Below, piece by piece: positions 1 to 64,000 of a DNA stretch of 64,000 nucleotides. Source of the stretch: an uncultured Candidatus Binatia bacterium (GTDB lineage Bacteria > Desulfobacterota > Binatia > UBA9968 > JAJDTQ01); the NCBI GenBank assembly GCA_965221155.1, contig OZ244869.1, positions 4,895,321 through 4,959,320 on the forward strand, in the 5' to 3' direction. Position 1 is the first letter of the stretch, and each line of letters starts with the position of its first letter. The notes beneath the pieces were generated by a model. It saw nothing but the letters and a program-made list of their open reading frames with translations, did no database searches and had not been told where the DNA came from. Both the position numbers and the translations under genes were made by a program.

Positions 1-1041
1 CATCCGATCGAACATCAGTACGGAGAAGACCACGACGACTCCCGGAAGAAAGCCGAAGAAGAGGACGGCGGCCCAGGGCTCCACGAAGACACAGGCGCCG
101 GTGATTGACACAAGGCCGGCGAGGGCGCCGTTGAGAGCCATGGTGACATCGGGTTTGCCGAACAGCAACCACGCCGACACGGTGGCGGCGATGGCGGCCG
201 CGGCAGCCGCAAGGCTCGTGTTGGCGGCGATAAGCGATATGTCGGCTACCCCGGCGCCCATGATGCTTCCGGTGTTGAAGCCGAACCAGCCGAACCATAG
301 AATGAACACCCCGAGCGTAGCGAGCATCAAGTTGTGACCCGGGAGGGCCAAGGGCATCCCCGTATCGCTGTATTTTCCGAGCCTGGGCCCCAGCACAATC
401 ACGCCCGCCAGGGCGAACCACGCACCGGTGGAGTGCACGACCGTGGAACCGGCGAAATCCAGCATGCCCAGTTCCGCAAGCCATCCACCGCCCCAGATCC
501 AGTGCCCCACGATGGGATAGAAGATCAGCGAGATGAAGAAACTGAATATCAGATAGCTCAAGAATCGGGTGCGCTCCGCCATGGCGCCGGCAACGATGGT
601 GGCGGCGGTGGCACAAAACATCAGGTGAAAGAACCACGCGGTCAAGGTCGGAACCGATGTCCAGCCCAGAGACTGATACAGGTTACCCGTGTCCGGCGAA
701 ACGAAGAAGCCCGTGGTTCCCAGGAAAGCGTTGCCATTGCCGAACATGATGCCGAAACCCAGTATCCAGAAGCCCAGGGAGGCCATGGAGAAGTCTCCGA
801 CGTTCTTCATCATGATGTTGACCGCATTCTTGGCGCGGGTAAACCCGCCCTCAACCATGGCAAAGCCCGCCTGCATGAGGAACACCAGTATACCCGCGAT
901 GCAGGTCCACAAGGTGTCCAGCGTTACCTGCAACTCCGGCACCGGCTTCCCGTCGATCCTGCCATCCAGCGCATACGCGATGGCGGGCAAAAGCATCAAT
1001 GCGAGCCCCATGGCAGTGAAAATAGGTAGTCGTCTCAGCAT
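1..1041 (-). CDS. amtB: ammonium transporter (Amt/MEP family), C-terminal part beyond window edge
   Basis: Minus-strand frame open from an ATG at ~1039-1041 (AGGAGG SD 8 nt upstream) to base 1. Translation MLRRLPIFTAMGLALMLLPAIAYA (signal peptide) ... FLMQAGFAMVEGGFTRAKNAVNIMMKN ... GMLDFAGSTVVHSTGAWFALAGVIVLGPRLGKY matches the Amt family. Absent from the ORF track only because it runs off the edge. ORFs 334..1029(+) and 689..1087(+) are its antisense shadow. Confidence 0.85.
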   Translation of the reverse strand, partial: MLRRLPIFTAMGLALMLLPAIAYALDGRIDGKPVPELQVTLDTLWTCIAGILVFLMQAGFAMVEGGFTRAKNAVNIMMKNVGDFSMASLGFWILGFGIMFGNGNAFLGTTGFFVSPDTGNLYQSLGWTSVPTLTAWFFHLMFCATAATIVAGAMAERTRFLSYLIFSFFISLIFYPIVGHWIWGGGWLAELGMLDFAGSTVVHSTGAWFALAGVIVLGPRLGKYSDTGMPLALPGHNLMLATLGVFILWFGWFGFNTGSIMGAGVADISLIAANTSLAAAAAAIAATVSAWLLFGKPDVTMALNGALAGLVSITGACVFVEPWAAVLFFGFLPGVVVVFSVLMFDRM

Positions 1042-1143
1042 GGATTCATCCTCCTGTCCCACCCACTCCTGCGCCGAGAACCCGTAAAGATTCGCCGGAT
1101 ACAGGTCCTGGAAGCCGCTTCCATCGGCCGTCCCTCCGCGTCG

Positions 1144-1743
1144 TCAGCGCAACGGAATGCGGATGACGACGCCGCCCATGACGTCTCCCTCCTTGAAGTC
1201 CGTCCGCGGACTGTCCTCGTGGGCGTTGTGACACGTCACGCAGGAGGGCGAGACGGCGACGTCGGCATACACCGCGGTGAAATACTCAACGTCGCCGACT
1301 GTCTCCCGGCCATAGAAAGGCTTCGACGGGTTCTTGGCGACACTGTCCAGTCCGGTGCCTTCCAGCTCGGTCCTGGGCCCGCTCTTCTTGTTGAGGGGCC
1401 ACTTGGACAGCAGCGCGTAGCTGAACGCATCGGTCTGCCTGGCCGCCATTACCGCGCTCATGCGGAACATCTGGGCCGGCAGCGGCAAGGCCTTCTTGTC
1501 CTGCCAATGCTCGCTGGCCTTGATCACCTCCTCCACGTCCTGCAGGCGATAGACCACCTCGTTCGCATAGACGTTCCGATCGGATGACATGACGGCGAAC
1601 AGCGCGTCCGCCATGATCCTCGGGGAAATCCCCACCGATTGTTCGGATTCGCCCGAGGGCTTGCCGTCACAGGCGGCCAGCCCCGCAACGAAAACGGCGG
1701 CGGCGAGGTGGAGAAGACTCTGTCTGGTCGGCAAGTGTTTCAT
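1144..1743 (-). CDS. lipoprotein with a single CXXCH heme-c motif (DUF3365/Tll0287-like heme protein)
   Basis: Signal peptide and lipobox (LAAC). C-terminal CVTCHNAHED matches the CXXCH heme-binding motif. Family assignment is from memory of the DUF3365 pattern, not a search. Confidence 0.5.
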   Translation of the reverse strand: MKHLPTRQSLLHLAAAVFVAGLAACDGKPSGESEQSVGISPRIMADALFAVMSSDRNVYANEVVYRLQDVEEVIKASEHWQDKKALPLPAQMFRMSAVMAARQTDAFSYALLSKWPLNKKSGPRTELEGTGLDSVAKNPSKPFYGRETVGDVEYFTAVYADVAVSPSCVTCHNAHEDSPRTDFKEGDVMGGVVIRIPLR

Positions 1744-2129
1744 GGCTCACTACTCCCATTTTTTCCGGCGGACCCGGACCATTTCTCTTCCGCGACAACG
1801 CCATGCCGATGCTCCGGACACGGCGAGACGGAGAACCTGTGAAGTTGCGCTGAACCAGCTCCGTATCGGCCTGCGCGTCGATGGAGAAAGTCGAATTTTC
1901 CGATACGACCTTAGTGTAGCCATACCGAGTAGAACTTGATATATACAACGATCTTATCGTAAACAGAACTAGTTGCCGCAAACGGAACTGATTGCCGTAA
2001 ACGGACCCGCCCTGTTCTTGAAGGCGGTTCTCACGCGACGCGCCCTGACCGGACGCCGCGCAAGCCGAGAGCATTCAAGCAAGGCTTGATGGGAGAGCTC
2101 CAACTCGGCCGGCATTCGGGACCCCTTCT
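1744..2129. promoter_or_regulatory. divergent intergenic region with locally AT-rich direct repeats TTGCCG(C/T)AAACGGA
   Basis: Sequence 1960-2010 reads tcgtaaacagaactagttgccgcaaacggaactgattgccgtaaacgga: two 14-bp direct repeats 18 bp apart in an unusually AT-rich patch. Lies between divergently oriented genes (1743<- and ->2130). Confidence 0.25.
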
Positions 2130-4496
2130 ATGGAAGGCAAGGAGATGGAAGACAGAGAACAACGAGCACCTGAACGAGCCTCCGCTCCGGTTACGGAAGA
2201 TGCGAACAGCGGAGGCGCGGAGAAGAGCGCCGGTCCCGACCCCGAAACTCCCGGCCGGTCTGACCGGCCTTGGGCGCCCGCTGCTGAATCGCCTCGGCCC
2301 ATGAGCGGGGCGCCAGGACCCGGGGATGCCCCGGACGAGAGAGTCGTCGATTCTCCCTGGTGGGAGGGCGGTTCGATGCCTGAAGAGGCGCCCGCTACGT
2401 ACAGGGGGGCGGGGTACATCTACAGGGGAGTGCGGTACGGCGAGCCCGTTCCCGAGCCCAAGTCTCAGCCGCCCCAAGAGCCGGACGACGACGATGACCC
2501 GGTGGACCTGTCCGTGCTGGCCGTGATGTCAGAGGACCAGCCGGCGGTTCCTCCCGCCGAAGGAACCGAGGCGAGAGAACCCTTCGTCGATTCTCCCTGG
2601 TGGGAGGTCGGTTCGAGGCCCGAGGAGACGGCCGACGACGATGACCCGGTGGACACGCCCGTGCTGGCCGTGATGTCAGAGGACCAGCCGGCCGTTCCCC
2701 CCGCCAAAGGAACGGAGGCGAGAGAACCCATCGTCGATTCTCCCTGGTGGGGGGGCGGTTCGCGGTCCGAGGAGACCGCCGAGGAGGAGCCCGATGCCGG
2801 CGGCGGGGAGGTAGCCCCGGGCGCGCCCTATCCGTACAGCGAGCCGGTATACGGCGAGTCCGTTCCCGAGCCCAAGTCCCAGCCGCCCGAAGAGCCGGAC
2901 GACGACGATGACCCGGTGGACCTGTCCGTACCGGCCGTGATGTCAGAGGACCAACCGGCCGTCGCTCCCGCCGAAGGGGGGAAAGCAGCAGAACCCGTCG
3001 TCAGTCCTCCCTGGTGGGGGGGCGGTTCGAGGTCCGAGGAGACGGCCGAGGAGGAGCCCGATGCCGGCGGCGGGGAGGTAGCCGCGGGCGCGCCCTATCT
3101 GTACAGGGGGACGGTATACGGCGAGTCCGTTCCCGAGCCCAAGCCCCAGCCGCCCGAAGAGGTGAACGACGACGATCAGCCGGTAGACATGTCTGTGCCG
3201 GCCGCGCTGTCAGAGGACCAACCGGCCGTCCCTCCCGCCGAAACGGGGGAGGAACACGCCGTGGAAGAGCCCCCGGCCGATCGCGGGGAGCCGGACCGGC
3301 AGCCTCCTGCTTCGCCGGGCGGCTTGTCCGCGGCGACGGAAGCGCTTCCCGAAGGTCCGCCCGGCGAGCTGATTCGCTCGATAGTCGCCGAGGTCTGTCC
3401 CGGCGAACTGCTGCTGGTCGGTACGGACAAAGCCCCATTACCGGAGTGGGCTCGCGCGGCCGTGACCGCGGCCCGCAACGATCTGGACCGGCGCCTGGCC
3501 GAGCGCAAGCCGGTCGATGCCAGAGAGTATCTTCGGCTGGCCATCGTTGAGAACGTCATGGGCCTTCACGAGGAAGCCGACGGTCACCTCAAGGAGGCGC
3601 TGCCGCGGAGCGACCGGTTCGGGCCGGTCCTGAACGCGCTGGCCGTTACGAGCCTGGCGCGGGGAAAAATCGCCCCCGCCATCGTCTACTGCAAGGAGGC
3701 ACTCCGCGAGACCGGCGGAGACGATTCCGTCCGCGCGGCCGCTTCATCCAACCTGGGAGATCTTTACCGTCTTGAAGGAAATACAGACCAGGCGGCTGAG
3801 GCGTACGAGACAGCCATCAAGTGCCTGGGACCGCAGGGGGAGTCTCGCTGGCTCCCGCGGTTGCATTTGCGCGTCGGCCGCCTCTACCGGCGCTTGGGCC
3901 AGACGGACAATGCGCGCCGGCACCTTTCCGATTCGGTCCGGCTGTTCAAGGAGACCGGCGACGAGGCCGGGTACGTCCGGTCCCTCGTAGCGCTTGGCTC
4001 GGCCTTGACCGAGTCGGGCTTGCACGACCTCGCTCTCAGGAATGTCGAAGAGGCGGTCCGGATTTGCCTGAGGACCGGGGACAAGCCCGGCGCCGCGCTG
4101 GTGCAGGACGAGCTGGGGGTGACCTACATGGCCCAGGACCAGTTGACGCGCGCTCTCGCGTATTTCGAAAGCGCCCTTTCGCTTCACCGTGAGTTGGGCA
4201 ACCGCACGGGCGAGGCGGCCACCCTGAGCAACATGGGGAAGATCTACGACTCCCGGGGTGACATCGGCGAGGCGCGGCAGTTCTACGAGGCAGCCCAGGA
4301 GATCAACCGCGAGCAAGGCCACGAGGTCGGCCAGGCCGCGAAGCCGCCGCAACTCGGGGCCGGCGATGAGGAAGGCGCACGGGCCAAGCTTCTGAAGGCG
4401 GAGGAAATCTTCAGCCGCGCCGGTTCGGCGGAACAGCAGGAGGACGCGCGGCAGATGACGGAAAAGCACGGGCCGGGGACCGAGGGTCTTCGGTGA
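2130..4496 (+). CDS. cytoplasmic TPR-repeat protein with N-terminal acidic tandem repeats
   Basis: 788 aa. N-terminal half has ~4 degenerate repeats (DSPWW-GGS ... PEPKSQPPEEPDDDDDPVDLSV-AVMSEDQPAVPPAEG). C-terminal ~350 aa are TPR-like (LGDLYRLEGNTDQAAEAYETAIKCLG; YFESALSLHRELGNRTGEAATLSNMGKIY). No signal peptide. Confidence 0.7.
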   Translation: MEGKEMEDREQRAPERASAPVTEDANSGGAEKSAGPDPETPGRSDRPWAPAAESPRPMSGAPGPGDAPDERVVDSPWWEGGSMPEEAPATYRGAGYIYRGVRYGEPVPEPKSQPPQEPDDDDDPVDLSVLAVMSEDQPAVPPAEGTEAREPFVDSPWWEVGSRPEETADDDDPVDTPVLAVMSEDQPAVPPAKGTEAREPIVDSPWWGGGSRSEETAEEEPDAGGGEVAPGAPYPYSEPVYGESVPEPKSQPPEEPDDDDDPVDLSVPAVMSEDQPAVAPAEGGKAAEPVVSPPWWGGGSRSEETAEEEPDAGGGEVAAGAPYLYRGTVYGESVPEPKPQPPEEVNDDDQPVDMSVPAALSEDQPAVPPAETGEEHAVEEPPADRGEPDRQPPASPGGLSAATEALPEGPPGELIRSIVAEVCPGELLLVGTDKAPLPEWARAAVTAARNDLDRRLAERKPVDAREYLRLAIVENVMGLHEEADGHLKEALPRSDRFGPVLNALAVTSLARGKIAPAIVYCKEALRETGGDDSVRAAASSNLGDLYRLEGNTDQAAEAYETAIKCLGPQGESRWLPRLHLRVGRLYRRLGQTDNARRHLSDSVRLFKETGDEAGYVRSLVALGSALTESGLHDLALRNVEEAVRICLRTGDKPGAALVQDELGVTYMAQDQLTRALAYFESALSLHRELGNRTGEAATLSNMGKIYDSRGDIGEARQFYEAAQEINREQGHEVGQAAKPPQLGAGDEEGARAKLLKAEEIFSRAGSAEQQEDARQMTEKHGPGTEGLR
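2341..3250 (+). repeat. intragenic tandem repeats (~150-260 bp units, 4 copies) encoding the acidic DSPWW repeats
   Basis: Near-identical stretches gattctccctggtggga...gaccagccggc recur at ~2341, ~2581, ~2728 and ~2992 with indels between copies. Confidence 0.7.
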
Positions 4497-4529
4497 CCGG
4501 GAAAGACGAAGCCGCAGGAGTATAAATCA

Positions 4530-6008
4530 ATGACTCATTCTCTTGGTGTTCGTTTCGGGTTGGCCGTGTTCTTTCTTGTGTGGGTTCCACTGCTGGCTGC
4601 GACGGGGTGGGGGGGCTACTGGTTGTGGCTGCGAATGGAGAGCCGCCCGTCCGCCGCCCTTCAGTCGCTTGCATTGCGCGGCGACGCATTGAAGCTCACC
4701 GAAGCCGCTTCGGGTCTGGCGGAGACGATCGACAGGTTCCTGCTCGATCGCATCGTCGAGGTGCAGACCTGGGCAACGTCCCCGGTGGTGGTAGCGGCGG
4801 TGCACAAGGCGCGAGCCGTGCACGCAAAAGACGGGTTGGACAACCTCGCGATTCAGCAGATCGAGGGCAAGTTCCGGACCAGAAAGAGCTTGAGAGTCGC
4901 GCCCGCGGCGCGCGCATACTTGAGCGAACAGGTCAGGATGTCCCCTCATTTTGCCGAGGTCTTCTTCACGGACGAGTTGGGCTTCAATGTGGCGCTGACG
5001 AACCCGACCTCGGATTTCGTCCAGTCCGACGAGGGCTGGTGGCAAAGGGCATGGTCGGCCGGATTTTCCGTAGGTGAAATCGAGTTCGATGCCTCGGCCA
5101 ATGTGTGGGCGGTGGACCTCTCGGTGCGCATTCAGGACAAGGGGACCGGCAACTCCATCGGCGTGATGAAGGCGATTCTGTCGGTACGCTTCGCCCAGTT
5201 GTTCGCCGACCGTCTCGCGCGCCGTCTTTCCGCGCCCGGCCAGCTATTGCATGCTCAGCTATTCGGTTCGACGCTCGATGGCGCCGCGCCGCGCGACTCG
5301 GAGACGGCGCGGACGCAGTTCCTGGTCGTGACCCGCGATGGGTCGTTGATCGCGGAGACGCGCTCTGGGCACGCTCGCGGGCGGATCATGCAGCCGGAGA
5401 TCAACCTGCTCACGGATGAGTCACTCACGCACTTGAACCTTTCCTATGAGGGCGACCGTTCCGGATCTTTCATCGCCACCCGGAAGGATACTCAGAATCG
5501 CCAGGACGGCAGGCTCGCGCCGAGTTATCTGGTCGCTTTCGCGCGTTCGGCGAGTACGGGCTTTTACGCGCCGGCCACGGAAAACTTCTCCGGTTTCGAC
5601 TGGATGATCATCGTGGAGGCGCCGAATCTGAGTAGTCACGCCGTTTTGCCGGAACTCGCCGGGACACGGTGGCAGGATCAACGGGATTGGGTACGCGATG
5701 TCCTGTGGCTCGGCGCCGCGCTGTGCGGGTCGCTGCTGTTCACTTCGATCATACTGTGCTGGCTGTTCGGCAGGTGGGTGCTGACGCCCGTACGCGCGTT
5801 GACCAATCGCGTGCAACGAATGGAGCAGGGCCACATCACCGGCAGGATCACGAGTTCGGCGAAAGGCGAGTTCGCCGAACTCGCGGCGGCCCTCGATCGT
5901 ATCCGCAATATGATCACCAAGATGGCCGACCGGCTACACCAGACGGCGGCGAGGCAGACGCAACCGAGAATGCCTGATGGTGATCCGCCTCGCCGGACCG
6001 GACCCTAG
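4530..6008 (+). CDS. membrane sensor with periplasmic Cache-like region and HAMP domain but no output domain
   Basis: TM1 FGLAVFFLVWVPLLAATGWGGYWLWL, ~300-aa periplasmic region, TM2 VLWLGAALCGSLLFTSIILCWLFG, HAMP (VLTPVRALTNRVQRMEQGHITGRITSSAKGEFAELAAALDRIRN), then a ~25-aa low-complexity tail. The stop codon TAG is the first 3 nt of the adjacent MITE. Confidence 0.65.
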   Translation: MTHSLGVRFGLAVFFLVWVPLLAATGWGGYWLWLRMESRPSAALQSLALRGDALKLTEAASGLAETIDRFLLDRIVEVQTWATSPVVVAAVHKARAVHAKDGLDNLAIQQIEGKFRTRKSLRVAPAARAYLSEQVRMSPHFAEVFFTDELGFNVALTNPTSDFVQSDEGWWQRAWSAGFSVGEIEFDASANVWAVDLSVRIQDKGTGNSIGVMKAILSVRFAQLFADRLARRLSAPGQLLHAQLFGSTLDGAAPRDSETARTQFLVVTRDGSLIAETRSGHARGRIMQPEINLLTDESLTHLNLSYEGDRSGSFIATRKDTQNRQDGRLAPSYLVAFARSASTGFYAPATENFSGFDWMIIVEAPNLSSHAVLPELAGTRWQDQRDWVRDVLWLGAALCGSLLFTSIILCWLFGRWVLTPVRALTNRVQRMEQGHITGRITSSAKGEFAELAAALDRIRNMITKMADRLHQTAARQTQPRMPDGDPPRRTGP

Positions 6009-6190
6009 TGTCCTGCGTAATGGTTTACAAAGATGCGCAGGATTTCTTGTTGTCGGCAAGGCGCGATGACTTGTAGGGGCGGGTTTCAAACCCGCCCGTG
6101 TGGCGGGCACCACGCGAGGAAGAGCAACGCAGCCGACGGCAAGAAAGACCAGCAGATTTGTAAACCATTACTTGGGACACCACACTAACC
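6006..6190. mobile_element. MITE copy 1 (~185 bp, imperfect palindrome, TA-flanked inverted termini; centre carries a REP)
   Basis: TA|GTGTCCTGCGTAATGGTTTACAAA ... TTTGTAAACCATTACTTGGGACACCACAC|TA. Centre contains GGGCGGGTTTCAAACCCGCCC. Same architecture at 33670-33857 and 53974-54186. Confidence 0.7.
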
Positions 6191-6225
6191 ACGAGAGGAG
6201 GGCGGCGACGATACGGCCGGGAAGA

Positions 6226-7941
6226 ATGGTGCCGGAAATCAAGTGGTTCTCCTGGATAGCACGCCGAATGGCGGTGACAGCCGGGCTCACCTTGTCTCTC
6301 GGCGCCTGTGGCGGGTTGCTGGTGGAGGAACGACGCACGGGCCAACTCGGGACGGCGGAGCGGCAGCAGTTGAACAACAGTCTGAATGTAGCGTCGGCGT
6401 CGGCCGATGCCGGCCAGCTCGAGGCCGCGGAGCGGCTGTATACGCAACTCTCCCGTCATTTCCCGAGCGCACCGGAGCCCAAGCTCGGGCTCGCTTACCT
6501 GGCGTTGGAGGCGGGTGACTTCACCCTCGCCGGCAAGCTTTTTGCCGAAGCGGACGAGAGATCAGCAACGCCGGCCGCCAAGGCCGAGGCGCTGCTCGGC
6601 GCGGGCCGGTCGAGCCTTGCAAGGGGCGACAGTGCCGGGGCGAAGACCCATTTTCTCACCGCTTCCAAGCTGGCCAAGGGAACGCCGGCTGAAGCCTGGG
6701 TGGCCAACGGCCTTGGCGTGGTGGCAACTCTCGAGGGCGACCATGCGGGGGCGCGGACGCGTTACGAAGAGGCCCTCACGTTGTCGCCGTCGCATCCGAT
6801 GATCACCGCGAATCTGGTGCGCGCGCTTGCCCAATCGGGCGCGGGAAACGAGGCGAGGCAGCTCTACGCCAAGTACCCCGCTTCCCATTGGTTGGAAGAC
6901 GACGGGGCCGACCTTTCGCGTTTGCTCAAAACCGGGAAAGGAGCCGCTACGGCTTCGGGCGCCCAGGTGCAGCTTTACTCCGCGCGCTCGCGCGACCGGG
7001 CGCTGGACGCCTGGGGCCGGCTCTCCTCGGAGGAAAAGGAGCTGCTTGGCTCTCTGACTCACCGCGTGGTGAAGGCCCAGATTCCGAAGAGAGGTGTGTT
7101 TTACCGCCTCTGGGCGGGTCCCCTGGCGGACAAGGCGGCGGCCAGGCGTCTGTGTGGCCTGCTGAAAGGCCGTGGCCGGGACTGCTTCGTCCTCGCAGGG
7201 AAATGGACCGAGAGCGACGGGGCAGGCGGGGCGGAGGAGAGCCCTGATGCCCAGCCCGGTGGCGCCCCCGAGACCGCGCGCTCCCGGCCGCCCGCGGTCA
7301 CGGCAGAGCCGGCTCGCGAGACGGCTCAAGCCGATACAGCCGCTACGGCTTCGGGCGCCCAGGTGCAGCTTTACTCGGCGCGCTCGCGCGACCGGGCGCT
7401 GGCCGCCTGGGGCCGGCTCTTCCTGGAGGAAAAGGAGCTGCTTGCCTCTCTGACTCACCGCGTGGTGAAGGCCCGGATTCCGAAGAGAGGGGTGTTTTAC
7501 CGCCTCTGGGCGGGTCCCCTGGCGGACAAGGCAGCGGCCAGGCGCCTATGCGGCCTGCTGAAAGGCCGCGGCCGGGACTGCTTCGTCCCCGCAGGGAAAT
7601 GGACCGGGGGCGGCCAAGAGACCGCGGGCTCCCGGCCGCCCGCGGTCACGAACGAACCGTCTCGCGAGGCGCCGGCGGCCGAAGGAGCCGTAGCGGCCAA
7701 GGTGCAGCTTTACTCCGGGCGCTCGCACGACGGGGCGCTGGCCGCCTGGGGCCGGCTCTCCTCGGAGGAAAAGGAGCTGCTCGGCTCTCTGACTCACCGC
7801 GTGGTGAAGGCCGAACTTCCGAAAAGGGGGGTGTTTTACCGCCTCTGGGCGGGTCCCCTGGCGGACAAGGCGGCGGCCTGGCGCCTATGCGGCCTGCTGA
7901 AAGGCCGCGGCCGGGACTGCTTCGTCCCGGCAGGGAAATGA
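6226..7941 (+). CDS. TadD-like TPR lipoprotein fused to three C-terminal SPOR (peptidoglycan-binding) domains
   Basis: Track ORF 6100..7941 begins inside the MITE; the likely start is the ATG at 6226 (MVPEIKWFSWIARRMAVTAGLTLSLGAC, lipobox). ~250 aa of TPR follow, then three ~85-aa repeats (QVQLYSARSRDRALxAWGRL...GVFYRLWAGPLADKAAARRLCGLLKGRGRDCFV) typical of SPOR domains. It sits directly upstream of cpaA and cpaB on the same strand. Confidence 0.6.
   Translation: MVPEIKWFSWIARRMAVTAGLTLSLGACGGLLVEERRTGQLGTAERQQLNNSLNVASASADAGQLEAAERLYTQLSRHFPSAPEPKLGLAYLALEAGDFTLAGKLFAEADERSATPAAKAEALLGAGRSSLARGDSAGAKTHFLTASKLAKGTPAEAWVANGLGVVATLEGDHAGARTRYEEALTLSPSHPMITANLVRALAQSGAGNEARQLYAKYPASHWLEDDGADLSRLLKTGKGAATASGAQVQLYSARSRDRALDAWGRLSSEEKELLGSLTHRVVKAQIPKRGVFYRLWAGPLADKAAARRLCGLLKGRGRDCFVLAGKWTESDGAGGAEESPDAQPGGAPETARSRPPAVTAEPARETAQADTAATASGAQVQLYSARSRDRALAAWGRLFLEEKELLASLTHRVVKARIPKRGVFYRLWAGPLADKAAARRLCGLLKGRGRDCFVPAGKWTGGGQETAGSRPPAVTNEPSREAPAAEGAVAAKVQLYSGRSHDGALAAWGRLSSEEKELLGSLTHRVVKAELPKRGVFYRLWAGPLADKAAAWRLCGLLKGRGRDCFVPAGK
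6943..7941 (+). repeat. three near-identical ~360-390 bp tandem DNA repeats encoding the SPOR domains
   Basis: gccgctacggcttcgggcgcccaggtgcagctttactc recurs at 6943 and 7333; a third diverged copy starts near 7690. Nucleotide identity >90 %. Confidence 0.75.
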
Positions 7942-7975
7942 TCGGCGCCGGCGGAGCCATGCGGGGAGGAGTCTC

Positions 7976-8440
7976 ATGCCCGAATTGTTGCTACTGATGG
8001 TCTGTTGTGCGTTGTTGGGGGCGGCGGTGATTTTCGACCTCTGCTCCCGCCAGATACCGAACACGGTTCCGCTCGCTCTGTTCGGCCTGTTCGCGGTCCA
8101 CGTCGCCGTCGCCGGCCATCGGGACATGGTGCCGCTCTGGGCTCACTTTTTCACCGGCGCGGTGCTGCTCGCACTCGGCTTTGTGCTGTACCTGATGGAC
8201 ATGCTCGGTGCCGGCGACGGGAAACTCATGGCCACAGCGGGGTTGTGGGTAGGGCCGGCTGACATCGGCAGCTTCCTGGTCGGAGTGGGGCTGCTCGGCC
8301 TCGGCCTCGGCCTCCTCTCCTTGTTGCCGTTTGATGCGACTCGCCGGCTGCGTAACGATCTTCCTTTCGCGGTAGCGATCGCACCGCCGGCCATCGCGCT
8401 CCTGGCGCTGCGGGCTTTTGTCGTGGCCGGCAGCACATAA
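7976..8440 (+). CDS. cpaA: Flp prepilin peptidase (A24 family) CpaA/TadV
   Basis: 154 aa, polytopic. Both catalytic Asp motifs present (AAVIFDLCSRQIPN; LGAGDGKLMATAG). Confidence 0.8.
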   Translation: MPELLLLMVCCALLGAAVIFDLCSRQIPNTVPLALFGLFAVHVAVAGHRDMVPLWAHFFTGAVLLALGFVLYLMDMLGAGDGKLMATAGLWVGPADIGSFLVGVGLLGLGLGLLSLLPFDATRRLRNDLPFAVAIAPPAIALLALRAFVVAGST

Positions 8441-8449
8441 GGCGGTCCT

Positions 8450-9382
8450 GTGATGCAAAAAGCCCGCTTAGCGCTCATCGTCCTTCTCGTGGGTATCGTA
8501 CCCATCACCGCCATCATCGGCGGCGCCTGGCTGTACTTCCGCCCGCAACCCGTCGCGCCCCCGCCGAAGGCGTCGCCACCGCCCAAGCCCCTGCCGGTGG
8601 TTCTCACCGCCTCCAAGGACATGAAGGTCGGGAGCCTGATCACCGCAAACGACATCGTCTGGTCGCCGCTGAAGAACGGCGCCATCCTCTCGGCGCACAT
8701 GCTCAAAGGCAAGACCGAGCCGGACAATGTGGTTGGAGCCGTCGTGCGCAGGGCGGTGTTCAAGGGCATGCCGCTGACCTGGTCGTCGATCGTGCGCCCC
8801 GGCCAGTACGGTTTCCTTGCCGCCGCCCTCAGGCCCAACCACCGCGCCGTCACCATCCTGGTCAACCGGGCGACCAGCCAGGCCGGGTTGATCTATCCGG
8901 GCGATCGCGTCGACGTGATCCTCACCGTGAAGGTCAACGAAGGGAATACGCGCAAGACGAATACCTTCACCGGGACGATTCTTGAGGACATCCGCGTCGT
9001 CGCCGTCAACCGCCAGGTAGAGAGCAGCCTGAGCAGTCAGACGCAGTCGAGCAGGAACGCTTCCCGAAACGGCGCCAGCACCATCACGCTCGAGGTGCTG
9101 CCGTCAGAGGCCGAGCGTCTGATCCTCGCCACGTCCAGGGGTGACGTCTCGCTCGCCATGCGCTCCCTCACCGACGCCCGGCGGCGCGAAAAGCGGGCGC
9201 CCACCGCCTTCGAGAACCTGCTCACGCTGCCGTCGATCGAGGCCAAACCGAAAGAAACCCCTCCCCCCAAGCCAGCGCCGACGCCCGTCGCCGCCCCTCC
9301 GCCACCTCCGAAGGAACCGACCCAGGTGCGCGTACAGATCTATCGAGGCAGCGCTCACGAGGAAGTGGTCCTGAAGAAATGA
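8450..9382 (+). CDS. cpaB: Flp pilus assembly protein CpaB/RcpC
   Basis: N-terminal TM helix, Pro-rich linker, SAF/CpaB-like body (VVLTASKDMKVGSLITANDIVWSPL ... RVVAVNRQ). Confidence 0.75.
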   Translation: MMQKARLALIVLLVGIVPITAIIGGAWLYFRPQPVAPPPKASPPPKPLPVVLTASKDMKVGSLITANDIVWSPLKNGAILSAHMLKGKTEPDNVVGAVVRRAVFKGMPLTWSSIVRPGQYGFLAAALRPNHRAVTILVNRATSQAGLIYPGDRVDVILTVKVNEGNTRKTNTFTGTILEDIRVVAVNRQVESSLSSQTQSSRNASRNGASTITLEVLPSEAERLILATSRGDVSLAMRSLTDARRREKRAPTAFENLLTLPSIEAKPKETPPPKPAPTPVAAPPPPPKEPTQVRVQIYRGSAHEEVVLKK

Positions 9383-9436
9383 TTAGTGTCCTGTCCGGTT
9401 CAAACCCGCCGGCGTCCGCCTCGTTCGATACCGCGT
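9383..9436. repeat. remnant: MITE-type terminus TAGTGTCCTG fused to a half-REP (GGTTCAAACCCGCC)
   Basis: Sequence ttagtgtcctgtccggttcaaacccgccggcg. The same TAGTGTCCTGT(C/G)CCGG-REP junction occurs at 33855-33912. Confidence 0.4.
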
Positions 9437-10426
9437 TTACTTGGAGCCCAGTCCCTGTATCGCCTCTATCGCGACCAGGAAGGCCGGGCCGCCCATCAGC
9501 AGGATAATACCCGGCACCACCAGCAGAAGCATCGGAAGGCTCATGATCACCGGCAGCCGCCCGGCCTGGGCCTCGATACGGGAGGCCCGCTGCAAGCGTT
9601 CGTTCCGGGCGATGTTCTGGATCGACTGACTCATCGGGGTGCCGTAGCGCTCCCCCTGAACGACGGTCATGGCGAAGTCGCGCAGCCCGTCGGCCCCGGT
9701 GCGCGTGTAGAGTCCCTGCAGCGCGCTCTTGCGGTCGGCGCCGAGGCGAAGCTCCGCCTCGACCGACCCCAGCTCCAGGGCGAGCTCAGGGGCGAGGGGC
9801 TGGAGTTCCTGCGAGACCATGGAGAGGGCACGTTCGAAGGTGTATCCGGCCTCGACGCACAGCACCATGAGATCGAGCGCGTCCGGAAGCGCACGGGAAA
9901 GCCTGAGGCGCCTTCGAGCGCTCAGGCGCCGCAGTGCCATTTCGGGGAACAGCCCGCCAACCACCGCCCCGGCCAATCCGGCGAAGCCGATCAAGAACGG
10001 GTTTCCGTCAAACTGTTCCACCCCCGCGGCGAGAAAGCCGGCCAGGACGCCGGCCGCGAGCAACACGATGATCTTGAGCGACAGGAAAAACGCCAGCGCG
10101 TCGCGTTGCTGGAAGCCGGCCTGCCTGATCAGCTCGCCGATCTTGGCGCGCTCCGACGCGCCCACCGGCACCAGCGTGGCGGCAATGCGGAGTGCGCCGG
10201 CCACAACCAGGGACACGTACGACAAGGTGGCCGCGGCGTCCTCCTGGAGCTTTCCCAGCTCGCCGCATGCGGATATCACCTGCGCCCGCAAGGCCTCAAG
10301 GCGCCGGTCGAGGGCGAGTGCCCTGCGGCTCTCCCGGAACAGGAAACGGACCGCGGCGCCCACCGCGATCAACGACGCAATTGCGGCGAACGCAACGATC
10401 CAGGGTATCGGCGGCCACCCAATCAT
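9437..10426 (-). CDS. tadC: Flp pilus assembly inner-membrane protein TadC (T2SS-F domain)
   Basis: Track ORF 9437..10717 trimmed to ATG MIGWPPIPWIV (10424-10426), which overlaps the tadB stop (ATGA). T2SSF-like body. Confidence 0.8.
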   Translation of the reverse strand: MIGWPPIPWIVAFAAIASLIAVGAAVRFLFRESRRALALDRRLEALRAQVISACGELGKLQEDAAATLSYVSLVVAGALRIAATLVPVGASERAKIGELIRQAGFQQRDALAFFLSLKIIVLLAAGVLAGFLAAGVEQFDGNPFLIGFAGLAGAVVGGLFPEMALRRLSARRRLRLSRALPDALDLMVLCVEAGYTFERALSMVSQELQPLAPELALELGSVEAELRLGADRKSALQGLYTRTGADGLRDFAMTVVQGERYGTPMSQSIQNIARNERLQRASRIEAQAGRLPVIMSLPMLLLVVPGIILLMGGPAFLVAIEAIQGLGSK

Positions 10427-11367
10427 CGTCCGAACCGGGCGGCAATGCCGCGCGCAACCAGCAGCCCCACCACCACGAGCCCGACGCCCCAACGCAACAG
10501 CGTCGGGCTGTCGAGCAGCATTTCGACCGCGTGCGGGTTGGTGAGGCTCTGCGCGCCCATCACCAGCACCGGAACCGCGGACAACACCAGAAGCGTGATC
10601 CGCGTCTGCGCCGTGGAGGCCTGCGCCTTCATCTCCAGCTCCAGCCGGGCGCGCAGCGTCGCCGAAAGATTGCCGAGCGCGGTCGAGATGCCGCCGCCGG
10701 TGGTCCGTTGCAGGCACAGCGCGGCCGAGAACAGCGTGAACTCCGGAATGCGCAGGCGCGCCGCCATTCCGCGCAAAACCACCTCCGGATCGAGGCCGGA
10801 CGAGAGATCATCGGAGACCTGCTTCAGGAGGCTCCCGACCGGTTCCGGCGCCTCCTCGGAGACCACCGAGACGGACTCCACCGCCGGCAGTCCGGCCCGC
10901 GTGAGACGCACGACGTGGTCCACGATCTCGGGGAACTGCTTGACGAACTGCTTGCGCCTCCCCGAATCCCAGATTACGAGAAGGGACCAGCTTCCGGCCG
11001 CCCACGCCGCCGGCGCCAGGATCGGGGCAAGCGTCCCGAACCGGAGGAGGACCGCGGCCACCGCGGCCGCCACCGCCACCAGGAAACCCAGCGCGACCGC
11101 CTTGGAGAACGCCCCGCGGCCTTCGAGCATGCAGAATCGGCGGTCGATCCGCTCGGACACCCAGGACTTGGAGCGCCGGCGGAGGAAGACGCTGGCCTGG
11201 GCATCACCGTCGCCGGCCGCGCCTTCTCCGCCGAGCAGCGCCGCGACCGCGCCCAGCCTGCGCTCGAGGCCCGCCTCCGCCGGCCGACCGCCCAGCCACA
11301 CGACGACCCACGTCCCGGCGACCAGAAACACGCCGGCCGCGGCCGCCACAAACAGCAGCGGGCTCAT
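10423..11367 (-). CDS. tadB: Flp pilus assembly inner-membrane protein TadB
   Basis: Track ORF 10423..11727 trimmed to [16 protein letters not shown] (11365-11367) with GAGGGGG SD; overlaps the cpaF stop. Confidence 0.75.
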   Translation of the reverse strand: MSPLLFVAAAAGVFLVAGTWVVVWLGGRPAEAGLERRLGAVAALLGGEGAAGDGDAQASVFLRRRSKSWVSERIDRRFCMLEGRGAFSKAVALGFLVAVAAAVAAVLLRFGTLAPILAPAAWAAGSWSLLVIWDSGRRKQFVKQFPEIVDHVVRLTRAGLPAVESVSVVSEEAPEPVGSLLKQVSDDLSSGLDPEVVLRGMAARLRIPEFTLFSAALCLQRTTGGGISTALGNLSATLRARLELEMKAQASTAQTRITLLVLSAVPVLVMGAQSLTNPHAVEMLLDSPTLLRWGVGLVVVGLLVARGIAARFGR

Positions 11368-12746
11368 CTCACCCCCTCGGCCTCGTTGTTGCTCATCTGA
11401 AGCACCTCCATCAACTCGGTCCGCAAACCCGCCTTGTCGACCGCCTCCATCCAGGACGGTTGCCGGCCCGTACCCTCGAACTCTCCATCTGTCGTGATGC
11501 GCCACATCTCCTCGGTGATGGCGATGTCGTTCTCCATCCCCACCACGTCGGTGATGCTGGTGACGCAACGCCGGCCGGAACGCAGCCGCGCCACTTGCAG
11601 GACCATGTCGACGCTTGATGCCACCTGCTGGCGTATCGCGGTCAGGGGCATATCCACCGCCCCCATCAAGAGCATGTTCTCGAGCCGCGTGAGCGCATCG
11701 CGGGGGGTGTTGGCATGGATCGTGCACATGGAGCCCGGATGGCCGGTATTCATGGCCTGCAGCATCTCCATGGCCTCCGGGCCGCGCACCTCGCCGACGA
11801 TGATGCGATCGGGCCGCATCCGCAGCGCGTTGATCAAGAGCGCACGCATGGTCACTTCTCCCGTGCCCTCGGCGCTCATGGTGCGCGTCTCCAGCCGCAC
11901 CACGTGAGGCTGTTGCATCTGCAACTCGGCCGCGTCCTCGATGGTGACCAGCCGCTCGTCACTATTGATCTCGCGGGACAGGGTGTTCATCAACGTCGTC
12001 TTGCCGGCGCCGGTGCCGCCGGAGATGAGAATATTCAGACGCGACTTGACGCAGATGCGCAGCAGCCTGGCCATGGTCGGCGAGAGCATCCCCCCCGCGG
12101 CCAGGTCCTTGAGGCTGACGCCGGTCATCAGGAACCGCCGGATCGCGATGGTGGTGCCGTCGATGGCAAGCGGCGGAATGATGATGTTGACGCGGCTGCC
12201 GTCGGGCAGCCTGAGGTCCACCATCGGGCTCGCCTCGTCCACCCGCCGCCCGACCCAGCCCGCGATGCGGTGCGCGATGCGCAGCAGGTGCTGACCGTCG
12301 CGGAACTTGATGTCCACCGGCTCCAGCTTGCCGCGGCGCTCCACGTAAACCGACCTGAGGCCGTTGACGAGAATATCGGAGACGGCCGGGTCATGGAACA
12401 ACGGCTCGAGCGGCCCCAGGCCTTTGATGTCGTTGATCAGGCAAGCCACCACGCGCCGGCGGTCGAGAGGCGTGAGGTCCGGGACTCCGGCCTCCTCGGT
12501 CTCGATAAACGCCTGGAGCTGCGCCGCCAGATCGTCCAGGTTCAGTTTCACGGCCTGCGCCATGTCGACCGCCTTGGCCACGATAGGATGCACCCGCGCC
12601 GCGATGTCGGCGATCATCGCATCCGAGGTCTGCGGACGCAGGGGCACCGCGGCCACGGGAGCCGAGCCCGCGGCGGGGAGCGCGGGCCCCGGGCCCCCGC
12701 CCTCCTCGGCGGCCTTCGGGCGCCGTCCGAAAGATCTCAATGCCAT
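11364..12746 (-). CDS. cpaF: Flp pilus assembly ATPase CpaF/TadA
   Basis: Walker [10 protein letters not shown], Asp box, Walker B and His box ([14 protein letters not shown]); T2SS-E family. AAAGGAGAG SD upstream of the ATG. Confidence 0.9.
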
Positions 12747-12820
12747 CGCGTCTCTCTCCTTTCCGAGTGGACAACGTCCATCCCGAGACCTGGTATCGGC
12801 CGGTGGCGCGGTGCGAGCAC

Positions 12821-13390
12821 GGGCGGGTTTGAAACCCGCCCCTACATCGGATGTCCGGTTCCTACGCCCAGGAGGACGAGGCGTAGCGGGCGGGTCTGAA
12901 ACCCGCCCCTACATCGGATGTCCGGTTCCTGCGCCGCAGGAGGACGTGCCGTAGCGGGCGGGTTTGAAACCCGCCCCTACATCGGATGTCCGGTTCCTGC
13001 GCCGCAGGAGGACGTGCCGTAGCGGGCGGGTTTCAAATCCGCCCCTACATCGGATGTCCGGTTCCTACGCCCAGGAGGACGAGGCGTAGCGGGCGGGTCT
13101 GAAACCCGCCCCTACATCGGATGTCCGGTTCCTGCGCCGCAGGAAGGACGTGCCGTAGCCGGGCGGGTTTGAAACCCGCCCCTACATCGGATGTCCGGTT
13201 CCTGCGCCCAGGAGGACGTGGCGTAGCGGGCGGGTTTCAAACCCGCCCCTACATCGCATGTCCGGTTCCTGCGCCGCAGGAGGACGTGGGCGTAGGGGAC
13301 GGGTTTCAAACCCGCCCCTACATCGCATGTCCGGTTCCTGCGCCGCAGGAGGACGTGGGCGTAGGGGCGGGTTTCAAACCCGCCCGTGCC
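12821..13390. repeat. REP array A: 9 tandem ~69-70 bp units inside the tad gene cluster
   Basis: Unit is GGGCGGGTTT[G/C]AAACCCGCCC + CTACATCGGATGTCCGGTTCCTGCGCCGCAGGAGGACGTGCCGTAGC. The segments between palindromes are near-identical, so these are not CRISPR spacers. Confidence 0.9.
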
Positions 13391-13419
13391 CGCGCCGCGC
13401 TGCAGCGCGATACCAACTC

Positions 13420-14574
13420 CTAGGCCGGCTCCCGGTCCGCGCTGGAGGCGCCGGCCAGCGATACCGTCGGCCTTGTCAAGCTCTCGACCAGGCGGTCGAG
13501 GGCCTTGCGGTAACTCCTGCCGAGGGATCCGTCCGGCGTGCCGCGATTGGTCGCGCCGGGCAGCTTCGGCTCGAACGGTATGGTAAAGTCCGGCTCGCGC
13601 CCGGCCAGCGCATGGCTGATCTGCTTGGGGGCAAGCGCGCTCTTCCGCGCCCGCGTGTGGTTCTCCACCAGGATGGCGTCCCGCCCCTCGCCAAGCAGCA
13701 CGAGGGTGTGCGCCACGTGGTTGAGGCTCACCAGGGTCGGTTCGTAGACCAACACCCGCTCGTCTGCGTTCTCCAGCACCGGAACCAACGTATCGGCGTC
13801 CGACATTCCGTCCACCACCACCAGATGGGAACGATTGGCAAGGTGCTCGGTCAACCACTGGAGCGCGGCGGCGCCGGGCACCGGCGGCACCCCGTCGCCC
13901 GGCCGGTAGCCATAGACCGAGATCCGCGGGCCCGCCGCTGCGCACACGGAGTCGATCATGTCCGAGCCTGCCGGTTCGCCCTCCGCAAGCAGGCCGAACA
14001 ACTCGTCGAGTCCGGCCGCCGGCTCGACGTCGAGCATCCACGGCAGCGCTCCGAACGTCCGATCGAGATCAAGAGCCGACACATAGCTGCCTCGCGCCGC
14101 CGAAGCCTGCACCGTCACCGCGGCCAATGTGGTTGCGCCGCAGCCGCCGCCGCAGCCGGTGAAGGCAATCACCCGGCCGGCGTGCAGGCGTGCCGGGGCG
14201 CCCTCGCCCTCCAGCGCCGTCTTCACCGACTCGCGGATCTCGCGCACCGAGACCGGCTTCGGCAGGTAGTCGTTGACGCCGGTGGTGAGCAGCTCTCGGG
14301 CAAGGCGCGCCGTATCGTTGGATCCAACGGCAATCACCCTGGTGCCGAACTCGCAAACTCCAGCCAGCTCGTGGATGCTGCCGGCGGGGAACTGGGTCCC
14401 GTCGAGATCGACGATCACCACCTGCGGCGATGACGCCCCGGTCAGGTGCTTGATCGCCGCCGCCATGTCACCGCGGTAGACTCCACCCTTCTGGCCGTCC
14501 AACGCCTCACGCAGGACCCGCTCGGTGCCGGCATCGGCAGCGAATGCGCATATGTCCCGATCCTCGCCGTTCAT
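13420..14574 (-). CDS. cpaE: Flp pilus assembly protein CpaE/TadZ (receiver-like N-domain + MinD/ParA-like ATPase)
   Basis: Track ORF 13420..14652 trimmed to MNGEDRDICAF (14572-14574) to avoid a 58-nt overlap with the upstream gene. Deviant Walker A TGCGGGCGATT. Confidence 0.75.
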   Translation of the reverse strand: MNGEDRDICAFAADAGTERVLREALDGQKGGVYRGDMAAAIKHLTGASSPQVVIVDLDGTQFPAGSIHELAGVCEFGTRVIAVGSNDTARLARELLTTGVNDYLPKPVSVREIRESVKTALEGEGAPARLHAGRVIAFTGCGGGCGATTLAAVTVQASAARGSYVSALDLDRTFGALPWMLDVEPAAGLDELFGLLAEGEPAGSDMIDSVCAAAGPRISVYGYRPGDGVPPVPGAAALQWLTEHLANRSHLVVVDGMSDADTLVPVLENADERVLVYEPTLVSLNHVAHTLVLLGEGRDAILVENHTRARKSALAPKQISHALAGREPDFTIPFEPKLPGATNRGTPDGSLGRSYRKALDRLVESLTRPTVSLAGASSADREPA

Positions 14575-14594
14575 TCGGGCAAAACCACCGAGGG

Positions 14595-14918
14595 CTATTG
14601 GCCTGCCTGGAAGGCGGATTCCGGCAACTCCCGCACTTTCCCCTCCGCCCATCGCTGATAGGCTTGATGGAAGGTACCGCGGGAAGCCGCCGGCCGTTGC
14701 GCCGCGCCGGCCTTGAGATTCAACTCGTAGTGGGCCTGGTGATGGACAAGCGAGAGTTGCGCCCAGGCCGCGGCTTGCGCGGCGCTCGACGGGGGGTTGA
14801 CGAAGCTCGCCCGGTCGACGTCAATTGACGACGGCGCGCAGGCTGACAACGACACGACCACCCATCCCGCGGCGGCGAGCCGAAGCGCCCCGGGCGCGAT
14901 TCGCGGAGTTGCGCACAT
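14595..14918 (-). CDS. small lipoprotein in the RcpB/CpaD position of the tad locus
   Basis: Track ORF 14595..15002 begins inside a REP. The likely start MCATPRIAPGALRLAAAGWVVVSLSAC carries a lipobox. Its position between the secretin gene and cpaE matches rcpB/cpaD in canonical tad loci. Confidence 0.4.
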   Translation of the reverse strand: MCATPRIAPGALRLAAAGWVVVSLSACAPSSIDVDRASFVNPPSSAAQAAAWAQLSLVHHQAHYELNLKAGAAQRPAASRGTFHQAYQRWAEGKVRELPESAFQAGQ

Positions 14919-14943
14919 GGTAACGTCTCCTGTCCCCGGAGCC

Positions 14944-14997
14944 TGCGCCGCAGGAACCGGACATCCGATGTAGGGGCGGGTTTCAAACCCGCCCGTG
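14944..14997. repeat. single REP unit
   Basis: gcgccgcaggaaccggacatccgatgtaGGGGCGGGTTTCAAACCCGCCCgtg. Confidence 0.85.
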
Positions 14998-15055
14998 TCC
15001 ACTATCGCCTGGTGGGCCGATACATGCTTCCGGCGTTTCGTGAGTCTTCCACCGC

Positions 15056-16357
15056 TTAATAGCGATAGCCCTGGACGCGGCGGCCCGACGTCCGCTTCTC
15101 TCTATTTTCCGCGCGCGCTTGCGTCGAACCGATGAGCCTCGCCGTGACGACAACGATGAGCTCCGTCGAATTCGAGCGTGACGTCCGCTGGCCGAACAAC
15201 CGGCCCAGCGCCGGGATATCCTTGAGCGCCGGGACGCCGGCTTCCGTCGAATCGCTCTGGTTGCGGTAGAGCCCGGCGATGACGATGGATTCACCGTCCC
15301 CGACCTCGATCGTCGTCTCCGCGCGCCGCACGTCAATGACCGGTATCTCGGTATCGAATATCTTGAGGGAGTCGGTGCCTGCGCGCTGGGACACTTCCGG
15401 CCGCACGGTCAGGGCGATCCGCTTGCTGTTGATCACCGTGGGCACGAAGTCGAGCAGCACGCCGTACTTCTTGTAGTGGAAGGTGATCTGCCCGTCCTGG
15501 ACGCCGCTCGGCAGCGGATACTCACCGCCCGAAAAAAAACTCGCCGTCTCGCCCGAAACCGCAGTGATGTTGGGCCGGGCCAGCACGGTCGCGAGCCCCG
15601 CCGCGGCGAGCGCGTCGATCAAGCCCCGCACCGAAGTAGAACGCGAGGAATGGGACCCGAACAACGCGGACGACTGTCCTTCGGGAAAAATCGCACCGGC
15701 GAACGCGTCACTCACGAGACGTCCCACGCGAAAACCGAACAGGCCGTCTCCACGTTGGCTGAACGCTTCCCAGTTGATACCGAGGGACTCGCTCACGCTG
15801 CGCTGCACTTCGGCGATCTGCACCTCCAGGTTCACCTGCTGCGCGCTCGTGACGGAGATCCGGTTGATCACCGAAGCCTTCTCGGGCAGGGCCGCCTTCG
15901 CCAACTGCAACGCCCGGGCCGCCGCTTCCGCCGACGCCACCACGCCGCTGAGCTCGGCCCCCTGGCCCCGTTGGCGCACCTGAACGTCCCGGAGGTCCGT
16001 GTCTTCCGACAGAGCCGACCGAACCGGCCCCACGTCAAGCGCCACCGTCACCGTCCACCGTCCCACCAGGGCGCCGTCGCTCCCCAGCGCCGCCACCGAA
16101 GTCCGGCCGGCGGCCTTGCCGAACACGAACAGCACCTGCGACGAGACGACCTGCACGTCGGCGGTGGCCGGTTCGGCGACGAACACGGAACCGACGGGTT
16201 TGCCGAGCCGTATCATCCGGCTCTGGCCTACATGAAGGGTCAACGCGGCGCCTCCGCGCGCCTCCTGGCCGTAGCCGCTCTCGGCAAACATAAGGGCCAC
16301 GACGAGCGCAACACTCAGCCGGCACATGACGCGGGCGATGTTCTTCACCCGAAACAT
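15056..16357 (-). CDS. cpaC: Flp pilus secretin CpaC/RcpA
   Basis: Track ORF 15056..16414 trimmed to MFRVKNIARVMCRLSVALVVALMFAESGYGQ (signal peptide). Secretin C-domain (GETASFFSGGEYP ... LIVVVTARLI). Confidence 0.8.
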   Translation of the reverse strand: MFRVKNIARVMCRLSVALVVALMFAESGYGQEARGGAALTLHVGQSRMIRLGKPVGSVFVAEPATADVQVVSSQVLFVFGKAAGRTSVAALGSDGALVGRWTVTVALDVGPVRSALSEDTDLRDVQVRQRGQGAELSGVVASAEAAARALQLAKAALPEKASVINRISVTSAQQVNLEVQIAEVQRSVSESLGINWEAFSQRGDGLFGFRVGRLVSDAFAGAIFPEGQSSALFGSHSSRSTSVRGLIDALAAAGLATVLARPNITAVSGETASFFSGGEYPLPSGVQDGQITFHYKKYGVLLDFVPTVINSKRIALTVRPEVSQRAGTDSLKIFDTEIPVIDVRRAETTIEVGDGESIVIAGLYRNQSDSTEAGVPALKDIPALGRLFGQRTSRSNSTELIVVVTARLIGSTQARAENREKRTSGRRVQGYRY

Positions 16358-16406
16358 TGAAGGCCTCCAACCGCGACATCTCGAACGAATGAAGGGACCC
16401 AGGGCG

Positions 16407-16426
16407 GCCGGCACAACGATGCCGGC
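16407..16426 (-). terminator. GC-rich hairpin downstream of flp (possible partial terminator or attenuator)
   Basis: GCCGGCA-caacga-TGCCGGC: 7-bp stem, 6-nt loop. No clear U-tract follows. Confidence 0.25.
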
Positions 16427-16474
16427 ACGCCCCGCTTTACACCTGCAAGCCCGGAAGGAAATATCAACCGAGCA

Positions 16475-16699
16475 TCACTCGGGGCGTACTTGATCGGTTG
16501 CTATCGCGGCGCGAGTGGTTACGAGGTCCGCCGTCACATCGTCAATCATTCCCACGATCTGATCCTGGAACAGACCCACGGCCAGTCCGACGCCGACGAC
16601 GACCACGCCGACGATGATCGCGTATTCCATGGCGGCGACGGCCCGGGTGCCTCGCAGATACTGACCCACGTACCATGCACAGTTCTTGATGATGTTCAT
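16475..16699 (-). CDS. flp: Flp/Fap family pilin
   Basis: Track ORF 16475..16735 trimmed to MNIIKNCAWYVGQYLRGTRAVAAMEYAIIVGVVVVGVGLAVGLF. Strong GGAGGAG SD; Flp-type G/xxxxEY processing motif followed by a hydrophobic stretch. Confidence 0.8.
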   Translation of the reverse strand: MNIIKNCAWYVGQYLRGTRAVAAMEYAIIVGVVVVGVGLAVGLFQDQIVGMIDDVTADLVTTRAAIATDQVRPE

Positions 16700-16794
16700 C
16701 ACTTCTCCTCCATTTTTGTTCCTTGAGCGGAACACGTTTGTGGACTAACCGACTCTGCTTTGGCCGACTGCCCTGCTGCAATCGACATCGCTTG

Positions 16795-18471
16795 CTATAA
16801 CCCGGATATTACTGTCCTTGTCCTTCGGATCCCTTGAACCATCCGGCCGATCTCTTGAAACGCCGTTTGCATGCGCTCCGGATCGCTGTTTTCGACAAAA
16901 GCGTGTTCTTCGGACGTCGCACAAGCGACGAGCCGTTCACGCAACTCCTGCTCCCTCGGGTGGCCGTTCGGCACCGCCGAAACGGTGAACACGGTGATGC
17001 CGTCGGCTTTCGCGAACTCGCAGGATTCCAGGAAGATCGCGTTGAGGATATCGCGGTCCTCGCTGTCGTTGCCCAGATCCGTCAACCGGGTCCCCGCCCG
17101 ATAACCTTCTTCGAGGCTGCCGCTCCCGGCCCGGCCGTATCCGGTATACTGCGAAGTATATTCCGTGCGGGAAACATTGCCGCGCCGGTAGTTCCCGGGG
17201 TAGGTCCGCTGGCTGTCGTAGGCATCGTTGATGCCGTCACTCAGGAGCACCAGAACCTTCTGCTTGCCCAGCTCCGTCCGGTCATCCTCCGGAAGGCCCC
17301 AGGCGTTTCGCCATTCGGGAGCCAGCAGCCGCCTTCCCCACACGGCCCCCAGATGCGTCATGGTGCCGCCGCCGGACCAGGGTTGCAGATTCGCAATCGC
17401 CTGCTCCACCGTTTCGCGGTCGGTGGTGAGCGGAACGATCTCGTCGCGCGGGCAACCATAGTGCGGGCTGCTCGAATAATCTTCATGAGGGTTGTCGGCG
17501 GACCAGTCGTTCTCGCCACGCACCTCCGCGCCGGTCTCCGCGGCCAGCGCGGCGCGCTCCGCGGGGCGGAATTCCAGCGTGCTCGGCGAAAACCACGTCG
17601 TGAACGGCGCCTCGCCGGGCGTGACGAGGGAGAGATCCAGATCGTCTTCCTGCTCACGGTGTTCGATGCAGCCGCGCCAGGGGCCGAACCCCGGGGGGAT
17701 GGCCTTGTGTCCCTGGCCCAGGTCGCTCACCCAATCCTGCCGCGCCGCCCCGACATTGACGGTGGTGTTGAACGGCACCAGGCCAACCGACATATGCCCG
17801 GTGTCGCCCACTTCCTGGTCGTACAGAGCAGCCACCAGGACTTGCGCCGCGTTTCGGACGACGTTGATCCGGCGGTCTTCCTCGGGAAACAAGATCCCTG
17901 CTCCCGTATGGATGCTGCTGTTCATCGAACCGGTGACGTCGATCGCCAGCACCAGATCGACGGGGGCCACAATGCGCTCGGCGCCGCTTGCAGCGTTGGT
18001 TTTTTCGATCAGCCGACCCCAAATATGCCGGCCGACAATTGCTCCGCCGAGGTCGGCGGACGCCTCAACGCCGATAACGCCGGCTTCGCGATCCGGTGTG
18101 AGGGTTAGCTCCAGCGTATCCGCCGCCAACTCACGAGCCCCCTCGGACAGGTTGGCCAGAATATAACGTCTGGCCAACGGCTTCAGTTGCTCAGCGATCT
18201 CCTCCTCGGTCAAACCGGCGTCGAGTTTGGCCAGGTGCTGCGTCGCCGCAAGGCTCGCCGAAGCGGCGGCGGCCTGCAGAACGTTGCGATGATGGAGCAG
18301 TACGACATGATCGCTGACGAACGCGGTGCCCGTGAAGCACATCAAGGCGATGAACACGGACGAGATTCCAACCGCGCCGGCCCGCGTGTCGCCAAAAAAA
18401 CCGTCCATGAGCCCGGACCGGCCGGCGAACCCGCACGACCCTTGCTTTGTTGCTCCGTCCCCCACCGTCAC
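16795..18471 (-). CDS. tadG: TadG-like pilus-associated protein with TadE-like N-terminus and vWA domain
   Basis: GTG start overlaps the tadE stop (GTGA). N-terminal hydrophobic segment AGAVGISSVFIALMCFTG. vWA MIDAS motif VLAIDVTGSM. Confidence 0.65.
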   Translation of the reverse strand: MTVGDGATKQGSCGFAGRSGLMDGFFGDTRAGAVGISSVFIALMCFTGTAFVSDHVVLLHHRNVLQAAAASASLAATQHLAKLDAGLTEEEIAEQLKPLARRYILANLSEGARELAADTLELTLTPDREAGVIGVEASADLGGAIVGRHIWGRLIEKTNAASGAERIVAPVDLVLAIDVTGSMNSSIHTGAGILFPEEDRRINVVRNAAQVLVAALYDQEVGDTGHMSVGLVPFNTTVNVGAARQDWVSDLGQGHKAIPPGFGPWRGCIEHREQEDDLDLSLVTPGEAPFTTWFSPSTLEFRPAERAALAAETGAEVRGENDWSADNPHEDYSSSPHYGCPRDEIVPLTTDRETVEQAIANLQPWSGGGTMTHLGAVWGRRLLAPEWRNAWGLPEDDRTELGKQKVLVLLSDGINDAYDSQRTYPGNYRRGNVSRTEYTSQYTGYGRAGSGSLEEGYRAGTRLTDLGNDSEDRDILNAIFLESCEFAKADGITVFTVSAVPNGHPREQELRERLVACATSEEHAFVENSDPERMQTAFQEIGRMVQGIRRTRTVISGL

Positions 18472-19118
18472 GACGGCTCCTCCGGCACCCTATCGCCGCG
18501 CACCGGAAGGATCTGATGTTGGTAGAAAAACGTCGGAAACAGGTTGCCCGACAACAACCCGCCGCCCACGAACGCCCGGGGCAACAGGTCGACGCAGACC
18601 TCTACCACGACGACCATCTCACCGGGCTCCATCCCAAGCTCCGTCTGCAGCACCACTTCCCCGTCACTGGAATCGCCGAGCCGGCCGCAGGTCTCGCCAA
18701 ACTCCAGCGGGGGGGAGTCGGGGTCTTCGCCGACGGCGGTCTTCCGGTTCCACCGCACGACGACCGGTGGGTCAGGCTCCAATGCGGTTGCATCGGACCG
18801 GCTGACCGCCGATACCACGAAGGCCACCTGCGACGGCAGCGCGATCTCTTTGCGATACGAGAACGCGGCCAGGTCGTCGATTAACGCGGCCTGCGGCGCC
18901 TGCTCCAGCGAGACATAGTCCGCCATGGTGGTCGCCGCGCGCAAAGCCACCGATTGGGTATTGATCACACGGTACAGGTCCAGGCCGGCCACCGCCGTCG
19001 TGACGATGAGAACGGAGCCGATCACGAACTCGACGCTGGCCGAGCCCCGCCTGTCCCGCATCCAGGACGAGAGGATCGTCGAGAGCCAAACCGTCAGTGG
19101 ACCCACCAAGGTATTCAT
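18468..19118 (-). CDS. tadE: TadE-like pseudopilin
   Basis: N-terminus RDRRGSASVEFVIGSVLIVTTAV (TadE N-terminal motif). Start overlaps the tadF stop (ATGA). Confidence 0.6.
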   Translation of the reverse strand: MNTLVGPLTVWLSTILSSWMRDRRGSASVEFVIGSVLIVTTAVAGLDLYRVINTQSVALRAATTMADYVSLEQAPQAALIDDLAAFSYRKEIALPSQVAFVVSAVSRSDATALEPDPPVVVRWNRKTAVGEDPDSPPLEFGETCGRLGDSSDGEVVLQTELGMEPGEMVVVVEVCVDLLPRAFVGGGLLSGNLFPTFFYQHQILPVRGDRVPEEPS

Positions 19119-19744
19119 CGAATTGTCACCGACTCCACCTCGGGTTGGGGCAACCCCACCGTTCGTTCGTTTCGCGCCACCGCCAGCGCACGGACGGTGA
19201 AATCGTCGGCCTGTAGCCTCTGTTTCATCCAGCCAAGCGGCGTCTGGGGCGTGAAGCCCAGGCGCACCACCACCATGTCACCGGCGTCCCCGCCAAGCAG
19301 GCCATTTTCGCCCCCGGACAATTCGCCTAGCAACATCGTCGAGGGGTTGTCGTAGACGTCGATCTCGATCCTCAAGAGATCGGGATCCACGCTGTCCCCT
19401 AGCTCGGCCCGTATTGCCCCCAGTGCCCGCTCAAGCAACTGCTCTTCGGTCTCTGCCGCCTGTTCTTGCAGTGAGGCGTCTCTCGCCACCGCGTGGGCCG
19501 CGCGATCCAGGAGGTCCCTGACGAACAAGGTATTCACGACTTCAAACACGCTACCCGCCACAACCACCATGAAGCAGAGGCTAAAGACGCTCTCCAACGT
19601 CGTCACCGCCTGTCGCGCGGACCAGAAGGACCGCAGGCCTTTCGCCGCCGCCCGGCGACTGCGAACCCTTGCGGGAAGCAATTTGGATGCGAGAGAAGAT
19701 CTGTCAAGACTGTTCACGATTCGCGTTCCGATTTCACTCGTCAA
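19115..19744 (-). CDS. tadF: TadE/TadF-like pseudopilin
   Basis: Hydrophobic N-terminal segment TLESVFSLCFMVVVAGSVFEVV. First gene of the minus-strand tad operon. Confidence 0.5.
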   Translation of the reverse strand: MTSEIGTRIVNSLDRSSLASKLLPARVRSRRAAAKGLRSFWSARQAVTTLESVFSLCFMVVVAGSVFEVVNTLFVRDLLDRAAHAVARDASLQEQAAETEEQLLERALGAIRAELGDSVDPDLLRIEIDVYDNPSTMLLGELSGGENGLLGGDAGDMVVVRLGFTPQTPLGWMKQRLQADDFTVRALAVARNERTVGLPQPEVESVTIR

Positions 19745-19800
19745 TTTGACGATACGCCAACAAATTTACAAGATAAGGACAAGTTGACGATATACGTAGT

Positions 19801-19817
19801 TAGCATGAATCGTGCCA
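19801..19817 (-). promoter_or_regulatory. candidate sigma-54 (-24/-12) promoter of the tad operon
   Basis: Minus strand reads TGGCACGattcATGCTa against the consensus TGGCAC-N5-TTGCW. It lies ~55 nt upstream of the tadF start and 190 nt downstream of a palindromic enhancer-like site; an NtrC-type activator is encoded immediately upstream. Confidence 0.45.
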
Positions 19818-19990
19818 CTAGGGCGGGATACGGATAAGTTAATGCAAATCGGGTAGTTGGGGAGATACCCGCGTGGCGACCGGACGCCTTTGTAGTGTTG
19901 CAGAACTATCGAGCGAGGGAGCGGGCGACCTTCAGAAATGGGCCACAACCCCTTGATTATTCATCATTTATACAAGAAACCGGAGAAATT

Positions 19991-20023
19991 GTTGCAGTTT
20001 GCAACAAAGTTGCAAACTGCAAC
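19991..20023. promoter_or_regulatory. perfect 15-bp inverted repeat with 3-bp spacer (GTTGCAGTTTGCAAC-AAA-GTTGCAAACTGCAAC): candidate enhancer/UAS for the sigma-54 activator
   Basis: Read directly from the sequence. An AT-rich, bendable segment lies between this site and the -24/-12 element. Confidence 0.45.
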
Positions 20024-20046
20024 ATGCGCGCGCCAAAGTGTCAGGT

Positions 20047-21912
20047 TCAGTCCTTGGCGAGCAGGCCGTATTTCTTCAGTTTCCGGTGCAGGGTCACCCG
20101 GTCGATGCCCAATGCCCGGGCCGCCTGCGTGATGTTGTTGCCCGAGGCTTCGAGCGCTTGGGCCAGCGCCCGCCGCTCGACTTCCACCAGCGGCCGGACC
20201 GACGCCGGTGTGGAGTGATCGCTTGAGGAAACATGGGGCAGGAAGAGCTGGGGCGGGAGGCTGTCCGCTTGCAGCACGTCGGTCTTCTCCAACAGAACGG
20301 CGCGCTCGATTGCGTTTTCGAGCTCGCGCACGTTGCCGGGCCAATCGTACTGGAGCAACAGACGCAACGCCGCGGTGGAGATGCCGCTCATGGATCGATC
20401 GCTGCGTTCGGCGTATTTCTTCAGAAAATGGTTGGCCAGCAAGGGAATGTCTTCACGATGCTGCCTGAGCGGCGGCATCACGATGGGGAACACAGCGATG
20501 CGATAGAACAGGTCTTCCCGGAACTCCCCCACCTTGACCGCAGCCTCCAGGTCCTTGTTGGTCGCCACGATCACCCGGATGTCGACGGGGACGGTGACGG
20601 CGCCACCCACTCGCTGGATTTCCCGCTCCTGCAGCACCCGCAACAGCTTGGCTTGCAGCGCCGGCCGCATGTCGCCGATCTCGTCGAGGAGGATCGTTCC
20701 CCCCTTGGCGCGCTCGAAGGCGCCGATTCTCTGCCTCGTCGCCCCGGTGAAAGCCCCCCGTTCATGGCCGAACAACTCACTTTCCATGAGCGCCTCGGGA
20801 ATGGCGGCGCAGTTGATGGCCAGAAACGGCCCATCTTTCCGCGGGCTGTTGAAGTGGAACGATTTTGCCACCAACTCCTTGCCGGTCCCGCTCTCGCCCT
20901 GGAGCAGCACCGTAATGTCGCTTTCCGCGGCCTGCCTCATCAGCGCGTACACCTGCTGCATGGGAGGGCTGGCGCCTACCATGCCGTCAAAGGAGTAGGC
21001 CGTCTCCAGCTCGGCGCGCAAGCGCAATACTTCCACCTTCATCCGCTCTGCCTCCACCTCCTTGGATACGTCCCGGTACACATGGAGGCTGCCCATGACC
21101 TCTCCCTGACCGTCATGCACCGGCGCAGTCTTTCGATAGAACAGCCGCTGTTCCGGCACGGTACCCGCGGCGCTTTCCTCCCCCAGGGCGCCGCCCTCCT
21201 TGAAGATGAACCTGCCCTCGACGTCGGGCAGGTCCGGCTCCCGGAACCGTTCCCGGAACTGCGCCGCGAGCGCATCCGGCGAGAGCTCCTTCAACTCGTT
21301 TTCCGTCAGGTCGGACAACTTCTCGTAGCCTCGATTGGCGAACACCAGGTGCCCGGTGAGGTCGTACATGGCCATGGCCTCCCCGGTGGTGTTGAGCACG
21401 GCTTCCAGCCTTTGATGGCCGATGGCAAGCTGCCGCCGTTTCTCCGCCAACTCCTGCTCGACGTTCCACTTGCCGACCAGGGACAGCGTGATCTGCTGGA
21501 TCTCCTCGCGGGCGAAGGGCTTTCGGATATAGAGCGTCTTGTGAAGCAGATCCACTTTCTGGATGATCTCGGGCAGAGACCTGTCGGTGTAAGCGGTCAT
21601 GATGACGAACTCGACCTCGCGGTCGACCTCTCTCATACGGCGGATCGTTTCGATACCGTCGACGCCCGGAGGCATTCGGATGTCGATGTAGGCAACGGCA
21701 ATGGGACGGTCCCATTCCTTTCCAGCTCTCACGATCTCGCAGGCTTCCTCTCCGTTCCTGGCGTGAAGCAACTGGAACTCCGGCGGAAAGGACCGCTCTT
21801 CCTCGACGACGAACGCGGCCGCCAGCTCCGACGCCGCCAACAGTTGCGGTTTCAACATTTCTCTAAAGTCGTCGTGAATCTCTCTCTGGTCATCGACGAC
21901 CAAGACGCGCAT
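20047..21912 (-). CDS. sigma-54-dependent response regulator (REC-PAS-AAA+-HTH, NtrC family)
   Basis: Track ORF 20047..21942 trimmed to MRVLVVDDQ. Walker [15 protein letters not shown] motif, C-terminal HTH ([24 protein letters not shown]). Confidence 0.85.
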
Positions 21913-21935
21913 GTTGGCGTATTCCCTGAAGTCCA

Positions 21936-24098
21936 TCAGCAATCCTCTCCGTGGTCCACGATAGCCGGGGTTCTTGCCTTTTCGACCGGGCGGGCCAGTT
22001 GCCTTGGGGGGAGTCGCAGGCTGACGCGCACGGTCGCGCCCTTGCCGACGCCGTCGCTTGAAAGGTCGATCCGCCCACCCGATCCAACGACGAAATTCGC
22101 GGCCGAATGGAGACCAAGGCCGGTGCCCGATTCTTTCGTGGTATAGCCGGCGGCAAAGAACATCCGGGTATCCTTACCACCGAACCCGATGCCGTCATCG
22201 ATCACTTCAAGGTTGAGAAAATCCCCCTCCGTGCCGGCCCGTATCCGAATGCGAGGCTCTTCCTTGAGTCCGTCCGACTCTCGGAGCTCGTGAATCGCCT
22301 GCACCGAATTCTGGATCAAATTGACCATCATCTGATGAAACTGACTCTCCTGAATCCTGACCTCTTTCGGCGCCTCCGCGCAGTCGACGTCGATCCGGAT
22401 CCCGCCATTGTCGAGCGAATCCCGCACTACCTTGACGGCATCCGAGAGCGCATTCCGAAGGTTGACATCTTTCCGGCTCATACCCGAACTGCCAGGCGAC
22501 TTCTGGGTACGCACAATATCAGCGATGTGCTTCGCCCTGTCTCTGACGCGCTCAACCGTCCTTGCCAACCCTCTGTTGTGTCTGACGAAGTCTTCGGCGA
22601 GGGCGATAATGAACGGCCTCACCTTCTGGCCTTGCGAGTCGTTCTTGATGTAGTCGATCCAATCATCCCGGTGCGGCTTTATGGCGTCGGCAAGGGCGCG
22701 GAGGCGGCGCACCAACTGATCGTTCATGAAATTCTGGTAGAGGGTCTCGGTTCCCGTGGTTACGCTGTTGATGGCGTTGCCGATGTTGTGAAGGATGGTA
22801 TCGACCACCTCCAACCGTCCTTGGGCGAATGCCTCCACCAATGCCTCTTCAGCGAGCACCCGATCGGTGACGTCGCGGAAAATGAGGACACCCCCTCTGA
22901 TCTCGGCGGCGTCGTTCAGGAGCGGCCGCGCGCTCGTCCAGAGGTAAATGCCGCCGTTCGGGTGGTTCGGCCTGCGGACGAATATGTTCATGTCGTCAGT
23001 GGCCTCGCCGTTGAAGATGGCCCGGGGAAGCGGCAGGTCCTCGTTGTCGATGGGCGTCACACGATCGGAATAGTAATAGACATCGTTGGATTTTTCCGGC
23101 CATTTGCCCTGGCGCCTGACGAGGTATTCCTGGTCGAGAATCTCCTTGGCGCCGGGATTGACGTAGAGGAACTCTCCGCTTTGGTCGCTGACGATGATGC
23201 CTTCCCGGATGCTGTCAAGAACGGTTTGCAGCAGCTCGCTCTGTTCCCTCATCTCACCTATGGTTTGTTGCAGGCGGGTTTCCGTCTCCTTCCTGCCGGT
23301 AATGTCCTGAAAAACGATGACGCCTCCCGCTTGCCTCTTGGAGGTGTCCTTCAGAGGCCGGCCGGTGACGCTGACATAGACGCCCTGGGGGTGCTGCTCA
23401 TTACGCACGAAGACCTCAAGCCCGTCCGTATCCTGGCCGCGCATGGCAAGCACGAGCGGATTCTCGTCCACCGGCAGGAAAGTTTCCTTGTCGAGACGAA
23501 AAACACCATGCAGCGCGGCCCATTCATCGATCTTGTCGGTGGGTTCACGCATGCCGCCGATCCGTACCGCGCCTGAATTGAAAGCCAGGCGCTGCCCGTT
23601 TTGATCCGTAGCGATGACGCCCTCTTCCATACTGTTGAAAATGACGTTCATCATATCGAGTTGATTCCGCATCTCATCGATTTCGCGCTCAAACCGGCTC
23701 ATGGCCTCCCTATGCCCGCTTTCCCGCCCGCGCAGAGAAAGAGCGTTCAGGAGGTTCAGGCGCAGTTGCCGCCGGTCGAACGGCTTCAGCACATAGCCGA
23801 ACGGAAAGGCCGTTGGAGCCGGTGGACACGGGTTTTCCTCGGCGCCGTCCGTCAGACAGACCACGGGAACGTCGAGCTCGCTCCCGATCCGTCCGGCCGC
23901 TTCGAGGCCGTTCACCTCCGCTTCAAGGTCGAGATCGATCAAGGCCGCATCGGGAGCTGCTTCCGGCGCTTTTTCAATGGCTTCGGCCGCGGACGCGGCC
24001 ACCGCGCACACCGTGAAACCAAGACCCCGCAGGCATTGCTCCAAACCCTCGGCGCCGGGCCCGTCGCTCCGGACAACCAGTATCCTTGCATTCGTCAT
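21936..24098 (-). CDS. hybrid sensor histidine kinase (atypical REC - 2x PAS - HisKA/HATPase)
   Basis: N-terminal receiver lacks the DD pair ([10 protein letters not shown]). Two PAS-like regions, then a kinase core (...GTGLGLHSA). Overlaps the regulator gene by 7 nt. Confidence 0.7.
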
Positions 24099-24169
24099 CG
24101 CGTTCTCATCCCTTCCCTTCCATGCTCCTCACGCCTGTCAATGGTGTTCCTGTCCCGAGTCGCCGGCAA

Positions 24170-24215
24170 GGATACAACAATTTTTATAAATTACAAAAAT
24201 TTTTCACATATGAAG
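24170..24215. promoter_or_regulatory. strongly AT-rich island (caacaatttttataaattacaaaaatttttcacatatgaag) in a 556-bp intergenic region
   Basis: Base composition departs sharply from the ~68 % GC background. Divergent promoter region between the kinase gene (<-24098) and the ispH-like gene (24655->). Confidence 0.3.
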
Positions 24216-24265
24216 ACCCCCAGGCCCACGCAGGCCGGATGAGCGGAGCGTGATCCGGCTCGGGA

Positions 24266-24316
24266 AGCCGCACCCGCGTGTGGTTCTCCACCAGGATGGC
24301 GTCCCGCCCCTGGCCA
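24266..24316 (+). other. ~48-bp fragment identical (2 mismatches) to an internal segment of cpaE (13640-13690), antisense to the cpaE mRNA if transcribed from the + strand
   Basis: cccgcgtgtggttctccaccaggatggcgtcccgcccct occurs at both loci. Track ORFs at both loci share the peptides GRDAILVENHTR and ARGGTPSWWRTTRG. Confidence 0.6.
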
Positions 24317-24654
24317 AGCCGCGCCGCCGGGCGCGGAAGCCGGGCTGCCACCAGCGGAGGAGAGGCACGATGCTCGCGTAGTCGTCCGTCCAGGCCCGGA
24401 CGCGGCCGGGAGAACCGAGAGAGGGCCATCCGGGGCAAGGACGCGCAGGTAGATCCGGAACGCCTCCAGTGTGAGCAGGTGGACCGGGATCGCATCGGAG
24501 GCGAAAGTATCGAGGGCAAGGAAATCGAGGGTTCCCTGCCCGCGATCGAGGAGAAGCCGCGCGTGTCGGTGCGAAGGGGCGGCGCGGGATTGTAAAACCG
24601 GCTCCGATTTGCAAACATTCCGCAACCAGGTTCGTTTTCAGTCAGGAGGCTCTC

Positions 24655-25539
24655 ATGGAAGTGGTCAAGGTAGACTTCAAGCACACCAAGGGCATTCCGC
24701 CCAGCGGTCTCTGCGTGGGCGTGCATCGCGCCGGCGCCATGCACCAGAAGATGGTGCAGAAGCACGGCGACGGCATCGCCGTCTGGTCTCTCCGACCCGA
24801 GAACGACTTCATCGCCTTCAAGGCGCTGGAGGACGAAGAGGGCATCCGCTCCACCAACGACATGGACTCCATCAAGGATGAGAAGCTCATCTACGGGGTC
24901 CGCGGCGCGCCGCCGGAGGTTCGCCGGCAGGCGCGGGAGCAGGGTCTCGAGCTCTTGGCCGACGCCACGTGCCCCTTCGTCGTGCAGCAGGAGGAGGCGG
25001 AGTTGGAGCTGCTGGATCAAGGTTGCCACCTGGTCATCCTGAGCAGCCGGACGCACCACGGCATCCCGCGCCTCATGGGCATCGCCAAGGAGAAGGAACG
25101 GGAGGTGTTCATCGTCGAGAACGAGGACGACGTGAAGGACATCCGCCTGACCCGGTTCGAGCCCGTCGGGGTCATCGTCCAGACGACGTTCTGGATGGAC
25201 AGCTACAAGAAGATCATGGCCCTGATCCTGGAGCGGTTCGCCAACGTCCGCATCCGCAACACCGCCTGCATCGACTCGCTGCAGCGGTTGCCGAAGGTCG
25301 AGGAGCTGGCGCGCGACGTGGAGGCGGTGGTCATCTTCGGCTGGACCGAGGGAATGACCAATCGCATGGAGGAGGTGGCGAAGGCCTTCAACGACAACGT
25401 CTACCGCATCGAGAAGATCGAAGACCTGGATCGCGCGTGGTTCACGGGGAAATCCAGGATCGGCATCGTCGGCGCCAACGAGACCACCGATGAACTGGTG
25501 GAAAAGGCCGTGGAACGCATCAAGTCCATGGCCGCCTGA
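24655..25539 (+). CDS. IspH/LytB-family [4Fe-4S] protein, divergent paralog
   Basis: All three cluster cysteines aligned (GLCVGVHRAG; DATCPFVV; NTACIDSLQR) and the QTT motif present. The catalytic Glu (E. coli E126 in GHAGHPEVEG) is replaced (RTHHGIPR) and His74 is Arg. AGGAGG SD upstream. Confidence 0.6.
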   Translation: MEVVKVDFKHTKGIPPSGLCVGVHRAGAMHQKMVQKHGDGIAVWSLRPENDFIAFKALEDEEGIRSTNDMDSIKDEKLIYGVRGAPPEVRRQAREQGLELLADATCPFVVQQEEAELELLDQGCHLVILSSRTHHGIPRLMGIAKEKEREVFIVENEDDVKDIRLTRFEPVGVIVQTTFWMDSYKKIMALILERFANVRIRNTACIDSLQRLPKVEELARDVEAVVIFGWTEGMTNRMEEVAKAFNDNVYRIEKIEDLDRAWFTGKSRIGIVGANETTDELVEKAVERIKSMAA

Positions 25540-25551
25540 ACGGCGAAAAAC

Positions 25552-27018
25552 ATGTCCACGCTCAACACCATGGAAGCCAGGCTACCTTACCACGACCTCC
25601 GCGAATGGATGGCCCGGGCCGACGCCCTGGGCGAGCTCCGCACCGTCACCGGCGCGAGTTGGGAAGAGGACATCGGACTGGCCGCCGATGCGGTGATCCG
25701 GGTCGACGACGGGCCCGCGGTACTCTTCGACGAGGTCCCGGGCTGTCCCAAGGGATTTCGCGTCCTGATCAACACCTTCGCCGGCAAGCGCCGGAACATG
25801 ACGCTGGGATTTCCCGAACACCTCACCAAGCAGGAATTGAGCCAGGCCTTCTTCGACCACTACATCAAGGTGCAGCGGCGGCTGCCCCACGTGGTGGTGG
25901 ACGACGGACCGATATTCGAGAACGTCCTCACCGGCGACGACATCGACGTGACCCGGTTCCCCACCCCCAAGTGGCACGCGGACGACGGCGGCCGCTACAT
26001 CGGCACCGGCTGCTTCTGCGTAACCATCGACCCCGACGAGCGCTGGATCAACGTCGGCACCTACCGGGCCATGGTCCAGGACAAGAAGTCCGTGAGCCTG
26101 CTCTTCGTCCCCGGCAAGCACGCCCACATGCATCGCAAGAAGTACTTCGACAAGGGACAGCCCATGCCCGTGGCGCTGGTGGTGGGCGGCGACCCCATGT
26201 CGTTCTTCGTAGGAGGCACGGAGTTCCCCTACGGCGTGTGCGAGTTCGACGTGGTCGGCGGACTGCGCGGCACCCCCGTCGAAGTGGTGCGAGGCAAGGT
26301 CACCGGCCTCCCCATCCCCGCCAACGCCGAGATCGTGCTGGAAGGATTCCTGACCGCGGACAAGCGCGCGGTGGAAGGGCCGTTTGGCGAATGGACCGGT
26401 TACTATGCCGGCGGCGCCAGCGAACAGCCCACACTCGACATCCGGGCCATCTACCACCGCAACGATCCCATCATCCTGGGAGTTCCTCCGCTGGGAGCCG
26501 GCTCGGACGAGATGGCCCGCTACCGCGCCATCATGCGCTCGGCCATGCTCAAGCAGGAGCTGGCCAACGCCGGCGTCCCGGACGTGACTCAGGTGTGGTG
26601 CCACGAGGTCGGCGCCTCGCGCCTGCTGCACGGCATCGGCATCAAGCAGCGCTATCCCGGCCACGCCCGGCAGGCAGGCCTGCTGGCCTCCACCTGCGGC
26701 TCGGTGGTGTACGGCTGCAAGTTCGTCATCGTGGTGGACGACGACATCGACGTATCGAACCTGGAGGAGTTGATCTGGGCCATGCTCACGCGATGCGATC
26801 CCGAGACCTCCATCGAGATCCTGCGCAAGATGCGCACCTCCCCCGCCGACCCGCGGGTCACGCCGGACCAGCGCAAGGTCCACGACATCACCAACTCCCG
26901 CGTCGTCGTCGACGCCTGCCGTCCCTTCGAATGGTTCGACAAGTACCCCAAGGTCAACGCGCCCAGCCCCGAGGTAGTCCGCAAGGCCCATGAGAAATTC
27001 GGCTATCTGCTGGAGTGA
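25552..27018 (+). CDS. UbiD-family (prFMN-dependent) decarboxylase/carboxylase homolog
   Basis: 488 aa. Family-typical segments (GGRYIGTGCFCVTIDPDE; LLFVPGKHAHMHRKKY; GVPPLGAGSDEMARY). Starts 13 nt after the ispH-like stop. Confidence 0.7.
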   Translation: MSTLNTMEARLPYHDLREWMARADALGELRTVTGASWEEDIGLAADAVIRVDDGPAVLFDEVPGCPKGFRVLINTFAGKRRNMTLGFPEHLTKQELSQAFFDHYIKVQRRLPHVVVDDGPIFENVLTGDDIDVTRFPTPKWHADDGGRYIGTGCFCVTIDPDERWINVGTYRAMVQDKKSVSLLFVPGKHAHMHRKKYFDKGQPMPVALVVGGDPMSFFVGGTEFPYGVCEFDVVGGLRGTPVEVVRGKVTGLPIPANAEIVLEGFLTADKRAVEGPFGEWTGYYAGGASEQPTLDIRAIYHRNDPIILGVPPLGAGSDEMARYRAIMRSAMLKQELANAGVPDVTQVWCHEVGASRLLHGIGIKQRYPGHARQAGLLASTCGSVVYGCKFVIVVDDDIDVSNLEELIWAMLTRCDPETSIEILRKMRTSPADPRVTPDQRKVHDITNSRVVVDACRPFEWFDKYPKVNAPSPEVVRKAHEKFGYLLE

Positions 27019-27088
27019 GAGCCCCCGTGGCCTTTCCCTGCGCGAATCTGCCTGCGCACTGCGCGGTAAAGGTCACTAGGAAGGCCGC

Positions 27089-27643
27089 GTGACTCCCGGC
27101 GCCGTACGTTTCGCCCAAGCCGCCCTGGTAGGGGACTCCGACCCTCCGGGGCATACCCTGGCGCTGGCGGAGCACGCCGGCGAGATGCTGGGGCGCCGCG
27201 GCATCACCCTGGTCACCGGCGGCCGCGGTGGAGTGATGGAAGCCGCCGCCCGTGGAGCCGCCCGGGCCGGCGGCCTGACCGTGGGGATCACCCCCGGCAC
27301 CGACACGAACTCGGCCAACCCCTGGTGTGACATCGTCCTGCCCACCGGCCTGGGCCACGCCCGAAACGTCCTGACGGCGCTGGCCGGCGACTTCATCGTG
27401 GCCGTGGGCGGCGGCGCCGGCACCCTCTCCGAACTGTGCTTCGGATGGGTCCACGGACGGCCCATCTACGTCCTGCAGGGATCGGGAGGATGGTCGGACA
27501 GGCTCGCCGGCGGCGCGCTGGATCACCGAGCCTCTTCGGTCATCGTCACCTGCGACGGCGTCGAAGCGCTGGAACGCGAAGTGGTACGGTTCTGCGCCGC
27601 GAAGGAGCTCAGGATCAGAGAGCCGGACGGACGTCCTATGTAG
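27089..27643 (+). CDS. TIGR00725 / LOG-like Rossmann-fold protein
   Basis: GTG start with AGGAAGG SD. Motif LVTGGRGGVMEAAARGAARAGGLTVGI ... GGGAGTLSE. The stop codon is supplied by the adjacent REP flank (atgTAGgggcggg). Confidence 0.55.
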   Translation: MTPGAVRFAQAALVGDSDPPGHTLALAEHAGEMLGRRGITLVTGGRGGVMEAAARGAARAGGLTVGITPGTDTNSANPWCDIVLPTGLGHARNVLTALAGDFIVAVGGGAGTLSELCFGWVHGRPIYVLQGSGGWSDRLAGGALDHRASSVIVTCDGVEALEREVVRFCAAKELRIREPDGRPM

Positions 27644-27700
27644 GGGCGGGTTTCAAACCCGCCCGTGCCCGCATCGGGCTGTCGGGCGATACAGGCTCGC
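27639..27700. repeat. single REP unit
   Basis: tgtaGGGGCGGGTTTCAAACCCGCCCgtgcccgcatcgggctgtcgggcgatacaggct; the same extended flank recurs at 35260. Confidence 0.85.
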
Positions 27701-27734
27701 GCGCGGCCGTGCCGCTGAACGGCGACGGTAGTTC

Positions 27735-28802
27735 ATGAACGCACGCTCACAGGCATTGTTCTGGCTCCTGGTCCTCGCAGCGGCGTTGCTGCTGGTCTGG
27801 CTCCTGAGCGCCATCCTGCTTCCCTTCGTGCTGGGCATCGCCCTCGCCTATTTTCTGGACCCCGCCGCGACGTGGCTGGAACGGCGCGGCTGGTCACGCA
27901 TGGCGGCCACCGTTCTCATCGCCGCCGGCTTCTTCAGCGCCGGACTGTTGCTGTTGCTGCTGCTCATTCCACCGGTGGCGGAACAGGCTGCGGACCTGCT
28001 CCAGCGGCTTCCGGGGCTGGTCTCCCGCCTGGTCCAATCCATCGGCCCGCTCCTTGCCCGGATTCTGAACGCCATCGGTGCTGAACAGCCCGAGGGGCTG
28101 CACCAGACCCTGGCCGGGAACCTGCAGCGGACGGCCGCCCTGGGACTGGGGCTGCTCAAGGGTCTGATGGGCGGCGGCGCCGCGGTCGTCAACGTCGCTT
28201 CCCTCCTCACCATCACGCCCCTCACCACCTTCTACGTGCTGCGGCAATGGCCCGTGATCATCGCCTCCGTGGACGACTGGCTGCCCCGCGACCACGCCGA
28301 CGCGGTGCGCGGCATCATGCGCGACATCGACGTGGTGCTGAAGGGATTCCTCCACGGCTCCGTCATCGTCTGCGCGGCGTTGGCGATCTTCTACGGCATC
28401 GCCCTTTCGCTGGCGGGTCTCGACTACGGCCTGACCATCGGACTCGCTACCGGCGCCGTTTCCTTCATCCCCTACGTGGGAACGATCTTCGGGCTGGTCT
28501 CGTCCATGGGAGTCGCCTTCCTGCAGTTCTGGCCCGACTGGATCCGCATCGCCGTGATCCTGGGAATCTTTCTCGTGGGGCAGTTGGTGGCCGACTACGT
28601 GCTGACCCCGCGGGTCATGGGCAGCCGCCTGGCCGTCCATCCCCTGTGGCTGATCTTCGGCCTGTTCGCCGGCGGCGCCCTCTTCGGCTTCGTCGGCATG
28701 CTGCTCTCGGTACCCGCCACCGCCGCCATCGGCGTCCTCACCCGCTTCTTCATCGGGCGCTACAAGGAATCTTCGTTATATCGAGGATCGAGCGGATCCT
28801 GA
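27735..28802 (+). CDS. AI-2E family transporter (UPF0118/PerM-like)
   Basis: 355 aa, ~8 TM segments, typical topology. Confidence 0.7.
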   Translation: MNARSQALFWLLVLAAALLLVWLLSAILLPFVLGIALAYFLDPAATWLERRGWSRMAATVLIAAGFFSAGLLLLLLLIPPVAEQAADLLQRLPGLVSRLVQSIGPLLARILNAIGAEQPEGLHQTLAGNLQRTAALGLGLLKGLMGGGAAVVNVASLLTITPLTTFYVLRQWPVIIASVDDWLPRDHADAVRGIMRDIDVVLKGFLHGSVIVCAALAIFYGIALSLAGLDYGLTIGLATGAVSFIPYVGTIFGLVSSMGVAFLQFWPDWIRIAVILGIFLVGQLVADYVLTPRVMGSRLAVHPLWLIFGLFAGGALFGFVGMLLSVPATAAIGVLTRFFIGRYKESSLYRGSSGS

Positions 28803-28874
28803 CGCTGGGCAAACAGGGAGCCTGCCCAGGGGACCCGCTGCACCGTTTCGTTCCGCACACCATACAACCGTGGT

Positions 28875-29290
28875 TTCACGAACGCGGACGGGTTTGAAAC
28901 CCGCCCCTACATCCGCCTCTCCGGACCTGGCGAGGAATGGTCGGACATTGGTCCCCGTCCTGTCCGGCCGGGACGCGCCAAGGCGGACGGCGGGGGGTGT
29001 TTTCGCCCGGTGGGCGCGTGGGAACGCGATGCCTGGCGACTTCGCCTTGCATGAACGTGGTGCATGTAGGGGCGGGTTTCAAACCCGCCCGTACATCCCC
29101 CTCTCCGGACCTGGCGGAATGGTCGGACGTTGGTCCCTGTCCTGTCCGGGCTGGGGACGCGTCAACGCGGACCGCCGGTGGTGTTTTCGCCCGTTGGGCG
29201 CGTGGGAACGCGATGTCTGGCGACTTCGGCATGCACGAACGTGGTGCATGTAGGGGCGGGTTTCAAACCCGCCCGTGTACAAGATTAGCG
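28875..29290. repeat. REP array B: 2 x ~190-bp composite units (3 REP cores), 5' flank of the RAYT gene
   Basis: REP cores near 28875, 29067 and 29254; the intervening 170-bp segments are >90 % identical. Confidence 0.85.
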
Positions 29291-29312
29291 GGTCCGGCCG
29301 ATATATTGGAAC

Positions 29313-29855
29313 ATGAACACGCACCGTGACACGAACCAACCTGCACGCCGCTCCATCCGGCTGCGTGGTTTCGACTATGCCCAACAGGGGGCCTATTTCG
29401 TGACCATCTGCACGCACCAACGCGCATGCCTGTTCGGTGAAATCGCGGACGATGAGATGCGATTCAACACAACCGGGAGCGTGGCACACGGCGTGTGGAT
29501 GGGACTACCCACGCACTATCCCCACGTTGAGCTGGATGCCTTCGTCGTGATGCCGAACCATGTCCACGGCATCGTCGTCCTGGGATCAGGCATCCAACCG
29601 ACGCCCGTGAAGCTAGAGTCCCTGTCGGAGATCATTCGGGGATTCAAGACCTTCTCGGCTCGCCAAATCAATCGGTCACGGTCCAGGCCGGGAAACCGTG
29701 TGTGGCAACGCAACTACTACGACCATGTCATCCGCGATGAAGTCGGCCTCGACCGAATCCGGCAATACATCGTGGACAACCCGGCCCGCTGGGCGGAAGA
29801 TCCGGAAAACCCGGCCCGTCGGTCTGACGGGCGCGGGCGGGACCAAGGCGGGTGA
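29313..29855 (+). CDS. REP-associated tyrosine transposase (RAYT; IS200/IS605-like Y1 HUH)
   Basis: HUH motif MPNHVHGIVVL; catalytic Tyr region RVWQRNYYDHVIRDEVG; N-terminal FDYAQQGAYFVTICT. Flanked by REPs in opposite orientation. Confidence 0.85.
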   Translation: MNTHRDTNQPARRSIRLRGFDYAQQGAYFVTICTHQRACLFGEIADDEMRFNTTGSVAHGVWMGLPTHYPHVELDAFVVMPNHVHGIVVLGSGIQPTPVKLESLSEIIRGFKTFSARQINRSRSRPGNRVWQRNYYDHVIRDEVGLDRIRQYIVDNPARWAEDPENPARRSDGRGRDQGG

Positions 29856-29884
29856 CCGGTCCTACACCAACGCGGCTGCCGGCC

Positions 29885-30810
29885 CGAGCGCGGGCGGGTT
29901 TCAAACCCGCCCCTACGTCCGCCTCTCCGGACTTGGCGGAATGGTCCGACGTTGGTCCCTGTCCGGGCCGGGGCCGGGGACGCGCCAATGCGGACCGCCG
30001 GGGGTGTTTTCGCCCGGCCTGCCGGCCAGCGCGCGGGCGGGTTTGAAACCCGCCCCTACAATCGCCTCTCCGGACCTGGCGGAATGGTCGGACGTTGGTC
30101 CCTGTCCGGGCCGGGACGGGGATGCGTCAATGCGGACCGCGGGTCGTGTTCTCGCCCGGCCTGCCGGCCAGCGCACGGGCGGGTTTGAAACCCGCCCCTA
30201 CGTCCGCCTCTCCGGACCTGGCGGAATGGTCGACGTTGGTCCCTGTCCGGGACGGGACGGGGATGCGTCAATGCGGACCGCGGGTCGTGTTCTCGCCCGG
30301 CCTGCCGGCCCGTGCGCGGGCGGGTTTGAAACCCGCCCCTACAATCGCCTCTCCGGACCTGGCGGAATGGTCGGACGTTGGTCCCTGTCCGGGCCGGGAC
30401 GGGGATGCGTCAATGCGGACCGCGGGGGGTGTTCTCGCCCGGCCTGCCGGCCAGCGCACGGGCGGGTTTGAAACCCGCCCCTACGTCCGCCTCTCCGGAC
30501 TTGGCGGAATGGTCGGACGTTGGTCCCTGTCCGGGCCGGGACGGGGATGCGTCAATGCGGACCGCTGGGGGTGTTTTCGCCCGGCCTGCCGGCCAGCGCA
30601 CGGGCGGGTTTGAAACCCGCCCCTACGTCCGCCTCTCCGGACTTGGCGGAATGGTCGGACGTTGCGCCCTGTCCGGGACGGGGCCGGGGACGCGTCAATG
30701 CGGACCGCGGGGGGTGTTTTCGCCCGGTGGGCGCGTGGGAACGCGATGCCTGGCGACTTCGCCTTGCATGAACGTGGTGCATGTAGGGGCGGGTTTCAAA
30801 CCCGCCCGCG
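29885..30810. repeat. REP array C: 6 x ~142-bp composite REP units plus one 190-bp unit, 3' flank of the RAYT gene
   Basis: REP cores at ~29891, 30035, 30178, 30317, 30460, 30602 and 30786. Unit is REP + CTACGTCCGCCTCTCCGGACCTGGCGGAATGGTCGGACGTTGGTCCCTGTCCGGGCCGGGACGGGGATGCGTCAATGCGGACCGCGG...CCGGCCAGCGCACG. Many track ORFs here are translations of the repeat. Confidence 0.9.
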
Positions 30811-30842
30811 CCTCGGTGTCACACGACTGGGACGGGGAGCGC

Positions 30843-31610
30843 TCACTGGGTCAGCTTGCGCCGCATGAGGCGTGCCGCGTAGGCGATCAGCACTGTGGAG
30901 AGGCCCAGAATATACGCGACGTCCCACAACAGCGTGGGCGATGCCGGGCCGAAGAACGAGGCGCGTGCGAGCCGCACGGGGTGGAGCAGCGGCAGGCATT
31001 CGGCCACCCAGAGCCAGGACGCCGACAGGCGTTCCTCCAGGGGGAAGAACACCGACGAGAAGAGGAACAGGGGCGTGAGGAACAGGGTGAAGTAGAAGCT
31101 GTAGAGTTCGATCGTGCCGATGCGCAGGGTGAAAGCCAGCCCGATGGCCGAGAAGAGAAGACCCGTGAGGGGTATCACCGGCAGCACCCACAGAGCCTGC
31201 GGCAGCGGCGCAAGCCCGGCCGCGGCCACCACAAGCACGAAGGACAGGCCGTAGACGCACGACCGGGTCATGGCCCACAGCAACTCGCCGGCGACCACGT
31301 CCGCTGGCTGGATCGGAGTGGTCAGCATGGCGTCGTAGGCCTTCTCGATATTCATGCGCACGAAGATGTTGTAGGTCACCTCGAAGCTGGCGCCGTTCAT
31401 GGCGGCGACGCACACGAGCCCCGGCGCCAGGAACTGGATGTAGGAGGTACCGCCCATGGTGGTGATGTAGGCGCCGAGGCCCACGCCGAGGGACACCAGA
31501 TAGAGGACCGGCTCGAAGAAGTTGGGCAGGATGTTCCATCTCCAGGTCCGGCGGTACATGGTGGCGTTGCGCCGCCACACCGCCAGGGCGTACCGCCAGG
31601 ACAGGGTCAC
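30843..31610 (-). CDS. ABC-2 type transporter permease
   Basis: 255 aa, 6 TM segments, ABC-2 topology. Overlaps the ATPase gene by 4 nt. Confidence 0.7.
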   Translation of the reverse strand: MTLSWRYALAVWRRNATMYRRTWRWNILPNFFEPVLYLVSLGVGLGAYITTMGGTSYIQFLAPGLVCVAAMNGASFEVTYNIFVRMNIEKAYDAMLTTPIQPADVVAGELLWAMTRSCVYGLSFVLVVAAAGLAPLPQALWVLPVIPLTGLLFSAIGLAFTLRIGTIELYSFYFTLFLTPLFLFSSVFFPLEERLSASWLWVAECLPLLHPVRLARASFFGPASPTLLWDVAYILGLSTVLIAYAARLMRRKLTQ

Positions 31611-32536
31611 GGGCCTTCCTCGAGACGGGTGCCGGTGAGGGTCAGGAACACGTCCTCCAGATTGGTGGGCCGCACCGCCACGGCACGCGCACCGGCTCCG
31701 GCCTGGAGCCCGAGCCTGATCCGCTCCAGCAGCAAGGCGGGATCATCCAGATAGATCATGCTGCGGTTGCCCGAGCGGTAGCGCGGCAGGCTGTCGTCGA
31801 GGCCCCGTAACAGGGCGTGTTCCTGTTCCGGCGTTGCCTCGAGCTCCACCGCCTGCGGGGCCAGGTAGCGTTCGATGAGCTCCTCCGGCGCGCCCTGGGC
31901 GATGACGTCGCCGGCGGACATGATGGCGACGGTGTCACACAGCCGCTGGGCCTCGTCCATGTAGTGGGTGGTCAAGAGAACGGTGGCGCCGTCGCGGCGC
32001 AAATCGCGCACCCGGGACCAGAGAGCCAGGCGCACCGCCGGGTCGAGGCCGGTGGTGGGCTCGTCCAGGATCAGCAGCTCCGGACGGTTCATCAGCGAGA
32101 GGGCCACCGCCAGCCGGCGCTGATAGCCGCCGGAAAGCTTGGCCACCGGTACGTCGGCGTGGGAGCGCAGCTCCATGAAGTCGATGAGTTCTTCCACCCG
32201 CCGCGCCAGCCCGGCGCCGTCCATGAGGTGGTAGCGCCCGAAGATGGCGAGGTTTTCCCGCGGCGACAGGGTCTCGATGAGAACGTTCTGCTGCAGCGTG
32301 ACGCCCAGACGTTGGCGCACCGCGCGCACGTTGCGCGACACATCCATGCCGAACACGCGGATCTGGCCGCTGGTGGGCAGGGTGACGCCGTAGATCATGC
32401 GCAGCGTCGTGGTCTTGCCGGCGCCGTTGGGACCCAGCAGACCGAAGCAGACGCCCCGCGGAACGTTCAGGATGAGCTCGTCTACGGCCACCCGCTCGCC
32501 GAAGCGCTTGGTGACGCCGGAAACTTCAACGATCAC
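31607..32536 (-). CDS. ABC transporter ATP-binding protein
   Basis: Walker A GPNGAGKTT, signature LSGGYQRRL, Walker B LILDEPTTGLD. Confidence 0.85.
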   Translation of the reverse strand: MIVEVSGVTKRFGERVAVDELILNVPRGVCFGLLGPNGAGKTTTLRMIYGVTLPTSGQIRVFGMDVSRNVRAVRQRLGVTLQQNVLIETLSPRENLAIFGRYHLMDGAGLARRVEELIDFMELRSHADVPVAKLSGGYQRRLAVALSLMNRPELLILDEPTTGLDPAVRLALWSRVRDLRRDGATVLLTTHYMDEAQRLCDTVAIMSAGDVIAQGAPEELIERYLAPQAVELEATPEQEHALLRGLDDSLPRYRSGNRSMIYLDDPALLLERIRLGLQAGAGARAVAVRPTNLEDVFLTLTGTRLEEGP

Positions 32537-32566
32537 GCGCAGTGGCCGTGAGCCCGTGGCGAGGCA

Positions 32567-33631
32567 TTAGTTGAGGCCGTAGAAACGGCGCGCGTTGTCT
32601 CCCAGCACCGCCGCCTTGTGCTCCTCCGAGAGCTCCGTGTGGTTGCGCGTCTCCTCGATCATCTTCCGGGCCGCCGGCAGGTCCACCTCGTGAGGATAGT
32701 CGGACGAGTAGGCGAACGGCTCGACGCCCACGCGACGGGCCAGATACGGCAGGCTGACGTCGTTTCCCTCGCAGCCGATAAGGATCTGGCCGCTGGCGAT
32801 GTACTCAGGCAGCGGACGGCACGAGAGACCTTCCAGCTCCGCGTCGCGTTCCATGCGGTCGGCGATGCAGGTGAGCCAGGCGCAGCCGCCCTCCAGAAAC
32901 GCCACCTTGAGGGTCGGGTAGCGGTCGAACCAGCCATGATAGATGAACGAAACCAAGCCGATCATGAGCGGGACCGGGTGGTGCAGCAGCCGGGAGCCCA
33001 ACCGGCTGCTGAACGAGTCCAGGCCCACGCCGCGGTTGGAGCCGCCGTGAATGCCCAGCACGCAGCCGAGCTCCGCGGCCTCCTCGTAGACGGGTGCGTA
33101 GAACTCGTGGCCCAGGTGGAGATCCAGACCAGTGGAGGGAAGCATGCCGCCCAGCAGGCCCAGCTCCTTCACGCACCGGCGTAGCTCCGCGGCCGCGGCC
33201 TTGGGGTCCTGCATGGGCAGCAGCGCGATCGGATGGAGCCGTTTGCTGATGCCCCGGTACCGCTCGGTGACATAGTCGTTGTAGCCGCGGCACACCTTGA
33301 CGGCGTAGCTGGGCTGCTGGATGAAGCCCAGGGACAATCCTTCGGTGGCGTAGAGAACCGAGTCCGTGATCTCCGCTTTCTTCACGAACTCGAAGATGTC
33401 CTCGCCCGAGCCCGGCCGGCCGTCACTGGCTCTCACCGGGTTGATGCGGTTCTCCGCGGTCATTTCCTCGGTCTCCGGGTAGTGCATACCGTCGATGGAG
33501 GGAAACACGCCCGCCCGGTTCCGGGGCGGATTCAACGCGTACTCCCTCGCTTCCGGGACCATGTACTCCGCCATCTCGGGTATGGACTCGATCAGATGGC
33601 CGTCGGCGTCGACAACGGATATCTCGCTCAT
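32567..33631 (-). CDS. amidohydrolase-2 family metal-dependent hydrolase
   Basis: Track ORF 32567..33757 runs into the MITE. True start MSEISVVDADGHLIES (ATG 33629-33631, GAGG SD). TIM-barrel hydrolase motifs. Confidence 0.65.
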   Translation of the reverse strand: MSEISVVDADGHLIESIPEMAEYMVPEAREYALNPPRNRAGVFPSIDGMHYPETEEMTAENRINPVRASDGRPGSGEDIFEFVKKAEITDSVLYATEGLSLGFIQQPSYAVKVCRGYNDYVTERYRGISKRLHPIALLPMQDPKAAAAELRRCVKELGLLGGMLPSTGLDLHLGHEFYAPVYEEAAELGCVLGIHGGSNRGVGLDSFSSRLGSRLLHHPVPLMIGLVSFIYHGWFDRYPTLKVAFLEGGCAWLTCIADRMERDAELEGLSCRPLPEYIASGQILIGCEGNDVSLPYLARRVGVEPFAYSSDYPHEVDLPAARKMIEETRNHTELSEEHKAAVLGDNARRFYGLN

Positions 33632-33669
33632 TTCAACCTCCCGCGTGGTCAGGGTTCGCAGAATATGCC

Positions 33670-33857
33670 TAGTGTTGTGTCTCACAAATAGGTTTACAAA
33701 TCTGCTGGTCTTTTTCGCCGTCGGCTGCGTTGCTCTTCCTCGCGTGGTGCACGCCACAGGAGGGCGACCGCCGGTCGCCCCTACAGGTCATCGCGCCTTG
33801 CCGACGACGAAAAATCCTGCGCATCTTTGCAAACCTATTTGTGAGACACAACACTAG
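33670..33857. mobile_element. MITE copy 2 (~188 bp; termini TA|GTGTTGTGTCTCAC ... GTGAGACACAACAC|TA)
   Basis: Perfect 14-bp inverted termini flanked by TA. Conserved GGTTTACAAA arms. Centre is a different hairpin (GGGCGACCGCCGGTCGCCC). Confidence 0.75.
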
Positions 33858-33891
33858 TGTCCTGTGCCGGGCGGCAGCGCCGGGCGGGCGC

Positions 33892-33950
33892 GGGCGGGTT
33901 TGAAACCCGCCCCTACAGCGGATGTCCGGTTCCTGCGGCGCAGGCCACTA
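33892..33950. repeat. single REP unit abutting the MITE
   Basis: GGGCGGGTTTGAAACCCGCCCctacagcggatgtccggttcctgcggcgcagg. Confidence 0.85.
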
Positions 33951-34007
33951 GTGGCCACTACCACCGGGTACCGGTGACGTCAACCGGGACAAAGCGAAAC
34001 GCCCGCG

Positions 34008-35219
34008 TCAGTCCCTTCGGAACCTCAGGGGCAACACGATGCACGCACCTAACAGCAGACAGGCGCCAGGGAAGAAGAAGGCCGTCATGATGCCGAAACG
34101 TTCGCTGAGATATCCTGCCAACGTGGGCGCGGGCACCACCAGGATGTGGGTGCCGAAGGACACCAGCCCGAAGGAGGATGCCTGGCTGTCTTTTCCCGCC
34201 GCGTCCAGTGCCGCCGCCGTCGTCACGTTGGCCACCGTGTAGAAGAGAAACCCGATGGCGACGACCACGATCGCCAGCGCCACTTCGTTGGTCGCCCACT
34301 GCAGCAGGAAGTATACAACCCCAAGGAGCACCAGCGAAGGCGCCAGTACCGGCTTGCGGCCCAAACGGTCCGACAGCACCCCCATCACGGGCTGGGCCAC
34401 CAGGCCCGACACCGCCATGCACGTGAGATAAATGCCCATGAGCCCCAGTCTGTAGCCCAGGTGCTCGGCGAGGTAGATGGGCAGAAACGTCATGGTCACC
34501 TGCCGTGCGATCTGGTTGAAACTCCGCACCAGCATCACTGCGAGGATCACCGGATTCCGCACCAGCTCCTTCATCTCCCGGAACAGCTTGGGCTTCTTCG
34601 CCGGAATCTCGTCGCCCTCGAACATGCGCGCGGAATAGATCCACACCACCCCCGCCGCGGCGAGCCCTACCAGGAACTGGCTTTGCATCACCCGTTGCCA
34701 TGCGAAGTTCTCCAGCAAAAAACCCATGGCCAGCGGGGTCACGGTGGTGCCCAGGGTGGCGCCCATGCCGTAGACCGCAATGGCCGTGGCCCGGCGCTCC
34801 GGGAACTGGTTCGAAAGCGAGGCCACCGACGCCGGATGAAACAGCGTGGTTCCTATGGCCAGGAGCGCGACGGCGAGCAGCGCCCACCCGTAGCCGGGCA
34901 GTGCCCCGAACACCCAGCAAAAAAGCGCCATGCACACCAGCGACGACGTCACGATGAGCCCGCGCCGGTGAACCCAGGTGTCGGCAAGCATTCCCGACGG
35001 GACGTCCAACGCGGCCTGAACGAACATCCGCATGGAGGCGAGACCGCCCACCTGCACGTCGTTGAGTCCCATGCTCGACTTGAAGACCGGCCCGAGGACC
35101 CACTGAAGCTGCATGAACCAGTGGATGACGGCATGGGCCAGGGTGATGAAACCCAGGAGCCTGAGGCGCTGTCGCCCAACCTGGCCGGCCAGAGTGCGGA
35201 GCGATTGGAGTGTCTTCAT
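34008..35219 (-). CDS. MFS transporter
   Basis: 403 aa, 12 TM segments, MFS motifs (GMLADTWVHRRG; LSDRLGRK). Confidence 0.75.
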   Translation of the reverse strand: MKTLQSLRTLAGQVGRQRLRLLGFITLAHAVIHWFMQLQWVLGPVFKSSMGLNDVQVGGLASMRMFVQAALDVPSGMLADTWVHRRGLIVTSSLVCMALFCWVFGALPGYGWALLAVALLAIGTTLFHPASVASLSNQFPERRATAIAVYGMGATLGTTVTPLAMGFLLENFAWQRVMQSQFLVGLAAAGVVWIYSARMFEGDEIPAKKPKLFREMKELVRNPVILAVMLVRSFNQIARQVTMTFLPIYLAEHLGYRLGLMGIYLTCMAVSGLVAQPVMGVLSDRLGRKPVLAPSLVLLGVVYFLLQWATNEVALAIVVVAIGFLFYTVANVTTAAALDAAGKDSQASSFGLVSFGTHILVVPAPTLAGYLSERFGIMTAFFFPGACLLLGACIVLPLRFRRD

Positions 35220-35259
35220 GAGGGTGCGCCGAATCAGGCAGCCGCTGATATCGGACGCC

Positions 35260-35323
35260 CGATGTAGGGGCGGGTTTCAAACCCGCCCGTGCCCGCATCG
35301 CTCTACCGGCCGATGCAGGTTCC
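35260..35323. repeat. single REP unit
   Basis: gatgtaGGGGCGGGTTTCAAACCCGCCCgtgcccgcatcgctctaccggccgatgcaggttcc. Confidence 0.85.
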
Positions 35324-36801
35324 TAACCCGTTCCATTGACCCCGCGGGCCTGGAGCACGAGCCGGGTCTTCATTTCGTGGAGCCGCGCTTCGAGGCCCAC
35401 CGGATATTCGTGCGGATTCACCCGGCGTTTGATGCTGTTGTGGAAACCCGCCAGCTCGGCCTGGGCCCGCTCCCTGGCCGCGTGCACGGACGGCACGTCG
35501 TAGACCAGCCCGCCTTCGCGGAACACCGGGATCAGCAGATCCTCGCACTCGGTGCCGCCGGAGATGTGTTTCCTGCGGGTCATGTTCATGGGGTCGACGA
35601 TGGTGCAGCCGTCGGCGATGCCCAGGGTCTCATCGTAGATGGCGTCCGCCAGGAACCGGTCCCCACGGCGGAAACGCCGCGTCTGAAGGATCCCCGGCGT
35701 CGACACCTTGATGGCCTGCTCCGAGAGCTTCACCTTGTTGATCCACTCGTTCCCCTCGGACCGCACGCACGACAACTTGTAGACGCCGCCGAGAGCGGGC
35801 TGATCATAGCCGGTGGCGAGCTTGGTGCCGACGCCCCAGACGTTGATGCGGGCGCCCTCCTCCTTGAGCGACGCGATCAGGTGCTCGTCGAGATCGTTGC
35901 TGCCGACGATGACCGCGTCCGGGAAACCGCTCTCGTCCAGGATACGGCGCGCTTCGATGCTGAGAAAGGCCAGGTCTCCGGAGTCCAGTCGAATGCCCAC
36001 CATCTCGTGGCCCCGCTCCCGCAGCTTGCGGCCGATCTCCACCGCCTTGCGGACGCCGTTCAGGCTGTCGAACGTATCCACCAGCAACAGACAATTGTTG
36101 GGCATGGCGTCGGCGTAGGTGTCGAAGGCCTCCATCTCGTCGTCGAAGGACAGCACCCAACTGTGGGCGTGGGTCCCCTTCACCGGGATGTCGAAGAGCT
36201 TGCCGGCAAGGGCGTTGGAGGTCCCGGTGCAGCCGCCCACGTAGGCCGCCCGGCTCGCCGCCAGCGCTCCGTCGAACCCCTGCGCCCTTCTCAATCCGAA
36301 CTCCAGCACCGGCTCGCCGCGGGCGGACTGGCACACCCGCGCCGCCTTGGTGGCGATGAGGGTCTGAAAGCAGATGATGTTGAGGAGCACCGTCTCCAGG
36401 AGCTGGCACTGCAGGATGGGACCCCGGACCCGCACCAGGGGCTCGTGCGGGAACACCACCGTTCCCTCGGGGATGGCGTCCACGTCACAAGCGAACCGGC
36501 AGTCCCGCAGATAGTCGAGAAAGGCGTCCTCGAACAGCCGCTCGTCATCGTTCCCACGCAACTGCGACAGATAGTCGAGATCGCTCTCGTCGAACCCGAA
36601 ACGGTTCAACACCCCCACCACGTGCCCGAGCCCGCAACCCACCGCAAACCCGCCATGGTAGGGATTTTCACGAAAGGAGAGGTGAAACACCGCTTCCTTT
36701 TGAGCGGTTCCGGACTTCCAGTAGGCGTACGCCATGGTGAGCTGGTAAAGGTCCGTCAGCAGCGCGAGGGAGTTGTTGTAGAGCTGTTCGAGAGTATGCA
36801 T
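35323..36801 (-). CDS. pncB: nicotinate phosphoribosyltransferase
   Basis: Track ORF 35323..36831 trimmed to [10 protein letters not shown]. NAPRTase family similarity over the whole length. Confidence 0.8.
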
Positions 36802-36912
36802 ACGGGAGCACTTGATGTGTCGGGGCGACACCCACGGCCAGTTTAGGTGCTGGCACGCAGGTAATCAAGCGGCTCCGGGAGCCGGTATCGTCCGACAGCA
36901 CAGGCCGGGCAC

Positions 36913-37063
36913 GGGCGGGTTTGAAACCCGCCCCTACAGGGTGGGTGGCGGGGGTAGACGCGCTCCATCTACCCCCCCCCCCGAGGGCTTGCCTACGGGG
37001 GGTGGCAGCCCTCTCAACTCCCTCCGGGGGGGAGAGGTGTAGGGGCGGGTTTCAAACCCGCCC
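36913..37063. repeat. inverted REP doublet (REPIN-like) with ~110-bp spacer containing a C11-12 homopolymer
   Basis: Forward REP at 36913 and reverse REP at 37043. Spacer reads ggtagacgcgctccatctacccccccccccgagggc. Confidence 0.75.
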
Positions 37064-37154
37064 GTGCCCGAACACGACGACGGCGGCCGGAACGCTACGA
37101 CCGGGACGAAGCGCCGAATTCCGGGAATGCGGTGTTGCCATGCTCCGTGGCATT

Positions 37155-37241
37155 TCTTCATCATGATGTTGGCCACGTTCTTGGCTCGGGTGAACCCGCC
37201 CTCGACCATGGCAAAGCCCGCCTGCATGAGGAACACATGCT
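37155..37241 (+). other. ~85-bp fragment ~93 % identical to amtB codons ~50-80 (window 800-886), antisense orientation relative to amtB
   Basis: Aligned directly. Minus-frame peptide FLMQAGFAMVEGGFTRAKNVANIMMK against amtB FLMQAGFAMVEGGFTRAKNAVNIMMK. The mismatches are mostly synonymous. Confidence 0.65.
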
Positions 37242-37351
37242 TGCGCCGGCCGCCCAATTGTTTCACAATCACTGCACGTATTTTGGGCACTGCCTCGATT
37301 CCATGCGGTCGCCAACGGCCCTTAACCCACGTCATTGTTCGGAGGTGTTAC

Positions 37352-38118
37352 AGGTGGCAAAGCGAAAAGAGAGCCTTCGGTACGACCGGGAAGCTGCCAG
37401 GCAGGCGCGCCTTGATCTCGCCGCCGCCTACCGTCTCGCGGTCCGCTTCGGGTTTCACGAAGGGATCGACAACCACTTCAGTCTTCTCCTGCCCGGCCGA
37501 GATGACCTGATGTTGTTGAACCCTTATCCGCTCCACTGGTCGGAAGTGACCGCCGGCAACCTTCTTCTCGTGGACTTCCAGGGCAACCTCATCGAGGGCT
37601 CGGACCAGGTCGAGTCCACCGCGCTGCACATCCACGGGCCGCTCCACCAGGCCAACCCGAAGGATTTCCGCTGCCTCCTGCACACCCACATGCCCTACGC
37701 CACCGCCATCGCCTGCCGTCAGGGAGGCCGCCTCGAGATGGTGCACCAGGTCAGCACCCGGTTCGAGAACGATGTCGCCTATCTCGAGGACTACAACGGG
37801 TTGGTGCTCGACCGAACGGAAGGCGGACGCATCGCTCATGTAATGGCGGACAAGAACGTGCTGTTCATGGCCAACCACGGGGTGATCACCGCCGGGCGGA
37901 CCGTGGCGGAGGCCTTCGACCGGCTGTATTTCCTGGAACGCGCCTGCAGGGTGCAGGTGCTGGCGGACATGGGCGGACACCGGCTCCAGCACCTGTCACG
38001 GGAAACCCTCGACTACCTCAGCCGTCAACGAGGCGGCGGAGAGGCGCTGGCGGCCGAGCGCCACTTCAGCGCCCTGAAACGCATACTGGATCGCGAAGAG
38101 CCGGACTACGCGGGTTGA
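37352..38118 (+). CDS. class II aldolase/adducin-family protein
   Basis: Start placed at GTG 37352 with GGAGG SD (the track ORF starts further upstream, inside the amt fragment). Motifs AAAYRLAVRFGF and FMANHGVITAGRT. Confidence 0.6.
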
Positions 38119-38155
38119 CGCGGGTCCCTGTCGCGGGGTGCCGAGACTGTTGCGC

Positions 38156-38176
38156 GGGCGGGTTTGAAACCCGCCC
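38156..38176. repeat. single REP
   Basis: GGGCGGGTTTGAAACCCGCCCctacatc. Confidence 0.85.
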
Positions 38177-38252
38177 CTACATCTCGTGATCGAACCTTGC
38201 CGAGAAATGCCGGCAGGCCTGGAAACCCTCCCCTAACCTTGTTTTGGGGCGT

Positions 38253-38987
38253 TCATTCCGGCGGCTTGCGGCCGAATAGATACGCGATCCCGATGCTCAG
38301 GACATAGAGGCCGATCAGCGGCCCGGCCAACAGGACCTGCGAGACCACGTCCGGCGGCGTCAACACCGCTGCCAGGACAAACATCACCAATACCGCGTAG
38401 CGGAAATGGTGCCAGAGGAAGCGGTGGTTCCAGACCCCCATTCGCGCCAGGAAGAACGAGAATACCGGGAGTTGGAAGGTTACGCCGAAGGCGACGACAA
38501 TGCGGAAGAAGAAGGAGAAGTACTCGGCGACACGGATCTCCGGATTGATCCCGAGCGTGCCGTATTGATCCAGAAAATACAGGAACGCCAACGGCAACAC
38601 GGCCTGGTAGCAGAACGCCGCACCGGACAGGAAGAACAGCGAGGTGGTGCCCACGAAGCCCACCAGGTAGGCTGTCTTCCCTTCGGCGCCGAACAGCGGC
38701 GCCAACAGACGCCATACCTGAAAGAAGATGACCGGACTTCCCGCCAGCACGGCGGCGAGGAACGCCACCTTGATCTCGACGAAGAAGACTTCGGCCACAC
38801 CGGTTCCGATGAGGCTCTGTCCCGGTTGGAGCCGGCTTCTAAGGGGCTCTACCAGGACCTCAAAGAGTTGTGGAGCGAGCAGGAAGCTCACGACGAACAA
38901 GACCAGCACGGCTGCCAGCGATCGGGTCAGCGACGAACGCACCCTTTCCAGCTCATCGGTGAGTCTCGGGAGTATCGGGGTCATGGC
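38253..38987 (-). CDS. tatC: twin-arginine translocase subunit TatC
   Basis: Track ORF trimmed to MTPILPRLTDEL. 6 TM segments, TatC family. Confidence 0.8.
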   Translation of the reverse strand, partial: AMTPILPRLTDELERVRSSLTRSLAAVLVLFVVSFLLAPQLFEVLVEPLRSRLQPGQSLIGTGVAEVFFVEIKVAFLAAVLAGSPVIFFQVWRLLAPLFGAEGKTAYLVGFVGTTSLFFLSGAAFCYQAVLPLAFLYFLDQYGTLGINPEIRVAEYFSFFFRIVVAFGVTFQLPVFSFFLARMGVWNHRFLWHHFRYAVLVMFVLAAVLTPPDVVSQVLLAGPLIGLYVLSIGIAYLFGRKPPE

Positions 38988-39244
38988 ACCGGTGATCAAG
39001 CGTTGCCGACGGAGGACGGACAGCGCTGGGCGCGTTCGCGGAATCTCGCCGTCGGGCACTCCCATCTGTACCAGATCACCTCACCAGGCGCGATGGAACC
39101 CCCGCGAACAGACGAATTCCGCACTCCAATCTCTTTTGGAGCGCATATGTATTGAACTGGCGAACGAATCAGGATAAGAGAGTGTGGTTGACGTATGAAA
39201 CACGCGACGTCATTGAACCGACGGCTAACGAGAAGGAGGCAGTT

Positions 39245-39580
39245 GTGAACTTTTCAACCAAACACGCGAAGGTACTCGGCAGGTTCGCTATTTCCCTGGG
39301 GGCCCTCACCCTGATGGGTACTGCTTGTGGGCCTATTGAACACGAACACCCACAGTACAAGGTCAACGTTCAGGCGGTCGAAGCCGCGACCAAGAAGTCG
39401 CAGGGTGCCGCCAGTGACGCAGCGGCTGCTGCCAAGAAAGCCGACGGCGCTGCCGCGCGGGCCGAAGCCGCGGCCGGTAAGGCAGGGGAAGCCGCCGCGC
39501 GGGCCGAAGCCGCCGCGGAACGAGCCGAACGCGCCGCCGCGAAGGCAGAGGCGATGTTCGAAAAATCCATGAAAAAATAG
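39245..39580 (+). CDS. alanine-rich alpha-helical lipoprotein with C-terminal Lys (Lpp-like?)
   Basis: GTG start with AAGGAGG SD. Signal peptide and lipobox LTLMGTAC. Ala/Glu/Arg-rich repeats; ends ...KSMKK. Confidence 0.45.
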   Translation: MNFSTKHAKVLGRFAISLGALTLMGTACGPIEHEHPQYKVNVQAVEAATKKSQGAASDAAAAAKKADGAAARAEAAAGKAGEAAARAEAAAERAERAAAKAEAMFEKSMKK

Positions 39581-39612
39581 CCGTACGGTGACCTTCGCGA
39601 GATAACGCGAGG

Positions 39613-41295
39613 TCACCTCCTCACCCGGATGGGGAATCGCTCCATGAGAGCGATTCCCACGTTCCGTGCTACCGGCCAATCCGGACTTCGTAATAGCCAT
39701 ACAGCCGTGGTGTAAAGCGCCACGCCGCCTGCAACCAAGCCAAGAAAGCTCAGAACCTGCACCAGCAGCGTTCCCGAGCCCAAATCCAACTGCATTCGTC
39801 CGGCCACCAGGAACAGCGGACCCGCCATTACCGCCGCGGCCGTGAGATTCCGCCACAGTGACGAGAGGTACTCTCTCCAGGCAAATCCCCCAAGACGGCG
39901 GGTCGCGAGCCACATGAGCGCCGCGAACTGAAAGGTCGCGGACAACGAGTTGGCTAGCGCCAGGCCCGCATAGGACAGGCTGAGGGCGCCGATGCCCTGA
40001 CTCAGAGCCGCCACCGCCAGCACGAACGGGTTGTCCCCCTCGACGGCATCCACGCGGCCCATCAGCATCAGGCTCAGGAACAGGTTGAGCACGAAGGTCC
40101 AGAACGCCACCCTGACCGGCGTTTTCGTATCCTGCATGGCGTGAAACAGGGGAACGAGAACGCGTGAGGCGGAGACGGCCCACAAACCCATGGCGAGGAA
40201 CACCAGAGCCCGGGCGCTGGCCAGCACGTCCGCGGCCCCGAACGCTCCTCGTTGGAACAGCAGCGAGAACGCGGGCACGGCGATGACCATCAACCCCAGG
40301 GCGGCCGGTAGCGAGACGAAGTTCACCATCCGGAGCGAATAACCGAGAGTCATCTTCAAACCGGAGACGTCGTTACGCGCGGCCAACGACGAGAAGCTCG
40401 GCAGCGCCGCCGTGCCCAGGGCGACGGCAAACACCCCCAGTGGGAACTGGAGCAGCCGGTCGGCGTAATAGAGGTAGGAAACGCTGCCCGGCTCCAGCAG
40501 CGAAGCCAGAATGGTGCTGACAAGGACGTTCAACTGATAGACGGCGGCTCCGATGACCGCGGGACCCATGAGCCGCAGGAACCTGAGCAGCGCCGTATTG
40601 CGAAAATCCAGGCTTGGCCGCCAGGAAAACCCGTGCCGGTGGAGAAAGGGTAACTGCAGCAGCAACTGCGCCACGCTGCCGAGCAGGACGCCGTAGGCGA
40701 GGCACAGGACCGGTTGGGACAGGAAGGGGATCAGCAGGAAGGCGGACGCGATGATCGACAGATTCAGCAGCACCGGCGCCACCGACGGAGCCATGAAATG
40801 GCGAAAGGTGTTCAGATAACCCATGGCGAGGGCCACGAGACTGACGAAGAAGATACTCGGGAACATGACCCGAACCAACTGCACGGTGAGGGAGAACTTC
40901 TCCGGTGTCGCGGAGAACCCCGGCGCGAACAAGCGGGTGAGCGGGGACGTAAAGAGCAGGCCCGCGGCGGTGAGCAGGATCAGGAACAGCACCGCGAAGG
41001 TCACGATCACGCGGCTGGCGTCGACGGCCTCCCGCCGGCCCCGGGTGGTCAGATATTCGGAAAGAACCGGCACGAAACCCGCGGAAAGGGCCCCCTCCGC
41101 GGTGAGGCGCCGCAACAGGTTCGGAATTCTGAAGGCGACAAAAAACGCGTCGGCCGCACTTTGCGCGCCCAGAACGTACCCGATGACGATATCCCTTGCG
41201 AGGCCCGACACGCGGCTCAGGAGAGTCAGGGAACCGACCACTGTCGTCGCTTTGGCTACCCTGCCGAACTCCCTCGCCGTTGACTCATCACTCAT
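39613..41295 (-). CDS. murJ: lipid II flippase MurJ/MviN
   Basis: 560 aa. N-terminus SLTLLSRVSGLARDIVIGYVLGA...AFFVAFRIPNLLRRL; 14 TM segments. Confidence 0.85.
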   Translation of the reverse strand: MSDESTAREFGRVAKATTVVGSLTLLSRVSGLARDIVIGYVLGAQSAADAFFVAFRIPNLLRRLTAEGALSAGFVPVLSEYLTTRGRREAVDASRVIVTFAVLFLILLTAAGLLFTSPLTRLFAPGFSATPEKFSLTVQLVRVMFPSIFFVSLVALAMGYLNTFRHFMAPSVAPVLLNLSIIASAFLLIPFLSQPVLCLAYGVLLGSVAQLLLQLPFLHRHGFSWRPSLDFRNTALLRFLRLMGPAVIGAAVYQLNVLVSTILASLLEPGSVSYLYYADRLLQFPLGVFAVALGTAALPSFSSLAARNDVSGLKMTLGYSLRMVNFVSLPAALGLMVIAVPAFSLLFQRGAFGAADVLASARALVFLAMGLWAVSASRVLVPLFHAMQDTKTPVRVAFWTFVLNLFLSLMLMGRVDAVEGDNPFVLAVAALSQGIGALSLSYAGLALANSLSATFQFAALMWLATRRLGGFAWREYLSSLWRNLTAAAVMAGPLFLVAGRMQLDLGSGTLLVQVLSFLGLVAGGVALYTTAVWLLRSPDWPVARNVGIALMERFPIRVRR

Positions 41296-41331
41296 GCGGT
41301 GCTACAAGACTAGTCTTTCAGGAGGTAAACT

Positions 41332-41631
41332 TTGGCGAACCACAAATCGGCAGTCAAGCGACACCATCAGAGCATCAAGCGCCATCATCGTAACCAATCG
41401 GTCCAGTCCAGCGTCAAGACGTTGATCAAGAAGGTCAAGGCTACCATCGACGGCAAGAACCCTGAAGCCATCGCGGAAAAGATCAGGGAAGTCAACGGTA
41501 TGCTCGACAAGGCCGTGGGCAAGGGAGTCATCAAGCGCAATACCGCGTCGAGAAAGCTCTCCCGTCTGGCTCGGGCCGCCCATCAGGCCGTGACCTCGGA
41601 GGGTTCCGCCGAAGCGACACCCTCAACGTAA
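41332..41631 (+). CDS. rpsT: 30S ribosomal protein S20
   Basis: MANHKSAVKRHHQSIKRHHRNQSVQSSVKTLIKKV... Confidence 0.9.
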   Translation: MANHKSAVKRHHQSIKRHHRNQSVQSSVKTLIKKVKATIDGKNPEAIAEKIREVNGMLDKAVGKGVIKRNTASRKLSRLARAAHQAVTSEGSAEATPST

Positions 41632-42273
41632 AAACCCCTCCGCCATCCGCTGCCGTACCAAACGGGCGAACCTTTCGAGCAGCCGTTTCCTGGCCCTCGT
41701 GCGAGAATCTTCGGCCAGTCTGGCATCGGCCAACCGGCTCACGTCTTCCAGGTTCAGCGCTTTTTCGAGGAATCCGGAGGAACCGGGCACGACTGCGCCT
41801 CTCGCGGCGTCGTAAACCTCCCGGAGCCTCAGGACTTGCCGCGGCCACAACACTTCCTTCGACTGCCTGCGCCGAAGCGTCGCTTCCGCGTCGAATAGGG
41901 CTTCCACCTGCAAGACCTCATCGAACCGATTGACCGAGACGTTCCTGATTCCGTAGTTCCGTATGACTCCCGAAAGAATCGCGTCCGCGTCTTCCGGCCG
42001 TTCCGCCACCCGTGGCCTCGGCTGGGCCGACAACTCCCGCCTGAGTGCCAGCGCCAGGCCGTCCTCCAGGCCTACCACGCGGGTGCGATTGATGAAGGGC
42101 TCTACATAGACCGTGCCGACATCGTCCGGCAGCGCCGCGTTGGAGTCCACGAACCGATAGCCACACCCTCCCGCCAGAAGCACCACGGCCAACGAGACCC
42201 ACAGCAGCAAGGCGCATCCGCGGTTCAAGCTGATCCCTTCAGTGGCATCTTCCCTGTGGTTGATACAGGACAC
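41623..42273 (-). CDS. lptE: LPS-assembly lipoprotein LptE (start uncertain)
   Basis: Lipoprotein (LLAGGCGYRF) directly downstream of leuS, as in many proteobacteria. The GTG start overlapping the leuS stop is a guess. Confidence 0.5.
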   Translation of the reverse strand: MSCINHREDATEGISLNRGCALLLWVSLAVVLLAGGCGYRFVDSNAALPDDVGTVYVEPFINRTRVVGLEDGLALALRRELSAQPRPRVAERPEDADAILSGVIRNYGIRNVSVNRFDEVLQVEALFDAEATLRRRQSKEVLWPRQVLRLREVYDAARGAVVPGSSGFLEKALNLEDVSRLADARLAEDSRTRARKRLLERFARLVRQRMAEGFLR

Positions 42274-44759
42274 TACACCAGCACGATGTTGACCAGCCGG
42301 CCGGGGACCTGCACGACTCGCCGGACGGAGCGGCCGTCGATGAAAGACGCCACCCGCGGGTCGGCCAGCGCGGTCGTCTCGATGTGCTCCGCGCCGGCAT
42401 CCGCCGGAACGGAAACCTTTCCGCGCAGCTTGCCGTTGACCTGCACGACGATGAGCTGGCTGTCCTGAACCAGCGCCGCCTCGTCGTACTCCGGCCACCC
42501 CACGTCCGCCAAGGCTTCGGTGTGGCCCAGCCGCTCCCACAGCTCGCTGGCGACGTGCGGCACGAACGGCGCCAGAAGAACGATCTCGGTCTCCAGGGCG
42601 GCCTTCGCCAACGCCGCTCCGCCCTCCGCTTGGAGGTCGTCGCCGCTCACCGAGCTCACGGTGTTGTGGAGCTCCATGACGGCTGCGATGGCGGTGTTGA
42701 AATGAAACCGCTGTTCGATATCGTCCGTGACCTTCTTGATGGTCCAGTGGATCCGGCGGCGCAACTCCTTGAGTCCGTCCGTGGACGCGATGCGGCTGGA
42801 ATCCGCCGCCACGTCCGCCAACTGCTCACGGTGGCTCATGGCGAAACGCCACACGCGGTTCAGGAACCGGTGGGCTCCCTCGACCCCCTGGTCGCTCCAA
42901 TCCAGGTCCTTCTCCGGCGGGGCCGCGAACAGCGTGAACAGACGCGCCGTGTCCGCGCCGTAGCGATTGATGAGCTCGTCCGGGTCGACCACGTTCATCT
43001 TGGACTTGGACATCTTGGCCCCGTCCTTGATGACCATGCCCTGGGTCAAAAGATTCGTGAAGGGCTCCGCCACCGACAACCAGCCCATGTCCCGCAGAAC
43101 GCGGGTAAAGAAACGGGCATAAAGCAGGTGCAGCACCGCGTGCTCGACGCCGCCCACGTACTGGTCCACGGCCATCCAGTAGCCCGTCCGTTCCCGGTCC
43201 AGCGGTTGACCGTCCTCGTCGGGACAGGCGTAGCGCGCGAAGTACCACGATGATTCCACGAACGTGTCCATGGTATCGGTCTCCCGGCGGGCCGGGCCAC
43301 GGCACGTCGGACACGCGGTCTCGTAGAACTCCGGAAGATTGGCCAACGGCGATCCGCCGGCACCCGTGAACTCCACGTTGGTGGGGAGCCGTACCGGCAA
43401 CTCGTCCACGGGGACCGGGACCATGCCGCAGCCGTCGCAATAGACCACGGGGATGGGCGCCCCCCAGTATCGCTGACGGGAGATGCCCCAGTCCCGCAAC
43501 CGGTAGCGGACGGTTCCCTTGCCCCAGTCCCGTTCCTCGAGGAACGCGGCGACCGCGCCCCGGCCTTCCCCGCTGCCCAGGCCGCTGAAGCTGCCGCTGC
43601 CGGCCATCACGCCGTCATCCGTGTACGCCTCGGTCATATCCTCGGCAACCAGGGTGGCGCCGCGCGGGTGGATCACCGGACGCACCGGAAGGTCGTACTT
43701 CCTGGCGAACTCGAAGTCCCTCTGGTCATGGGCCGGAACCGCCATGACCGCGCCGGTGCCGTATTCCATGAGCACGAAATTGGCCAGATAGACGGGGATC
43801 TTCTCCTGGGTGAACGGGTTGAGACAAAACGCACCGGTGAAGATGCCCTCCTTCTCCACCTCAACGTCGCCGCGCCGCGAATGGCTGATCCGCTTCACCC
43901 GTTGGGCGAACTCCTCCACCGCGCGTTGTTGCGGCGTGCCTGCCGACAGCTCCAGGGCCAGGGGATGTTCGGCGGCCAGGGAAACGAAAGTCGCCCCGTA
44001 GATGGTGTCCTGGCGGGTGGTGAAGACCGTGAGGTCGCCTTCCCGGTCCACCAGCGGGAAGCGGATCTCGGCGCCGATGGATTTCCCGATCCAGTTGCGC
44101 TGCATGGTGAGCACCTTGTCCGGCCACCCCTGGAGTTCGTCGCATCCCGCCAGCAAATCCTCGGCGTAGGCCGTGATGCGGAAGAACCACTGGGGCAGCT
44201 CGCGCATGACCACCTCTCGCTCGCAGCGCCAACAGCAACCGTCCACCACCTGCTCGTTGGCCAGAACGGTCCGGCAACCGCTGCACCAGTTGACCGCCGA
44301 GTTCCTCTTGTACGCCAGGCCGCGCTTGAGCATCTCCAGGAAGAACACCTGCTCCCAGCGATAGTAGCTCGCATCGGACGTGGCCAACTCACGGGTCCAG
44401 TCGTAGCTGAAGCCCATCTTCTTGAGCTGCGCCCGCATGTAGTCGATGTTCTCCACGGTCCACCGGGCGGGATGGACCTTGTTGGCGATGGCGGCGTTTT
44501 CCGCGGGCAGGCCAAAGGCGTCCCAGCCCATGGGGTGAAGCACGTTGAATCCGCGCATGCGCTTGTAGCGCGCGATCACGTCTCCGATGGAGTAGTTCCG
44601 CACGTGGCCCATGTGTATCCGGCCCGACGGATAGGGAAACATCTCCAGCAGATAATACTTGGGCAGGTCCGGGGTCTCGTCCACCCGAAAGCTCTCGAGT
44701 CGCTCCCACTCCCCCTGCCATCTCTTCTCGATATTCCAGAACTCGTACTTCTCAATCAT
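42273..44759 (-). CDS. leuS: leucyl-tRNA synthetase
   Basis: HIGH motif (HMGHVRNY), KMSKS, CP1 editing domain; 828 aa. Confidence 0.95.
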
Positions 44760-45196
44760 GGTTCCGGCCGCTCACTCTCATTCTCCTTGAGTCCTTTGGC
44801 CTGCGCGACGTGGTCGAGCACTCCGTTGATGAACGCGGAGGAACCGTCCGACCCGTAGCGGTTGCCGATCTCGATGGCTTCGTCGATGCTGACGTTCAAT
44901 GGAATGTCCGGGCAAAAGAGCAGCTCGTACGTGGCGAGCCGAAGGATGATGAGGTCCACCTTCGACAGGCGGCCGAGCTTCCAGTTGTCCACGGCCTCCT
45001 CGAGCAACCCGTCGATTTCCACGCGGTGCTCCACGGCGCCGGCAATCAGGCGCTGGGCGAAATCCCTGGCCGCGGGACGCGACGGGAAATGACCCCAGAA
45101 ACTGTCCGGACCCGTGGGAGAAGGGTCTCCGGTGATCTCCATCTGATAGACCACCTGCAACGCCAGCTCCCTAGCCTTGCGGCGAATACTCACCAT
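44756..45196 (-). CDS. nusB: transcription antitermination factor NusB
   Basis: [13 protein letters not shown]...; 4-nt overlap with the leuS start. Confidence 0.85.
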
Positions 45197-45230
45197 CGAA
45201 TCGTTACGATTGGAACCGGAGCCCGGGATG

Positions 45231-45698
45231 TCAGGAGAGCTCTTGGCTCAAGCTCGCCATTTCAATGGCAGTGACGGCAGCCTCGAATCCCTTGTTGCCC
45301 ATCTTCGCCCCGGCGCGATCGACGGCCTGCTCCACCGTGTTGGTGGTCAACAGGCCGAAGGCAATGGGGATACCGTGCTGGTTCATGGCATTGCCCACCC
45401 CTCGCGAGGCTTCACCGCAGATATAGTCGAAATGGGGCGTGTCCCCGCGAATAACGGCCCCGACACATATCAGCGCGTCGTACTTGCCGCTTTTCGCCAT
45501 CTTGTGGGCGCAGAAGGAAATCTCGAAGGCGCCGGGGACCCACACCACGTCCACGTGCTCGTCCGTGTCCGCCCCGTGCCGCCTCAGGGCGCTCACCGCG
45601 CCGTCGAGGAGCCGCTCGGTAATGAAGCCGTTGAACCGGCTGGCGATGATGCCGAACCTCATTGCCGTGGCGTCCAGTTTTCCTTCGATCACTCGCAT
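45231..45698 (-). CDS. ribH: 6,7-dimethyl-8-ribityllumazine synthase
   Basis: MRVIEGKLDATAMRFGIIASRFN...VVWVPGAFE. Confidence 0.9.
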   Translation of the reverse strand: MRVIEGKLDATAMRFGIIASRFNGFITERLLDGAVSALRRHGADTDEHVDVVWVPGAFEISFCAHKMAKSGKYDALICVGAVIRGDTPHFDYICGEASRGVGNAMNQHGIPIAFGLLTTNTVEQAVDRAGAKMGNKGFEAAVTAIEMASLSQELS

Positions 45699-45717
45699 GG
45701 CCGGCACCTTCAGTGGG

Positions 45718-46938
45718 TTAGTGCAGGTCGTCCTTGACGTTGGTCAGGAGATGCCCGAGCTTGTCGCGTTTCGTCTGCAGATAGCCGGCATTGCCGCGGT
45801 GGGGCTTGACCTCCAGCGGAATCCGTTCGCTCACCGACAAGCCATAGCCCTCCAGGCTGACGATCTTGCGCGGGTTGTTGGTCAACAGGCGCAGCCGCTG
45901 GATGCCCAGGTCGCGCAGTATCTCCGCCGCCACCCCGTAGTCCCTCAGGTCCACCGGAAACCCCAGCTCCAGGTTCGCCTCCACCGTGTCGCGCCCCGCG
46001 TCCTGCAACGCGTATGCCTTGATCTTGTTGGTCAGGCCGATCCCGCGGCCCTCCTGATGCATATAGACGATGACGCCGCACTCTTCCTGGTCAATGATCC
46101 GGATCGCCGCCCGCAACTGGTCGCCGCAGTCACACCGTTGCGACGAAAACACATCCCCGGTGAGGCACTCCGAATGCACGCGTACCGCCACATCGTCGCG
46201 CCCGCTGACGTCACCCTTCACCAGGGCCATGTGCTCGAACGGATCGAGATTGGTCCGGTAAAGGATCGCCTTGAAGGACTTGCCGTGAATGCTCGGGAAA
46301 TCTTCCTCCCACACCTGCCGGATGGTGGCTTCGTTGCGGAGGCGGGACGCGAGGAGGTCCACGATCGAGACCATTCGGAGATCATGCTGCTCGGAGAAGG
46401 CGAGGAGGTCGTCCCCCACCGCGATGGAACCATCCTCGCGAAGAACCTGACAGATGGCCGCAACGGGTTGCAGTCCGCAGAGCGCCGCGAGATCCACCGA
46501 GGCCTCCGGGGGGCCTGCCTTGGTCAACACGCCTCCCTTGCTGGCCTGGATCGGCAACACGTTGCCGGGGGTGACGAAGTCCCGGGAACCCACGTCTTGC
46601 CTGGCGGCCGTTCGGATGGTGTGCGCCCTGCCCGCCGCCGACACCTCGATGCCGAGGGCCGAGCTGGCGCCGATGGGCGCCCAGACGGGCGCCTGTCCCG
46701 GGACCTGGTTCGCCGCCGCGTCCGCGCCGAGCCCCAGCTTCTCCAGGTGCGAGGCTTCCATGGCCAGATAGAGCACCCCTCGCGCGTGCCGCAGCATGAA
46801 ATTGACGTGCTCCGGCGTCACCTTCTCGGCGGGCATGCACACGAAGCCCACCCCATCGTCGCTTTCCTCGTCCATGAGCAGGATCGGACGACCCTGACCG
46901 AGCTCTTCCCGGATGGTTTCGATGGGAGTCAATGACAT
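45718..46938 (-). CDS. ribBA: bifunctional DHBP synthase / GTP cyclohydrolase II
   Basis: RibB N-domain and RibA C-domain (CDCGDQL; GRGIGL). Confidence 0.9.
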   Translation of the reverse strand: MSLTPIETIREELGQGRPILLMDEESDDGVGFVCMPAEKVTPEHVNFMLRHARGVLYLAMEASHLEKLGLGADAAANQVPGQAPVWAPIGASSALGIEVSAAGRAHTIRTAARQDVGSRDFVTPGNVLPIQASKGGVLTKAGPPEASVDLAALCGLQPVAAICQVLREDGSIAVGDDLLAFSEQHDLRMVSIVDLLASRLRNEATIRQVWEEDFPSIHGKSFKAILYRTNLDPFEHMALVKGDVSGRDDVAVRVHSECLTGDVFSSQRCDCGDQLRAAIRIIDQEECGVIVYMHQEGRGIGLTNKIKAYALQDAGRDTVEANLELGFPVDLRDYGVAAEILRDLGIQRLRLLTNNPRKIVSLEGYGLSVSERIPLEVKPHRGNAGYLQTKRDKLGHLLTNVKDDLH

Positions 46939-47026
46939 GTCTTGTGTCGAGCGTCCTGTCAGGTTGATTGGGTTGGCAATTCGCTGGTGTCTTGGATACG
47001 CCGGCCGCGTCGTTCGTGCCGCCGCG

Positions 47027-47047
47027 CGGGCGGGTTTGAAACCCGCC
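47027..47047. repeat. single REP (ribBA-ribE intergenic)
   Basis: GGGCGGGTTTGAAACCCGCCCctacagg. Confidence 0.85.
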
Positions 47048-47048
47048 C

Positions 47049-47660
47049 CTACAGGCCCGGCGCGCCCATGCGATAGGCTTTCACGAACTGGAGAACGTAC
47101 TTACCAATGATGTCGGCTTCGAGGTTGACTCTATCACCAACACCACGGCTCTGCAAATTAGTATGCGCCAGCGTGAAGGGTATGATCGCCACCGAAAACG
47201 AACGTGAAGTACACTCGTTGACCGTCAGGCTGATACCGTTCACGGCAATGGAACCCTTGGGGACGAGAAGACGGCTGACCGCACCCGGGGCGCGGAAACG
47301 GAAGGTGGTGAAGTCGCCGCTGTTGTGAATGCGTGCGATCTCTCCCACGGCATCCACGTGGCCGGTGACCCAATGTCCTCCCAGCCGGTCATTGACCTTG
47401 AGAGGCCGCTCCAGATTGACGGTGTCACCCTCACGCACATCCGCGAGATTCGTCCGCTGCAAGGTTTCGGGAGAGACGTCCACGGTGAGCCGCCGTCCGG
47501 TCTTCTTGACCACCGTCAGACAGCACCCGTTCACCGCGATGCTGTCGCCCAGCGAAATCTCACGCCCCGGCAGCGCGGTCTCGAACGTGAGATCCCCCCC
47601 GTCGTCGCCGGCGCGCCAGCGGGAAACCCTGCCGACGTCTTCGATGAGTCCCGTAAACAT
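47049..47660 (-). CDS. ribE: riboflavin synthase
   Basis: Track ORF 47049..48230 reads through a REP. True start MFTGLIEDVG (47658-47660). Two lumazine-binding repeats. Confidence 0.85.
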   Translation of the reverse strand: MFTGLIEDVGRVSRWRAGDDGGDLTFETALPGREISLGDSIAVNGCCLTVVKKTGRRLTVDVSPETLQRTNLADVREGDTVNLERPLKVNDRLGGHWVTGHVDAVGEIARIHNSGDFTTFRFRAPGAVSRLLVPKGSIAVNGISLTVNECTSRSFSVAIIPFTLAHTNLQSRGVGDRVNLEADIIGKYVLQFVKAYRMGAPGL

Positions 47661-47700
47661 GGGCTGGTTCCTCACCCCGAATGCATACACCCTCGTGTAG

Positions 47701-47721
47701 GGGCGGGTTTCAAACCCGCCC
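47701..47721. repeat. single REP (ribE-ribD intergenic), inverted relative to the one at 47027
   Basis: gtgtaGGGGCGGGTTTCAAACCCGCCCgtgccc. Confidence 0.85.
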
Positions 47722-47788
47722 GTGCCCGGCCCCCCCACCGGAGCCTGCGGCTCGAAGCCGGAGCCTCGAGGTTCATGCGCTTCGAAGC

Positions 47789-48886
47789 TCACAGGTAGGC
47801 GGATACCAGAATATCCTCGCCGAGCCGCCTGACCGCCGGGCTCGCAAGGTGCGGGCATTGACGCATTCGCGCTATGCCGAGTTCCCCCACCATGGGCGGC
47901 CCCTCGGCGCCGATGAACTTCGGCGCATAAAAGCACAGCACCTTGTCCACCACCTTCTCCGCGATGGCCCGGCTCGCCGTCACCGCGCCTCCCTCCACCA
48001 TGACGCTGAGCACCCCCAGGCGACCCAGCTTTCGAAGCACGCGCCTGAACGAGATCCGGCCCTGCCTCACGGGGAAGCTCCACACCTGGACTCCCAGGTC
48101 TTCGAGCCGCTTTCTCCGAGCCGCCGGAACGCCGTTGCCGGTGACCAGTACGGTCTTCTCGGGCTGTTGCTGGTTGACCAGCTTGGCAGTGACCGGCGTC
48201 CGCAGCCGGCCATCCAGCACGATGCGCCAAGGGTCCCGTCCCCCCGGCAGCCGGCAGGTCAGTTGCGGATCATCCGCCAACACGGTGCCCGAGCCCACCA
48301 GCACGGCATCATACTCGTTGCGCAGCCGATGGACGTACTTCCGTGCGGCCGGTCCCGTCACCCATCTGGAGTCTCCGGTGGCGGTGGCGATCCTGCCGTC
48401 CAGGGAGGCCGCCAACTTGAGCGTGACGAAGGGAAGCCCTTGAGTGACGTGCTTGACGAAGGCCTCGTTCAGCCGGCGGCATTCCTGCTCCCGCACCGGC
48501 ACGTCGACCCGAACACCGGCCTCCCTGAGTGCGCTCACCCCGCGGCCGGCCACCAGGGGATTGGGGTCCACCATCCCCGCCACCACCCGCCTGACGCCCG
48601 CGTCGAGGACCGCCCTGGCACACGGGGGCGTGCGGCCGAAATGGCTGCAAGGCTCCAGATTGACGTAGAGCGTGGCGCCGCGGGCCGCGTCACCCGCCTT
48701 TCGGAGCGCCACCACCTCCGCGTGATCATCGCCGGCCCGGGCATGATAACCGCGCCCCACGATGCGGCCGTCCCGCACCACCACCGCTCCCACCATGGGG
48801 TTCGGACTGGTCCGGCCCGCGGCCCTGCGCGCCAGTTTCAGGGCCGCCTTCATGTAAACCTGATCGCTGTCCTGGGAGACGTTCAT
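47789..48886 (-). CDS. ribD: bifunctional riboflavin deaminase/reductase RibD
   Basis: Track ORF trimmed to MNVSQDSDQVYMKAALKLA (the start could also be the MKAALKLA codon). HAEVVAL and LEPCSHFGRTPPC zinc motifs. Confidence 0.85.
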   Translation of the reverse strand: MNVSQDSDQVYMKAALKLARRAAGRTSPNPMVGAVVVRDGRIVGRGYHARAGDDHAEVVALRKAGDAARGATLYVNLEPCSHFGRTPPCARAVLDAGVRRVVAGMVDPNPLVAGRGVSALREAGVRVDVPVREQECRRLNEAFVKHVTQGLPFVTLKLAASLDGRIATATGDSRWVTGPAARKYVHRLRNEYDAVLVGSGTVLADDPQLTCRLPGGRDPWRIVLDGRLRTPVTAKLVNQQQPEKTVLVTGNGVPAARRKRLEDLGVQVWSFPVRQGRISFRRVLRKLGRLGVLSVMVEGGAVTASRAIAEKVVDKVLCFYAPKFIGAEGPPMVGELGIARMRQCPHLASPAVRRLGEDILVSAYL

Positions 48887-48920
48887 CCCTTTGTCGAGGG
48901 AGCCGGCCTCGTTCCGTCCC

Positions 48921-49040
48921 AAATTTAACCCCTCTCCCTCTGGGAGAGGGTGGCCGAAGGCCGGGTGAGGGCGCCACAACAACTCTGCCCGCTCCGAAGC
49001 ACCCTCACCCCGACCCTCTCCCGGAGGGAGAGGGGGTCGG
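48921..49040. repeat. two CCCTCTCCC...GGGAGAGGG-type hairpins between nrdR and ribD; the first is followed by an AT-rich tail (terminator-like)
   Basis: cccctctccctctgggagaggg...gttaaattt on the minus strand; and gaccctctcccggagggagagggggtc. A third family member is at 51196-51228. Confidence 0.4.
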
Positions 49041-49568
49041 AGGGCTAACGGCCCGCGGGGTCTTCCGTCGCGCCTTCCGTGCAGTCCCCACGGCCGGGGC
49101 CACAGTCCGTTGCTTTCGCTCGTGGAGCAGGTCCTCCAACTCCACCATGAACTCGTCCAGGTCCTTGAAAGAGCGGTAGACCGAGGCGAATCGCACATAG
49201 GCGACCGTGTCGGTATCGTGAAGCTCGCGCATCGCGGCCTCGCCGACAATCGAGCCCGGTATCTCCTTCTCCCCTCGTTCCTGGATCCCGCGCTCGATGC
49301 GGTCGGCGATGGCCTCGATGGCGTCCATGCTGACGGGGCGTTTCTGGCAGGCGCGCTTCAGGCCGTTGATGATCTTCAGCCGGTCGAACGCCTCGCGCCG
49401 TCCGTCCTTCTTCACCACCATGGGCATGGCTTCTTCCACCCGCTCGTAGGTGGTGAAGCGACGCGAGCACGCGATGCATTCCCGGCGCCGCCGGATCATC
49501 TCCCCGTCTTTCCCGAGACGGGAATCGATGACGTGATTATTGGACTGGCGGCAAAAAGGGCATTTCAT
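49005..49568 (-). CDS. nrdR: transcriptional repressor NrdR with C-terminal extension
   Basis: [17 protein letters not shown] zinc ribbon plus ATP-cone; ~35-aa basic C-terminal tail. Confidence 0.85.
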
Positions 49569-49616
49569 GGCATGCCTGACGGTTCCGGGACGTGGAGGCC
49601 CGGCAGCGCCCCGCTG

Positions 49617-50884
<1,268 letters not shown>

Positions 50885-50888
<4 letters not shown>

Positions 50889-51121
50889 CGATGACTTTCG
50901 ATGTACGCGATGACGTCGTGGACGGTCTTGATCTTCTCGGCGTCTTCGTCGGAGATCTCCATCTCGTATTCTTCTTCCAACGCCATCACCAACTCGACGA
51001 TGTCCAACGAATCGGCTCCCAGGTCCTCGATGAACGAAGCTTCGGGGCTGACTTCACCGTCGCTCACTCCCAGTTGTTCGCATATGATTTCCTTGACCCT
51101 CGCTTCCACTTCCGTTGCCAT
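50885..51121 (-). CDS. acpP: acyl carrier protein
   Basis: Track ORF trimmed to [12 protein letters not shown]. Phosphopantetheine site [19 protein letters not shown]. Confidence 0.9.
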
Positions 51122-51195
51122 ACCGTACCTCCTGTCTCGTATCACTAGTGCTGCGTTCCGAATATCGGGCGACCTTGAAGGCACCGGGCACCCAC

Positions 51196-51228
51196 ACCCC
51201 TCCCTCTCCCAGAGGGAGGGGTGTGAAA
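51196..51228. repeat. 13-bp-stem hairpin CACCCCTCCCTCT-ccc-AGAGGGAGGGGTG between fabG and acpP
   Basis: Read directly. Possible attenuator, analogous to the fabG-acpP intergenic structure of E. coli. Confidence 0.4.
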
Positions 51229-51256
51229 CCAACCTCGCGACAACCCGGTCCTGGGG

Positions 51257-52009
51257 TCACATGTACAGGCCGCCGTTGACGCCGATGGTCTGTCCGGTAA
51301 TGTATTGGCCCCCCGGACCTACCAGAAACGCCACCGTCTGAGCTACATCGTCGCTACTGCCGAAACGACCCAAGGGGATCGCGTCAAGATACTTGCTCCG
51401 GGTGTCCGCGTCCAGGCTCGCCATCATCTCCGTTTCGATGAAACCGGGAGCGACCGCATTGACGGTAATCCCGCGTGACGCCAGTTCGCGGGCCATGGAT
51501 TTGGTAAATCCCACGATGCCCGCCTTGGAAGCGGCATATACGGACTGTCCAACGTTACCCATTTGTCCGGCCACCGAGGTCAGATTGATGATCCGGCCGT
51601 GCCGCTGTCGAATCATCCTCCGGCTGGCTGCCTTGGTGCAGTGGAAAACACCCCGGAGGTTGACGTCGATGATCCTATCCCAATCGGGAGCCCGTTGGCG
51701 CAGCAGTAGACCATCGACAGTGATCCCCGCATTGTTAACTAAAATATCAATTTTATCATACTGGTCAACGACATTCTTGACGGCATCCTCGACCTGATCC
51801 TGCCGGGCGACGTCAAACGGCGACAGCTCGGCGCGGCCGTTGCCGCCCAGGACCTGCTCCAGGACATCCTGTGCCGCTTCCCGGTTCTCCCGGTAGTTGA
51901 TGATCACCCTGGCTCCAAGACGAGCCAGACACAGGACGATCTCCCGTCCAATGCCCCTGCTGCCGCCCGTCACCAGCGCCACCTTGTCCGCCAGTGGTCC
52001 CGCGGCCAT
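51257..52009 (-). CDS. fabG: 3-oxoacyl-ACP reductase
   Basis: Trimmed to MAAGPLADKVALVTGGSRGIGREI; catalytic YAASKAG. Confidence 0.9.
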   Translation of the reverse strand: MAAGPLADKVALVTGGSRGIGREIVLCLARLGARVIINYRENREAAQDVLEQVLGGNGRAELSPFDVARQDQVEDAVKNVVDQYDKIDILVNNAGITVDGLLLRQRAPDWDRIIDVNLRGVFHCTKAASRRMIRQRHGRIINLTSVAGQMGNVGQSVYAASKAGIVGFTKSMARELASRGITVNAVAPGFIETEMMASLDADTRSKYLDAIPLGRFGSSDDVAQTVAFLVGPGGQYITGQTIGVNGGLYM

Positions 52010-52011
52010 GG

Positions 52012-52959
52012 TCAGACTCCCAACTCCGGCAGGAGCTTGTCCAAGTCCTCGGGCTTTTCCAGATTGAGGGTGCTCATCCGCCGATCGATCCGTCTCACGA
52101 GCCCGGACAAGACCCTCCCCGGACCCAACTCGATCACGCGCTCGCAGCCAAGCCCGGCCAGGACCTTCATGGACTCCTCCCACCGAACCGCCGCCACCAC
52201 CTGCTCGACCAGAAGCGGCTTGACGCGCTCCGGGTCGGAGTTCAAGGCCGCCTCCACGTTGGTGATGACGCCCGCCCGGAACGGCAGTACCTCGACGCTC
52301 GCCAGCACCGCCCGCAGCCCCTCCGCCGCCGGTTTCATCAGCGCGCAGTGGAACGGAGCGCTCACCGCCAACTCCACCACTTTCCTCGCGCCCCGGTCGC
52401 GGGCCAGTTGCACCGCTCGCCGGACCGCCTCGCGGGCGCCGGAAATGACCACCTGTCCGCCGCCGTTCAGGTTGGCTGGAGCCGCCACCTCACCCTGCCC
52501 GGCGATTTCGCAAACCTCACGCACCGCCGCCGCCTCGAGCCCGAGGATCGCGGCCATGCTCCCCTCTCCCTCGGGTACGGCCTGCTGCATCAGGCGGCCC
52601 CGCTCCCGGACCACCTTGACCGCGTCCGCCAACGCGAGGGCCCCCGCGGCGACCAGGGCGCTGTATTCGCCGAGGCTGTGTCCGGCGACCCACGCGGGCC
52701 CGTGGGTACCATGGCCTTGCAGCACCCGGAGCGCGGCTACCGATACCACCAATACCGCCGGCTGAGTGTTTTCCGTCCGGTTCAGATCGGCGTCCGGGCC
52801 GCCAAAGCAAAGCTCGCGGAGGTCCAGGCCCAACGCGTCCTCCGCTTCCTCGAAGACCGCGCGCGCTTCCGGGAACCGGTCACACAGGCCTCTTCCCATG
52901 CCCACGTGCTGTGAGCCCTGGCCCGGAAAAACGAACGCGGTGCCGTTTCGGTCCGTCAT
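52012..52959 (-). CDS. fabD: malonyl-CoA:ACP transacylase
   Basis: FVFPGQGSQHVGMG; GHSLGEYSALV. Confidence 0.9.
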   Translation of the reverse strand: MTDRNGTAFVFPGQGSQHVGMGRGLCDRFPEARAVFEEAEDALGLDLRELCFGGPDADLNRTENTQPAVLVVSVAALRVLQGHGTHGPAWVAGHSLGEYSALVAAGALALADAVKVVRERGRLMQQAVPEGEGSMAAILGLEAAAVREVCEIAGQGEVAAPANLNGGGQVVISGAREAVRRAVQLARDRGARKVVELAVSAPFHCALMKPAAEGLRAVLASVEVLPFRAGVITNVEAALNSDPERVKPLLVEQVVAAVRWEESMKVLAGLGCERVIELGPGRVLSGLVRRIDRRMSTLNLEKPEDLDKLLPELGV

Positions 52960-53951
52960 CAGTCTCGTTTGGCCAACGCACTCGCGATATACCCGTTGAT
53001 GTCCTGTGAAACGGCTTCAGCCGCTACCCGGACGGCATTCTTGATGGCCTCGGCCGAGGAACCTCCGTGGGCCACGATGGCGACGCCGTTCAAACCCATC
53101 AAGGGTGCTCCACCGTAATGCGCGTAGTCGAGGCGGTCATAGGCTTGTCTGATGGCGCCCCGGCAGAAAAGATAGCCCACCCGGCTCAATAGGCTGGCCC
53201 GGAATGCTCCCTTCAGGACCGAGGAAACGAACTGCCCGAGTCCTTCCATGGTCTTCAACGCCACGTTGCCCGTGAAACCGTCACAGACCACCACGTCCAC
53301 GCGGCCGTTGGTGATGTCCCGCCCTTCCACGTGACCCATGAAGTTCAACTCCGTGGAGCGCAACTCACGGACCGCCTCGCGCGTGAGGTCATTGCCCTTG
53401 CCGTCCTCTTCGCCGTTGCTCAGGACGCCCACGCGCGGGTTTGCGTGACCCAGGATCTTCTCCGCGTAGATGGCGCCCATGTGCGCGAACTGGACCAACT
53501 GCCGCGGCTTGCAGTCCGTGTTGGCGCCCCCGTCCAGGAGCACCGTCCCCCCGGACATCGAGGGGGTCACCGTCAGGATCGCCGGGCGGTCCACTCCCGG
53601 CAATCGGCCGAGCACGAACATGCCGATGGCCAGCATGGCTCCGGAATTCCCGGCGCTCACCAACGCGTCACCCTCACCGGCCTTCAACCGGTCAAAGGCC
53701 ACTCTCATGGAAGAAGCCTTCTGTTTCAGCGCGCGGCTCGGCGAGTCGTGCATGTCGATGGTGCAGGCAGCGGGGAGGACACGTACGGCTGACGGGTTGA
53801 ACTTGTGACGCGACAACTCGGACTCCACGGCGTCCGATTGGCTTATCAGGGTGACCTCCACGCCGTATTCTTCCGCGGCCCGGAGGGCACCCGCTACGAC
53901 AACGCCCGGGCCGTGGTCACCGCCCATCGCGTCAACGATAATCCGCCGCAT
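52959..53951 (-). CDS. plsX: phosphate acyltransferase PlsX
   Basis: Track ORF 52959..54086 runs into the MITE. True start MRRIIVDAMGGDHGPG (53949-53951). Confidence 0.85.
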   Translation of the reverse strand: MRRIIVDAMGGDHGPGVVVAGALRAAEEYGVEVTLISQSDAVESELSRHKFNPSAVRVLPAACTIDMHDSPSRALKQKASSMRVAFDRLKAGEGDALVSAGNSGAMLAIGMFVLGRLPGVDRPAILTVTPSMSGGTVLLDGGANTDCKPRQLVQFAHMGAIYAEKILGHANPRVGVLSNGEEDGKGNDLTREAVRELRSTELNFMGHVEGRDITNGRVDVVVCDGFTGNVALKTMEGLGQFVSSVLKGAFRASLLSRVGYLFCRGAIRQAYDRLDYAHYGGAPLMGLNGVAIVAHGGSSAEAIKNAVRVAAEAVSQDINGYIASALAKRD

Positions 53952-53973
53952 CACGGACAAAGAGAAGGCAACG

Positions 53974-54186
53974 TTAGTGTCGTGTCCCACATAAGAGTTG
54001 ACAAATCTGCTGGTCTTTTTCGCCGTCGGCCGCGTTGCTCTTCCTCGCGTGGTAACGGCCACTGCTCGTCCTGAGCCCTTCGACAAGGCTCAGGACAGGC
54101 TTCGCGCAGCGAAGTCGAAGGACGCCTTGCCGACAACGAAAAAACCTGCGCATCTTTGTCAACTCTTATGTGGGACACGACACTAG
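53974..54186. mobile_element. MITE copy 3 (~213 bp) filling the entire rpmF-plsX intergenic region
   Basis: Termini TA|GTGTCGTGTCCCAC ... GTGGGACACGACAC|TA. Centre is a third distinct hairpin (cgtcctgagcc...ggctcaggacag). The terminal TAG serves as the rpmF stop codon. Confidence 0.75.
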
Positions 54187-54365
54187 GCTTCCTCGCCGGG
54201 TGTCACGGAACGGGCCTTGTAGTAGCCGCAGCCGGCACAGACTCTGTGCCTCAGGGTCGCTGCGCCACAGCGCGAACACGTTACCCACTGAGGGGCGGCA
54301 ATAGCGTCATGAGAGCGGCGCTTGTTTCTCTTGCTGTTGGAGGTTCTTCTCTTGGGTACGGGCAT
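54183..54365 (-). CDS. rpmF: 50S ribosomal protein L32
   Basis: MPVPKRRTSNSKRNKRRSH...CSRCGAATLRHRVCAGCGYY. Confidence 0.9.
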   Translation of the reverse strand: MPVPKRRTSNSKRNKRRSHDAIAAPQWVTCSRCGAATLRHRVCAGCGYYKARSVTPGEEA

Positions 54366-54387
54366 GTCTGATATCCGTCCTGCCTGT

Positions 54388-54966
54388 TCATTTCTGCCGA
54401 TTCGCCGGCCTTACCGGGTCCAATCGGAGGTTACGGAAAACGGCCATGCGGGGGTCCCCCGGCAACGTGCACCCGCAGCCAATCCGGTTCAACTCGGCAC
54501 CGCAACCGGGGCACAGGCCACGACAGCCTTCGCTGCACAGCGGCCGGAGGGGCAGGGCGAGTAAGGTTTGCTCACGGACGTAGGGCGAGAGGTCGATATC
54601 CTCCCCGGAGTAGAAACTCAAACCCATTTCGTCCGCCGTGAGTTCCATGTTTTTATTAGTCGGAAGGGGTTCCGGGGTCAACACGAAGTCGAAAGATTTT
54701 TCGATAACGAGCGGGATGCTCTCCAGACAACGGCTGCAGTCCCCTTCCGCCTCCCCCTTCAGGCCGCCATGGAAAAAGATCTCTTGGCCGGACCGGTAAC
54801 AGGTCACTTGCACGTGGATCGGCGCAGGAAAGCGTACCGCCCCCGAGAGTCCATCCTGGTCGATGTCGGGTATCTCGGAGAAACGGCTTTCCCTGGGTAC
54901 GGTGTCGATCCGGTTCAGGGGAATTCTCAAGGCGGCTCCAGTTACCGACATCTTCTTACCCGGCAA
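54388..54966 (-). CDS. yceD: YceD/DUF177 family protein
   Basis: Conserved yceD-rpmF-plsX context. Cys cluster CSEGCRGLCPGCG. Confidence 0.7.
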   Translation of the reverse strand: MPGKKMSVTGAALRIPLNRIDTVPRESRFSEIPDIDQDGLSGAVRFPAPIHVQVTCYRSGQEIFFHGGLKGEAEGDCSRCLESIPLVIEKSFDFVLTPEPLPTNKNMELTADEMGLSFYSGEDIDLSPYVREQTLLALPLRPLCSEGCRGLCPGCGAELNRIGCGCTLPGDPRMAVFRNLRLDPVRPANRQK

Positions 54967-55058
54967 ATGCCGCCCTTGTCAACGTGGAGTCTCCGGCAGG
55001 GACACGGGCTAACACCTTGTGAACGCGGACTGTTTCTGTTAACGCAAGAGGCCGTGGG

Positions 55059-56063
55059 TTGCCTGGACTATCTTGGAAGGCTGGAATCGGACCGCTCATT
55101 CGTCGTCCCCCGAACGGGGGAACCCGTCGGAGGCAGGGCGTGAACGCGCGGTTGGGCTTGCTACATGCCGTTCTGCCGGCCACGGTCGATCTCAGTTCCA
55201 AGGTGCCGGCGAGTCATCCGTCCGCACGGAACCTGGGCACCGAGAGAATGGGCTCCGGGACCATCGTCGATCCCACGGGCACCATCCTGACCGTCAACTA
55301 CGTCGTCAACGGAGCCGAAGCCATCACCGTCACGCTGTCGGACGGGAAGGAATACCCTGGCCGTCTCACGGCACAGGACTTCGACTCCGGTCTTGCCCTG
55401 GTCAACATCGACGCCGTGGATCTCCCGTACCTCCGCCCGGCCGAGACCGTCACCGTAGGCCAGCCGGCGTTCATGGTCGCCAGCAGCGGGCAGCAATCCC
55501 GACGGGTCAGTGACGGCGGCGTCACCTCCCTCGAGGGTTACGACGGACAGTGGGAATACCTGCTTGAACGATCCATCCGGTTAAGCGCCTTCAATCCCGG
55601 CTTCGGCGGCGGCACGCTGGCCGACTCCCGGGGCCGCCTCATGGGGGTGGTGTCCCTGAATCTGAACGAGATCGGCAAGTTCACGTTGGCGATCCCGGTG
55701 GAATACTACCTTCGAGACGCGGATGAGTTGAAACGGTTCGGGCGGGTCCGCAGCCGACCGCCTCGCCCCTGGCTCGGCCTCTACCCTCAAGCTCTGGGAG
55801 GGCACGTGGTCGTCACCGGGGTCACACCGTCGGGGCCCGCCGAGAAGTCCGGCCTGAAACAGGGTGACATCATCCTCACGGTCGAGGGCCAGGAAGTGCA
55901 GACGCGCCCCCAACTCTACCGGGAAGTCTGGAAGAAACACGCCGGGGACGCCATCACCTTCCACGTGATCCGGGGAGACGGTTCACTGGACGTCCAGGTG
56001 GCCAGCGGCGACCGCTGGGACTTCAACCAGTCCAACCCGCCAGGCGGAAAAGCCGGCAACTGA
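55059..56063 (+). CDS. HtrA/DegP-like trypsin-fold protein with one PDZ domain; catalytic His and Ser substituted (likely pseudo-protease); start uncertain
   Basis: LTVNYVVNG where S1C proteases have TNNHVV. Asp retained (DSGLALVNI). GFGGGTL where GNSGGAL is expected. PDZ: VVVTGVTPSGPAEKSGLKQGDIIL. No obvious signal peptide. Confidence 0.55.
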   Translation: MPGLSWKAGIGPLIRRPPNGGTRRRQGVNARLGLLHAVLPATVDLSSKVPASHPSARNLGTERMGSGTIVDPTGTILTVNYVVNGAEAITVTLSDGKEYPGRLTAQDFDSGLALVNIDAVDLPYLRPAETVTVGQPAFMVASSGQQSRRVSDGGVTSLEGYDGQWEYLLERSIRLSAFNPGFGGGTLADSRGRLMGVVSLNLNEIGKFTLAIPVEYYLRDADELKRFGRVRSRPPRPWLGLYPQALGGHVVVTGVTPSGPAEKSGLKQGDIILTVEGQEVQTRPQLYREVWKKHAGDAITFHVIRGDGSLDVQVASGDRWDFNQSNPPGGKAGN

Positions 56064-56068
56064 CCCGC

Positions 56069-56473
56069 GTGAAGCACGTCACCACTTATCGGGTCATCTA
56101 TGGCGACACGGACCAGATGGGGGTGGCCTACTACGCCAACTATCTCCGGTGGTTCGAGATCGGCAGGACCGAGTTCATGCGTGAGGCCGGGATACCCTAC
56201 GAGCGGGCGGAACGGGAGGGGATCTTTTTCCCGGTCACCGAAGTACAGTGCCGTTACCGCAAACCGGCCCTCTACGACAACCTGCTCCGGATCGAGACGA
56301 CCGTCGAATCCCTGAGCCGCGTGGCGCTGAAATTCCACTATTGGATCGGCCTCGAAGGAACCCGCGTCACCCTCGCGTCAGGTTGGACGAAACACGCCTG
56401 TCTCGACCGCGACCGCAAGGTGACCAGGCTGCCCGGCGCGTATGCACTGGCGTTGGGATTGAACCCCGGGTAG
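56069..56473 (+). CDS. acyl-CoA thioesterase (4HBT/YbgC-like)
   Basis: YRVIYGDTDQMGVAYYANYLRWFEIGRTEFMREAG. Confidence 0.75.
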   Translation: MKHVTTYRVIYGDTDQMGVAYYANYLRWFEIGRTEFMREAGIPYERAEREGIFFPVTEVQCRYRKPALYDNLLRIETTVESLSRVALKFHYWIGLEGTRVTLASGWTKHACLDRDRKVTRLPGAYALALGLNPG

Positions 56474-56485
56474 GGACCCGCAACA

Positions 56486-56563
56486 CGGGCGGGTTTGAAA
56501 CCCGCCCCCTACAAATCGTCGGCAGGGCGCGGTGACCATGTAGGGACGGGTTTCAAACCCGCC
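56486..56563. repeat. inverted REP doublet (REPIN-like), ~35-bp spacer
   Basis: GGGCGGGTTTGAAACCCGCCCcctacaaatcg ... catgtagGGACGGGTTTCAAACCCGCCC. Confidence 0.8.
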
Positions 56564-56578
56564 CGCGCCTGCAACGCG

Positions 56579-57922
56579 CTACCGATCGTCCGAAGCGGCA
56601 GAGTTCTCTCCCGCGGCACCGACACCGCAATACGTCTCCGCCACCTGCCGCAACAGTGCGATATTGTCCGTATGACCGGTCATATTCGCCGTCACGCGGC
56701 CGCGTACGGGCCGGCCGATGAGTGAGAAGTCCCCGACGATATCCAGGATCTTGTGACGCACGAACTCATCATCGAATCGGAGGGTCGTGTTGATCACCTT
56801 CTCGTCGTCGATGAGGATGCAGTTGCCGAGCCGGCCGCCCTTGATCAGTCCCAGCCGCTCGAGTTTCTCGAAATCACGCAGGAAACCGAAAGTCCGAGCC
56901 GGAGCGATCTCGTCACGGAACGAGTCCGCCCCCTTGTAGACATACGTGTACTCCTGCGTTCCCACGGGGCTTGGATACCGCAGCCGATAGTGAACGGTGA
57001 AGCCGTCCGCCGGCTCGATGATGATCTCCTCTTCCCCGTCCCCAACGACGCGAAGGGTCCGGTCGATGACGATCTCCGGGCGCTTTCCCTGCTGCTCTTC
57101 CACGCCGGCTTCCTCGATCAACCGGCAGAACTCGATGGCGGAACCGTCCATGATGGGAATCTCGCCATACATCTTGATCAGCAGGTTCGTGATCCCGTAC
57201 GAGTGGAGCGCCGCCAACAGGTGCTCCACCGTCCCCACCACCACGCCGTCCCGCTGCAGCGAGGTGGCGAAATCAGTGGAGCGTACGTAGTCCAAATGGG
57301 CAGGGACCGTGGCATCGGCGGAGATTCCGCCGAAATGGATACCGCTGTTCTCCGGCAAAGGGTGCAGAATAACGCCCGTGCTGACACCCGAATGCAGCCC
57401 CAGACCGCATGCCACCACGCTTTTCTTGAGGGTCCTTTGCGGCACGCCGCTGCCGCCGTTGCCATGGAAGCCGGACTGGTATGCCGGCTGCCCGACGCCG
57501 CCGCTTCCGGGCGCTTGGAGCCTCTCCTCGCTGGTCGAGGCCTCTCGCCTCGCGTCACCGCAAGCCCGCTCGATGGTGGCCAGCAAGCCGTCCAGGGACA
57601 GCGGCTTTTCGATAAAATCAAAAGCCCCGAGCTTGGTCGCCGTCACCGCCGTGTGGATGCTCCCGTGGCCGGAGATCATGATGACTCGGGCCTCCGGATG
57701 CTCCCGCCGAATCTGCTTGAGAAGCCCGATCCCGTCCATTTCGGGCATCCAGACGTCCAGGAGGATGACGTCGGGAGCTTCTTTCGCTACCAGGCTCATG
57801 ACTTCCGACCCGTCCAGGGCCGCGATCACGCGGTAGCCCTCGTCCGTGAGAATCTCCCGCACGGTTTCGCGAATGACGTCCTCGTCGTCCACGACCAGCA
57901 CGGTTCGTTGCACTGACTGCAT
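56579..57922 (-). CDS. lpxC: response-regulator receiver domain fused to UDP-3-O-acyl-N-acetylglucosamine deacetylase (REC::LpxC)
   Basis: Residues 1-120 form a CheY-like REC (VLVVDDEDV; ILLDVWMPEMDG; MISGHGS; DFIEKP). A Gly/Ser-rich linker follows. From RTLKKSVVACGLGLHSG onward it is a full LpxC (TVEHLLAALHSYGITNL; IPIMDGSA; ARTFGFLRDFEKL; DEFVRHKILDIVGDF; GHTDN). Confidence 0.8.
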   Translation of the reverse strand: MQSVQRTVLVVDDEDVIRETVREILTDEGYRVIAALDGSEVMSLVAKEAPDVILLDVWMPEMDGIGLLKQIRREHPEARVIMISGHGSIHTAVTATKLGAFDFIEKPLSLDGLLATIERACGDARREASTSEERLQAPGSGGVGQPAYQSGFHGNGGSGVPQRTLKKSVVACGLGLHSGVSTGVILHPLPENSGIHFGGISADATVPAHLDYVRSTDFATSLQRDGVVVGTVEHLLAALHSYGITNLLIKMYGEIPIMDGSAIEFCRLIEEAGVEEQQGKRPEIVIDRTLRVVGDGEEEIIIEPADGFTVHYRLRYPSPVGTQEYTYVYKGADSFRDEIAPARTFGFLRDFEKLERLGLIKGGRLGNCILIDDEKVINTTLRFDDEFVRHKILDIVGDFSLIGRPVRGRVTANMTGHTDNIALLRQVAETYCGVGAAGENSAASDDR

Positions 57923-57993
57923 GGTTGCTGGATCCTCCCTGGTCCCTCTTCGTCCGGCGCCGGATACCGGATCTGCGCGGGCATGGCTCCGGC

Positions 57994-60225
57994 TCAGGAA
58001 GCCTCGCTGGTGCGGACATCCAACGGGTCCGCCTGCGCCGCCACCGGAAACTCGATGATGAAGCGCGTGCCGTGGGGCTGATTCGGACGCACGCGAATGT
58101 AGCCCCGGTGATCGGCCACGATGGTCCCGACAATTGACAAACCGAGTCCGGTGCCCTCTTTCTTGGTGGAGTAGTAGGGTTCGAAGACCCGGCCCCGATC
58201 CTCCCGGGCGATGCCTTCACCCTCGTCCGCCACCTCCAGGCGAACCATGCCGAAGGTCTCGTCGAACCGGGTCGCGATCTCGATGCGTCCTTTCCCGTCC
58301 AGGGAAGCCACGGCGTTGTCCAGCAGATTGAACAGGGCGCGGTTGATTTGCTCGCGATCCAGCTCCACGGACGGGATCGATGCCTGCTCCGAGAAATCGA
58401 ACTCGACTTCGCGGTGCCCCTCCTTGAACAGGAACAACGCTTCGCGGACCACCTCGTTGAGATCGTCCGGCAGGAGCTGCGCGGTGGGCAGCCGCGCGAA
58501 GTTCGAGAACTCGTTCACCAGGGTTTTGAGCTCATCCACCTGCCGGATGATGGTGGACGTACATTTGTCCAGGACACCCCCGTCTCCGTCCAGGACGTTC
58601 TCATAGCGCTTGCGAAGACGCTGCGCGGAGAGCTGGATCGGCGTGAGCGGATTCTTGATCTCGTGAGCGATACGGCGCGCCACCTCGCGCCACGCCTCCA
58701 CGCGCTGGACCTGTTGGATCTCGGTGATGTCCTCCATGAAGACCATGATGCCGAGCGTGTGGCCGTCGTCGTCCTGGAGGCTGGCGGCCACGGTCATAAG
58801 CGTCCGGTTGCCGTCAGGACCTCCGAGACGGATGCCGCGTTCCACACCCCCGCCCCCCTTCACCTGTTCGATCACCTCCAGCAACGGTCGCAGCTCGGGG
58901 GTTCGCAACGCCTCCTCGTAGTGCCGGTGGAGCACCTCCGACGCCTCCAGGCCGAGGGTCTGTTCGGCTGCCTTGTTGACGATGGTCACCTTGCCGAAAC
59001 GATCCACCGAGATCACCCCGGCGGTGATGTTGGCCAGCAGCGTTTCCATGTACTGCCGGCGCTGCTCCAGTTCGGAGTGGGAATGCTTGAGATCCTCGGT
59101 CATCTGGTTGAAGGAAGCCACCAGCGTTCCGATCTCGTCGTCACCGCTGGTCTCGATGCGATAGTCCAGGTTGCCGTGGGCAACCTCGTGGGTCCCTTCG
59201 GCCAACTGCTGGATCGGCACGGTGATGCCCTTGGCGAGGGCGAGGCCGAACCACGTCGCCGCGAAGATCATGACGAGGGTGATGAGGAGCAGGGTCAGCA
59301 TGTAGGTTTTCTTCACCGGGTCCTTGAGAATGGCCAGATGTTTGTGCTCCTCGTACGATCGGGATATCTGCTGCGCCTTCTTGCTGATGCTCTTGGGCAC
59401 GAAATAGTCCACCACCACGACCCCGATGATTCTCCTTCCGTCGCCGTACACCGGCACCGCGCCCCGCAGCACGTCGCCCTCACCCAGCGGTTGTGTTCGG
59501 GCCACTTCGAGTCCCCGCAGGGCGCTGTTCAGAAAATCCGCCTGGGGGCTTACCGTTACCCCCGTGGGCACCTGGTCGTTGAAGGCCTTCACCAGCGCGG
59601 TCCCATCGGGCTTGTAGATCTCCACGGTACCGAGATTGTATTCCTGCTGCTTGTCCTCCACGAGACGCTTCAGGCCGTCGAATTTCTTCGGTTCGAAGAG
59701 TTCCTCGTCACCGATGCGCTGGCTTAGCTGCCGCGCGAAGAAAAGCGCGTTGTTGGCGGAGTTCTGATAGTAGGTCAGGCTGATGTCGAGGGACCCCTTG
59801 AGTGCGTTCACGATCTGGGAGTCGAACCACTTGTCCACCGAACGGGTCACGAAGCTTTCGGCAATCAGGAACAACATCACGGTGGGCACCAGTGAGATGC
59901 CGATGAAGGCCAACACGAGCCTGCCCTGAAGACGGGAGCCCAGGATTCGCCTCCTCCGGTCCAGGACCAGCTTCAGGAGGTTCCGGGCCACGAGAAACAC
60001 CAGCAGCACCAACAGGATGATGTTGATGTTGACCAGGAGAAAGAACGCGATGTTGCTGGTGAGGGAGTATTCCGCCGCGACGTCCGGCAGGAGGTCCTCG
60101 AAGAACGCGAACAGCAGAATCATCAGGGCGGCGATGAGAATCACCCACCCTTCACGCCTGCGCCGCTTCCGTTCCTCCGATCGAAGCTTCTCCGCCAGTT
60201 CTTCGTTCGTCTTGGCCGTGCTCAT
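57994..60225 (-). CDS. ntrY: NtrY-type sensor histidine kinase (multi-TM, HAMP, PAS, HisKA, HATPase)
   Basis: Three N-terminal TM segments, a periplasmic loop, a fourth TM, HAMP, PAS, H-box HEIKNPLTPIQLSAQRL, and G-boxes (GTGLGLSIV). Lies 71 nt upstream of REC::lpxC on the same strand. Confidence 0.75.
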   Translation of the reverse strand: MSTAKTNEELAEKLRSEERKRRRREGWVILIAALMILLFAFFEDLLPDVAAEYSLTSNIAFFLLVNINIILLVLLVFLVARNLLKLVLDRRRRILGSRLQGRLVLAFIGISLVPTVMLFLIAESFVTRSVDKWFDSQIVNALKGSLDISLTYYQNSANNALFFARQLSQRIGDEELFEPKKFDGLKRLVEDKQQEYNLGTVEIYKPDGTALVKAFNDQVPTGVTVSPQADFLNSALRGLEVARTQPLGEGDVLRGAVPVYGDGRRIIGVVVVDYFVPKSISKKAQQISRSYEEHKHLAILKDPVKKTYMLTLLLITLVMIFAATWFGLALAKGITVPIQQLAEGTHEVAHGNLDYRIETSGDDEIGTLVASFNQMTEDLKHSHSELEQRRQYMETLLANITAGVISVDRFGKVTIVNKAAEQTLGLEASEVLHRHYEEALRTPELRPLLEVIEQVKGGGGVERGIRLGGPDGNRTLMTVAASLQDDDGHTLGIMVFMEDITEIQQVQRVEAWREVARRIAHEIKNPLTPIQLSAQRLRKRYENVLDGDGGVLDKCTSTIIRQVDELKTLVNEFSNFARLPTAQLLPDDLNEVVREALFLFKEGHREVEFDFSEQASIPSVELDREQINRALFNLLDNAVASLDGKGRIEIATRFDETFGMVRLEVADEGEGIAREDRGRVFEPYYSTKKEGTGLGLSIVGTIVADHRGYIRVRPNQPHGTRFIIEFPVAAQADPLDVRTSEAS

Positions 60226-60343
60226 TGGAGTGACCTGACCGCGTGTCCCGCGTCACACCGTTCTATCGCTTCCACCCGTAAAGCACAAAAGAAATGATAG
60301 CGCTCAACAGCCAGGAATCTGCGCCGCAGGAAGACGAGGGTGT

Positions 60344-60364
60344 AGGGGCGGGTTTCAAACCCGC
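60344..60364. repeat. single REP
   Basis: gtgtaGGGGCGGGTTTCAAACCCGCCCgcgcc. Confidence 0.85.
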
Positions 60365-60398
60365 CCGCGCCTGCATGGCGCTGTCGGTCGATACACCC

Positions 60399-61436
60399 TC
60401 ACAACAACCGCTTCTGCCGCTTCTCCCGGTCCACGCGCGACGCGGACTGGGATCGCCCCAGATGCCGGTAGGCCACCGGGGTGGCCACCCGGCCCTGCGG
60501 CCGGCGCTCGAGAAAGCCCGCCTGGATGAGATACGGCTCGTAGGCGTCCTCGACGGTGCCCCGTTCGTCGCCGATGGCGGCCGCCAGGGTATCCAGTCCC
60601 ACGGGTCCGCCGTCAAACTTGTCGATGATGGTGGTGAGAATCAGCGTATCCATCTTGTCGCAGCCCTGCTCATCCACCTCCAGCATCTCCAGGGCCTGGC
60701 ATGCCACGGGCCGGGTGATCCTTCCCTCGCCGTGGACCTCCGCGTAGTCCCGGACCCGCCGCAGCAGCCGGTTGGCGATACGCGGCGTGCCGCGGGAGCG
60801 GCGGGCGATCTCCATGAAGCCCGCGTCATCGCCGCCCACACCCAAGAGAGACGCGGACCGGACGAGCAGCTTCGCCAATACCTGGGGTTCGTAGAAGTCG
60901 AGCCGGAACACCGCGCCGAACCGGTTGCGCAACGCGGGGGTCAGCAAGCCGGAACGGGTGGTGGCGCCGATCAGCGTAAACCGCTTGAGGTCCAGCTTGA
61001 TGGATTTGGCGCCGGGTCCCTGACCGATCATGACGTCCACCTGGAAGTCCTCCATGGCCGGGTACAGCACCTCCTCCACCACGTGGTTGAGGCGATGGAT
61101 CTCGTCGATGAACAGGACGTCTCCGGTGTCGAGATTGGTGAGCAGCGCCGCGAGGTCTCCGGGCCGCTCGATGACCGGACCGGAGGTAGGCCGGATCTCC
61201 ACCTCCATCTCCCTGGCGATGAGATGCGCCAGGGAGGTCTTGCCCAGACCCGGAGGGCCGTGGAAAAGGAGATGGTCCAGCACGTCGCCGCGCCGTTTGG
61301 CGGCCGTAATGGCGATCGCGAGGTTCGCCTTCACGCGGTCCTGTCCGAAATATTCGCTGAACCGTCGGGGCCGGAGGCTCGATTCGTAGACGACGTCCTC
61401 TTCGGTGCCCGCGGGGGAGATGGTCCTGTTTTCCAT
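60399..61436 (-). CDS. ruvB: Holliday junction helicase RuvB
   Basis: Walker [12 protein letters not shown]; full-length RuvB. Confidence 0.95.
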
Positions 61437-61469
61437 GAATGCCGTTCCGTTGCACAGACCGGCAGTGGG

Positions 61470-62051
61470 CTACCGGCTGAGTTGACGCAGGGTTTCCTTG
61501 AGCACGGTTTCCAGCTCCGAGGCTCCCTGGCCCAGCACCTGGCGCACGGCACGGTCCGCATCGGCACGGCGATAACCCAGATTCACCAACGCCGATACCG
61601 CGTCGCCTCTGATTCCGGGATCCGCCGCCGGTGGGCCAGCGTCCGGAAGTGCGTATATTCTATCACGCAGCTCCACGATCATGCGATCGGCCAGGCGCTT
61701 GCCCACCCCCGGAATCGATACCAGCCGGGCGACGTCGCCGTCCCTGAGGGCGCCCAACAATTCCCCGGCCGCCATACCCGACAGGATGTTGAGGGCCAAC
61801 CGGGGGCCGATGCCCGAAACCCCGGTCAGCAGCACGAAGGCCTGCTTCTCCGCGGAGTCGAAGAAACCGAACAACTGGAGGGAGTCTTCCCGGACGTGCG
61901 TATACACCAGCAGCGTGACGGGCTCTCCCACCTCCGGCAGCCGGTAAAAGACACTCAGCGCCGTAAAAAGCTGGTAACCGACGCCGCCGACGTCGACGAT
62001 GACCTCGCCCGGCGCCTTGTGGTCCAGTGTTCCGCGAACCTTGGCTATCAC
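61470..62051 (-). CDS. ruvA: Holliday junction DNA-binding protein RuvA
   Basis: Track ORF trimmed to GTG start (M)IAKVRGTLDHK. Confidence 0.85.
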   Translation of the reverse strand: MIAKVRGTLDHKAPGEVIVDVGGVGYQLFTALSVFYRLPEVGEPVTLLVYTHVREDSLQLFGFFDSAEKQAFVLLTGVSGIGPRLALNILSGMAAGELLGALRDGDVARLVSIPGVGKRLADRMIVELRDRIYALPDAGPPAADPGIRGDAVSALVNLGYRRADADRAVRQVLGQGASELETVLKETLRQLSR

Positions 62052-62077
62052 GACGGCTCTCGGAAGACCCGCATGGT

Positions 62078-62642
62078 TCAGCCTTTGCCTCCGGGAAGGG
62101 CATCCGCATCCCACCGCAACCCCCTTGAGCCTCTCCCCCTCCGGCCCGTGGCGGCCAGGACGCTGGTCTGGAAGGCGTGTAGATGGCTGTGGCATATGGC
62201 GGCCGCCAGAGCGTCCGCCGCGTCCTCCTGGGGTTCATCGGCCAGCCGCAAGATGGCCGTGACCATTTGCTGCATCTGGGCCTTGCCCGCGTGTCCGTAG
62301 CCCGTCAGGGCCTTCTTGATCTGAACGGAGTTGTACTCGGACACGGCGATGTCGCGTTCCGCCGCGGCCAGCATGGCCACGCCGCGCACCTGACCGAGCT
62401 TCAACGCGCTCTGGACGTTGCGCGCCAGAAAGACCTTCTCCAGACTGACGTGCCCAGGTTCGTGTTCCCGGATGACCTTGGCCAGCTCCGTGAATATGCG
62501 GTACAGGCGCCGGTCCTGGGACTGGCTGGGAGAAGCTCGGACCGTGCCGTGGGCGACATGTTCCAGGCGGATTCCATCCCCGCGGATCACGCCCCAGCCG
62601 GTCTTCACGGTTCCGGGGTCTATGCCCAGGATCGTTTCGATC
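62078..62642 (-). CDS. ruvC: Holliday junction resolvase RuvC (5' end unresolved: no canonical start upstream of the catalytic GIDPG motif)
   Basis: The in-frame sequence upstream of the track start encodes ...KIETILGIDPGTVKTGWGVI, including the essential first Asp. There is no ATG/GTG/TTG in frame between the yebC stop (62661) and this motif. Confidence 0.7.
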
Positions 62643-62660
62643 TTTCCTTCTCCAACGACG

Positions 62661-63407
62661 TCAGCCGGCCTTCTCCAGGATCTCGTCGGGGATGTCGAAG
62701 TTCGCCGCGACGCTTTGAATGTCGTCGTGGTCTTCGAGTTCCTCGGTGAGGCTGAGGGTCTGCTCGGCTTCCTTCCCGCCGAGTGCGGTGGTGGTCTTGG
62801 GGATCATGGTCACTTCGGCGGAAGCCAAGGGGATCTTCCCGTTCTCGAGACTCTCTCGAACGGCGGCGAAATCCTCCGGCTGGGTGACGACCTCGAACAC
62901 GTCGTCGCTCTCGGTCACGTCCTCGGCGCCGGCCTCCAGGGCCAGCCCCAGCAGCACCTCCTCCTCCACCGCCTCCTTGGACACGACGATGAGTCCCTTG
63001 CTGTCGAACATCCATGCCACGCAGCCCGTCTCTCCCAGACTGCCACCGTGCTTGTTGAACATCCGCCGGATGTCCGACACCGTACGGTTCCGGTTGTCGG
63101 TCAAGACCTGCACCAGAAAAGCCGCGCCTCCGGGGCCGTAGCCCTCGTAGCTGATCTCTTCGTAGGACACCCCTTCGAGCTCGCCGGTGCCCTTCTTGAT
63201 GGCACGGTCGATGTTTTCGTTGGGCATGCTGTTGTCACGAGCCGTCTGCACGGCCGTGCGCAGGCGCGGGTTGGCCGCCACGTCTCCGCCGCCCATGCGG
63301 GCCGCCACCGTGATTTCCTTGATGAACTTGGTGAACAGCGCGCCTCTCTTGGCGTCCTTGGCAGCCTTTTTGTGCTTTATGCTACTCCACTTCGAATGTC
63401 CGGACAT
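62661..63407 (-). CDS. yebC: YebC/PmpR-family transcriptional regulator
   Basis: Track ORF trimmed to [22 protein letters not shown]. Confidence 0.9.
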
Positions 63408-63545
63408 GGCGCGAACCTCTCCTCGAACAGCTACTTGCAAAACCGCCCGCCCATGGCGCGTTCGCAACCAAAAAGTACCACAATCCGGGTCGTTCCGTAA
63501 ATGGAGCCAACCGGGCCGCCCACGCTTCCATGGGGCCGACATTGC

Positions 63546-63551
63546 GCTATA
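63546..63551 (+). promoter_or_regulatory. TATAAT -10 hexamer 12 nt upstream of the rlpA ATG (near-leaderless transcript?)
   Basis: gcgcTATAATctacccttgATG. A perfect -10 element is rare in a 68 % GC genome. Divergent from yebC. Confidence 0.3.
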
Positions 63552-63562
63552 ATCTACCCTTG

Positions 63563-64000
63563 ATGGTTCCTGCACGTCTCTGGTGGCGGAGCGCCGGTCT
63601 CCTGTCGTGGGCCGCCGTCTTCCTTCTGCTCTCCGCCTGCGCCTCCACGAAGCCCTCCTTCACGCCCCCGGTGCCGCTCTCGCAGGAGGGCATCGCCTCC
63701 TGGTACGGGCCCGGCTTCCACGGAAAAAAGACCACCAGCGGAACCGTTTACGACCAGTACGCCATGACCGCCGCGCACCAGACCCTGCCGCTGGGCTCCA
63801 GCGTGGTGGTCACCAACCTCACCAATAGCAAGTCGGTGACCGTGCTGATCAACGACCGGGGACCATTCGTCAAGGAGCGGGTGATCGACCTTTCGTACGC
63901 CGCGGCTCTGGCGGTGGACATGATCGGACCGGGAACGGCGCCGGTTCGCGTCGATGTCGTGGACACCGGCGGACACCGGCTCACCGGCATCCCCGACCGC
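63563..64000 (+). CDS. rlpA: septal ring lytic transglycosylase RlpA (N-terminal part; continues beyond window)
   Basis: Lipoprotein signal (LLLSACAS) then a DPBB domain ([22 protein letters not shown]...[22 protein letters not shown]). Not in the ORF track because it runs off the edge. Confidence 0.8.

Follow-up and report, generated by a model that had tools for sequence, protein, structure and literature searches.

The window, by which we mean the whole 64,000-nt stretch of DNA that was analysed, holds exactly three full copies of one repeat, each a long palindrome with TA at its flanks. Copy 1 (6006..6187, 182 bp including both TA, sense strand +) lies between a HAMP-domain gene (4530..6008, + strand) and a TPR-SPOR gene (6226..7941, + strand). 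Copy 2 (33670..33856, 187 bp, sense strand -) is located upstream of an amidohydrolase (Amidohydro_2) gene (32567..33631, - strand) and copy 3 (53975..54185, 211 bp, sense strand -) separates rpmF (L32; 54183..54365, - strand) from plsX (52959..53951, - strand). The sense strand is defined by the presence of GCGAGGAAGAGCAACGCAGCC, which in copy 1 is the + strand; copy 1 thus lies in the opposite orientation to the other two. An earlier note on this DNA had described them as one element, and in this it was right: they have invariant 22-nt and 18-nt blocks in common, far beyond chance, and a mean column identity of 77% over approximately 190 nt. A profile HMM built solely from copies of other genomes matched precisely these three sites in the window (E = 3e-44 to 6e-40) and detected no further sizeable fragment there. 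Only the ends given previously had to be shifted, by 1-3 nt. The neighbouring genes named in the earlier note were likewise confirmed; an exact-protein look-up for rpmF returned no record.

The inverted termini (TAGTGT...ACACTA) with TA at both junctions were found as described, TA being present at 6/6 junctions, and the one exception in sequence is the 6006 end of copy 1. This end reads TAGTGTCCTGC vs TAGTGTGGTGTCCCAA at the opposite end and is 5 nt shorter. Copy 1 consists of a degenerate 5' outer terminus (6006-6016), paired arms (6017-6031 and 6157-6171) and an intact 3' terminus (6172-6187), and with one terminus degenerate it is probably immobile. The arms of copy 2 are 31 nt long, TAGTGTTGTGTCTCACAAATAGGTTTACAAA and its complement. 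In addition, three solo terminus remnants were identified in the window: TAGTGTCCTGTCCGGTT (9384..9400, + strand) which adjoins a REP fragment and lies directly 3' of a TGA stop, TAGTGTCCTGTGC (33855..33867, + strand) with its TA in common with the end of copy 2, and a third at 42261..42275 (- strand; GATACAGGACACTA on the + strand). At the position of the 33855-33867 remnant the related stretch L031 reads TGGTGT.

The copies are interlocked with the adjacent genes. The TAG stop of the HAMP-domain gene (6006-6008) is composed of the TA duplication and the first G of copy 1, and copy 3 was inserted at the TA within the stop codon of rpmF, which is now the terminal CTA of the element (TAG on the minus strand, at 54183). 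The donated stops of both genes had been noted earlier and are real. The copies had also been placed 22-35 bp before the start codons of the downstream genes; they do lie just upstream of each ATG, but the measured spacing is 38 nt for copy 1 (ATG 6226), 38 nt in the sense direction for copy 2 (ATG 33631) and 23 nt for copy 3 (ATG 53951). Furthermore, at 3/3 copies the downstream open reading frame gains an in-frame N-terminal extension, as the earlier note had pointed out.

We queried a genome collection with an exact 20-mer from the core of the element (at least 107 stretches matched) and metagenomes with a 19-mer from the other core half (at least 120 stretches matched). The genome matches listed belong to Candidatus Binatia MAGs or to MAGs labelled Deltaproteobacteria, Thermodesulfobacteriota or Syntrophobacterales; the sole "Actinomycetota" match (L051) was discarded as a chance 20-mer match that carries no copy. 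The 107 loci, from about 14 Binatia MAGs and the window, yielded at least 103 copies with termini complementary at 24-30 of 30 positions, and one chromosome, OZ253480.1, alone has at least 24 8-kb blocks with the element. No copy was found in viral contigs. Among the matches listed we distinguished 14 subfamilies. Neither a conserved open reading frame nor similarity to the partner transposases described below was detected in the element. A literature search on mobile elements in Binatia or Binatota found nothing relevant; the family is previously undescribed, of a well-known kind.

The basal element is 163 bp long including both TA (40/76 copies among the matches listed), and a 187-bp form accounts for another 18/76. 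The longer forms (187-222 bp) carry REP-type hairpins or another small repeat, all at one apical site, and REP insertions at the apex occur in about 40% of the copies among the matches listed. In copy 1 the REP hairpin TTGTAGGGGCGGGTTTCAAACCCGCCCGT (6071..6099, + strand) stands in for the basal GAGCA at the apex, copy 2 has a REP-like hairpin at 33758-33786 and copy 3 a 53-nt insert (54070-54122) from the other small repeat family. The centre does therefore differ between the copies, with a REP core in copy 1, as noted earlier; its hairpins are not a variable part of the element itself, since the 163-bp basal form lacks the central REP, which is therefore a secondary insert, and the insert of copy 3 is a different repeat. 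REP-type hairpins were inserted at the apex later, which produced the 187-222 bp forms. GTAG-hairpin REPs are abundant across the window.

Target site, empty alleles and partner transposases

The element sits in a strongly preferred context. The arrangement C-TA-[GTGT...ACAC]-TA-G was found in 65 of the 76 copies with both termini intact among the matches listed, and among the metagenome copies listed the flanking C is present in 28/30 and the G in 29/30. Copies elsewhere are thus flanked by TA as those of the window are, mostly within CTAG. The tetranucleotide is scarce in this genome of 65% GC, with a frequency of 0.45 per kb, and of its 16 occurrences in the window 4 are element junctions.

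Empty alleles were identified in relatives for 3/3 window copies. At the site of copy 1 the HAMP-domain gene ends CC-TAG in three relatives (L115, L116, L117), where the TPR-SPOR gene follows 46-85 nt after the HAMP stop with no element between. Copy 2 is missing from the orthologous site of L031 (OZ253480.1, DNA 93% identical). For copy 3, the earlier suggestion to compare rpmF-plsX spacers proved fruitful: relatives L108-L111 lack the element and have a spacer of 22-30 nt, which in L109 reads ACC TAG GCC. The reverse case was found as well, as L031 has a copy at 4965-5151 with no counterpart in the window near 35305. Likewise, L067 and L084 are each without a copy present in the other. In every filled/empty pair a single dinucleotide (TA, TG or CA) stands in place of TA-element-TA, hence the duplication is 2 bp, TA. 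In three empty alleles the dinucleotide is TG or CA, and for these we infer the state of the target when insertion occurred. Head-to-tail neighbours sharing one TA (ACACTAGTGT) are frequent (33855 in the window, 6349 in L102, 6517 in L106 and also in L224), which fits the recreation of CTAG at both new junctions by insertion.

Full-length IS630-type elements with matching terminal repeats, which the earlier note had proposed to look for, were found in three stretches. The first (L102, 5165-6350) lies on OZ253480.1, the closest relative of the window among the matches listed. It is flanked by TA, has 36-bp terminal repeats and encodes a transposase of 372 aa that matches NCBIfam NF033545 "IS630 family transposase" with 255 bits (cut-off 100) as well as DDE_3 and HTH domains; its outer 21 nt, TAGTGTGGTGTCTCACAAATA, equal the outer end of one MITE subfamily. 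The second (L106, 6517-7670) encodes an IS630-family transposase of 365 aa (6573-7670), 43% identical to that of L102, and its right terminal repeat TAGTGTCGCGTCCCGCAAATA matches a second subfamily over 21 nt. The stop codon of this transposase gene is itself the terminal TAG. The third (L224) has a transposase that shares 47% identity with the L106 enzyme, and its right terminal repeat TAGTGTGGTGTCTGGTTAATTCG matches the most abundant subfamily among the matches listed over 23 nt. The interior of the MITE is unrelated to the interiors of these partner elements.

IS630 and ISY100 insert into TA, which they duplicate, and IS630 prefers CTAG (PMC2170065). Small size, terminal inverted repeats, TA duplication, many copies and matching partners were all found in the present family, which is why we assign it to the IS630-type MITEs, in agreement with the IS630/Tc1-mariner-type origin first suggested from the TA flanks. 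With a probability of roughly 93%, the three repeats are MITE copies moved in trans by IS630-family DDE transposases. Against this model stand the lack of a transposase gene within the 64,000-nt window, the degenerate terminus of copy 1 and the three empty alleles with TG or CA, not TA. In such a cycle the transposase would bind the terminal repeats and excise the element, and the excised element would be pasted into a TA, preferably inside CTAG, with duplication of the TA.

The conserved interior and its strand asymmetry

Read on the sense strand from the ends inward, the element consists of two 31-nt terminal inverted repeats starting with GTGT, an 11 x 11 nt segment that is unpaired in part, an inner stem of 14-15 bp and an asymmetric core of approximately 50 nt ending in a GUGG-N6-CCAC hairpin. 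These parts evolve at very different rates. Among the matches listed, the 31-nt arms are about 26-27% off consensus among the 14 subfamilies yet fully complementary, with compensatory change at 28 pairs. In the genome set, core positions 58-79, which played no role in finding these copies, differ by 0.1%, against 18% in the hexaloop within the core. The metagenome set, ascertained reciprocally, gave 1.5% for the other core half, 10.6% for the loop and 26% for the arms. Gene conversion or a recent origin behind the conserved interior is disfavoured, because the hexaloop lying within it varies freely. Thus lineages of active elements keep the interior while arms and loop drift. For individual inserts no additional constraint on it is seen: with the arm-to-arm mismatch rate used as a proxy for change after insertion, the core change of 1.5% is close to the mismatch of 2.0% per site in the metagenome set, and there is no sign of selection on individual copies.

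The two strands are also unequal. Transition mismatches between the arms, read on the sense strand, are G.U rather than A.C in 29 vs 8 independent events in the genome set (p = 0.0008) and in 23 vs 6 in the metagenome set (p = 0.002), a bias that holds in copies both co-oriented and anti-oriented with host genes. The predicted hairpin has -97 kcal/mol (z = -15), and RNA of the sense strand is predicted to fold more stably than antisense RNA, by a mean of 10.7 kcal/mol and in 74/76 copies among the matches listed. In tandem gene contexts among the matches listed, the sense strand is co-oriented with the flanking genes in 51 vs 25 cases (p = 0.004, pooled), and the three window copies all have the majority orientation; gene contexts in these counts are heuristic gene calls.

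Under a plain model of selfish cut-and-paste one would expect neither a near-invariant interior nor a strand asymmetry of the mismatches, and the 2:1 co-orientation with flanking genes is left unexplained. Since ISY100 makes do with about 30 bp at each end (PMC2170065), transposition would not be expected to require the interior in cis. We weighed an alternative in which the interior would act as a functional single-strand module (RNA or ssDNA), carried on interchangeable IS630-type termini and under selection for its sense-strand fold; this is compatible with the MITE assignment, and we regard it as less likely than not. Low divergence of the interior in two reciprocal ascertainments (0.1-1.5% per site, hexaloop 10-18%, arms 26%), the match of three subfamilies with this interior to three transposases only 43-47% identical, the G.U excess in both sets, the fold asymmetry and the co-orientation all argue for it. 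On the other side, within copies the core changes about as much as the arms mismatch, the apex tolerates REP inserts in about 40% of copies, and the G.U bias is equal in co- and anti-oriented copies. Moreover, the whole window has no Rfam match at the gathering score, and copy 1 and a basal copy searched at permissive E-values gave chance-level hits only (E >= 0.03, far below gathering). The core was predicted by folding tools to contain three tandem G.A internal loops beneath the GUGG-N6-CCAC hairpin; compared with shuffles the stability of the core alone is not significant (z = -2.2), and the tandem G.A "zipper" is offered as a lead only.

Two more specific claims go with this alternative. 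It is possible, although we would not bet on it, that the interior is a device, at its simplest a structured RNA, that has long been carried by termini matched to different transposases. Similarly doubtful is the proposal that the sense-strand fold of this module, with core and inner stem as its features, is needed either for spread of the element or for an effect on host transcripts. Should the interior be functional, it would represent a structured nucleic-acid module spread by transposases, and the MITE would be the vehicle for an RNA or DNA device, beyond the bare pair of transposase sites. Irrespective of this, the family is an unusual MITE in that a single near-invariant interior is joined to several sets of termini with a different matching transposase for each; the excess of G.U on one strand and the 2:1 bias in orientation are likewise unusual.

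Gene boundaries, probable transcription and comparable repeats

Returning to the trans-mobilised MITE as the preferred reading, its positions next to genes probably follow from the CTAG/TA target preference. The rare CTAG would be tolerated mainly at C-TAG stops and in short spacers, so that copies would pile up at gene boundaries. Because the element starts with G after TA, a TAG stop split by insertion would be rebuilt. In keeping with the examples of the window, the stop codon of a gene is the terminal TAG in at least 57 cases (31 genome loci and 26 metagenome loci, by a simple GC3-based gene call). Start-codon proximity and donated stops are hence no evidence for a dedicated regulatory role.

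Two further readings of the repeats deny the IS630-type origin or the mobility itself, and both are very improbable. One takes them for elements of the REP/BIME type, akin to the GTAG-hairpin REPs of the window and dispersed by means of a RAYT (Y1) transposase. REP hairpins are indeed abundant there and one lies inside copy 1, but the 31-nt terminal inverted repeats, the 2-bp TA duplication and the IS630 partners with identical termini do not agree with such an origin, and the 163-bp basal form has no REP at all. The other takes the repeat for a fixed cis-regulatory leader or a small RNA gene, immobile upstream of particular genes. Its appeal comes from the window, where the copies lie 23-38 nt upstream of start codons in the same orientation to the gene. 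Nevertheless, the flanking genes are unrelated, the copies occur in all four gene contexts and in both orientations across loci, and the distances to start codons vary widely, with no fixed value and no frame preference. The in-frame pattern of 38, 38 and 23 nt in the window is therefore a coincidence that does not hold in general, and a fixed spacing or frame relation to start codons was rejected. Orthologous sites of relatives are without the element, and the presence/absence polymorphisms with TA duplication refute a fixed leader. Least probable of all is an assembly collapse or chimera: a short-read contig with the identical HAMP-domain gene does break 44 nt into the element, which shows that assemblers struggle with it, but the flanks of each copy are unique, sequence variants and inserts differ from copy to copy, empty alleles exist at all three sites, and the same family is present in many independent long-read chromosome assemblies.

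The earlier note had assigned the element to the 5' UTR or promoter of the downstream genes. The second possibility was dropped, as a scan for sigma-70-like promoters was empty on all three window copies; a terminator scan likewise found no intrinsic terminator inside them. The first is likely in the case of plsX, judging from the gene arrangement. The ancestral rpmF-plsX spacer of 22-30 nt implies co-transcription, so that copy 3 is very probably transcribed and the element before plsX likely has the status of 5' UTR or intercistronic RNA. More generally, a copy within or beside an operon such as rpmF-plsX would probably be co-transcribed and fold as a long RNA hairpin, which could influence mRNA processing or stability; transcription of the element and any effect on expression we infer.

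Several small palindromic repeats of other bacteria invite comparison, and RUP (repeat unit of pneumococcus) is the closest analogue with respect to spread, for which the same mode is proposed in the Binatia element. RUP is the classic MITE of the IS630 type, with IS630-Spn1 as its proposed source of mobilisation, and is small and non-coding like the Binatia element, with terminal repeats that match an IS630-family insertion sequence of the same genomes, insertion into TA and a frequent location beside or inside other mobile elements (PMC2229807). RUP differs in its length of 107 bp, in its host group, the Firmicutes, and in its unrelated sequence. To our knowledge, neither a conserved structured interior nor subfamilies with different termini on one interior have been reported for it. 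IS630 and ISY100, which resemble the Binatia element in their TA duplication and, for IS630, in the CTAG preference, are moved in cut-and-paste fashion by a DDE transposase that has helix-turn-helix domains at its N-terminus (PMC2170065). They are autonomous and about 1.1-1.2 kb long, in contrast to the Binatia MITE, which has no gene.

Correia and ERIC are the closest counterparts for possible effects of transcribed copies, and Correia offers the best model of how such copies might behave. Correia/NEMIS elements of Neisseria are TA-flanked palindromic MITEs of 100-160 bp near gene boundaries, and they are co-transcribed, with terminal repeats that fold into a long RNA hairpin cleavable by RNase III (PMC2229807). 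ERIC/IRU elements of enterobacteria are imperfect palindromes, about 127 bp long and bounded by TA on either side, which are transcribed together with adjacent genes and can change mRNA stability (PMC3184786). Correia elements have an IHF site and promoter-like sequences, whereas for the Binatia element partners were identified and no promoter was found in the window copies. ERIC copies are old and largely immobile, and their sequence is unrelated. We know of no transposase partner for Correia and of no transposase for ERIC. The RAYT-associated REP/BIME repeats resemble the Binatia element in being abundant extragenic palindromes of the same genome, and copies 1 and 2 have them nested at the apex. 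They constitute a separate family of 20-40 nt GTAG-hairpins that have neither terminal inverted repeats nor a target duplication.

The family has practical consequences for the annotation of Binatia MAGs, where it causes predictable errors: over-extended N-termini, stop codons owned by a transposon and breaks of short-read contigs, all of which a family profile would fix. It also provides a clear example of a rare tetranucleotide, CTAG in a genome of 65% GC, guiding a transposon into stop codons and short spacers, where the first base of the element repairs the stop codon that its insertion splits. In addition, hundreds of polymorphic insertions offer ready strain markers for an uncultured phylum. 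A coding role for the open frame that runs through the element was considered and rejected, as the arms alter the peptide freely and inserts are tolerated. Separately, we observed that part of this open frame mirrors the C-terminus of the transposase.

Target sites, stop codons and assembly breaks

Where the junction of the IS630-type miniature transposon (MITE) reads CTAG, its preferred target, in one genome, the orthologous position in a relative lacking the element is often CTGG or CCAG. Such empty sites read CCTGGTGT in L031 (a locus of OZ253480.1, a close relative of the window), TTCCAGCG in the locus L084 and CCGTGACT in the locus L067. Some copies of the element (L030, L049, L100 and L107) are themselves flanked by CTGG...CCAG instead of CTAG. 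Very-short-patch repair has a known bias from CTAG to CCAG/CTGG, and the sequences at empty sites and flanks would be consistent either with this bias or with a Dcm-type C-to-T change that makes targets.

Stop codons also coincide with termini of two full-length IS630-family elements whose ends match those of MITE subfamilies. The transposase ORF of the element at L106 6517-7670 stops at the terminal TAG of the right inverted repeat (7650-7670), and the element at L102 5165-6350, from OZ253480.1, has as its own insertion site the stop codon TAG (5165-5167) of the gene that precedes it. An open frame across the MITE arm (..GH.TN / ..CETPH) resembles the C-terminus of the transposase.

The MITE family is a cause of breaks in short-read assemblies. 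Many of its metagenome matches lie at contig ends, and the short-read contig L114 (Logan contig ERR13602196_30268), which encodes a HAMP protein identical to that of the window (4530-6008, + strand), stops 44 nt inside copy 1 (6006-6187).

Small palindromic repeats

The window contains more than 25 copies of a REP hairpin that is led by GTAG (GTAGGGGCGGGTTTCAAACCCGCCC); they lie in arrays at 12797-13409 and 28886-30831 and as single copies at 14965, 27635, 35259, 36904, 38147, 47019, 56478, 60330 and elsewhere. Nine units of ~68 nt form a tandem array and further arrays have periods of 142/184 nt, a pattern typical of RAYT-associated REP/BIME. A second palindromic family (GGCGTCCTTCGACTTCGCTTCGC...CTCAGGACGAACGG...) is common in Binatia loci (L007 277-409, L040 2958-3138, L046 506-636, L048 2898-3070, L057 609-742, L066 1082-1213, L098 5613-5821), and one piece of it is nested within MITE copy 3 at window 54070-54122. 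Related loci carry two more families, one with ...CGTCATTCCCGCGAAAGCGGGAATCC... and the other with ...CCCCTCTCCCTCTGGGAGAGGG... (L023 5291-5604, L040 4070-4419; L036 2631-2830, L048 6945-7132). The genomes of these loci seem unusually rich in small repeats.

Repeats in coding regions

Two coding regions far apart in the window share an 83-nt stretch with 93% identity (803-885 and 37154-37236) and are probably paralogous genes; window 392-1058 can be aligned with L031 1288-1948. Internal direct repeats of 147/267 nt were found at 2344-3242 in the ORF 2130-4496. Downstream of copy 1, in the region of the TPR-SPOR gene (6226-7941, + strand), three direct repeat units of ~340-390 nt at 6942-7951 code for the protein's three SPOR repeats.

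Follow-up and report, generated by a model that had tools for sequence, protein, structure and literature searches.

A tandem array of REP elements between cpaE and cpaF in the tad pilus operon of an uncultured Candidatus Binatia bacterium

Introduction

The tad pilus operon described here has closely spaced genes, except at one place, where 673 bp of untranslated DNA separate the stop codon of cpaE from the start codon of cpaF. This gap contains a tandem array of short palindromes, and the locus raises three questions: what the repeats are, how they came to be there, and whether the operon has any need of them. The array is in a stretch of 64,000 nucleotides from an uncultured Candidatus Binatia bacterium (contig OZ244869.1), and this whole stretch is referred to below as the window.

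The tad operon and its long gap

The tad operon is on the minus strand, and its genes are co-directional. The Tad/Flp gene set is complete, with Flp, CpaC, CpaE/TadZ, CpaF/TadA, TadB/TadC and TadE/TadG identified by Pfam, NCBIfam and PDB matches, and the gene order is conserved in 11 Binatia loci. The two genes that border the gap are the following.

14652..13420, minus strand: cpaE (tadZ-like), longest open reading frame, 410 amino acids (PDB and NCBIfam matches)
12746..11364, minus strand: cpaF/tadA, secretion ATPase (Pfam T2SSE, E=1.5e-63; NCBIfam TadA family, E=3.5e-100)

The N-terminal domain of CpaE matches PDB entries 4n0p and 4myr, both named CpaE (E=1.7e-9), and its C-terminal half is matched by CpaE/ParA-type ATPase models of NCBIfam. 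The true start of cpaE is likely to be the ATG at 14571 (MNGEDRDI...); alignments with CpaE orthologs begin at residues 21-34 in most loci. Upstream of cpaE is a lipoprotein gene (ATG at 14917, lipobox LSAC), and the other upstream genes encode a CpaC secretin, an Flp pilin (AMEYAIIVG), a TadG-like/VWA protein and a TadE-like protein. TadB and TadC (T2SSF) are encoded downstream of cpaF, which has its own Shine-Dalgarno sequence (AAGGAG, 12756-12761) 74 nt past the last hairpin of the array.

The initial annotation had placed the array inside a tad operon between cpaE and cpaF, and the PDB, Pfam and NCBIfam matches to the flanking genes confirm this. The gene order that it gave, with the TadE-like, TadG/VWA, flp, CpaC and lipoprotein genes before cpaE and with TadB and TadC after cpaF, is also the one found. 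Its description of the operon as compact and partly translationally coupled is borne out by the ATGA overlap of cpaF and tadB and by a gap of only about 23 nt between the lipoprotein gene and cpaE, the 673-bp gap being the one exception.

Anatomy of the array

The array, its two ends and the whole of the inserted DNA are listed below; L001 and similar labels denote orthologous loci in other Binatia genomes, which are described in a later section.

12820..13385, no strand assigned: tandem REP array (Tandem Repeats Finder; pattern search, with 9 of the 32 matches in the window; unit dissection)
12821..12841, minus strand: terminal REP on the cpaF side, which reads CAC-hairpin-CTAC on the plus strand (oriented listing of the flanks)
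13365..13385, plus strand: terminal REP toward cpaE (GTAG-hairpin-GTG), separated by 34 nt from the stop codon of that gene
12793..13422, minus strand: whole insert of 630 bp relative to the ancestral cpaE-cpaF junction (defined against L001, L002 and L083, whose junctions are empty, and L009 and L082, whose junctions are occupied)

Tandem Repeats Finder reports a period of 68 bp in the array, with 8.3 copies, 93% matches and a score of 942. Dissection of the units resolves this into nine palindromic hairpins of 21 nt and eight spacers of 46-49 nt, with a unit period of 67-70 bp, and in this sense the earlier count of nine repeats of about 70 bp was right. The palindrome, GGGCGGGTTTSAAACCCGCCC, begins at 12821, 12888, 12956, 13024, 13091, 13161, 13228, 13297 and 13365. 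Each inner hairpin is flanked by a GTAG tag on one side and by CTAC on the opposite side. The two terminal REPs, at 12821 (minus) and 13365 (plus), form an inverted pair that bounds the array, with their GTAG tags directed inward and their GATAC-ended extensions directed outward; that is, they have the arrangement of a tail-to-tail doublet, like a REPIN. In the 47-nt spacer, two 5' tails meet in a small palindrome at the center.

The eight spacers are near-identical, with 0-6 differences among them. Spacers 5 and 8 are identical, as are spacers 6 and 7, and a single base distinguishes spacer 1 from spacer 2. Units 5 and 8 also have in common a private hairpin variant, CAGACCC; this variant, together with the common spacer, indicates that a block of three units (203 bp) was duplicated.

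Two other classes of repeats were considered and rejected. The array is not a CRISPR array, given that the spacers are near-identical and that there are no cas genes among the nearby genes examined. The second candidate was a coding repeat or an element like the mycobacterial MIRUs. MIRUs are intercistronic tandem repeats of 40-100 bp in operons, their copy number varies between strains, and they contain short open reading frames that overlap the stop and start codons of the flanking genes. In contrast, the array here has a 68-bp period and no open reading frame through it, it is palindromic, and it is associated with a RAYT gene (see below). Because its period of 67-70 bp is not a multiple of three, no single frame runs from unit to unit, and the TAG of cpaE precedes the first hairpin.

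The array had also been described as filling the gap from the cpaE stop codon to the cpaF start codon. The position is correct; however, the inserted DNA is larger than the array, extending from 12793 to 13422 and including the cpaE stop codon itself. The 630-bp insert consists of the array, two outward REP 3' extensions ending in GATAC, and the TAG at which cpaE now ends. It begins immediately 3' of the ...CCGGCC (Ala) codon of cpaE, and the ancestral sequence CAGGTCTCGGG resumes after the array. The insert therefore replaces the last four ancestral codons of cpaE (QVSG) and the TGA stop codon, and supplies a new TAG stop.

A dispersed family of GTAG-tagged REPs

Written in its own orientation, the REP consists of a 5' tail, (T)GTAG, the palindrome GGGCGGGTTTCAAACCCGCCC, GYG and a 3' extension of about 25 nt that ends in GATAC. 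In many copies this extension ends in ...CGGNCGATAC, and several copies have a common 5' tail, CTGCGCCGCAGGAACCGGACATCCGAT. All 22 of the oriented single or terminal copies have (T)GTAG directly 5' of the stem, and GYG is on the opposite side with few exceptions; 21 of the 22 have TGTAG-GGGCGGGTTTCAAACCCGCCC-GYG. The base in the center of the loop, C or G, tracks the orientation of the REP in 21 of these 22 copies. The array itself has alternating GTAG and CTAC tags around shared palindromic cores and one type of spacer, and its sequence is unrelated to the REPs of E. coli.

The palindrome is present 32 times in the 64-kb window and not once in 100 dinucleotide-preserving shuffles, which indicates that the array is one local concentration of a dispersed family. 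The 32 copies are spread over about 15 intergenic sites and none is within a gene; these numbers apply to a window that includes a RAYT gene, so the density of REPs in it may be atypical. Each copy is 0-95 nt from a stop codon, and both orientations relative to transcription are found. At two sites (27641-27643 and 47049-47051), the stop codon of the neighboring gene is the TAG within the GTAG of a REP. Other inverted doublets in the window begin at 36913/37043, 56487/56544, 28886/29070 and 30602/30787. The tad operon contains another copy:

14942..15023, plus strand: single full-length REP in the gap between cpaC and the lipoprotein gene, with 5' tail, GTAG, hairpin (14974-14994) and 3' extension ending in GATAC

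This REP is antisense to the operon mRNA. A search of the whole window against Rfam returned no family at the gathering score, and a literature search with the REP core sequence returned only unrelated primers.

The RAYT gene

The same window encodes a protein of the kind that accompanies REPs (RAYT, REP-associated tyrosine transposase), and two further arrays of the same REPs flank its gene.

29313..29855, plus strand: RAYT gene, 180 amino acids (Pfam, NCBIfam, motifs and homologs named RayT)
28886..29274, no strand assigned: REP array upstream of the RAYT gene, period 184 bp, 2.1 copies
29876..30807, no strand assigned: REP array downstream of the RAYT gene, period 142 bp, 6 copies and a terminal inverted REP at 30787

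The protein has a Pfam Y1_Tnp domain (PF01797, 30.5 bits against a cutoff of 23). Its top NCBIfam model is NF047646, REP-associated tyrosine transposase (E=2e-21), with a score of 76.4 bits that is just under the cutoff of 80, and the IS200 model of NCBIfam matches it only with E=5e-5. The translation contains both RAYT motifs, the HUH motif in PNHVHGIVV and the tyrosine in RQYIVDNPARW. It has about 8,000 homologs, several of them named at the source as "REP element-mobilizing transposase RayT". A phmmer search against solved structures gave no RAYT match.

The last REP of the upstream array (29254, plus) ends 38 nt before the RAYT start codon, and the first REP of the downstream array (29892, minus) begins 36 nt after the stop codon. 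The gene is about 16 kb from the tad array. Locus L009 (OZ253480.1) has an ortholog with 75% identity, which is at positions 14238-14762 of that locus and follows tadC directly; REP arrays surround this gene, and the REPs on its two sides are inverted, with their GTAG tags directed outward. The repetition of this arrangement means that the association of REP and RAYT holds in two genomes. As judged from sequence, the RAYT is presumed to be the enzyme that mobilizes the REP family of the window. The GTAG tag, the dispersed intergenic family and the RAYT gene flanked by the same REPs show that the label "REP array", given in the initial annotation, was well chosen and that the tad array is a genuine REP array.

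The junction in other Binatia genomes

Relatives were found by a search with CpaF, and they are uncultured Candidatus Binatia genomes. A tree based on cpaF-tadB-tadC, and also one based on cpaE, has the topology (L082,(L083,((window,L001),L009))), with L002, L081/L003 and L004 outside. The closest relative of the window is L001 (OZ244617.1), with 4.9% DNA divergence. The cpaE-cpaF junctions in these genomes are the following.

L001, L083 and L002: 43 bp, REP-free; ...CCGGCC is followed by CAGGTTTCGGGATGA and then by the ribosome-binding site
Window: 630 bp (12793-13422) inserted exactly after CCGGCC
L009: array of four 109-bp units, inserted where the window has its insert and ending likewise on the cpaF side, with GATAC followed by CAGGTCT
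L082: one degenerate antisense REP, with the cpaE-side boundary as in the window, CCGGCC followed by TAGGAG
L003: REP relic after ...GACTCGTAG
L081 (sister of L003): GTAG present, hairpin absent

In L009, the GTAG of a REP supplies the stop codon of cpaE, and in L082, the REP directly abuts the ribosome-binding site. A comparison with tad loci that do not have the array had been suggested at the outset, and it is provided by L001, L083, L002, L081, L004-L006 and L067, all of which have short junctions free of REPs. Most of the orthologous loci in Binatia have no array, and their gap between cpaE and cpaF is about 40 bp. One candidate footprint of a REP, the sequence AACCCGCC at the empty site of L001, was rejected; it encodes Glu-Pro-Ala and is also present in the window and in L083.

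REP structures are therefore present at the cpaE-cpaF junction in four lineages and in at least three architectures, which differ in copy number, period and orientation. Since occupied and empty junctions are interleaved on the tree, at least three events are required. This pattern, as read from the sequences, would imply either that REPs were inserted repeatedly at one position or that there was one old insertion, which was then precisely lost in some of the lineages.

The gap between cpaC and the lipoprotein gene displays a similar variety. One REP occupies it in the window and a 142-bp array in L009; L003 and L081 have relics there, and the gap of L082 and of L004 is empty. What L001 retains is the 3' extension of a REP alone, beside a rearrangement. 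The tad region has 11 REP hairpins in the window, 18 in L009 (in 21 kb) and one in L001. The presence or absence of REPs is thus polymorphic at orthologous sites in genomes that are 5-15% diverged. The tad array appears from these comparisons to be a recent, lineage-specific insertion and not a conserved regulatory part of the tad operon.

These loci also bear on whether the array, or its copy number, could be an assembly artefact. The source appears to be a metagenome-assembled genome that is rich in repeats, and assembly has difficulty with tandem repeats of 93% identity, which means that the number of copies may be in error. However, the units differ by variants that come in a definite order, unlike a collapsed consensus; a relative whose genome was assembled independently also has an array of its own at this junction and shares the boundary on the cpaF side; and similar arrays flank the RAYT gene in two assemblies. 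We consider the chance of an artefact to be close to negligible.

Origin of the array

The explanation that we regard as probable, with good confidence, is that the array is a tandemly amplified REPIN of the GTAG-tagged REP family in this Candidatus Binatia genome, associated with the RAYT at 29313-29855. The two REPs of a doublet are inverted relative to each other, but because the REP core is a near-perfect palindrome, they can equally be read as direct repeats. If they recombined unequally, or if replication slipped from one to the other, one hairpin plus one spacer would be duplicated. Each such duplication would add one unit, so that hybrids of the form GTAG-hairpin-CTAC would appear and the array would grow. 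This model of recombination or slippage is deduced from the shape of the product, and processes mediated by the RAYT could build the arrays instead. The unit variants, with their identical pairs and one duplicated three-unit block, are consistent with recent growth.

According to this explanation, the array is present because REPs spread and can persist a short way past stop codons, and not because of any need of the operon. However, the occupancy of the same junction in four lineages could be a hint of selection rather than neutrality. A more adventurous proposal is that the junction is a site-specific target of RAYT and REPIN (3' of CCGGCC and 5' of CAGG), that insertions into it or precise excisions from it have occurred at least three times in one Binatia clade, and that the arrays act as an evolvable dial for the ratio of secretin/CpaE to ATPase/platform. 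We give this proposal a small chance of being correct. If it were true, REPIN insertion, precise excision and array expansion could be tied to a measurable operon phenotype.

RNA structure and possible effects on expression

When the gap is folded as mRNA, its predicted minimum free energy is -464.6 kcal/mol, as compared with -318 kcal/mol for shuffles (z = -17.5). A single hairpin with its GTAG/CTAC extension has a predicted energy of -22.8 kcal/mol as RNA (z = -5.0), and a REP doublet -66.7 kcal/mol (z = -8.9). The tad mRNA would, as a side effect of the amplification, carry about 600 nt of very stable structure. As the REPs of E. coli suggest, the array would most likely block 3'->5' exonucleases, and its long helices may serve as substrates for RNase III. 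Presumably flp-cpaC-cpaE would then be favored over cpaF-tadB-tadC in the steady-state mRNA, with read-through still allowed and with cpaF retaining its own ribosome-binding site.

The length of the untranslated gap (673 bp) and the separate Shine-Dalgarno sequence of cpaF, 74 nt past the last hairpin, would also suit an operon that the array has split in two, with the upstream transcript terminated and with a new promoter for cpaF-tadB-tadC, either in the array or shortly past it. However, no intrinsic terminator (a hairpin plus a T run) was found on either strand between 11300 and 15100, the hairpins of the array being followed by CUAC or GCUAC and not by U runs. No sigma-70-like promoter was found on either strand of the same interval, with a consensus that may not be that of Binatia. 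The mRNA strand of the array has nearly as much G as C (231 C and 227 G) and is highly paired, which makes Rho loading there unlikely, partly by inference. Furthermore, the REP of L082 abuts the ribosome-binding site, which leaves no room for a promoter at that junction, and the ancestral gap of 43 bp implies co-transcription. A split of the operon therefore seems very unlikely.

Two other possible roles were rejected. The first is polar silencing of the downstream genes: cpaF, tadB and tadC are full length in all of the array-bearing genomes, and the dN/dS of cpaF is 0.13-0.22 in every pair, array or no array, and so is no higher with the array; selection on the downstream genes is purifying. 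The values for TadB and TadC are inflated by over-long open reading frame calls and were left uninterpreted. The second is that the REPs replaced a conserved stem-loop at the junction; nine junctions that are REP-free or contain only a relic fold like shuffles (z from -2.3 to +1.3). Taken together, the intact downstream genes and the unstructured REP-free junctions indicate that the array neither silences these genes nor takes the place of an ancestral regulatory hairpin.

A more serious alternative is that the array is a selected regulatory module, which lowers or uncouples the expression of cpaF-tadB-tadC relative to the pilin, the secretin and CpaE, and which is tuned by its copy number. 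The recurrence of REP-derived structures at the junction, in four lineages and at least three architectures, would fit this proposal, as would the very stable predicted RNA structure. In addition, a REP abuts or supplies the cpaE stop codon in L009 and L003, and Liang, Rudd and Deutscher reportedly found in 2015 that translation of the upstream gene in E. coli is reduced when a REP lies no more than about 15 nt from a stop codon. There is also the precedent of malE-malF, which is considered below (PMC5927463). On the other side, the junction is short and REP-free in the closest relative, L001, and in the other REP-free loci named above, and these junctions fold no better than shuffles. Arrays of the same REP family are also present in the window and in L009 at sites unrelated to the junction, the copy number, period and orientation vary between lineages, and no constraint specific to the array-bearing lineages is visible. 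We consider a selected module to be unlikely, though it is the one that comes closest to the amplified REPIN as an account of the array.

The amplified REPIN array may plausibly affect how stable the mRNA is or how it is processed, as judged from E. coli, where a REP structure in malE-malF shields the upstream mRNA from 3'->5' exonucleases (PMC5927463; Newbury et al. 1987, as cited in PMC7509114). As in malE-malF, the REPs are in an intercistronic gap of an operon, downstream of one or more genes that are needed in higher amounts. However, the effect was measured in E. coli and is inferred here, and the E. coli element is conserved among enterobacteria, whereas the array described here is missing from the nearest relative. 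The E. coli element is of the BIME kind; in BIMEs, REPs alternate in orientation and are set apart by linker motifs of defined types, some of which bind IHF or gyrase. The lack of a U-tract terminator and of a promoter, the absence of the array from the closest relative and from most of the other loci, the unstructured REP-free junctions and the even dN/dS values would imply that any effect is a lineage-specific by-product of REP proliferation and that tad operons do not have it by design.

Relation to known REP systems

The closest parallels are in two well-described groups of elements. Tandem REPIN clusters, often adjoining RAYTs, are found in Pseudomonas fluorescens SBW25 (Bertels and Rainey 2011, PMC3116915), and the likeness extends to the position of the largest clusters beside the RAYT gene, to the extragenic location of the elements and to their excision and turnover between strains (PMC3116915). 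The system described here differs from that of SBW25 in its host phylum, Candidatus Binatia, and in its divergent RAYT. It also differs in that the REP core is an almost perfect palindrome, so that neighboring doublets share one hairpin (giving the 68-bp unit), and in the conserved REP 3' extension of about 25 nt ending in GATAC.

The second group comprises the GTAG REPs, which form tandem clusters and provide neighboring genes with TAG stop codons (Di Nocera et al. 2013, PMC3733652). The likeness includes the GTAG at one end of a GC-rich stem of 6-9 bp, the tail-tail dimers and the tandem clusters, as well as the TAG stop donation, the RAYT association and copy numbers that vary strongly between close relatives (PMC3733652). 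It is drawn from these described features; the survey itself gives consensus sequences for 24 families (PMC3733652). The taxa listed in that survey are Proteobacteria, Cyanobacteria, Chloroflexi and the PVC group, and Binatota is absent from the list (PMC3733652). One of its examples is Thauera, in which GTAG REP arrays flank an EPS gene cluster (PMC3733652).

There is also a resemblance to the IS200/IS605 elements. The RAYT belongs to the same Pfam family (PF01797, Y1 HUH), hairpin-bearing ends flank its gene, and the insertion in the tad operon is seamless at one position, with no obvious target duplication and with apparently precise empty sites in some of the relatives. The seamless insertion and the precise empty sites would fit the single-strand "peel and paste" chemistry. 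However, the repeats here are not complete insertion sequences, but non-autonomous hairpins of tens of bases that are present in very many copies.

Significance

The window and its relatives document a complete REP/REPIN-RAYT system in Candidatus Binatia, from the definition of the element to the transposase gene, the doublets and the tandem clusters. A search of the available literature found no papers linking Binatia with REP or REPIN, and REP-RAYT systems appear to be undescribed so far in this phylum. No new regulatory principle for tad pilus operons is revealed. For annotation, the REPs explain several long "gaps" that are filled with repeats, and the long open reading frames that are called across the arrays are artefacts.

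The series of orthologous junctions, which includes empty sites, relics, a single REP, an array of four 109-bp units and the array with eight units of 68 bp, comes from genomes that are about 5-20% diverged, and it could serve in studies of how specific insertion is, how REPs are precisely lost and how arrays grow. Recurrence at the same site is the only feature that a specialist might want to follow.

The RAYT gene and its arrays

The gene for RAYT, the presumed transposase of the REP elements, lies between two REP arrays in the window:

28886-29274, REP array, 184-bp units
29313-29855, RAYT gene
29876-30807, REP array, 142-bp units

The hairpin is the sole part that these two units have in common with the unit of the tad array (nine REP hairpins with a 68-bp period between cpaE and cpaF), and so, one REP core has been amplified in at least three unit types within this single window. 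A RAYT ortholog with 75% identity is present in a related Binatia genome (OZ253480.1) at L009 14238-14762, which is the same as 4001-4525 of L084, a second handle on that genome. There, the gene is directly 3' of tadC, inside the convergent gap. The gap after tadC is only 54 bp in the window, whereas in L009 it is occupied by RAYT; therefore, the chromosomal position of the gene differs between the two related genomes. The tad operon of L009 contains four REP arrays, with periods of 142, 109, 132 and 137 bp.

Possible recombination and remnants

The central loop base tracks REP orientation in the single copies, being C if GTAG is 5' (21 of 22). The loop centres in the tad array (12821-13385, + strand) are mixed, namely G G G C G G C C C, as would be expected if each recombination breakpoint lay on one side of the loop or the other.

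After cpaC in L001, the closest relative, the REP 3' extension (GTATCGGCCCGCCAGGCGAAGCGGAC) is present alone (~6690-6760), whereas the window counterpart has a full REP. The next L001 gene is TadG-like, and the window has no such gene at that position. The pattern resembles that of a rearrangement with its breakpoint at a REP hairpin. The sister lineages L081 and L003 differ in the cpaE stop region by a REP relic of ~30 nt, directly 3' of the ...GACTCGTAG that they share. L081 has GTAG without the hairpin there, which represents either the footprint of an excision or a target site before insertion.

REP elements at gene ends

The TAG within the GTAG tag of a REP provides the stop codon for two adjoining genes in the window and for cpaE in two relatives:

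Window 27641-27643, SLOG-family gene (27089-27643)
Window 47049-47051, riboflavin synthase-like gene ending at 47049
L009 9509-9511, cpaE
L003, cpaE stop

Translations read by eye indicate a riboflavin biosynthesis cluster at 45231-49249 (ribD-like, riboflavin synthase-like and ribBA-like genes), with REPs in two intergenic gaps (47028 and 47701). An Rfam scan of the entire window returned nothing at gathering score, FMN riboswitch included.

REP arrays are also crossed by long spurious ORFs:

Window 11715-12899, + strand
Window 13112-14041, - strand
Window 13121-13423, + strand
L084 4522-5493

In the L009 genome as publicly annotated, a 323-aa 'gene' without a Pfam match seems to have been called over a REP array. 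REP repeats mislead gene callers.

Other tandem repeats

A 414-bp tandem repeat, unrelated to the REP family, lies 3' of the tad locus in L009 (16499-17998, 3.6 copies at 98%) and recurs in L001 (14794-15915, 3 copies). Long tandem repeats with periods of 147 bp and 267 bp (87-89% identity) occupy window 2471-3250 within a large ORF (2130-4496) and are apparently coding; 255-264-bp repeats at L001 19400-20400 resemble them.

Follow-up and report, generated by a model that had tools for sequence, protein, structure and literature searches.

An iron-sulphur protein with the fold of IspH, encoded beside a UbiD-family (de)carboxylase, raises the question of what the two might do together. The pair was found in a sponge-associated Candidatus Binatia bacterium, in a stretch of 64 kb of DNA (the window) that was analysed as a whole, and is followed by a gene for a small SLOG protein. 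A preliminary description placed three co-oriented genes of the IspH/LytB, UbiD and TIGR00725 families at positions 24655–27643, which profile searches confirmed, and suggested that they form a self-contained module, either supplying DMAP(P) for the prenylated FMN (prFMN) of the UbiD enzyme or representing a variant isoprenoid pathway. The gap of 70 nt that it gave between the UbiD and SLOG genes was correct, while the gap between the IspH-like and UbiD genes measures 12 nt rather than 13 nt. A fourth co-oriented gene in the cluster, encoding an AI-2E family transporter, was missing from that description (Table 1).

Table 1. Features of the cluster, with positions counted from the first base of the window
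Feature	Position	Strand	Basis or remark
Conserved leader 5′ of the IspH-like gene	24590–24654	+	Shine-Dalgarno AGGAGG 7 nt before the ATG
IspH/LytB-fold [4Fe-4S] protein (IspHL), 294 aa	24655–25539	+	Pfam LYTB
UbiD-family, presumably prFMN-dependent, (de)carboxylase, PhdA-like, 488 aa	25552–27018	+	UbiD_N, UbiD, UbiD_C; TIGR00148
TIGR00725/SLOG cluster 4 protein, 184 aa	27089–27643	+	LDcluster4, TIGR00725
AI-2E family transporter, fourth co-oriented cluster gene	27735–28802	+	Pfam AI-2E_transport, 180 bits

The complete trio was found only in one young sponge-associated clade, in which the AI-2E transporter gene is syntenic in 14 of 16 genome loci (L020 and L216 had no match). All of the cluster genes are under purifying selection, with dN/dS values of 0.11–0.14 for the IspHL gene, 0.10–0.12 for the UbiD gene, 0.19–0.24 for the SLOG gene and 0.22–0.41 for the transporter gene. 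Because dS inside the clade is only 0.34–0.58, synteny among its members counts as weak evidence. Upstream of IspHL, the final 65–80 nt or so are 77–89% identical across most of the sponge-clade loci, and no conservation was found among these loci in the rest of the 556-nt spacer. Neither a sigma-70 nor a sigma-54 consensus was detected 5′ of the gene. Sigma-54 control via the divergent kinase/regulator pair was considered and rejected, as 24099–24654 contains no −24/−12 site with up to two mismatches allowed and the pair is missing upstream in most sister genomes. Elsewhere in the window, a sigma-54 site with one mismatch is located at 19802–19817 on the minus strand, before the Tad pilus genes.

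IspHL matched the Pfam LYTB model over residues 16–290 (148 bits, E 3.6e-43), and the top 12 Foldseek matches of a predicted model were all IspH structures (TM 0.63–0.68). As this model is mediocre (pLDDT 70.5, with domain 1 below 50), it served for fold assignment only. Residues were mapped using MAFFT alignments and HMMER alignments to the solved IspH of A. aeolicus and E. coli, which were concordant. Cysteines C20, C106 and C205 correspond to the cluster ligands C12, C96 and C197 of E. coli IspH and are invariant in the IspH-like clade, with C20 missing in a borderline sequence of 35% identity (P0140); no fourth conserved cysteine is present in the alignment. The catalytic proton donor Glu126 (E. 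coli numbering) is replaced by G136, and HPE has become HHG throughout the clade. Six diphosphate ligands were examined: five are lost (H41 to F52, H74 to R83, S225 to E232, N227 to M234 and S269 to E276) and only H124 is kept, as H134. Two acidic residues, E232 and E276, are gained in the pocket, and T167 is retained as T177. R83 and the HHG motif persist out to a clade member with 39% identity; E232, M234 and E276 persist only out to about 51–59%. The aligned cysteines and the replacement of Glu126 and His74 had been noted in the preliminary description, and neither alignment method restored the canonical catalytic residues.

Judged by its sequence, IspHL probably does not act as a canonical HMBPP reductase, in line with the earlier view. 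Besides the loss of the catalytic Glu, its scores stay well short of all the NCBIfam cut-offs for IspH equivalogs (139.5 against 276 for NF002187 and 129.1 against 187.85 for TIGR00216), its identity to canonical IspH is about 22–32%, and a sharp gap separates the IspH-like clade from all canonical IspH. Among 1.84 billion representatives, this clade accounts for very few sequences, mostly from Candidatus Binatia. No paper describing an IspH-like family lacking E126, or a link between IspH and UbiD, was found in the searchable literature. For annotators there is a warning here, since the annotation label on IspHL can falsely complete the MEP pathway in Binatia genomes.

The product of the second gene has the three UbiD-family domains (UbiD_N 32.6, UbiD 218 and UbiD_C 101 bits in Pfam) and exceeds the cut-off of TIGR00148 (274.4 against 244.85). 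The EGPFGE and NVGTYR catalytic motifs, assigned by motif rather than structure, are intact; in A. niger Fdc1 we take the catalytic Glu-Arg-Glu triad to be E277, R173 and E282 and the metal/phosphate-binding Asn to be N168. All NCBIfam equivalog models failed for this protein, the phenylphosphate carboxylase beta model, for example, scoring 288 against 469. The best solved match was PhdA (7PDA; 372 bits, 42% identity over 449 positions), and thousands of uncharacterised UbiDs are closer to it than PhdA is.

The third protein scored 129.2 against a cut-off of 26.3 with Pfam LDcluster4 (PF18306) and 114.6 against 106.9 with TIGR00725, and it failed the LOG model TIGR00730 (44.8 against 96.35) and PF03641 (24.4 against 27). 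Its matches in the PDB were 6Y01 (78.8 bits), 2IZ5 (74.5 bits) and 1RCU (about 75–79 bits), with E values of about 1e-20 to 1e-21, against about 30–37 bits for LOG enzymes. By sequence comparison, then, it resembles molybdenum-cofactor (Moco) carrier proteins more than LOG enzymes. The families to which the preliminary description assigned the three proteins were all correct. A single-sequence structure model of this protein was unusable (pLDDT 42).

Neighbourhoods were compared in a sample of 81 IspH-like loci, 62 once dereplicated. A pattern scan of metagenomes returned at least 120 stretches, with 38 true IspH-like loci among the matches listed, and these counts describe a sample and not a census. 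The preliminary description had tied its proposal to synteny of the three genes in related genomes. On that point the outcome went against it: in relatives 63–77% identical to IspHL, the next gene encodes a 2Fe-2S ferredoxin, not a UbiD or SLOG protein. Of the dereplicated non-sponge loci, 43 extend far enough downstream, and 37 of these have this ferredoxin gene (93 aa) within 400 nt beyond IspHL; in L038 it is also adjoined by a ferredoxin reductase gene, and it is absent from our own window. No UbiD was present within 3 kb in 43 of 48 non-sponge loci, which means that the IspH-like enzyme can do without UbiD. The commonest third gene, found in 11 dereplicated non-sponge loci without UbiD, encodes an ornithine-cyclodeaminase/mu-crystallin (OCD) protein. 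A shared OCD ortholog connecting the IspHL and UbiD loci was rejected, the OCDs being only 24–29% identical, as was identification of the TPP enzyme and TauE in L038 and L090 with sulfoacetaldehyde acetyltransferase, which fell far below the Xsc cut-off. The SLOG gene was confined to the sponge-associated clade among the 81 loci.

IspHL and UbiD genes nevertheless neighbour each other in three or more lineages, and the UbiDs involved fall into three subfamilies sharing 30–56% identity. The order is IspHL-UbiD in the sponge clade and L092, TauE-IspHL-Fer2-UbiD in L038 and L149, and ECH-UbiD-IspHL-Fer2 in L108; L143 has IspHL-Fer2-UbiD, where the UbiD is an N-terminal fragment only. In L007 and L014, an ATPase gene on the opposite strand lies between IspHL and UbiD. 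Part of the synteny between L092 and the sponge clade is simple shared descent, because it reaches an unrelated dynamin-like gene. As the adjacency recurs with UbiD subfamilies this divergent, a functional tie between the IspHL and UbiD genes is likely on this sequence evidence. That there are three partner subfamilies could equally mean that the role is tied to UbiD chemistry itself and not to one substrate.

The genes around the pair in other genomes point to aromatic acids. Beside the IspHL-UbiD pair, L092 and five sponge-clade genomes encode a PaaK-like aryl-CoA ligase together with a molybdenum enzyme of three subunits. The large subunit of this enzyme reaches 844 bits with the model for 4-hydroxybenzoyl-CoA reductase alpha, short of the cut-off of 995; neither the molybdenum-enzyme nor the CoA-ligase genes are in our own window. 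A co-oriented gene for a VOC/glyoxalase-fold protein was found upstream of IspHL in nine sponge-clade loci, in four of them directly upstream. L108 includes a ring-hydroxylating dioxygenase beta subunit and an aldehyde dehydrogenase, and L089 a Rieske ferredoxin and a gentisate-type cupin dioxygenase. UbiD relatives with 73–74% identity have Amidohydro_2 decarboxylase-family genes, molybdenum hydroxylases and a 3-HAO cupin as neighbours. The Amidohydro_2 gene in the window (32567–33757) was rejected as a conserved UbiD partner, its product being about 25% identical to the Amidohydro_2 proteins beside UbiD relatives (L093 and L094).

The reading that we favour, if tentatively, is that the cluster may contribute to the catabolism or detoxification of a ring carboxylic acid, either aromatic or heteroaromatic, rather than to isoprenoid or cofactor supply. 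Taking the folds, residue losses, gene neighbourhoods and purifying selection as firm ground, we infer from them an electron donor, a type of reaction, a class of substrate and roles for the third and fourth genes. IspHL would be a new kind of IspH-fold [4Fe-4S] enzyme, with the fourth iron presumably open as in IspH and with a pocket that, from its residues, should no longer bind diphosphate. By analogy with IspH, the ferredoxin would pass electrons to IspHL for a reductive step. In IspH chemistry, the open iron of the [4Fe-4S] cluster binds the substrate hydroxyl, which is removed reductively via organometallic intermediates. The step most likely to fall to IspHL would be the removal of a hydroxyl group (allylic, benzylic or enol-type) or the reduction of a conjugated system. 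Its substrate would be non-phosphorylated and would probably bear a carboxylate or amino group. The PhdA-like UbiD would take off, or add, the ring carboxyl of the intermediate on which IspHL acts, or of one close to it in the pathway. The SLOG and AI-2E genes would be lineage-specific additions, the former encoding a small ligand- or cofactor-binding protein that may serve the 4-hydroxybenzoyl-CoA-reductase-like molybdenum enzyme flanking the cluster in sister genomes, and the latter a membrane transporter.

We know of only one reaction in biology that uses IspH chemistry, and no other emerged from the searchable literature. The IspHL clade has kept the cluster site, rebuilt the pocket, apparently hard-wired a ferredoxin and been recruited repeatedly beside UbiD decarboxylases, and these features make it a concrete candidate for extending this chemistry to a second class of substrate.

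A ring-acid route has to be weighed first against the absence of any coupling in this cluster. IspHL and the ferredoxin would then act on an amino-acid-like or imino-acid substrate, and the UbiD, SLOG and AI-2E genes would be neighbours by descent in a young clade. We regard this as rather unlikely. The IspHL-Fer2 pair is the conserved core, operons of the form IspHL-Fer2-OCD/mu-crystallin account for the 11 loci described above, the low dS limits what sponge-clade synteny can show, an unrelated gene splits IspHL from UbiD in L007 and L014, and UbiD orthologs of 72–78% identity occur without IspHL. The separate origins of the UbiD adjacency, at least three and with such divergent UbiDs, speak against this explanation. 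A UbiD would be a chance neighbour at about 0.1–0.2% per locus (a rough estimate for a family with few copies per genome), and a repeat by chance among about 48 independent loci is unlikely.

A coupling of another kind seems doubtful: IspHL and the ferredoxin would assist UbiD enzymes in general, perhaps through redox maturation or reactivation of the prenylated flavin, and the SLOG protein might carry a cofactor. The partner UbiDs probably differ in substrate and share the cofactor, and the nearest solved relatives of the SLOG protein carry an oxygen-sensitive phosphorylated cofactor. Set against this are the majority of IspH-like loci, which have no UbiD nearby, the commonest third gene (OCD), which such a role leaves unexplained, the lack of UbiX from all 81 loci and the restriction of SLOG to one clade. 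Its narrower form, a dedicated UbiD redox partner such as an oxygen-independent prFMN maturase or reactivator, with the Moco-carrier-like protein of the sponge clade perhaps carrying a labile cofactor, strikes us as quite improbable. If true, it would explain why IspHL lies beside three unrelated UbiD subfamilies and bear on the oxidation of prFMN to its active form in the absence of O2, which to our knowledge is an open question.

Supply of DMAP(P) by IspHL for prFMN, perhaps from a monophosphate analogue of HMBPP, or an isoprenoid pathway variant, would suit the IspH fold, the intact cluster ligands, the kept H124 and T167, the requirement of UbiD enzymes for prFMN and a pocket in which R83, H134 and H135 might conceivably accommodate a single phosphate, but is highly improbable given the loss of the catalytic Glu and five diphosphate ligands, the gain of two pocket glutamates, the absence of any UbiX homolog (the obligatory link from DMAP to prFMN) from the window and all 81 loci when searched with a validated probe, the lack of other isoprenoid genes in every annotated IspHL neighbourhood and the confinement of the syntenic trio to one clade. 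Of the module proposed in the preliminary description, the tie between IspHL and UbiD is likely, and the self-contained supply or isoprenoid scheme is not supported.

Among known systems, IspHL shares with canonical IspH the LYTB fold, the three cluster cysteines, the H124 and T167 equivalents and, as the adjacent gene in its relatives implies, a ferredoxin-type electron donor; it differs in the E126 to G change, the five replaced ligands, the scores below cut-off and its absence from isoprenoid gene contexts. The UbiD protein has the three-domain architecture and the EGPFGE and N-x-G-x-Y-R motifs of PhdA, the phenazine-1-carboxylic acid decarboxylase of Mycobacterium fortuitum, at an identity that leaves its substrate unfixed. 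The PhdA gene adjoins that of its UbiX partner PhdB, whereas there is no UbiX nearby here. The SLOG protein has the GxGTLSE and GLG(H/N)ARN motifs in common with the Moco carriers of Chlamydomonas (2IZ5) and Rippkaea (6Y01) and with T. maritima TM1055 (1RCU), and resembles LOG phosphoribohydrolases at a lower level. Aromatic-acid pathways in which a UbiD enzyme works together with an aryl-CoA ligase and a molybdenum enzyme of three subunits include the hmf route for furan-dicarboxylate and the anaerobic route for phenol and 4-hydroxybenzoate, the latter with 4-hydroxybenzoyl-CoA reductase. We know of no IspH-like protein in any of the known pathways. L092 and the five sponge-clade genomes likewise have the CoA ligase and the molybdenum enzyme beside the IspHL-UbiD pair. 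The large subunit of their molybdenum enzyme scores below the cut-off of its model, and neither enzyme is encoded in the window.

The three-gene cluster of the preliminary description was confirmed, with each open reading frame lying exactly where it had been placed and with the 70 nt second gap as reported, the first gap being 12 nt rather than 13. Family scans assigned gene 1 to LYTB, gene 2 to UbiD (3/3 UbiD domains, TIGR00148 cut-off exceeded) and gene 3 to SLOG cluster 4/TIGR00725 (cut-off exceeded). These genes and the AI-2E transporter gene that follows are all under purifying selection (dN/dS 0.10–0.41 against sister genomes). The GC content of the window is high (about 60–69%), and the genome is of a Candidatus Binatia type recovered as cobionts of marine invertebrates. 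The closest loci are in MAGs labelled "Candidatus Binatia" and "Deltaproteobacteria bacterium".

Residues of the IspH-like protein (IspHL) were mapped using MAFFT with an E. coli IspH sequence that matches the solved E. coli chains, and using HMMER alignment to the enzymes of known structure from A. aeolicus and E. coli; the methods were concordant. C12, C96 and C197 of E. coli IspH are kept as C20, C106 and C205, as are H124 (H134) and T167 (T177), while E126, H41, H74, S225, N227 and S269 are replaced by G136, F52, R83, E232, M234 and E276, respectively, placing two glutamates (E232 and E276) at positions of IspH phosphate ligands. IspHL scored far below every curated IspH equivalog cut-off, and the structural matches of an AlphaFold model (shallow alignment, pLDDT 70.5) were to IspH only. 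From the alignments and model matches, the IspH fold is therefore right and the active site different, and the earlier description of an IspH/LytB fold with an altered active site is correct and can be extended. The protein is predicted not to be an HMBPP reductase.

A search of 1.84 billion cluster representatives yielded only 24 at E <= 1e-30, the full-length members being 72, 43, 39 and 35% identical to the window protein, and in the same search canonical IspH began at about 30% identity and no more than 125 bits. In one-genome-per-species DNA, identities drop from 59–94% directly to about 26%. By these comparisons the IspH-like proteins form a small clade, sharply set apart from canonical IspH. 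Five signature motifs are conserved throughout: SLRP (the H41 region, H-N, in canonical IspH), RGAPP (HG), HHG (HPE), GWTEGMT-R (GG-x-S-x-N) and GANET (GAS(T/A)P). We did not find such proteins described in the literature, including an IspH similarity-network paper with 15,660 members; some public pipelines already label clade members HMBPP reductase. In two loci, L005 (10001–11113, protein P0084) and L037 (468–1732), some 75 residues across the second domain of IspHL are duplicated within the gene, either genuinely or through an assembly artefact.

At least 81 loci with a clade member (81 reduced to 62 by dereplication at 97% identity) were collected by a species-level genome scan, exact-protein look-ups and a metagenome scan for the clade-specific peptide (V/I)VQTTFW. 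Among the matches listed, IspHL-UbiD-SLOG with AI-2E was confined to the sponge clade (IspHL identity at least 89%; 14 dereplicated loci, window counted), where synteny says little because pairwise dS is only 0.34–0.58. Loss of synteny in relatives, which the preliminary description named as refuting its proposal, was seen for the trio but not for the IspHL-UbiD pair. A 383-aa AAA-type ATPase gene lies on the opposite strand between IspHL and UbiD in two sponge-clade genomes (L007, 10900–12051, and L014, same position).

Among the matches listed, 43 non-sponge loci extend far enough downstream, and in 37 of them the gene that follows IspHL, usually 6–25 nt away, encodes a 93-aa 2Fe-2S ferredoxin (Fer2); it is absent beside IspHL in the sponge clade and in locus L092. 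An ornithine-cyclodeaminase/mu-crystallin (OCD) gene comes next in 11 of the listed loci. In L087/L088 (7166–10380) the IspHL-Fer2-OCD cassette is immediately 3' of conjugative-transfer genes (TraG_N, TraL, TraE/VirB8-like), which suggests that it can travel on mobile elements. A recurring small-gene set lies 5' of this cassette in L028 (8114–9920), L026, L101, L121, L186, L187 and L202, encoding proteins of ~95 aa that weakly match carboxymuconolactone decarboxylase, others of ~110 aa and one of 147–159 aa with no family match. The set is joined by a GntR/UTRA regulator and by a 4Fe-4S dicluster protein of ~300 aa.

IspHL also adjoins UbiD outside the sponge clade, in L092 (IspHL-UbiD; 75 and 81% identical to the respective window proteins), L038 (TauE-IspHL-Fer2-UbiD; 59 and 56%), L149 (same order; 55 and 56%), L108 (ECH-UbiD-IspHL-Fer2; 52 and 30%) and L143 (IspHL-Fer2-UbiD, interrupted N-terminus; 76%, and 46% over 57 aa). 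Each of these UbiDs has close relatives without any IspH-like gene, and the UbiD-linked IspHL genes do not form one group in a neighbour-joining tree. The link therefore seems to have arisen, or been retained, several times with different UbiD subfamilies, and is hard to ascribe to chance. A role of IspHL as a helper of UbiD enzymes as such is a less probable reading, and the most novel of those that remain. The proposed prenyl-donor or cofactor supply, or isoprenoid-type module, is not supported, as E. coli UbiX, a probe that reaches 310 bits with the model of its family, had no match in the window or any collected IspHL locus, no other isoprenoid gene was found in any annotated neighbourhood, and the pocket has glutamates for phosphate ligands.

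Set against L089/L090, L038 resembles an aromatic-catabolic locus of the L090 type, comprising OCD, two uncharacterised ~185-aa proteins, Rieske ferredoxin, TPP enzyme, ferredoxin reductase/TauE, MarR and UbiD, its IspHL-Fer2 pair sitting where that type has MarR. The pair in L092 neighbours a PaaK-like aryl-CoA ligase, a dehydrogenase, a nucleobase-type permease and a molybdenum enzyme of three subunits. The large subunit of this enzyme scored 844 bits against the model for 4-hydroxybenzoyl-CoA reductase alpha, below the cut-off of 995. Five sponge-clade genomes have this ligase and molybdenum enzyme (64–84% identity) upstream of the cluster, and a 346-aa VOC/glyoxalase-fold gene is upstream of IspHL in nine sponge-clade loci (directly so in 4/9). 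The window lineage lost this flank, whose place is taken by a kinase/sigma-54 regulator pair together with a Tad pilus locus, with upstream conservation limited to the last ~65 nt before the IspHL start codon. Other UbiD relatives adjoin Amidohydro_2 decarboxylase-family genes, molybdenum hydroxylases, cupin/Rieske components or CoA-dependent beta-oxidation-type genes. The theme that these surroundings share is the degradation of carboxylic acids with an aromatic or heteroaromatic ring.

The regulator pair probably controls the pilus locus rather than the IspHL cluster. Downstream, the REP-type array gives rise to long spurious ORFs encoding 'GFKPAPT/GGFETRPY' repeats. Beyond it lie the ABC-2 pair, Amidohydro_2 and MFS genes, whose synteny with the cluster extends to most sponge-clade genomes. 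The window Amidohydro_2 protein was rejected as a counterpart of those beside UbiD relatives, being only ~25% identical to them.

Positions of the cluster and other elements in the window
Feature	Position	Strand	Remarks
Tad/Flp pilus locus	8450-19744		RcpC/CpaB, TadB/C-like T2SSF, CpaF-like ATPase, secretin, VWA/TadG-like and TadE-like genes
Sigma-54-type site	19802-19817	-	TGGCACGATTCATGCT; just upstream of Tad pilus locus
Sigma-54 response regulator	20047-21942		Adjoins Tad pilus locus
PAS histidine kinase	21936-24098		Adjoins response regulator
IspHL (gene 1)	24655-25539	+	
UbiD (gene 2)	25552-27018	+	
SLOG/TIGR00725 (gene 3)	27089-27643	+	
AI-2E family transporter (gene 4)	27735-28802	+	Co-oriented with trio; family scan
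REP-type array	28880-30830		Palindromic unit GGGCGGGTTT(C/G)AAACCCGCCC, at least 10 copies, ~142-nt period
RAYT-like IS200/Y1 transposase ORF	29313-29855		Flanked by REP copies
ABC-2 transporter pair, Amidohydro_2 protein, MFS transporter, nicotinate phosphoribosyltransferase	30843-36831	-	
Amidohydro_2 protein	32567-33757	-	No NCBIfam match

Gene 3 is an addition specific to the sponge clade. Its earlier LOG/TIGR00725 label holds for TIGR00725 and fails for LOG, the score on the LOG model TIGR00730 being well under that model's cut-off. The closest solved relatives are Moco carrier proteins (Rippkaea, Chlamydomonas) and T. maritima TM1055 (75–79 bits), whereas LOG enzymes reached only 30–37 bits. 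A single-sequence structure model of gene 3 was unusable. It is possible that gene 3 serves the neighbouring molybdenum enzyme.

Most likely, a ferredoxin-dependent IspH-type reductive enzyme and a PhdA-like UbiD (de)carboxylase function jointly in ring-acid catabolism. IspHL would take electrons from ferredoxin to reduce a novel, non-phosphorylated substrate, and the (de)carboxylase would act alongside it. The UbiD motifs EGPFGE and NVGTYR are intact, and its best solved relative is the phenazine-1-carboxylate decarboxylase PhdA (372 bits, 42% identity), followed by pyrrole-2-carboxylate decarboxylase (190 bits).

Follow-up and report, generated by a model that had tools for sequence, protein, structure and literature searches.

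REP/RAYT biology has been worked out almost wholly in Enterobacteria and Pseudomonas. The E. coli REPtron consists of tnpA_REP/yafM bordered by BIMEs of variable number, for which a local-amplification model has been put forward (Ton-Hoang et al., 2012; PMC3333891). The REPIN clusters of Pseudomonas fluorescens SBW25 are tandem repeats 'including the flanking sequences', one beside each of three RAYTs, and elsewhere in that genome lie the GI-GIII tandem REP arrays, in which 112 + 72 bp combine to a period of 184 bp (Bertels and Rainey, 2011; PMC3116915). REPs of the GTAG-tagged superfamily form head-head, tail-tail and head-tail dimers, and some RAYT genes are flanked by GTAG REPs or by composite TIRs made of a REP and adjoining sequence (Di Nocera et al., 2013; PMC3733652). 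Locally amplified and variable REP/BIME or REPIN clusters, with flanking DNA, beside RAYTs are already published (PMC3116915, PMC3733652, PMC3333891), so the arrays described below are not the unusual structures that a first-pass annotation took them for.

The window analysed is a stretch of 64 kb from a Candidatus Binatia genome. A 21-bp palindrome, GGGCGGGTTTSAAACCCGCCC, occurs 32 times in it (at two mismatches or fewer); the expected count is 0, with no match in any of 100 shuffles, and the palindrome had been noted as scattered over the whole window. It forms the core of a REP with the sequence 5'-GTAG-GGGCGGG-TTTCAAA-CCCGCCC-GYGC, in which a 9-bp stem encloses a loop of 3 nt and GTAG is the tag. 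The REP itself is of the classical type and measures about 29 nt in all. As in the GTAG REP superfamily, it is a short hairpin, one end of which carries GTAG unpaired; neither this REP sequence nor this host was found in the searched portion of the text of PMC3733652, and literature searches for the sequence and for Binatia together with REP returned nothing relevant. Nearly all copies bear the GTAG/CTAC tag, which is consistent and defines their orientation. Scattered copies occupy intergenic DNA, mostly as singlets with their own flanks of about 35 nt; the spacers of two further doublets (36913/37043 and 56487/56544) are unrelated. Further arrays with different spacers lie far from any RAYT, for example at 12820-13385.

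Between the convergent genes AI-2E and ABC-2, a RAYT gene is set between two arrays of REP-bearing units. The features, all given on the plus strand, are as follows.

28886 to 29069, plus strand: upstream full unit U1, 184 bp (TRF, REP cores, unit alignment)
29070 to 29253, plus strand: upstream full unit U2, 184 bp (TRF, REP cores, unit alignment)
29250 to 29278, plus strand: RAYT-proximal (upstream closing) REP, forward, with GTAG, the core at 29254-29274 and then GTGT (REP core scan)
29279 to 29312, plus strand: RAYT leader (by eye)
29313 to 29855, plus strand: CDS of the RAYT, a TnpA_REP-type Y1 HUH transposase, 180 aa (profiles, model, dN/dS)
29559 to 29567, plus strand: HUH motif codons H83 V84 H85 (aligned to PEHMH of 4er8)
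29580 to 29609, plus strand: low-confidence loop LGSGIQPTPV after the HUH strand (pLDDT 62 for residues 91-100)
29766 to 29768, plus strand: Y152, predicted catalytic Tyr, in IRQYIVDNP (profile alignment to Y115 of E. coli TnpA_REP)
29856 to 29891, plus strand: J0, the RAYT 3' flank up to the first downstream REP (unit alignment)
29892 to 30601, plus strand: D1-D5, five head-to-tail short units of 141-143 bp (TRF, REP cores, unit alignment)
30602 to 30786, plus strand: terminal full unit D6, 185 bp, REP (reverse) + A + B + C (unit alignment)
30783 to 30811, plus strand: closing REP, forward, with GTAG, the core at 30787-30807 and then GCGC (REP core scan)

The 180-aa protein matched Pfam Y1_Tnp at 30.5 bits, above the cut-off of 23. 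The NCBIfam model REP_Tyr_transpos (NF047646) gave 76.4 bits, narrowly short of its equivalog cut-off of 80, and covered model positions 6-133 of 146. When a profile built from 44 homologues was searched against the PDB, the sole match was 4er8, E. coli TnpA_REP (E = 1.2e-5), with the HUH motif and Y115 both aligned; single-sequence phmmer found 4er8 at E = 0.32, which is too weak, and the profile was needed. The AF2 model (pLDDT 85) also had 4er8_A as its best Foldseek match (rmsd 2.6 Å), and ranks 2-30 were IS200/IS605 transposases. Homologues are annotated as 'REP element-mobilizing transposase RayT' in their source records. Protein identity to E. coli TnpA_REP is only about 21%, and dN/dS against three relatives is 0.24-0.38. 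The profile and fold match to 4er8, the placement of REP(+) 5' and REP(-) 3' of the gene, and the identity of the GTAG-tagged REP with the dispersed copies support the assignment of the 29313-29855 product as a RAYT, in agreement with the first-pass annotation. The homologue taxa alone (Cyanobacteria, Chloroflexota) suggest membership of Bertels' RAYT Group 4 (PMC5581495). An IS200/IS605 insertion sequence was ruled out, since the NCBIfam IS200 model (NF033573) reached 23.5 bits against a cut-off of 55 and the ORF list of the locus contains no tnpB-like ORF near the RAYT. The locus has the Y1 HUH fold in common with IS200/IS605 elements (IS608, ISDra2), whose subterminal hairpins are likewise recognised in ssDNA; unlike them, it lacks tnpB, and its hairpin is dispersed many times without the gene.

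H83 and H85 are invariant in the 44 homologues, and so is the Y152 column. The HUH motif proposed from the sequence (H83-V-H85) was borne out by its alignment to 4er8, whereas the tyrosine proposed with it, in NYYDH, was not: in the profile alignment NYYDH pairs with PRFWEH of 4er8, while Y115 pairs with Y152 in RQYIVDNP, which rules out NYYDH as the catalytic-Tyr motif. Y115 is catalytic in E. coli TnpA_REP, the Y115F mutant being inactive (PMC8266576), and the aligned Y152 is for this reason the predicted catalytic residue. By homology with E. coli TnpA_REP, the RAYT would bind the GTAG-tagged REP hairpin in ssDNA and cut and rejoin DNA nearby through Y152, with a metal at H83/H85. The loop LGSGIQPTPV resembles a decayed in-frame REP (VGAGFKPAPT = GTAGGGGCGGGTTTCAAACCCGCCCCTAC), and many homologues carry a REP there; a literature search for the REP-derived peptide gave nothing relevant.

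TRF reported an upstream array at 28889-29276 (period 184 × 2.1, 90% matches) and a downstream array at 29876-30727 (period 142 × 6.0, 93% matches, score 1427). Unit boundaries were counted from each REP core, and copy numbers are those of the assembly. U1 is composed, in order, of a REP core in reverse (CTAC 3'), segment A (CTACATCCGCCTCTCCGG), a variable segment B of about 95 nt and a conserved segment C of about 58 nt that ends in GTAG; it is 89% identical to D6. In U2 the REP is a hybrid that carries GTAG 5' and GTAC 3'. Each of D1-D5 consists of a REP (reverse, as judged from the CTAC flank) followed by A, B and a tail J, and this tail repeats the final ~18 nt of J0. The downstream side thus has seven REPs: five in short units, one in the long unit and the closing REP, which forms an inverted pair with the REP of D6. 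Inverted REPs flank the gene itself: REP(+) lies 5' of it at 29254 and REP(-) lies 3' of it at 29892. The two units proposed for the 5' side were recovered, at 184 rather than 190 bp each; for the 3' side, the ~142-bp units and the single long one were recovered as well, with five short units in place of six and a long unit of 185 rather than 190 bp. In the leader, the motif CCGGCCGATA, as judged by eye, recurs 3' of dispersed REPs in the window (...CGGCCGATAC...) and in the RAYT leaders of three other loci (L001, L004 and L084); blastn-short with the RAYT leader gave no significant match.

Pairwise differences among units range from 1.4 to 10.5%, and the spacers are 90-99% identical. D2 and D4 share 98.6% identity, which marks a two-unit (283-bp) duplication, and the TRF score for a period of 283 in the downstream array is at least that for 142. 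Each unit contains 120-163 bp of non-REP DNA. The length of the units, which the first-pass annotation had noted as far above that of classical REPs, is due to this adjoining DNA being repeated along with a REP of ordinary size. Neither the window-type unit nor the 184-bp doublet spacer occurs elsewhere in the 64-kb window; a unit-specific DNA pattern had no match in the genome contigs searched, and a REP + segment A pattern had none in JGI metagenomes.

The proposed BIME/REPIN-type organisation was not upheld. The REPs of D1-D6 all have one orientation (CTAC 3') and are separated by 120-nt spacers, with none of the alternation of a BIME; inverted pairs are confined to D6 with the closing REP and to U1/U2, and lie 163 nt apart. 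The 142-bp array is head-to-tail and does not form a string of REPIN hairpins, the 184-bp doublet spacer is absent elsewhere in the window, and most dispersed copies are singlets. A CRISPR array was rejected because the spacers resemble one another (90-99% identity) and are not unique. A coding repeat was rejected as well: none of the periods (142, 157 and 184) is divisible by 3, so that the long ORFs covering the arrays are artefacts of the repeated sequence. Spurious gene calls on arrays include ORFs of 257 and 458 aa here and a 323-aa 'gene' on L001.

The Binatia locus agrees with the E. coli REPtron in its Y1 HUH fold, its HUH motif and the position of the catalytic Tyr; in both, GTAG-tagged REPs border the gene, the repeat number varies by strain, and local amplification is inferred. 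The E. coli BIMEs alternate y and z REPs with short linkers, whereas the units here run head-to-tail in one REP orientation with 120-nt spacers, and the single E. coli locus contrasts with a Binatia cassette found at two different sites in relatives. The similarity to SBW25 lies in ordered tandem REP-containing units, flanks included, beside a RAYT, and in a repeat type of its own for each RAYT. Unlike in SBW25, the Binatia REP core is the same for all RAYT paralogues and the spacer alone differs, the repeated unit is a single REP rather than a REPIN hairpin doublet, and the host phylum is Binatia.

The syntenic site (AI-2E transporter / RAYT / ABC-2 gene) was compared in the window and three related loci. 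Unit numbers on the 5' and 3' sides are 1 + 1 in L084, 2 + 1 in L085, about 3.3 + 4.6 in L004 and 2 + 6 in the window; the related genomes have 1 to 5 units next to an orthologous RAYT. L084 and L085 are contigs of one sample that carry an identical RAYT and are one unit apart. The inverted REP arrangement around the gene also holds in L004, L005, L084 and L085. A further relative (L002/L003), about 92% identical to the window here at the nucleotide level, has no RAYT at the site, which is reduced to a 90-bp intergenic region with an ordinary hairpin in it; no REP core was found in 21 kb of L002/L003, which speaks for a link between RAYT and REPs. Across the clade, 12 of 77 RAYT loci have REP-bearing tandem arrays (period 45-157) within about 1 kb of the gene. 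The intergenic DNA beyond the outermost REPs differs in every genome compared, and spacer B is not conserved between close relatives. By eye, C + REP look alike at the cassette ends of all four relatives, in the manner of a terminal inverted repeat; a blastn-short search with segment C of the window gave no significant match at any other locus.

The sister genome OZ253480.1 carries two cassettes, L004 at the window's site and L005 between cpaB and tadC. Their RAYT paralogues share 74% aa identity, and the L005 RAYT is 91% identical (dS 0.17) to that of L084, which occupies the window's site. The cpaB/tadC site is empty in the window (9383-9436, a degenerate REP relic only) and in L086 and L087. 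Each RAYT paralogue of the sister genome has its own spacer type, the REP core being identical for all, and units of the RAYT-flank type recur 6-7 kb away at 85-96% identity; such units are therefore not purely local by-products everywhere. At the same site, dS of the RAYT is 0.31-0.65 and that of the flanking genes 0.18-0.29, a poor fit to simple vertical inheritance of a static gene.

We consider it likely that the locus is a REPtron, in which a RAYT is bracketed by its cognate REPs and the long units are tandem duplications of one REP together with ordinary unstructured flanks. That arrays grow and shrink in place, as the first-pass annotation had suggested for those beside this transposase, is supported because the unit number varies at the same site (the window, L084, L085 and L004), L084 and L085 stand one unit apart, and the site in L002/L003 is empty and without REPs. 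The anatomy, the homology and the differences among genomes are shown here, while the enzymology and the course of events given next are inferred. The ancestral state would have been a single inverted REP pair to either side of the gene, an arrangement that L084 retains. In a first duplication, segment B may have become linked by its end to J0, the 3' flank of the RAYT, at a short CCGG/GCC microhomology, whether by illegitimate recombination or by RAYT-mediated strand transfer; the junction is ambiguous within a few bases and fits recombination and RAYT-catalysed joining alike. The resulting ~142-bp direct repeats could then have gained and lost copies, sometimes two at once, either by replication slippage or by unequal homologous exchange, and RAYT activity, cutting and rejoining near a REP, would seed REPs elsewhere in the genome.

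The arrays might instead have been built mainly by the RAYT, through the rolling-circle-like cleavage, priming and strand transfer put forward for BIME amplification, with the 142-bp module as the true substrate that could be seeded at other REPs. TnpA_REP joins REP and linker sites in vitro and assembles tandem copies (PMC3333891); in the window, L004 and L005 the RAYT has arrays immediately to either side, and those of L004 and L005 mirror each other about the gene; and spacer types of the sister genome reappear 6-7 kb off (the L004 type at 96%) where the window has a single REP. We nonetheless find this route doubtful: the new B|J junction lies about 18 nt beyond the REP core, away from the CTAC cleavage site; unequal homologous exchange predicts a two-unit periodicity like that of D2 and D4; arrays such as that at 12820-13385 lie far from any RAYT; and the window-type unit is absent from the rest of the 64 kb. 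It is unlikely that the RAYT and its flanking REP units together make up an autonomous, IS-like element that moves as one cassette, rather than a fixed domesticated gene. The two cassettes of OZ253480.1, the emptiness of the L005 site in the window, L086 and L087, and the closer kinship of the L005 RAYT to L084 (91%, dS 0.17) than to L004 (74%) would fit such mobility, as would the similarity by eye of C + REP at the ends of four relatives, for which blastn-short gave no match. The same pattern results, however, when cassettes are exchanged by homologous recombination at REPs they share, or when old paralogues are lost differentially; the IS200 model stays far under its cut-off, tnpB is missing, and comparison of the window's site with L002 gave no definable clean empty/filled junction or target duplication. 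A broader reading seems comparably improbable to us, namely a replicating entity larger than a REP or REPIN, in which each paralogue amplifies beside itself a 130-185-bp module of REP plus own spacer and seeds other REP-occupied sites while the whole cassette, bounded by the C + REP inverted repeat noted by eye, relocates between intergenic REP sites instead of being inherited vertically as a fixed gene. It draws on the recurrence of modules 6-7 kb away in the sister genome, on the second site, filled in OZ253480.1 and empty at 9383-9436, and on RAYT divergence exceeding that of the flanking genes.

That the arrays are cis-elements or RNA genes under selection (terminators or insulators, protein-binding sites, a processed small RNA) is very improbable. 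The AI-2E and ABC-2 genes do converge on the arrays, effects of REPs on termination and mRNA stability have been reported elsewhere (background cited in PMC3733652), and spacers of the window and of L005 share a recurring GCGYCAAYGCGGAC-like motif. A functional RNA was nevertheless rejected: there was no Rfam match at gathering score, two chance-level PtaRNA1 matches (E ~0.5-0.9) were all that appeared at E <= 1, and the spacers fold no better than shuffles (z = -0.2 to -1.35, not significant). Promoter or terminator function was also rejected, as the arrays have no excess of consensus sites. Against selection of any kind, spacer B is not kept between close relatives, the unit number varies freely, and a close relative copes with the 90-bp intergenic region and its ordinary hairpin. 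We give equally little credence to an assembly artefact affecting the copy number or the entire array. Tandem repeats are error-prone in assemblies, reads were not available, and short-read contigs with close RAYT homologues are just 762-2379 bp long, a sign that such regions break assemblies. The units differ at many positions and in a structured way, however, and so are not the identical copies expected from a collapsed or over-expanded assembly; moreover, the architecture recurs in four independent long-read assemblies, each of which has spacer types of its own, and the window is drawn from a 5.36-Mb contig.

The locus is a clear REPtron in Candidatus Binatia, a phylum new for this layout, and the feature is real but fairly ordinary. 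On the practical side, gene callers place spurious ORFs on such arrays and short-read assemblies break there. The Binatia locus leaves the current picture of REPtrons unchanged. Related long-read genomes differ in array copy number and cassette position, in one case lacking RAYT and REPs altogether, and the Binatia genome set is a useful natural series for the spread and loss of REPs and for possible movement of the cassette.

The region examined is bounded by two convergent genes, one encoding an AI-2E-family transporter and the other an ABC-2 membrane protein. A 180-aa ORF (29313-29855) lies here, with tandem repeats on either side. TRF placed the upstream array at 28889-29276 (period 184 x 2.1) and the downstream array at 29876-30727 (period 142 x 6.0). 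The palindrome GGGCGGGTTTSAAACCCGCCC, previously described as dispersed over the window, indeed has 32 matches in the 64-kb window when up to two mismatches are allowed, against 0 in 100 shuffles. From the flanks of every copy, it is a classical GTAG-tagged REP, 5'-GTAG-GGGCGGG-TTTCAAA-CCCGCCC-GYGC; C at the centre of the loop marks the forward orientation, and G with a 3' CTAC the reverse. The order and orientation of the REPs show that the ORF, encoding a REP-associated Y1 transposase (RAYT), is bracketed by inverted REPs:

27735-28802, plus strand: AI-2E-family transporter gene, the 5' neighbour, convergent with the ABC-2 gene
28886, reverse: REP(-), upstream side of the RAYT
29070: hybrid REP, upstream side of the RAYT
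29254, forward: REP(+), 5' of the RAYT
29313-29855, plus strand: RAYT gene
29892, 30035, 30177, 30318, 30460 and 30602, reverse: six REP(-), 3' of the RAYT
30787, forward: REP(+), the last REP, downstream side
30843-31610, minus strand: ABC-2 membrane protein gene, the other convergent neighbour

The repeat-flanked RAYT proved to be real and far exceeds chance expectation. The ORF exceeds the Pfam Y1_Tnp threshold and scores 76.4 bits with the NCBIfam REP-associated tyrosine transposase model (cut-off 80) and 23.5 bits with the IS200 model (cut-off 55). A 44-homologue profile had a sole match in the PDB, E. coli TnpA_REP (4er8, E = 1.2e-5); 4er8_A was also the best Foldseek match of the AlphaFold model (pLDDT 85; rmsd 2.6 Å), followed by IS200/IS605 transposases. 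The RAYT identity proposed in the first-pass annotation was therefore upheld, as was its HUH motif (H83-V-H85), but its catalytic tyrosine was not. In the profile alignment NYYDH, the motif chosen there, pairs with PRFWEH of E. coli TnpA_REP, whereas Y152 in IRQYIVDNP, invariant in the 44-homologue alignment, pairs with E. coli Y115, and Y115F is a catalytic mutant (PMC8266576). Y152 is the predicted catalytic tyrosine. dN/dS values of 0.24-0.38 against three relatives point to purifying selection on the gene.

Many RAYTs of the clade carry an in-frame REP within the coding sequence, directly after the HUH strand, a feature not described in the literature searched. Its peptide, VGAGFKPAPT, the translation of GTAGGGGCGGGTTTCAAACCCGCCCCTAC, predominates in the 44-sequence alignment. 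At least 12 loci (L007, L008, L010, L011, L012, L014, L020, L033, L034, L046, L052, L061 and others) retain an intact internal REP in their DNA, among them cyanobacterial genes whose internal REP shares its long loop with REPs of the same genome; in ~10 loci no other REP lies within 10-20 kb. The window RAYT has an apparently decayed copy at 29580-29609, in a low-confidence loop.

Alignment from each REP core resolved the units into two forms. Full units (U1 and U2 upstream, D6 downstream) measure 184-185 bp, not the 190 bp initially reported, and consist of the REP, segment A (CTACGTCCGCCTCTCCGG), segment B (~95 nt) and segment C (~58 nt), whose final GTAG directly precedes the next REP. Short units (141-143 bp) consist of the REP, A, B and J. 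The two downstream forms had been recognized as six ~142-bp units plus one of 190 bp; the short ones number five (D1-D5), followed by D6. Segment J (~18 nt) duplicates the terminal bases of J0, the RAYT 3' flank (29856-29891), and the array is thus a tandem duplication of the RAYT-proximal flank together with the REP, A and B. The novel B|J junction lies at a short CCGG/GCC microhomology, ~18 nt beyond the REP core. D2 and D4, at 98.6% identity, both contain CTACAATCGCC where D1, D3, D5 and D6 carry CTACGTCCGCC, indicating a two-unit (283-bp) duplication; the TRF score for the 283-bp period is slightly above that for period 142.

The unit spacers do not recur within the 64-kb window, are no more stably folded than shuffles (z = -0.2 to -1.35), match no Rfam family and are not enriched in promoter- or terminator-like sites. 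Unit length comes from ordinary DNA repeated along with a normal REP, and an unusual new class of long REP is not supported. The BIME/REPIN-type look noted in the first-pass annotation is not borne out either: the units run head-to-tail with one REP each and 120-nt spacers, and are neither BIME nor REPIN. RAYTs with flanking repeat clusters are on record in three publications. In P. fluorescens SBW25 each RAYT is adjoined by tandem REPIN clusters 'including the flanking sequences', and separate 184-bp GI-GIII REP arrays lie elsewhere in the genome (PMC3116915). The window cassette differs from published cases in its host phylum (Binatia), in its head-to-tail single-REP units, in spacers that are paralogue-specific around an identical REP core, and in hints of mobility. 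The nearest genomes belong to Binatia and the products of neighbouring genes group with proteins of 'Deltaproteobacteria' MAGs, which points to a Candidatus Binatia source.

Four long-read relatives, with flanking genes 90-95% identical to the window in nucleotides, were compared at the RAYT site (L-numbers denote homologous loci). L084 has one inverted REP pair either side of the RAYT; L085, from the same sample and with an identical RAYT, has one additional upstream unit; L004, in the sister genome OZ253480.1, has upstream and downstream arrays of 3.3 x 156 bp and 4.6 x 157 bp, respectively. L002/L003 lack a RAYT; the intergenic region there is 90 bp long, and 21 kb contain no REP core. Since unit numbers differ at one syntenic site, copy number changes in place, in agreement with the in-situ expansion originally proposed. 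The window has REPs at several intergenic sites matching REP-free ones in L002/L003; lacking both elements, these loci indicate that the presence of REPs follows that of the RAYT. Spacer B is not the same between genomes; C + REP recurs at cassette ends as judged by eye only, and blastn-short of window segment C against other loci gave no significant match. Of 77 RAYT loci of the clade, drawn from genomes of many phyla, 12 have REP-bearing tandem arrays (period 45-157) within ~1 kb of the gene; the figure is a minimum, since several arrays reach contig ends.

L002/L003 (21 kb, 15 kb) are ~92% identical in nucleotides to window 20000-38200, which has 16 loose REP matches against none in the orthologous region. 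Transporter gene dS between L002/L003 and REP-bearing L084 is only 0.07, so REP content can differ completely between very close genomes.

TnpA_REP cleaves and rejoins DNA via a 5'-phosphotyrosine intermediate (PMC3333891). By homology, the window protein would bind the GTAG-tagged hairpin in single-stranded DNA and would cleave and rejoin adjacent DNA through 5'-phosphotyrosine. An ancestral cassette with a single inverted REP pair each side may have undergone a first duplication, yielding direct repeats whose copy number would then have been altered by unequal homologous exchange or replication slippage. For the first duplication, sequence alone would fit both illegitimate recombination and RAYT strand transfer. 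The position of the junction and the two-unit periodicity tip the balance towards recombination as the source of the later expansion; a direct RAYT contribution stays plausible because arrays flank RAYTs on both sides and because the sister genome has RAYT-flank-type units 6-7 kb away (96% and 85% identity).

A second complete RAYT cassette, 1.7 kb long (L005), lies between cpaB and tadC in OZ253480.1; this site has no cassette in the window, in L086 or in L087. In the window, the cpaB stop codon (9380-9382) is followed by an intergenic stretch (9383-9436) with only a degenerate REP relic, ccGGTTCAAACCCGCC. The L005 RAYT is 91% identical (dS 0.17) to that of L084, at the window's site, and only 74% identical to that of L004; RAYTs at the common site differ by dS 0.31-0.65 and the adjacent transporter gene by 0.07-0.29. 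Whole-cassette relocation might underlie this pattern, though we consider it rather unlikely. Exchange of cassettes, or old paralogues sorted differently among lineages, would also account for the cassette sites and RAYT divergences.

REP arrays occur also away from any RAYT. A second array (12820-13385; 68 bp x 8.3, TRF score 942) sits between a Tad-locus ATPase gene (T2SSE, 11364-12746) and a 410-aa ORF. Its units combine a doubly tagged REP (GTAG...CTAC) with a 47-nt spacer bearing a small hairpin, TCCTGCGCCGCAGGA, and fold strongly (z = -4.7); the array is positionally orthologous to L005 14822-15251 (109 bp x 3.9). The window has an insertion (~33672-33860) that L002 and L084 lack; located at CTAGTG and adjoining a REP element, it looks MITE-like from its ~30-bp terminal inverted repeats (TAGTGTTGTGTCTCACAAATAGGTTT ... 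AAACCTATTTGTGAGACACAACACTA) and contains a GTAG-tagged palindrome of a second type, GGGCGACCGCCGGTCGCCCCTAC. One TAGTGTTGTGTCTCAC copy lies also in L002 (11066-11082), at the site that has no RAYT there. A dispersed ~95-nt REP element (34-nt left arm, REP, 38-nt right arm, CTAG at the end) is present in L084 (8845-8940) and the window (33860-33950) and cleanly missing from L002 (~13959), the break falling exactly after YTAG; this single case is consistent with insertion 3' of the tetranucleotide or precise excision. A 102-nt tRNA-Pro(TGG) called by ARAGORN (46956-47057) overlaps the REP core 47028-47048; such a length suggests either that a REP adjoins, or has inserted at, the tRNA 3' end or that the call is over-extended.

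Tandem repeats of 147/267 bp (window 2471-3250 and L001 2330-2849; 87-89% matches) look coding, acidic and proline-rich, and a TPR-protein gene of the sister genome holds a similar 270-bp repeat. An 83-bp stretch (window 37154-37236, L001 533-615 in the sister genome) is 96% identical and non-syntenic, the L001 copy lying in or beside an ammonium-transporter gene region. Spurious ORFs of 172-458 aa run through the arrays (window 29698-30471, 30095-30613 and 30378-31754), and in the L001 array (10522-11493) the gene caller annotated a 323-aa protein without a Pfam match. Such array 'proteins', with GGFETRPY / AGLKPAPT repeats, likely pollute protein databases.
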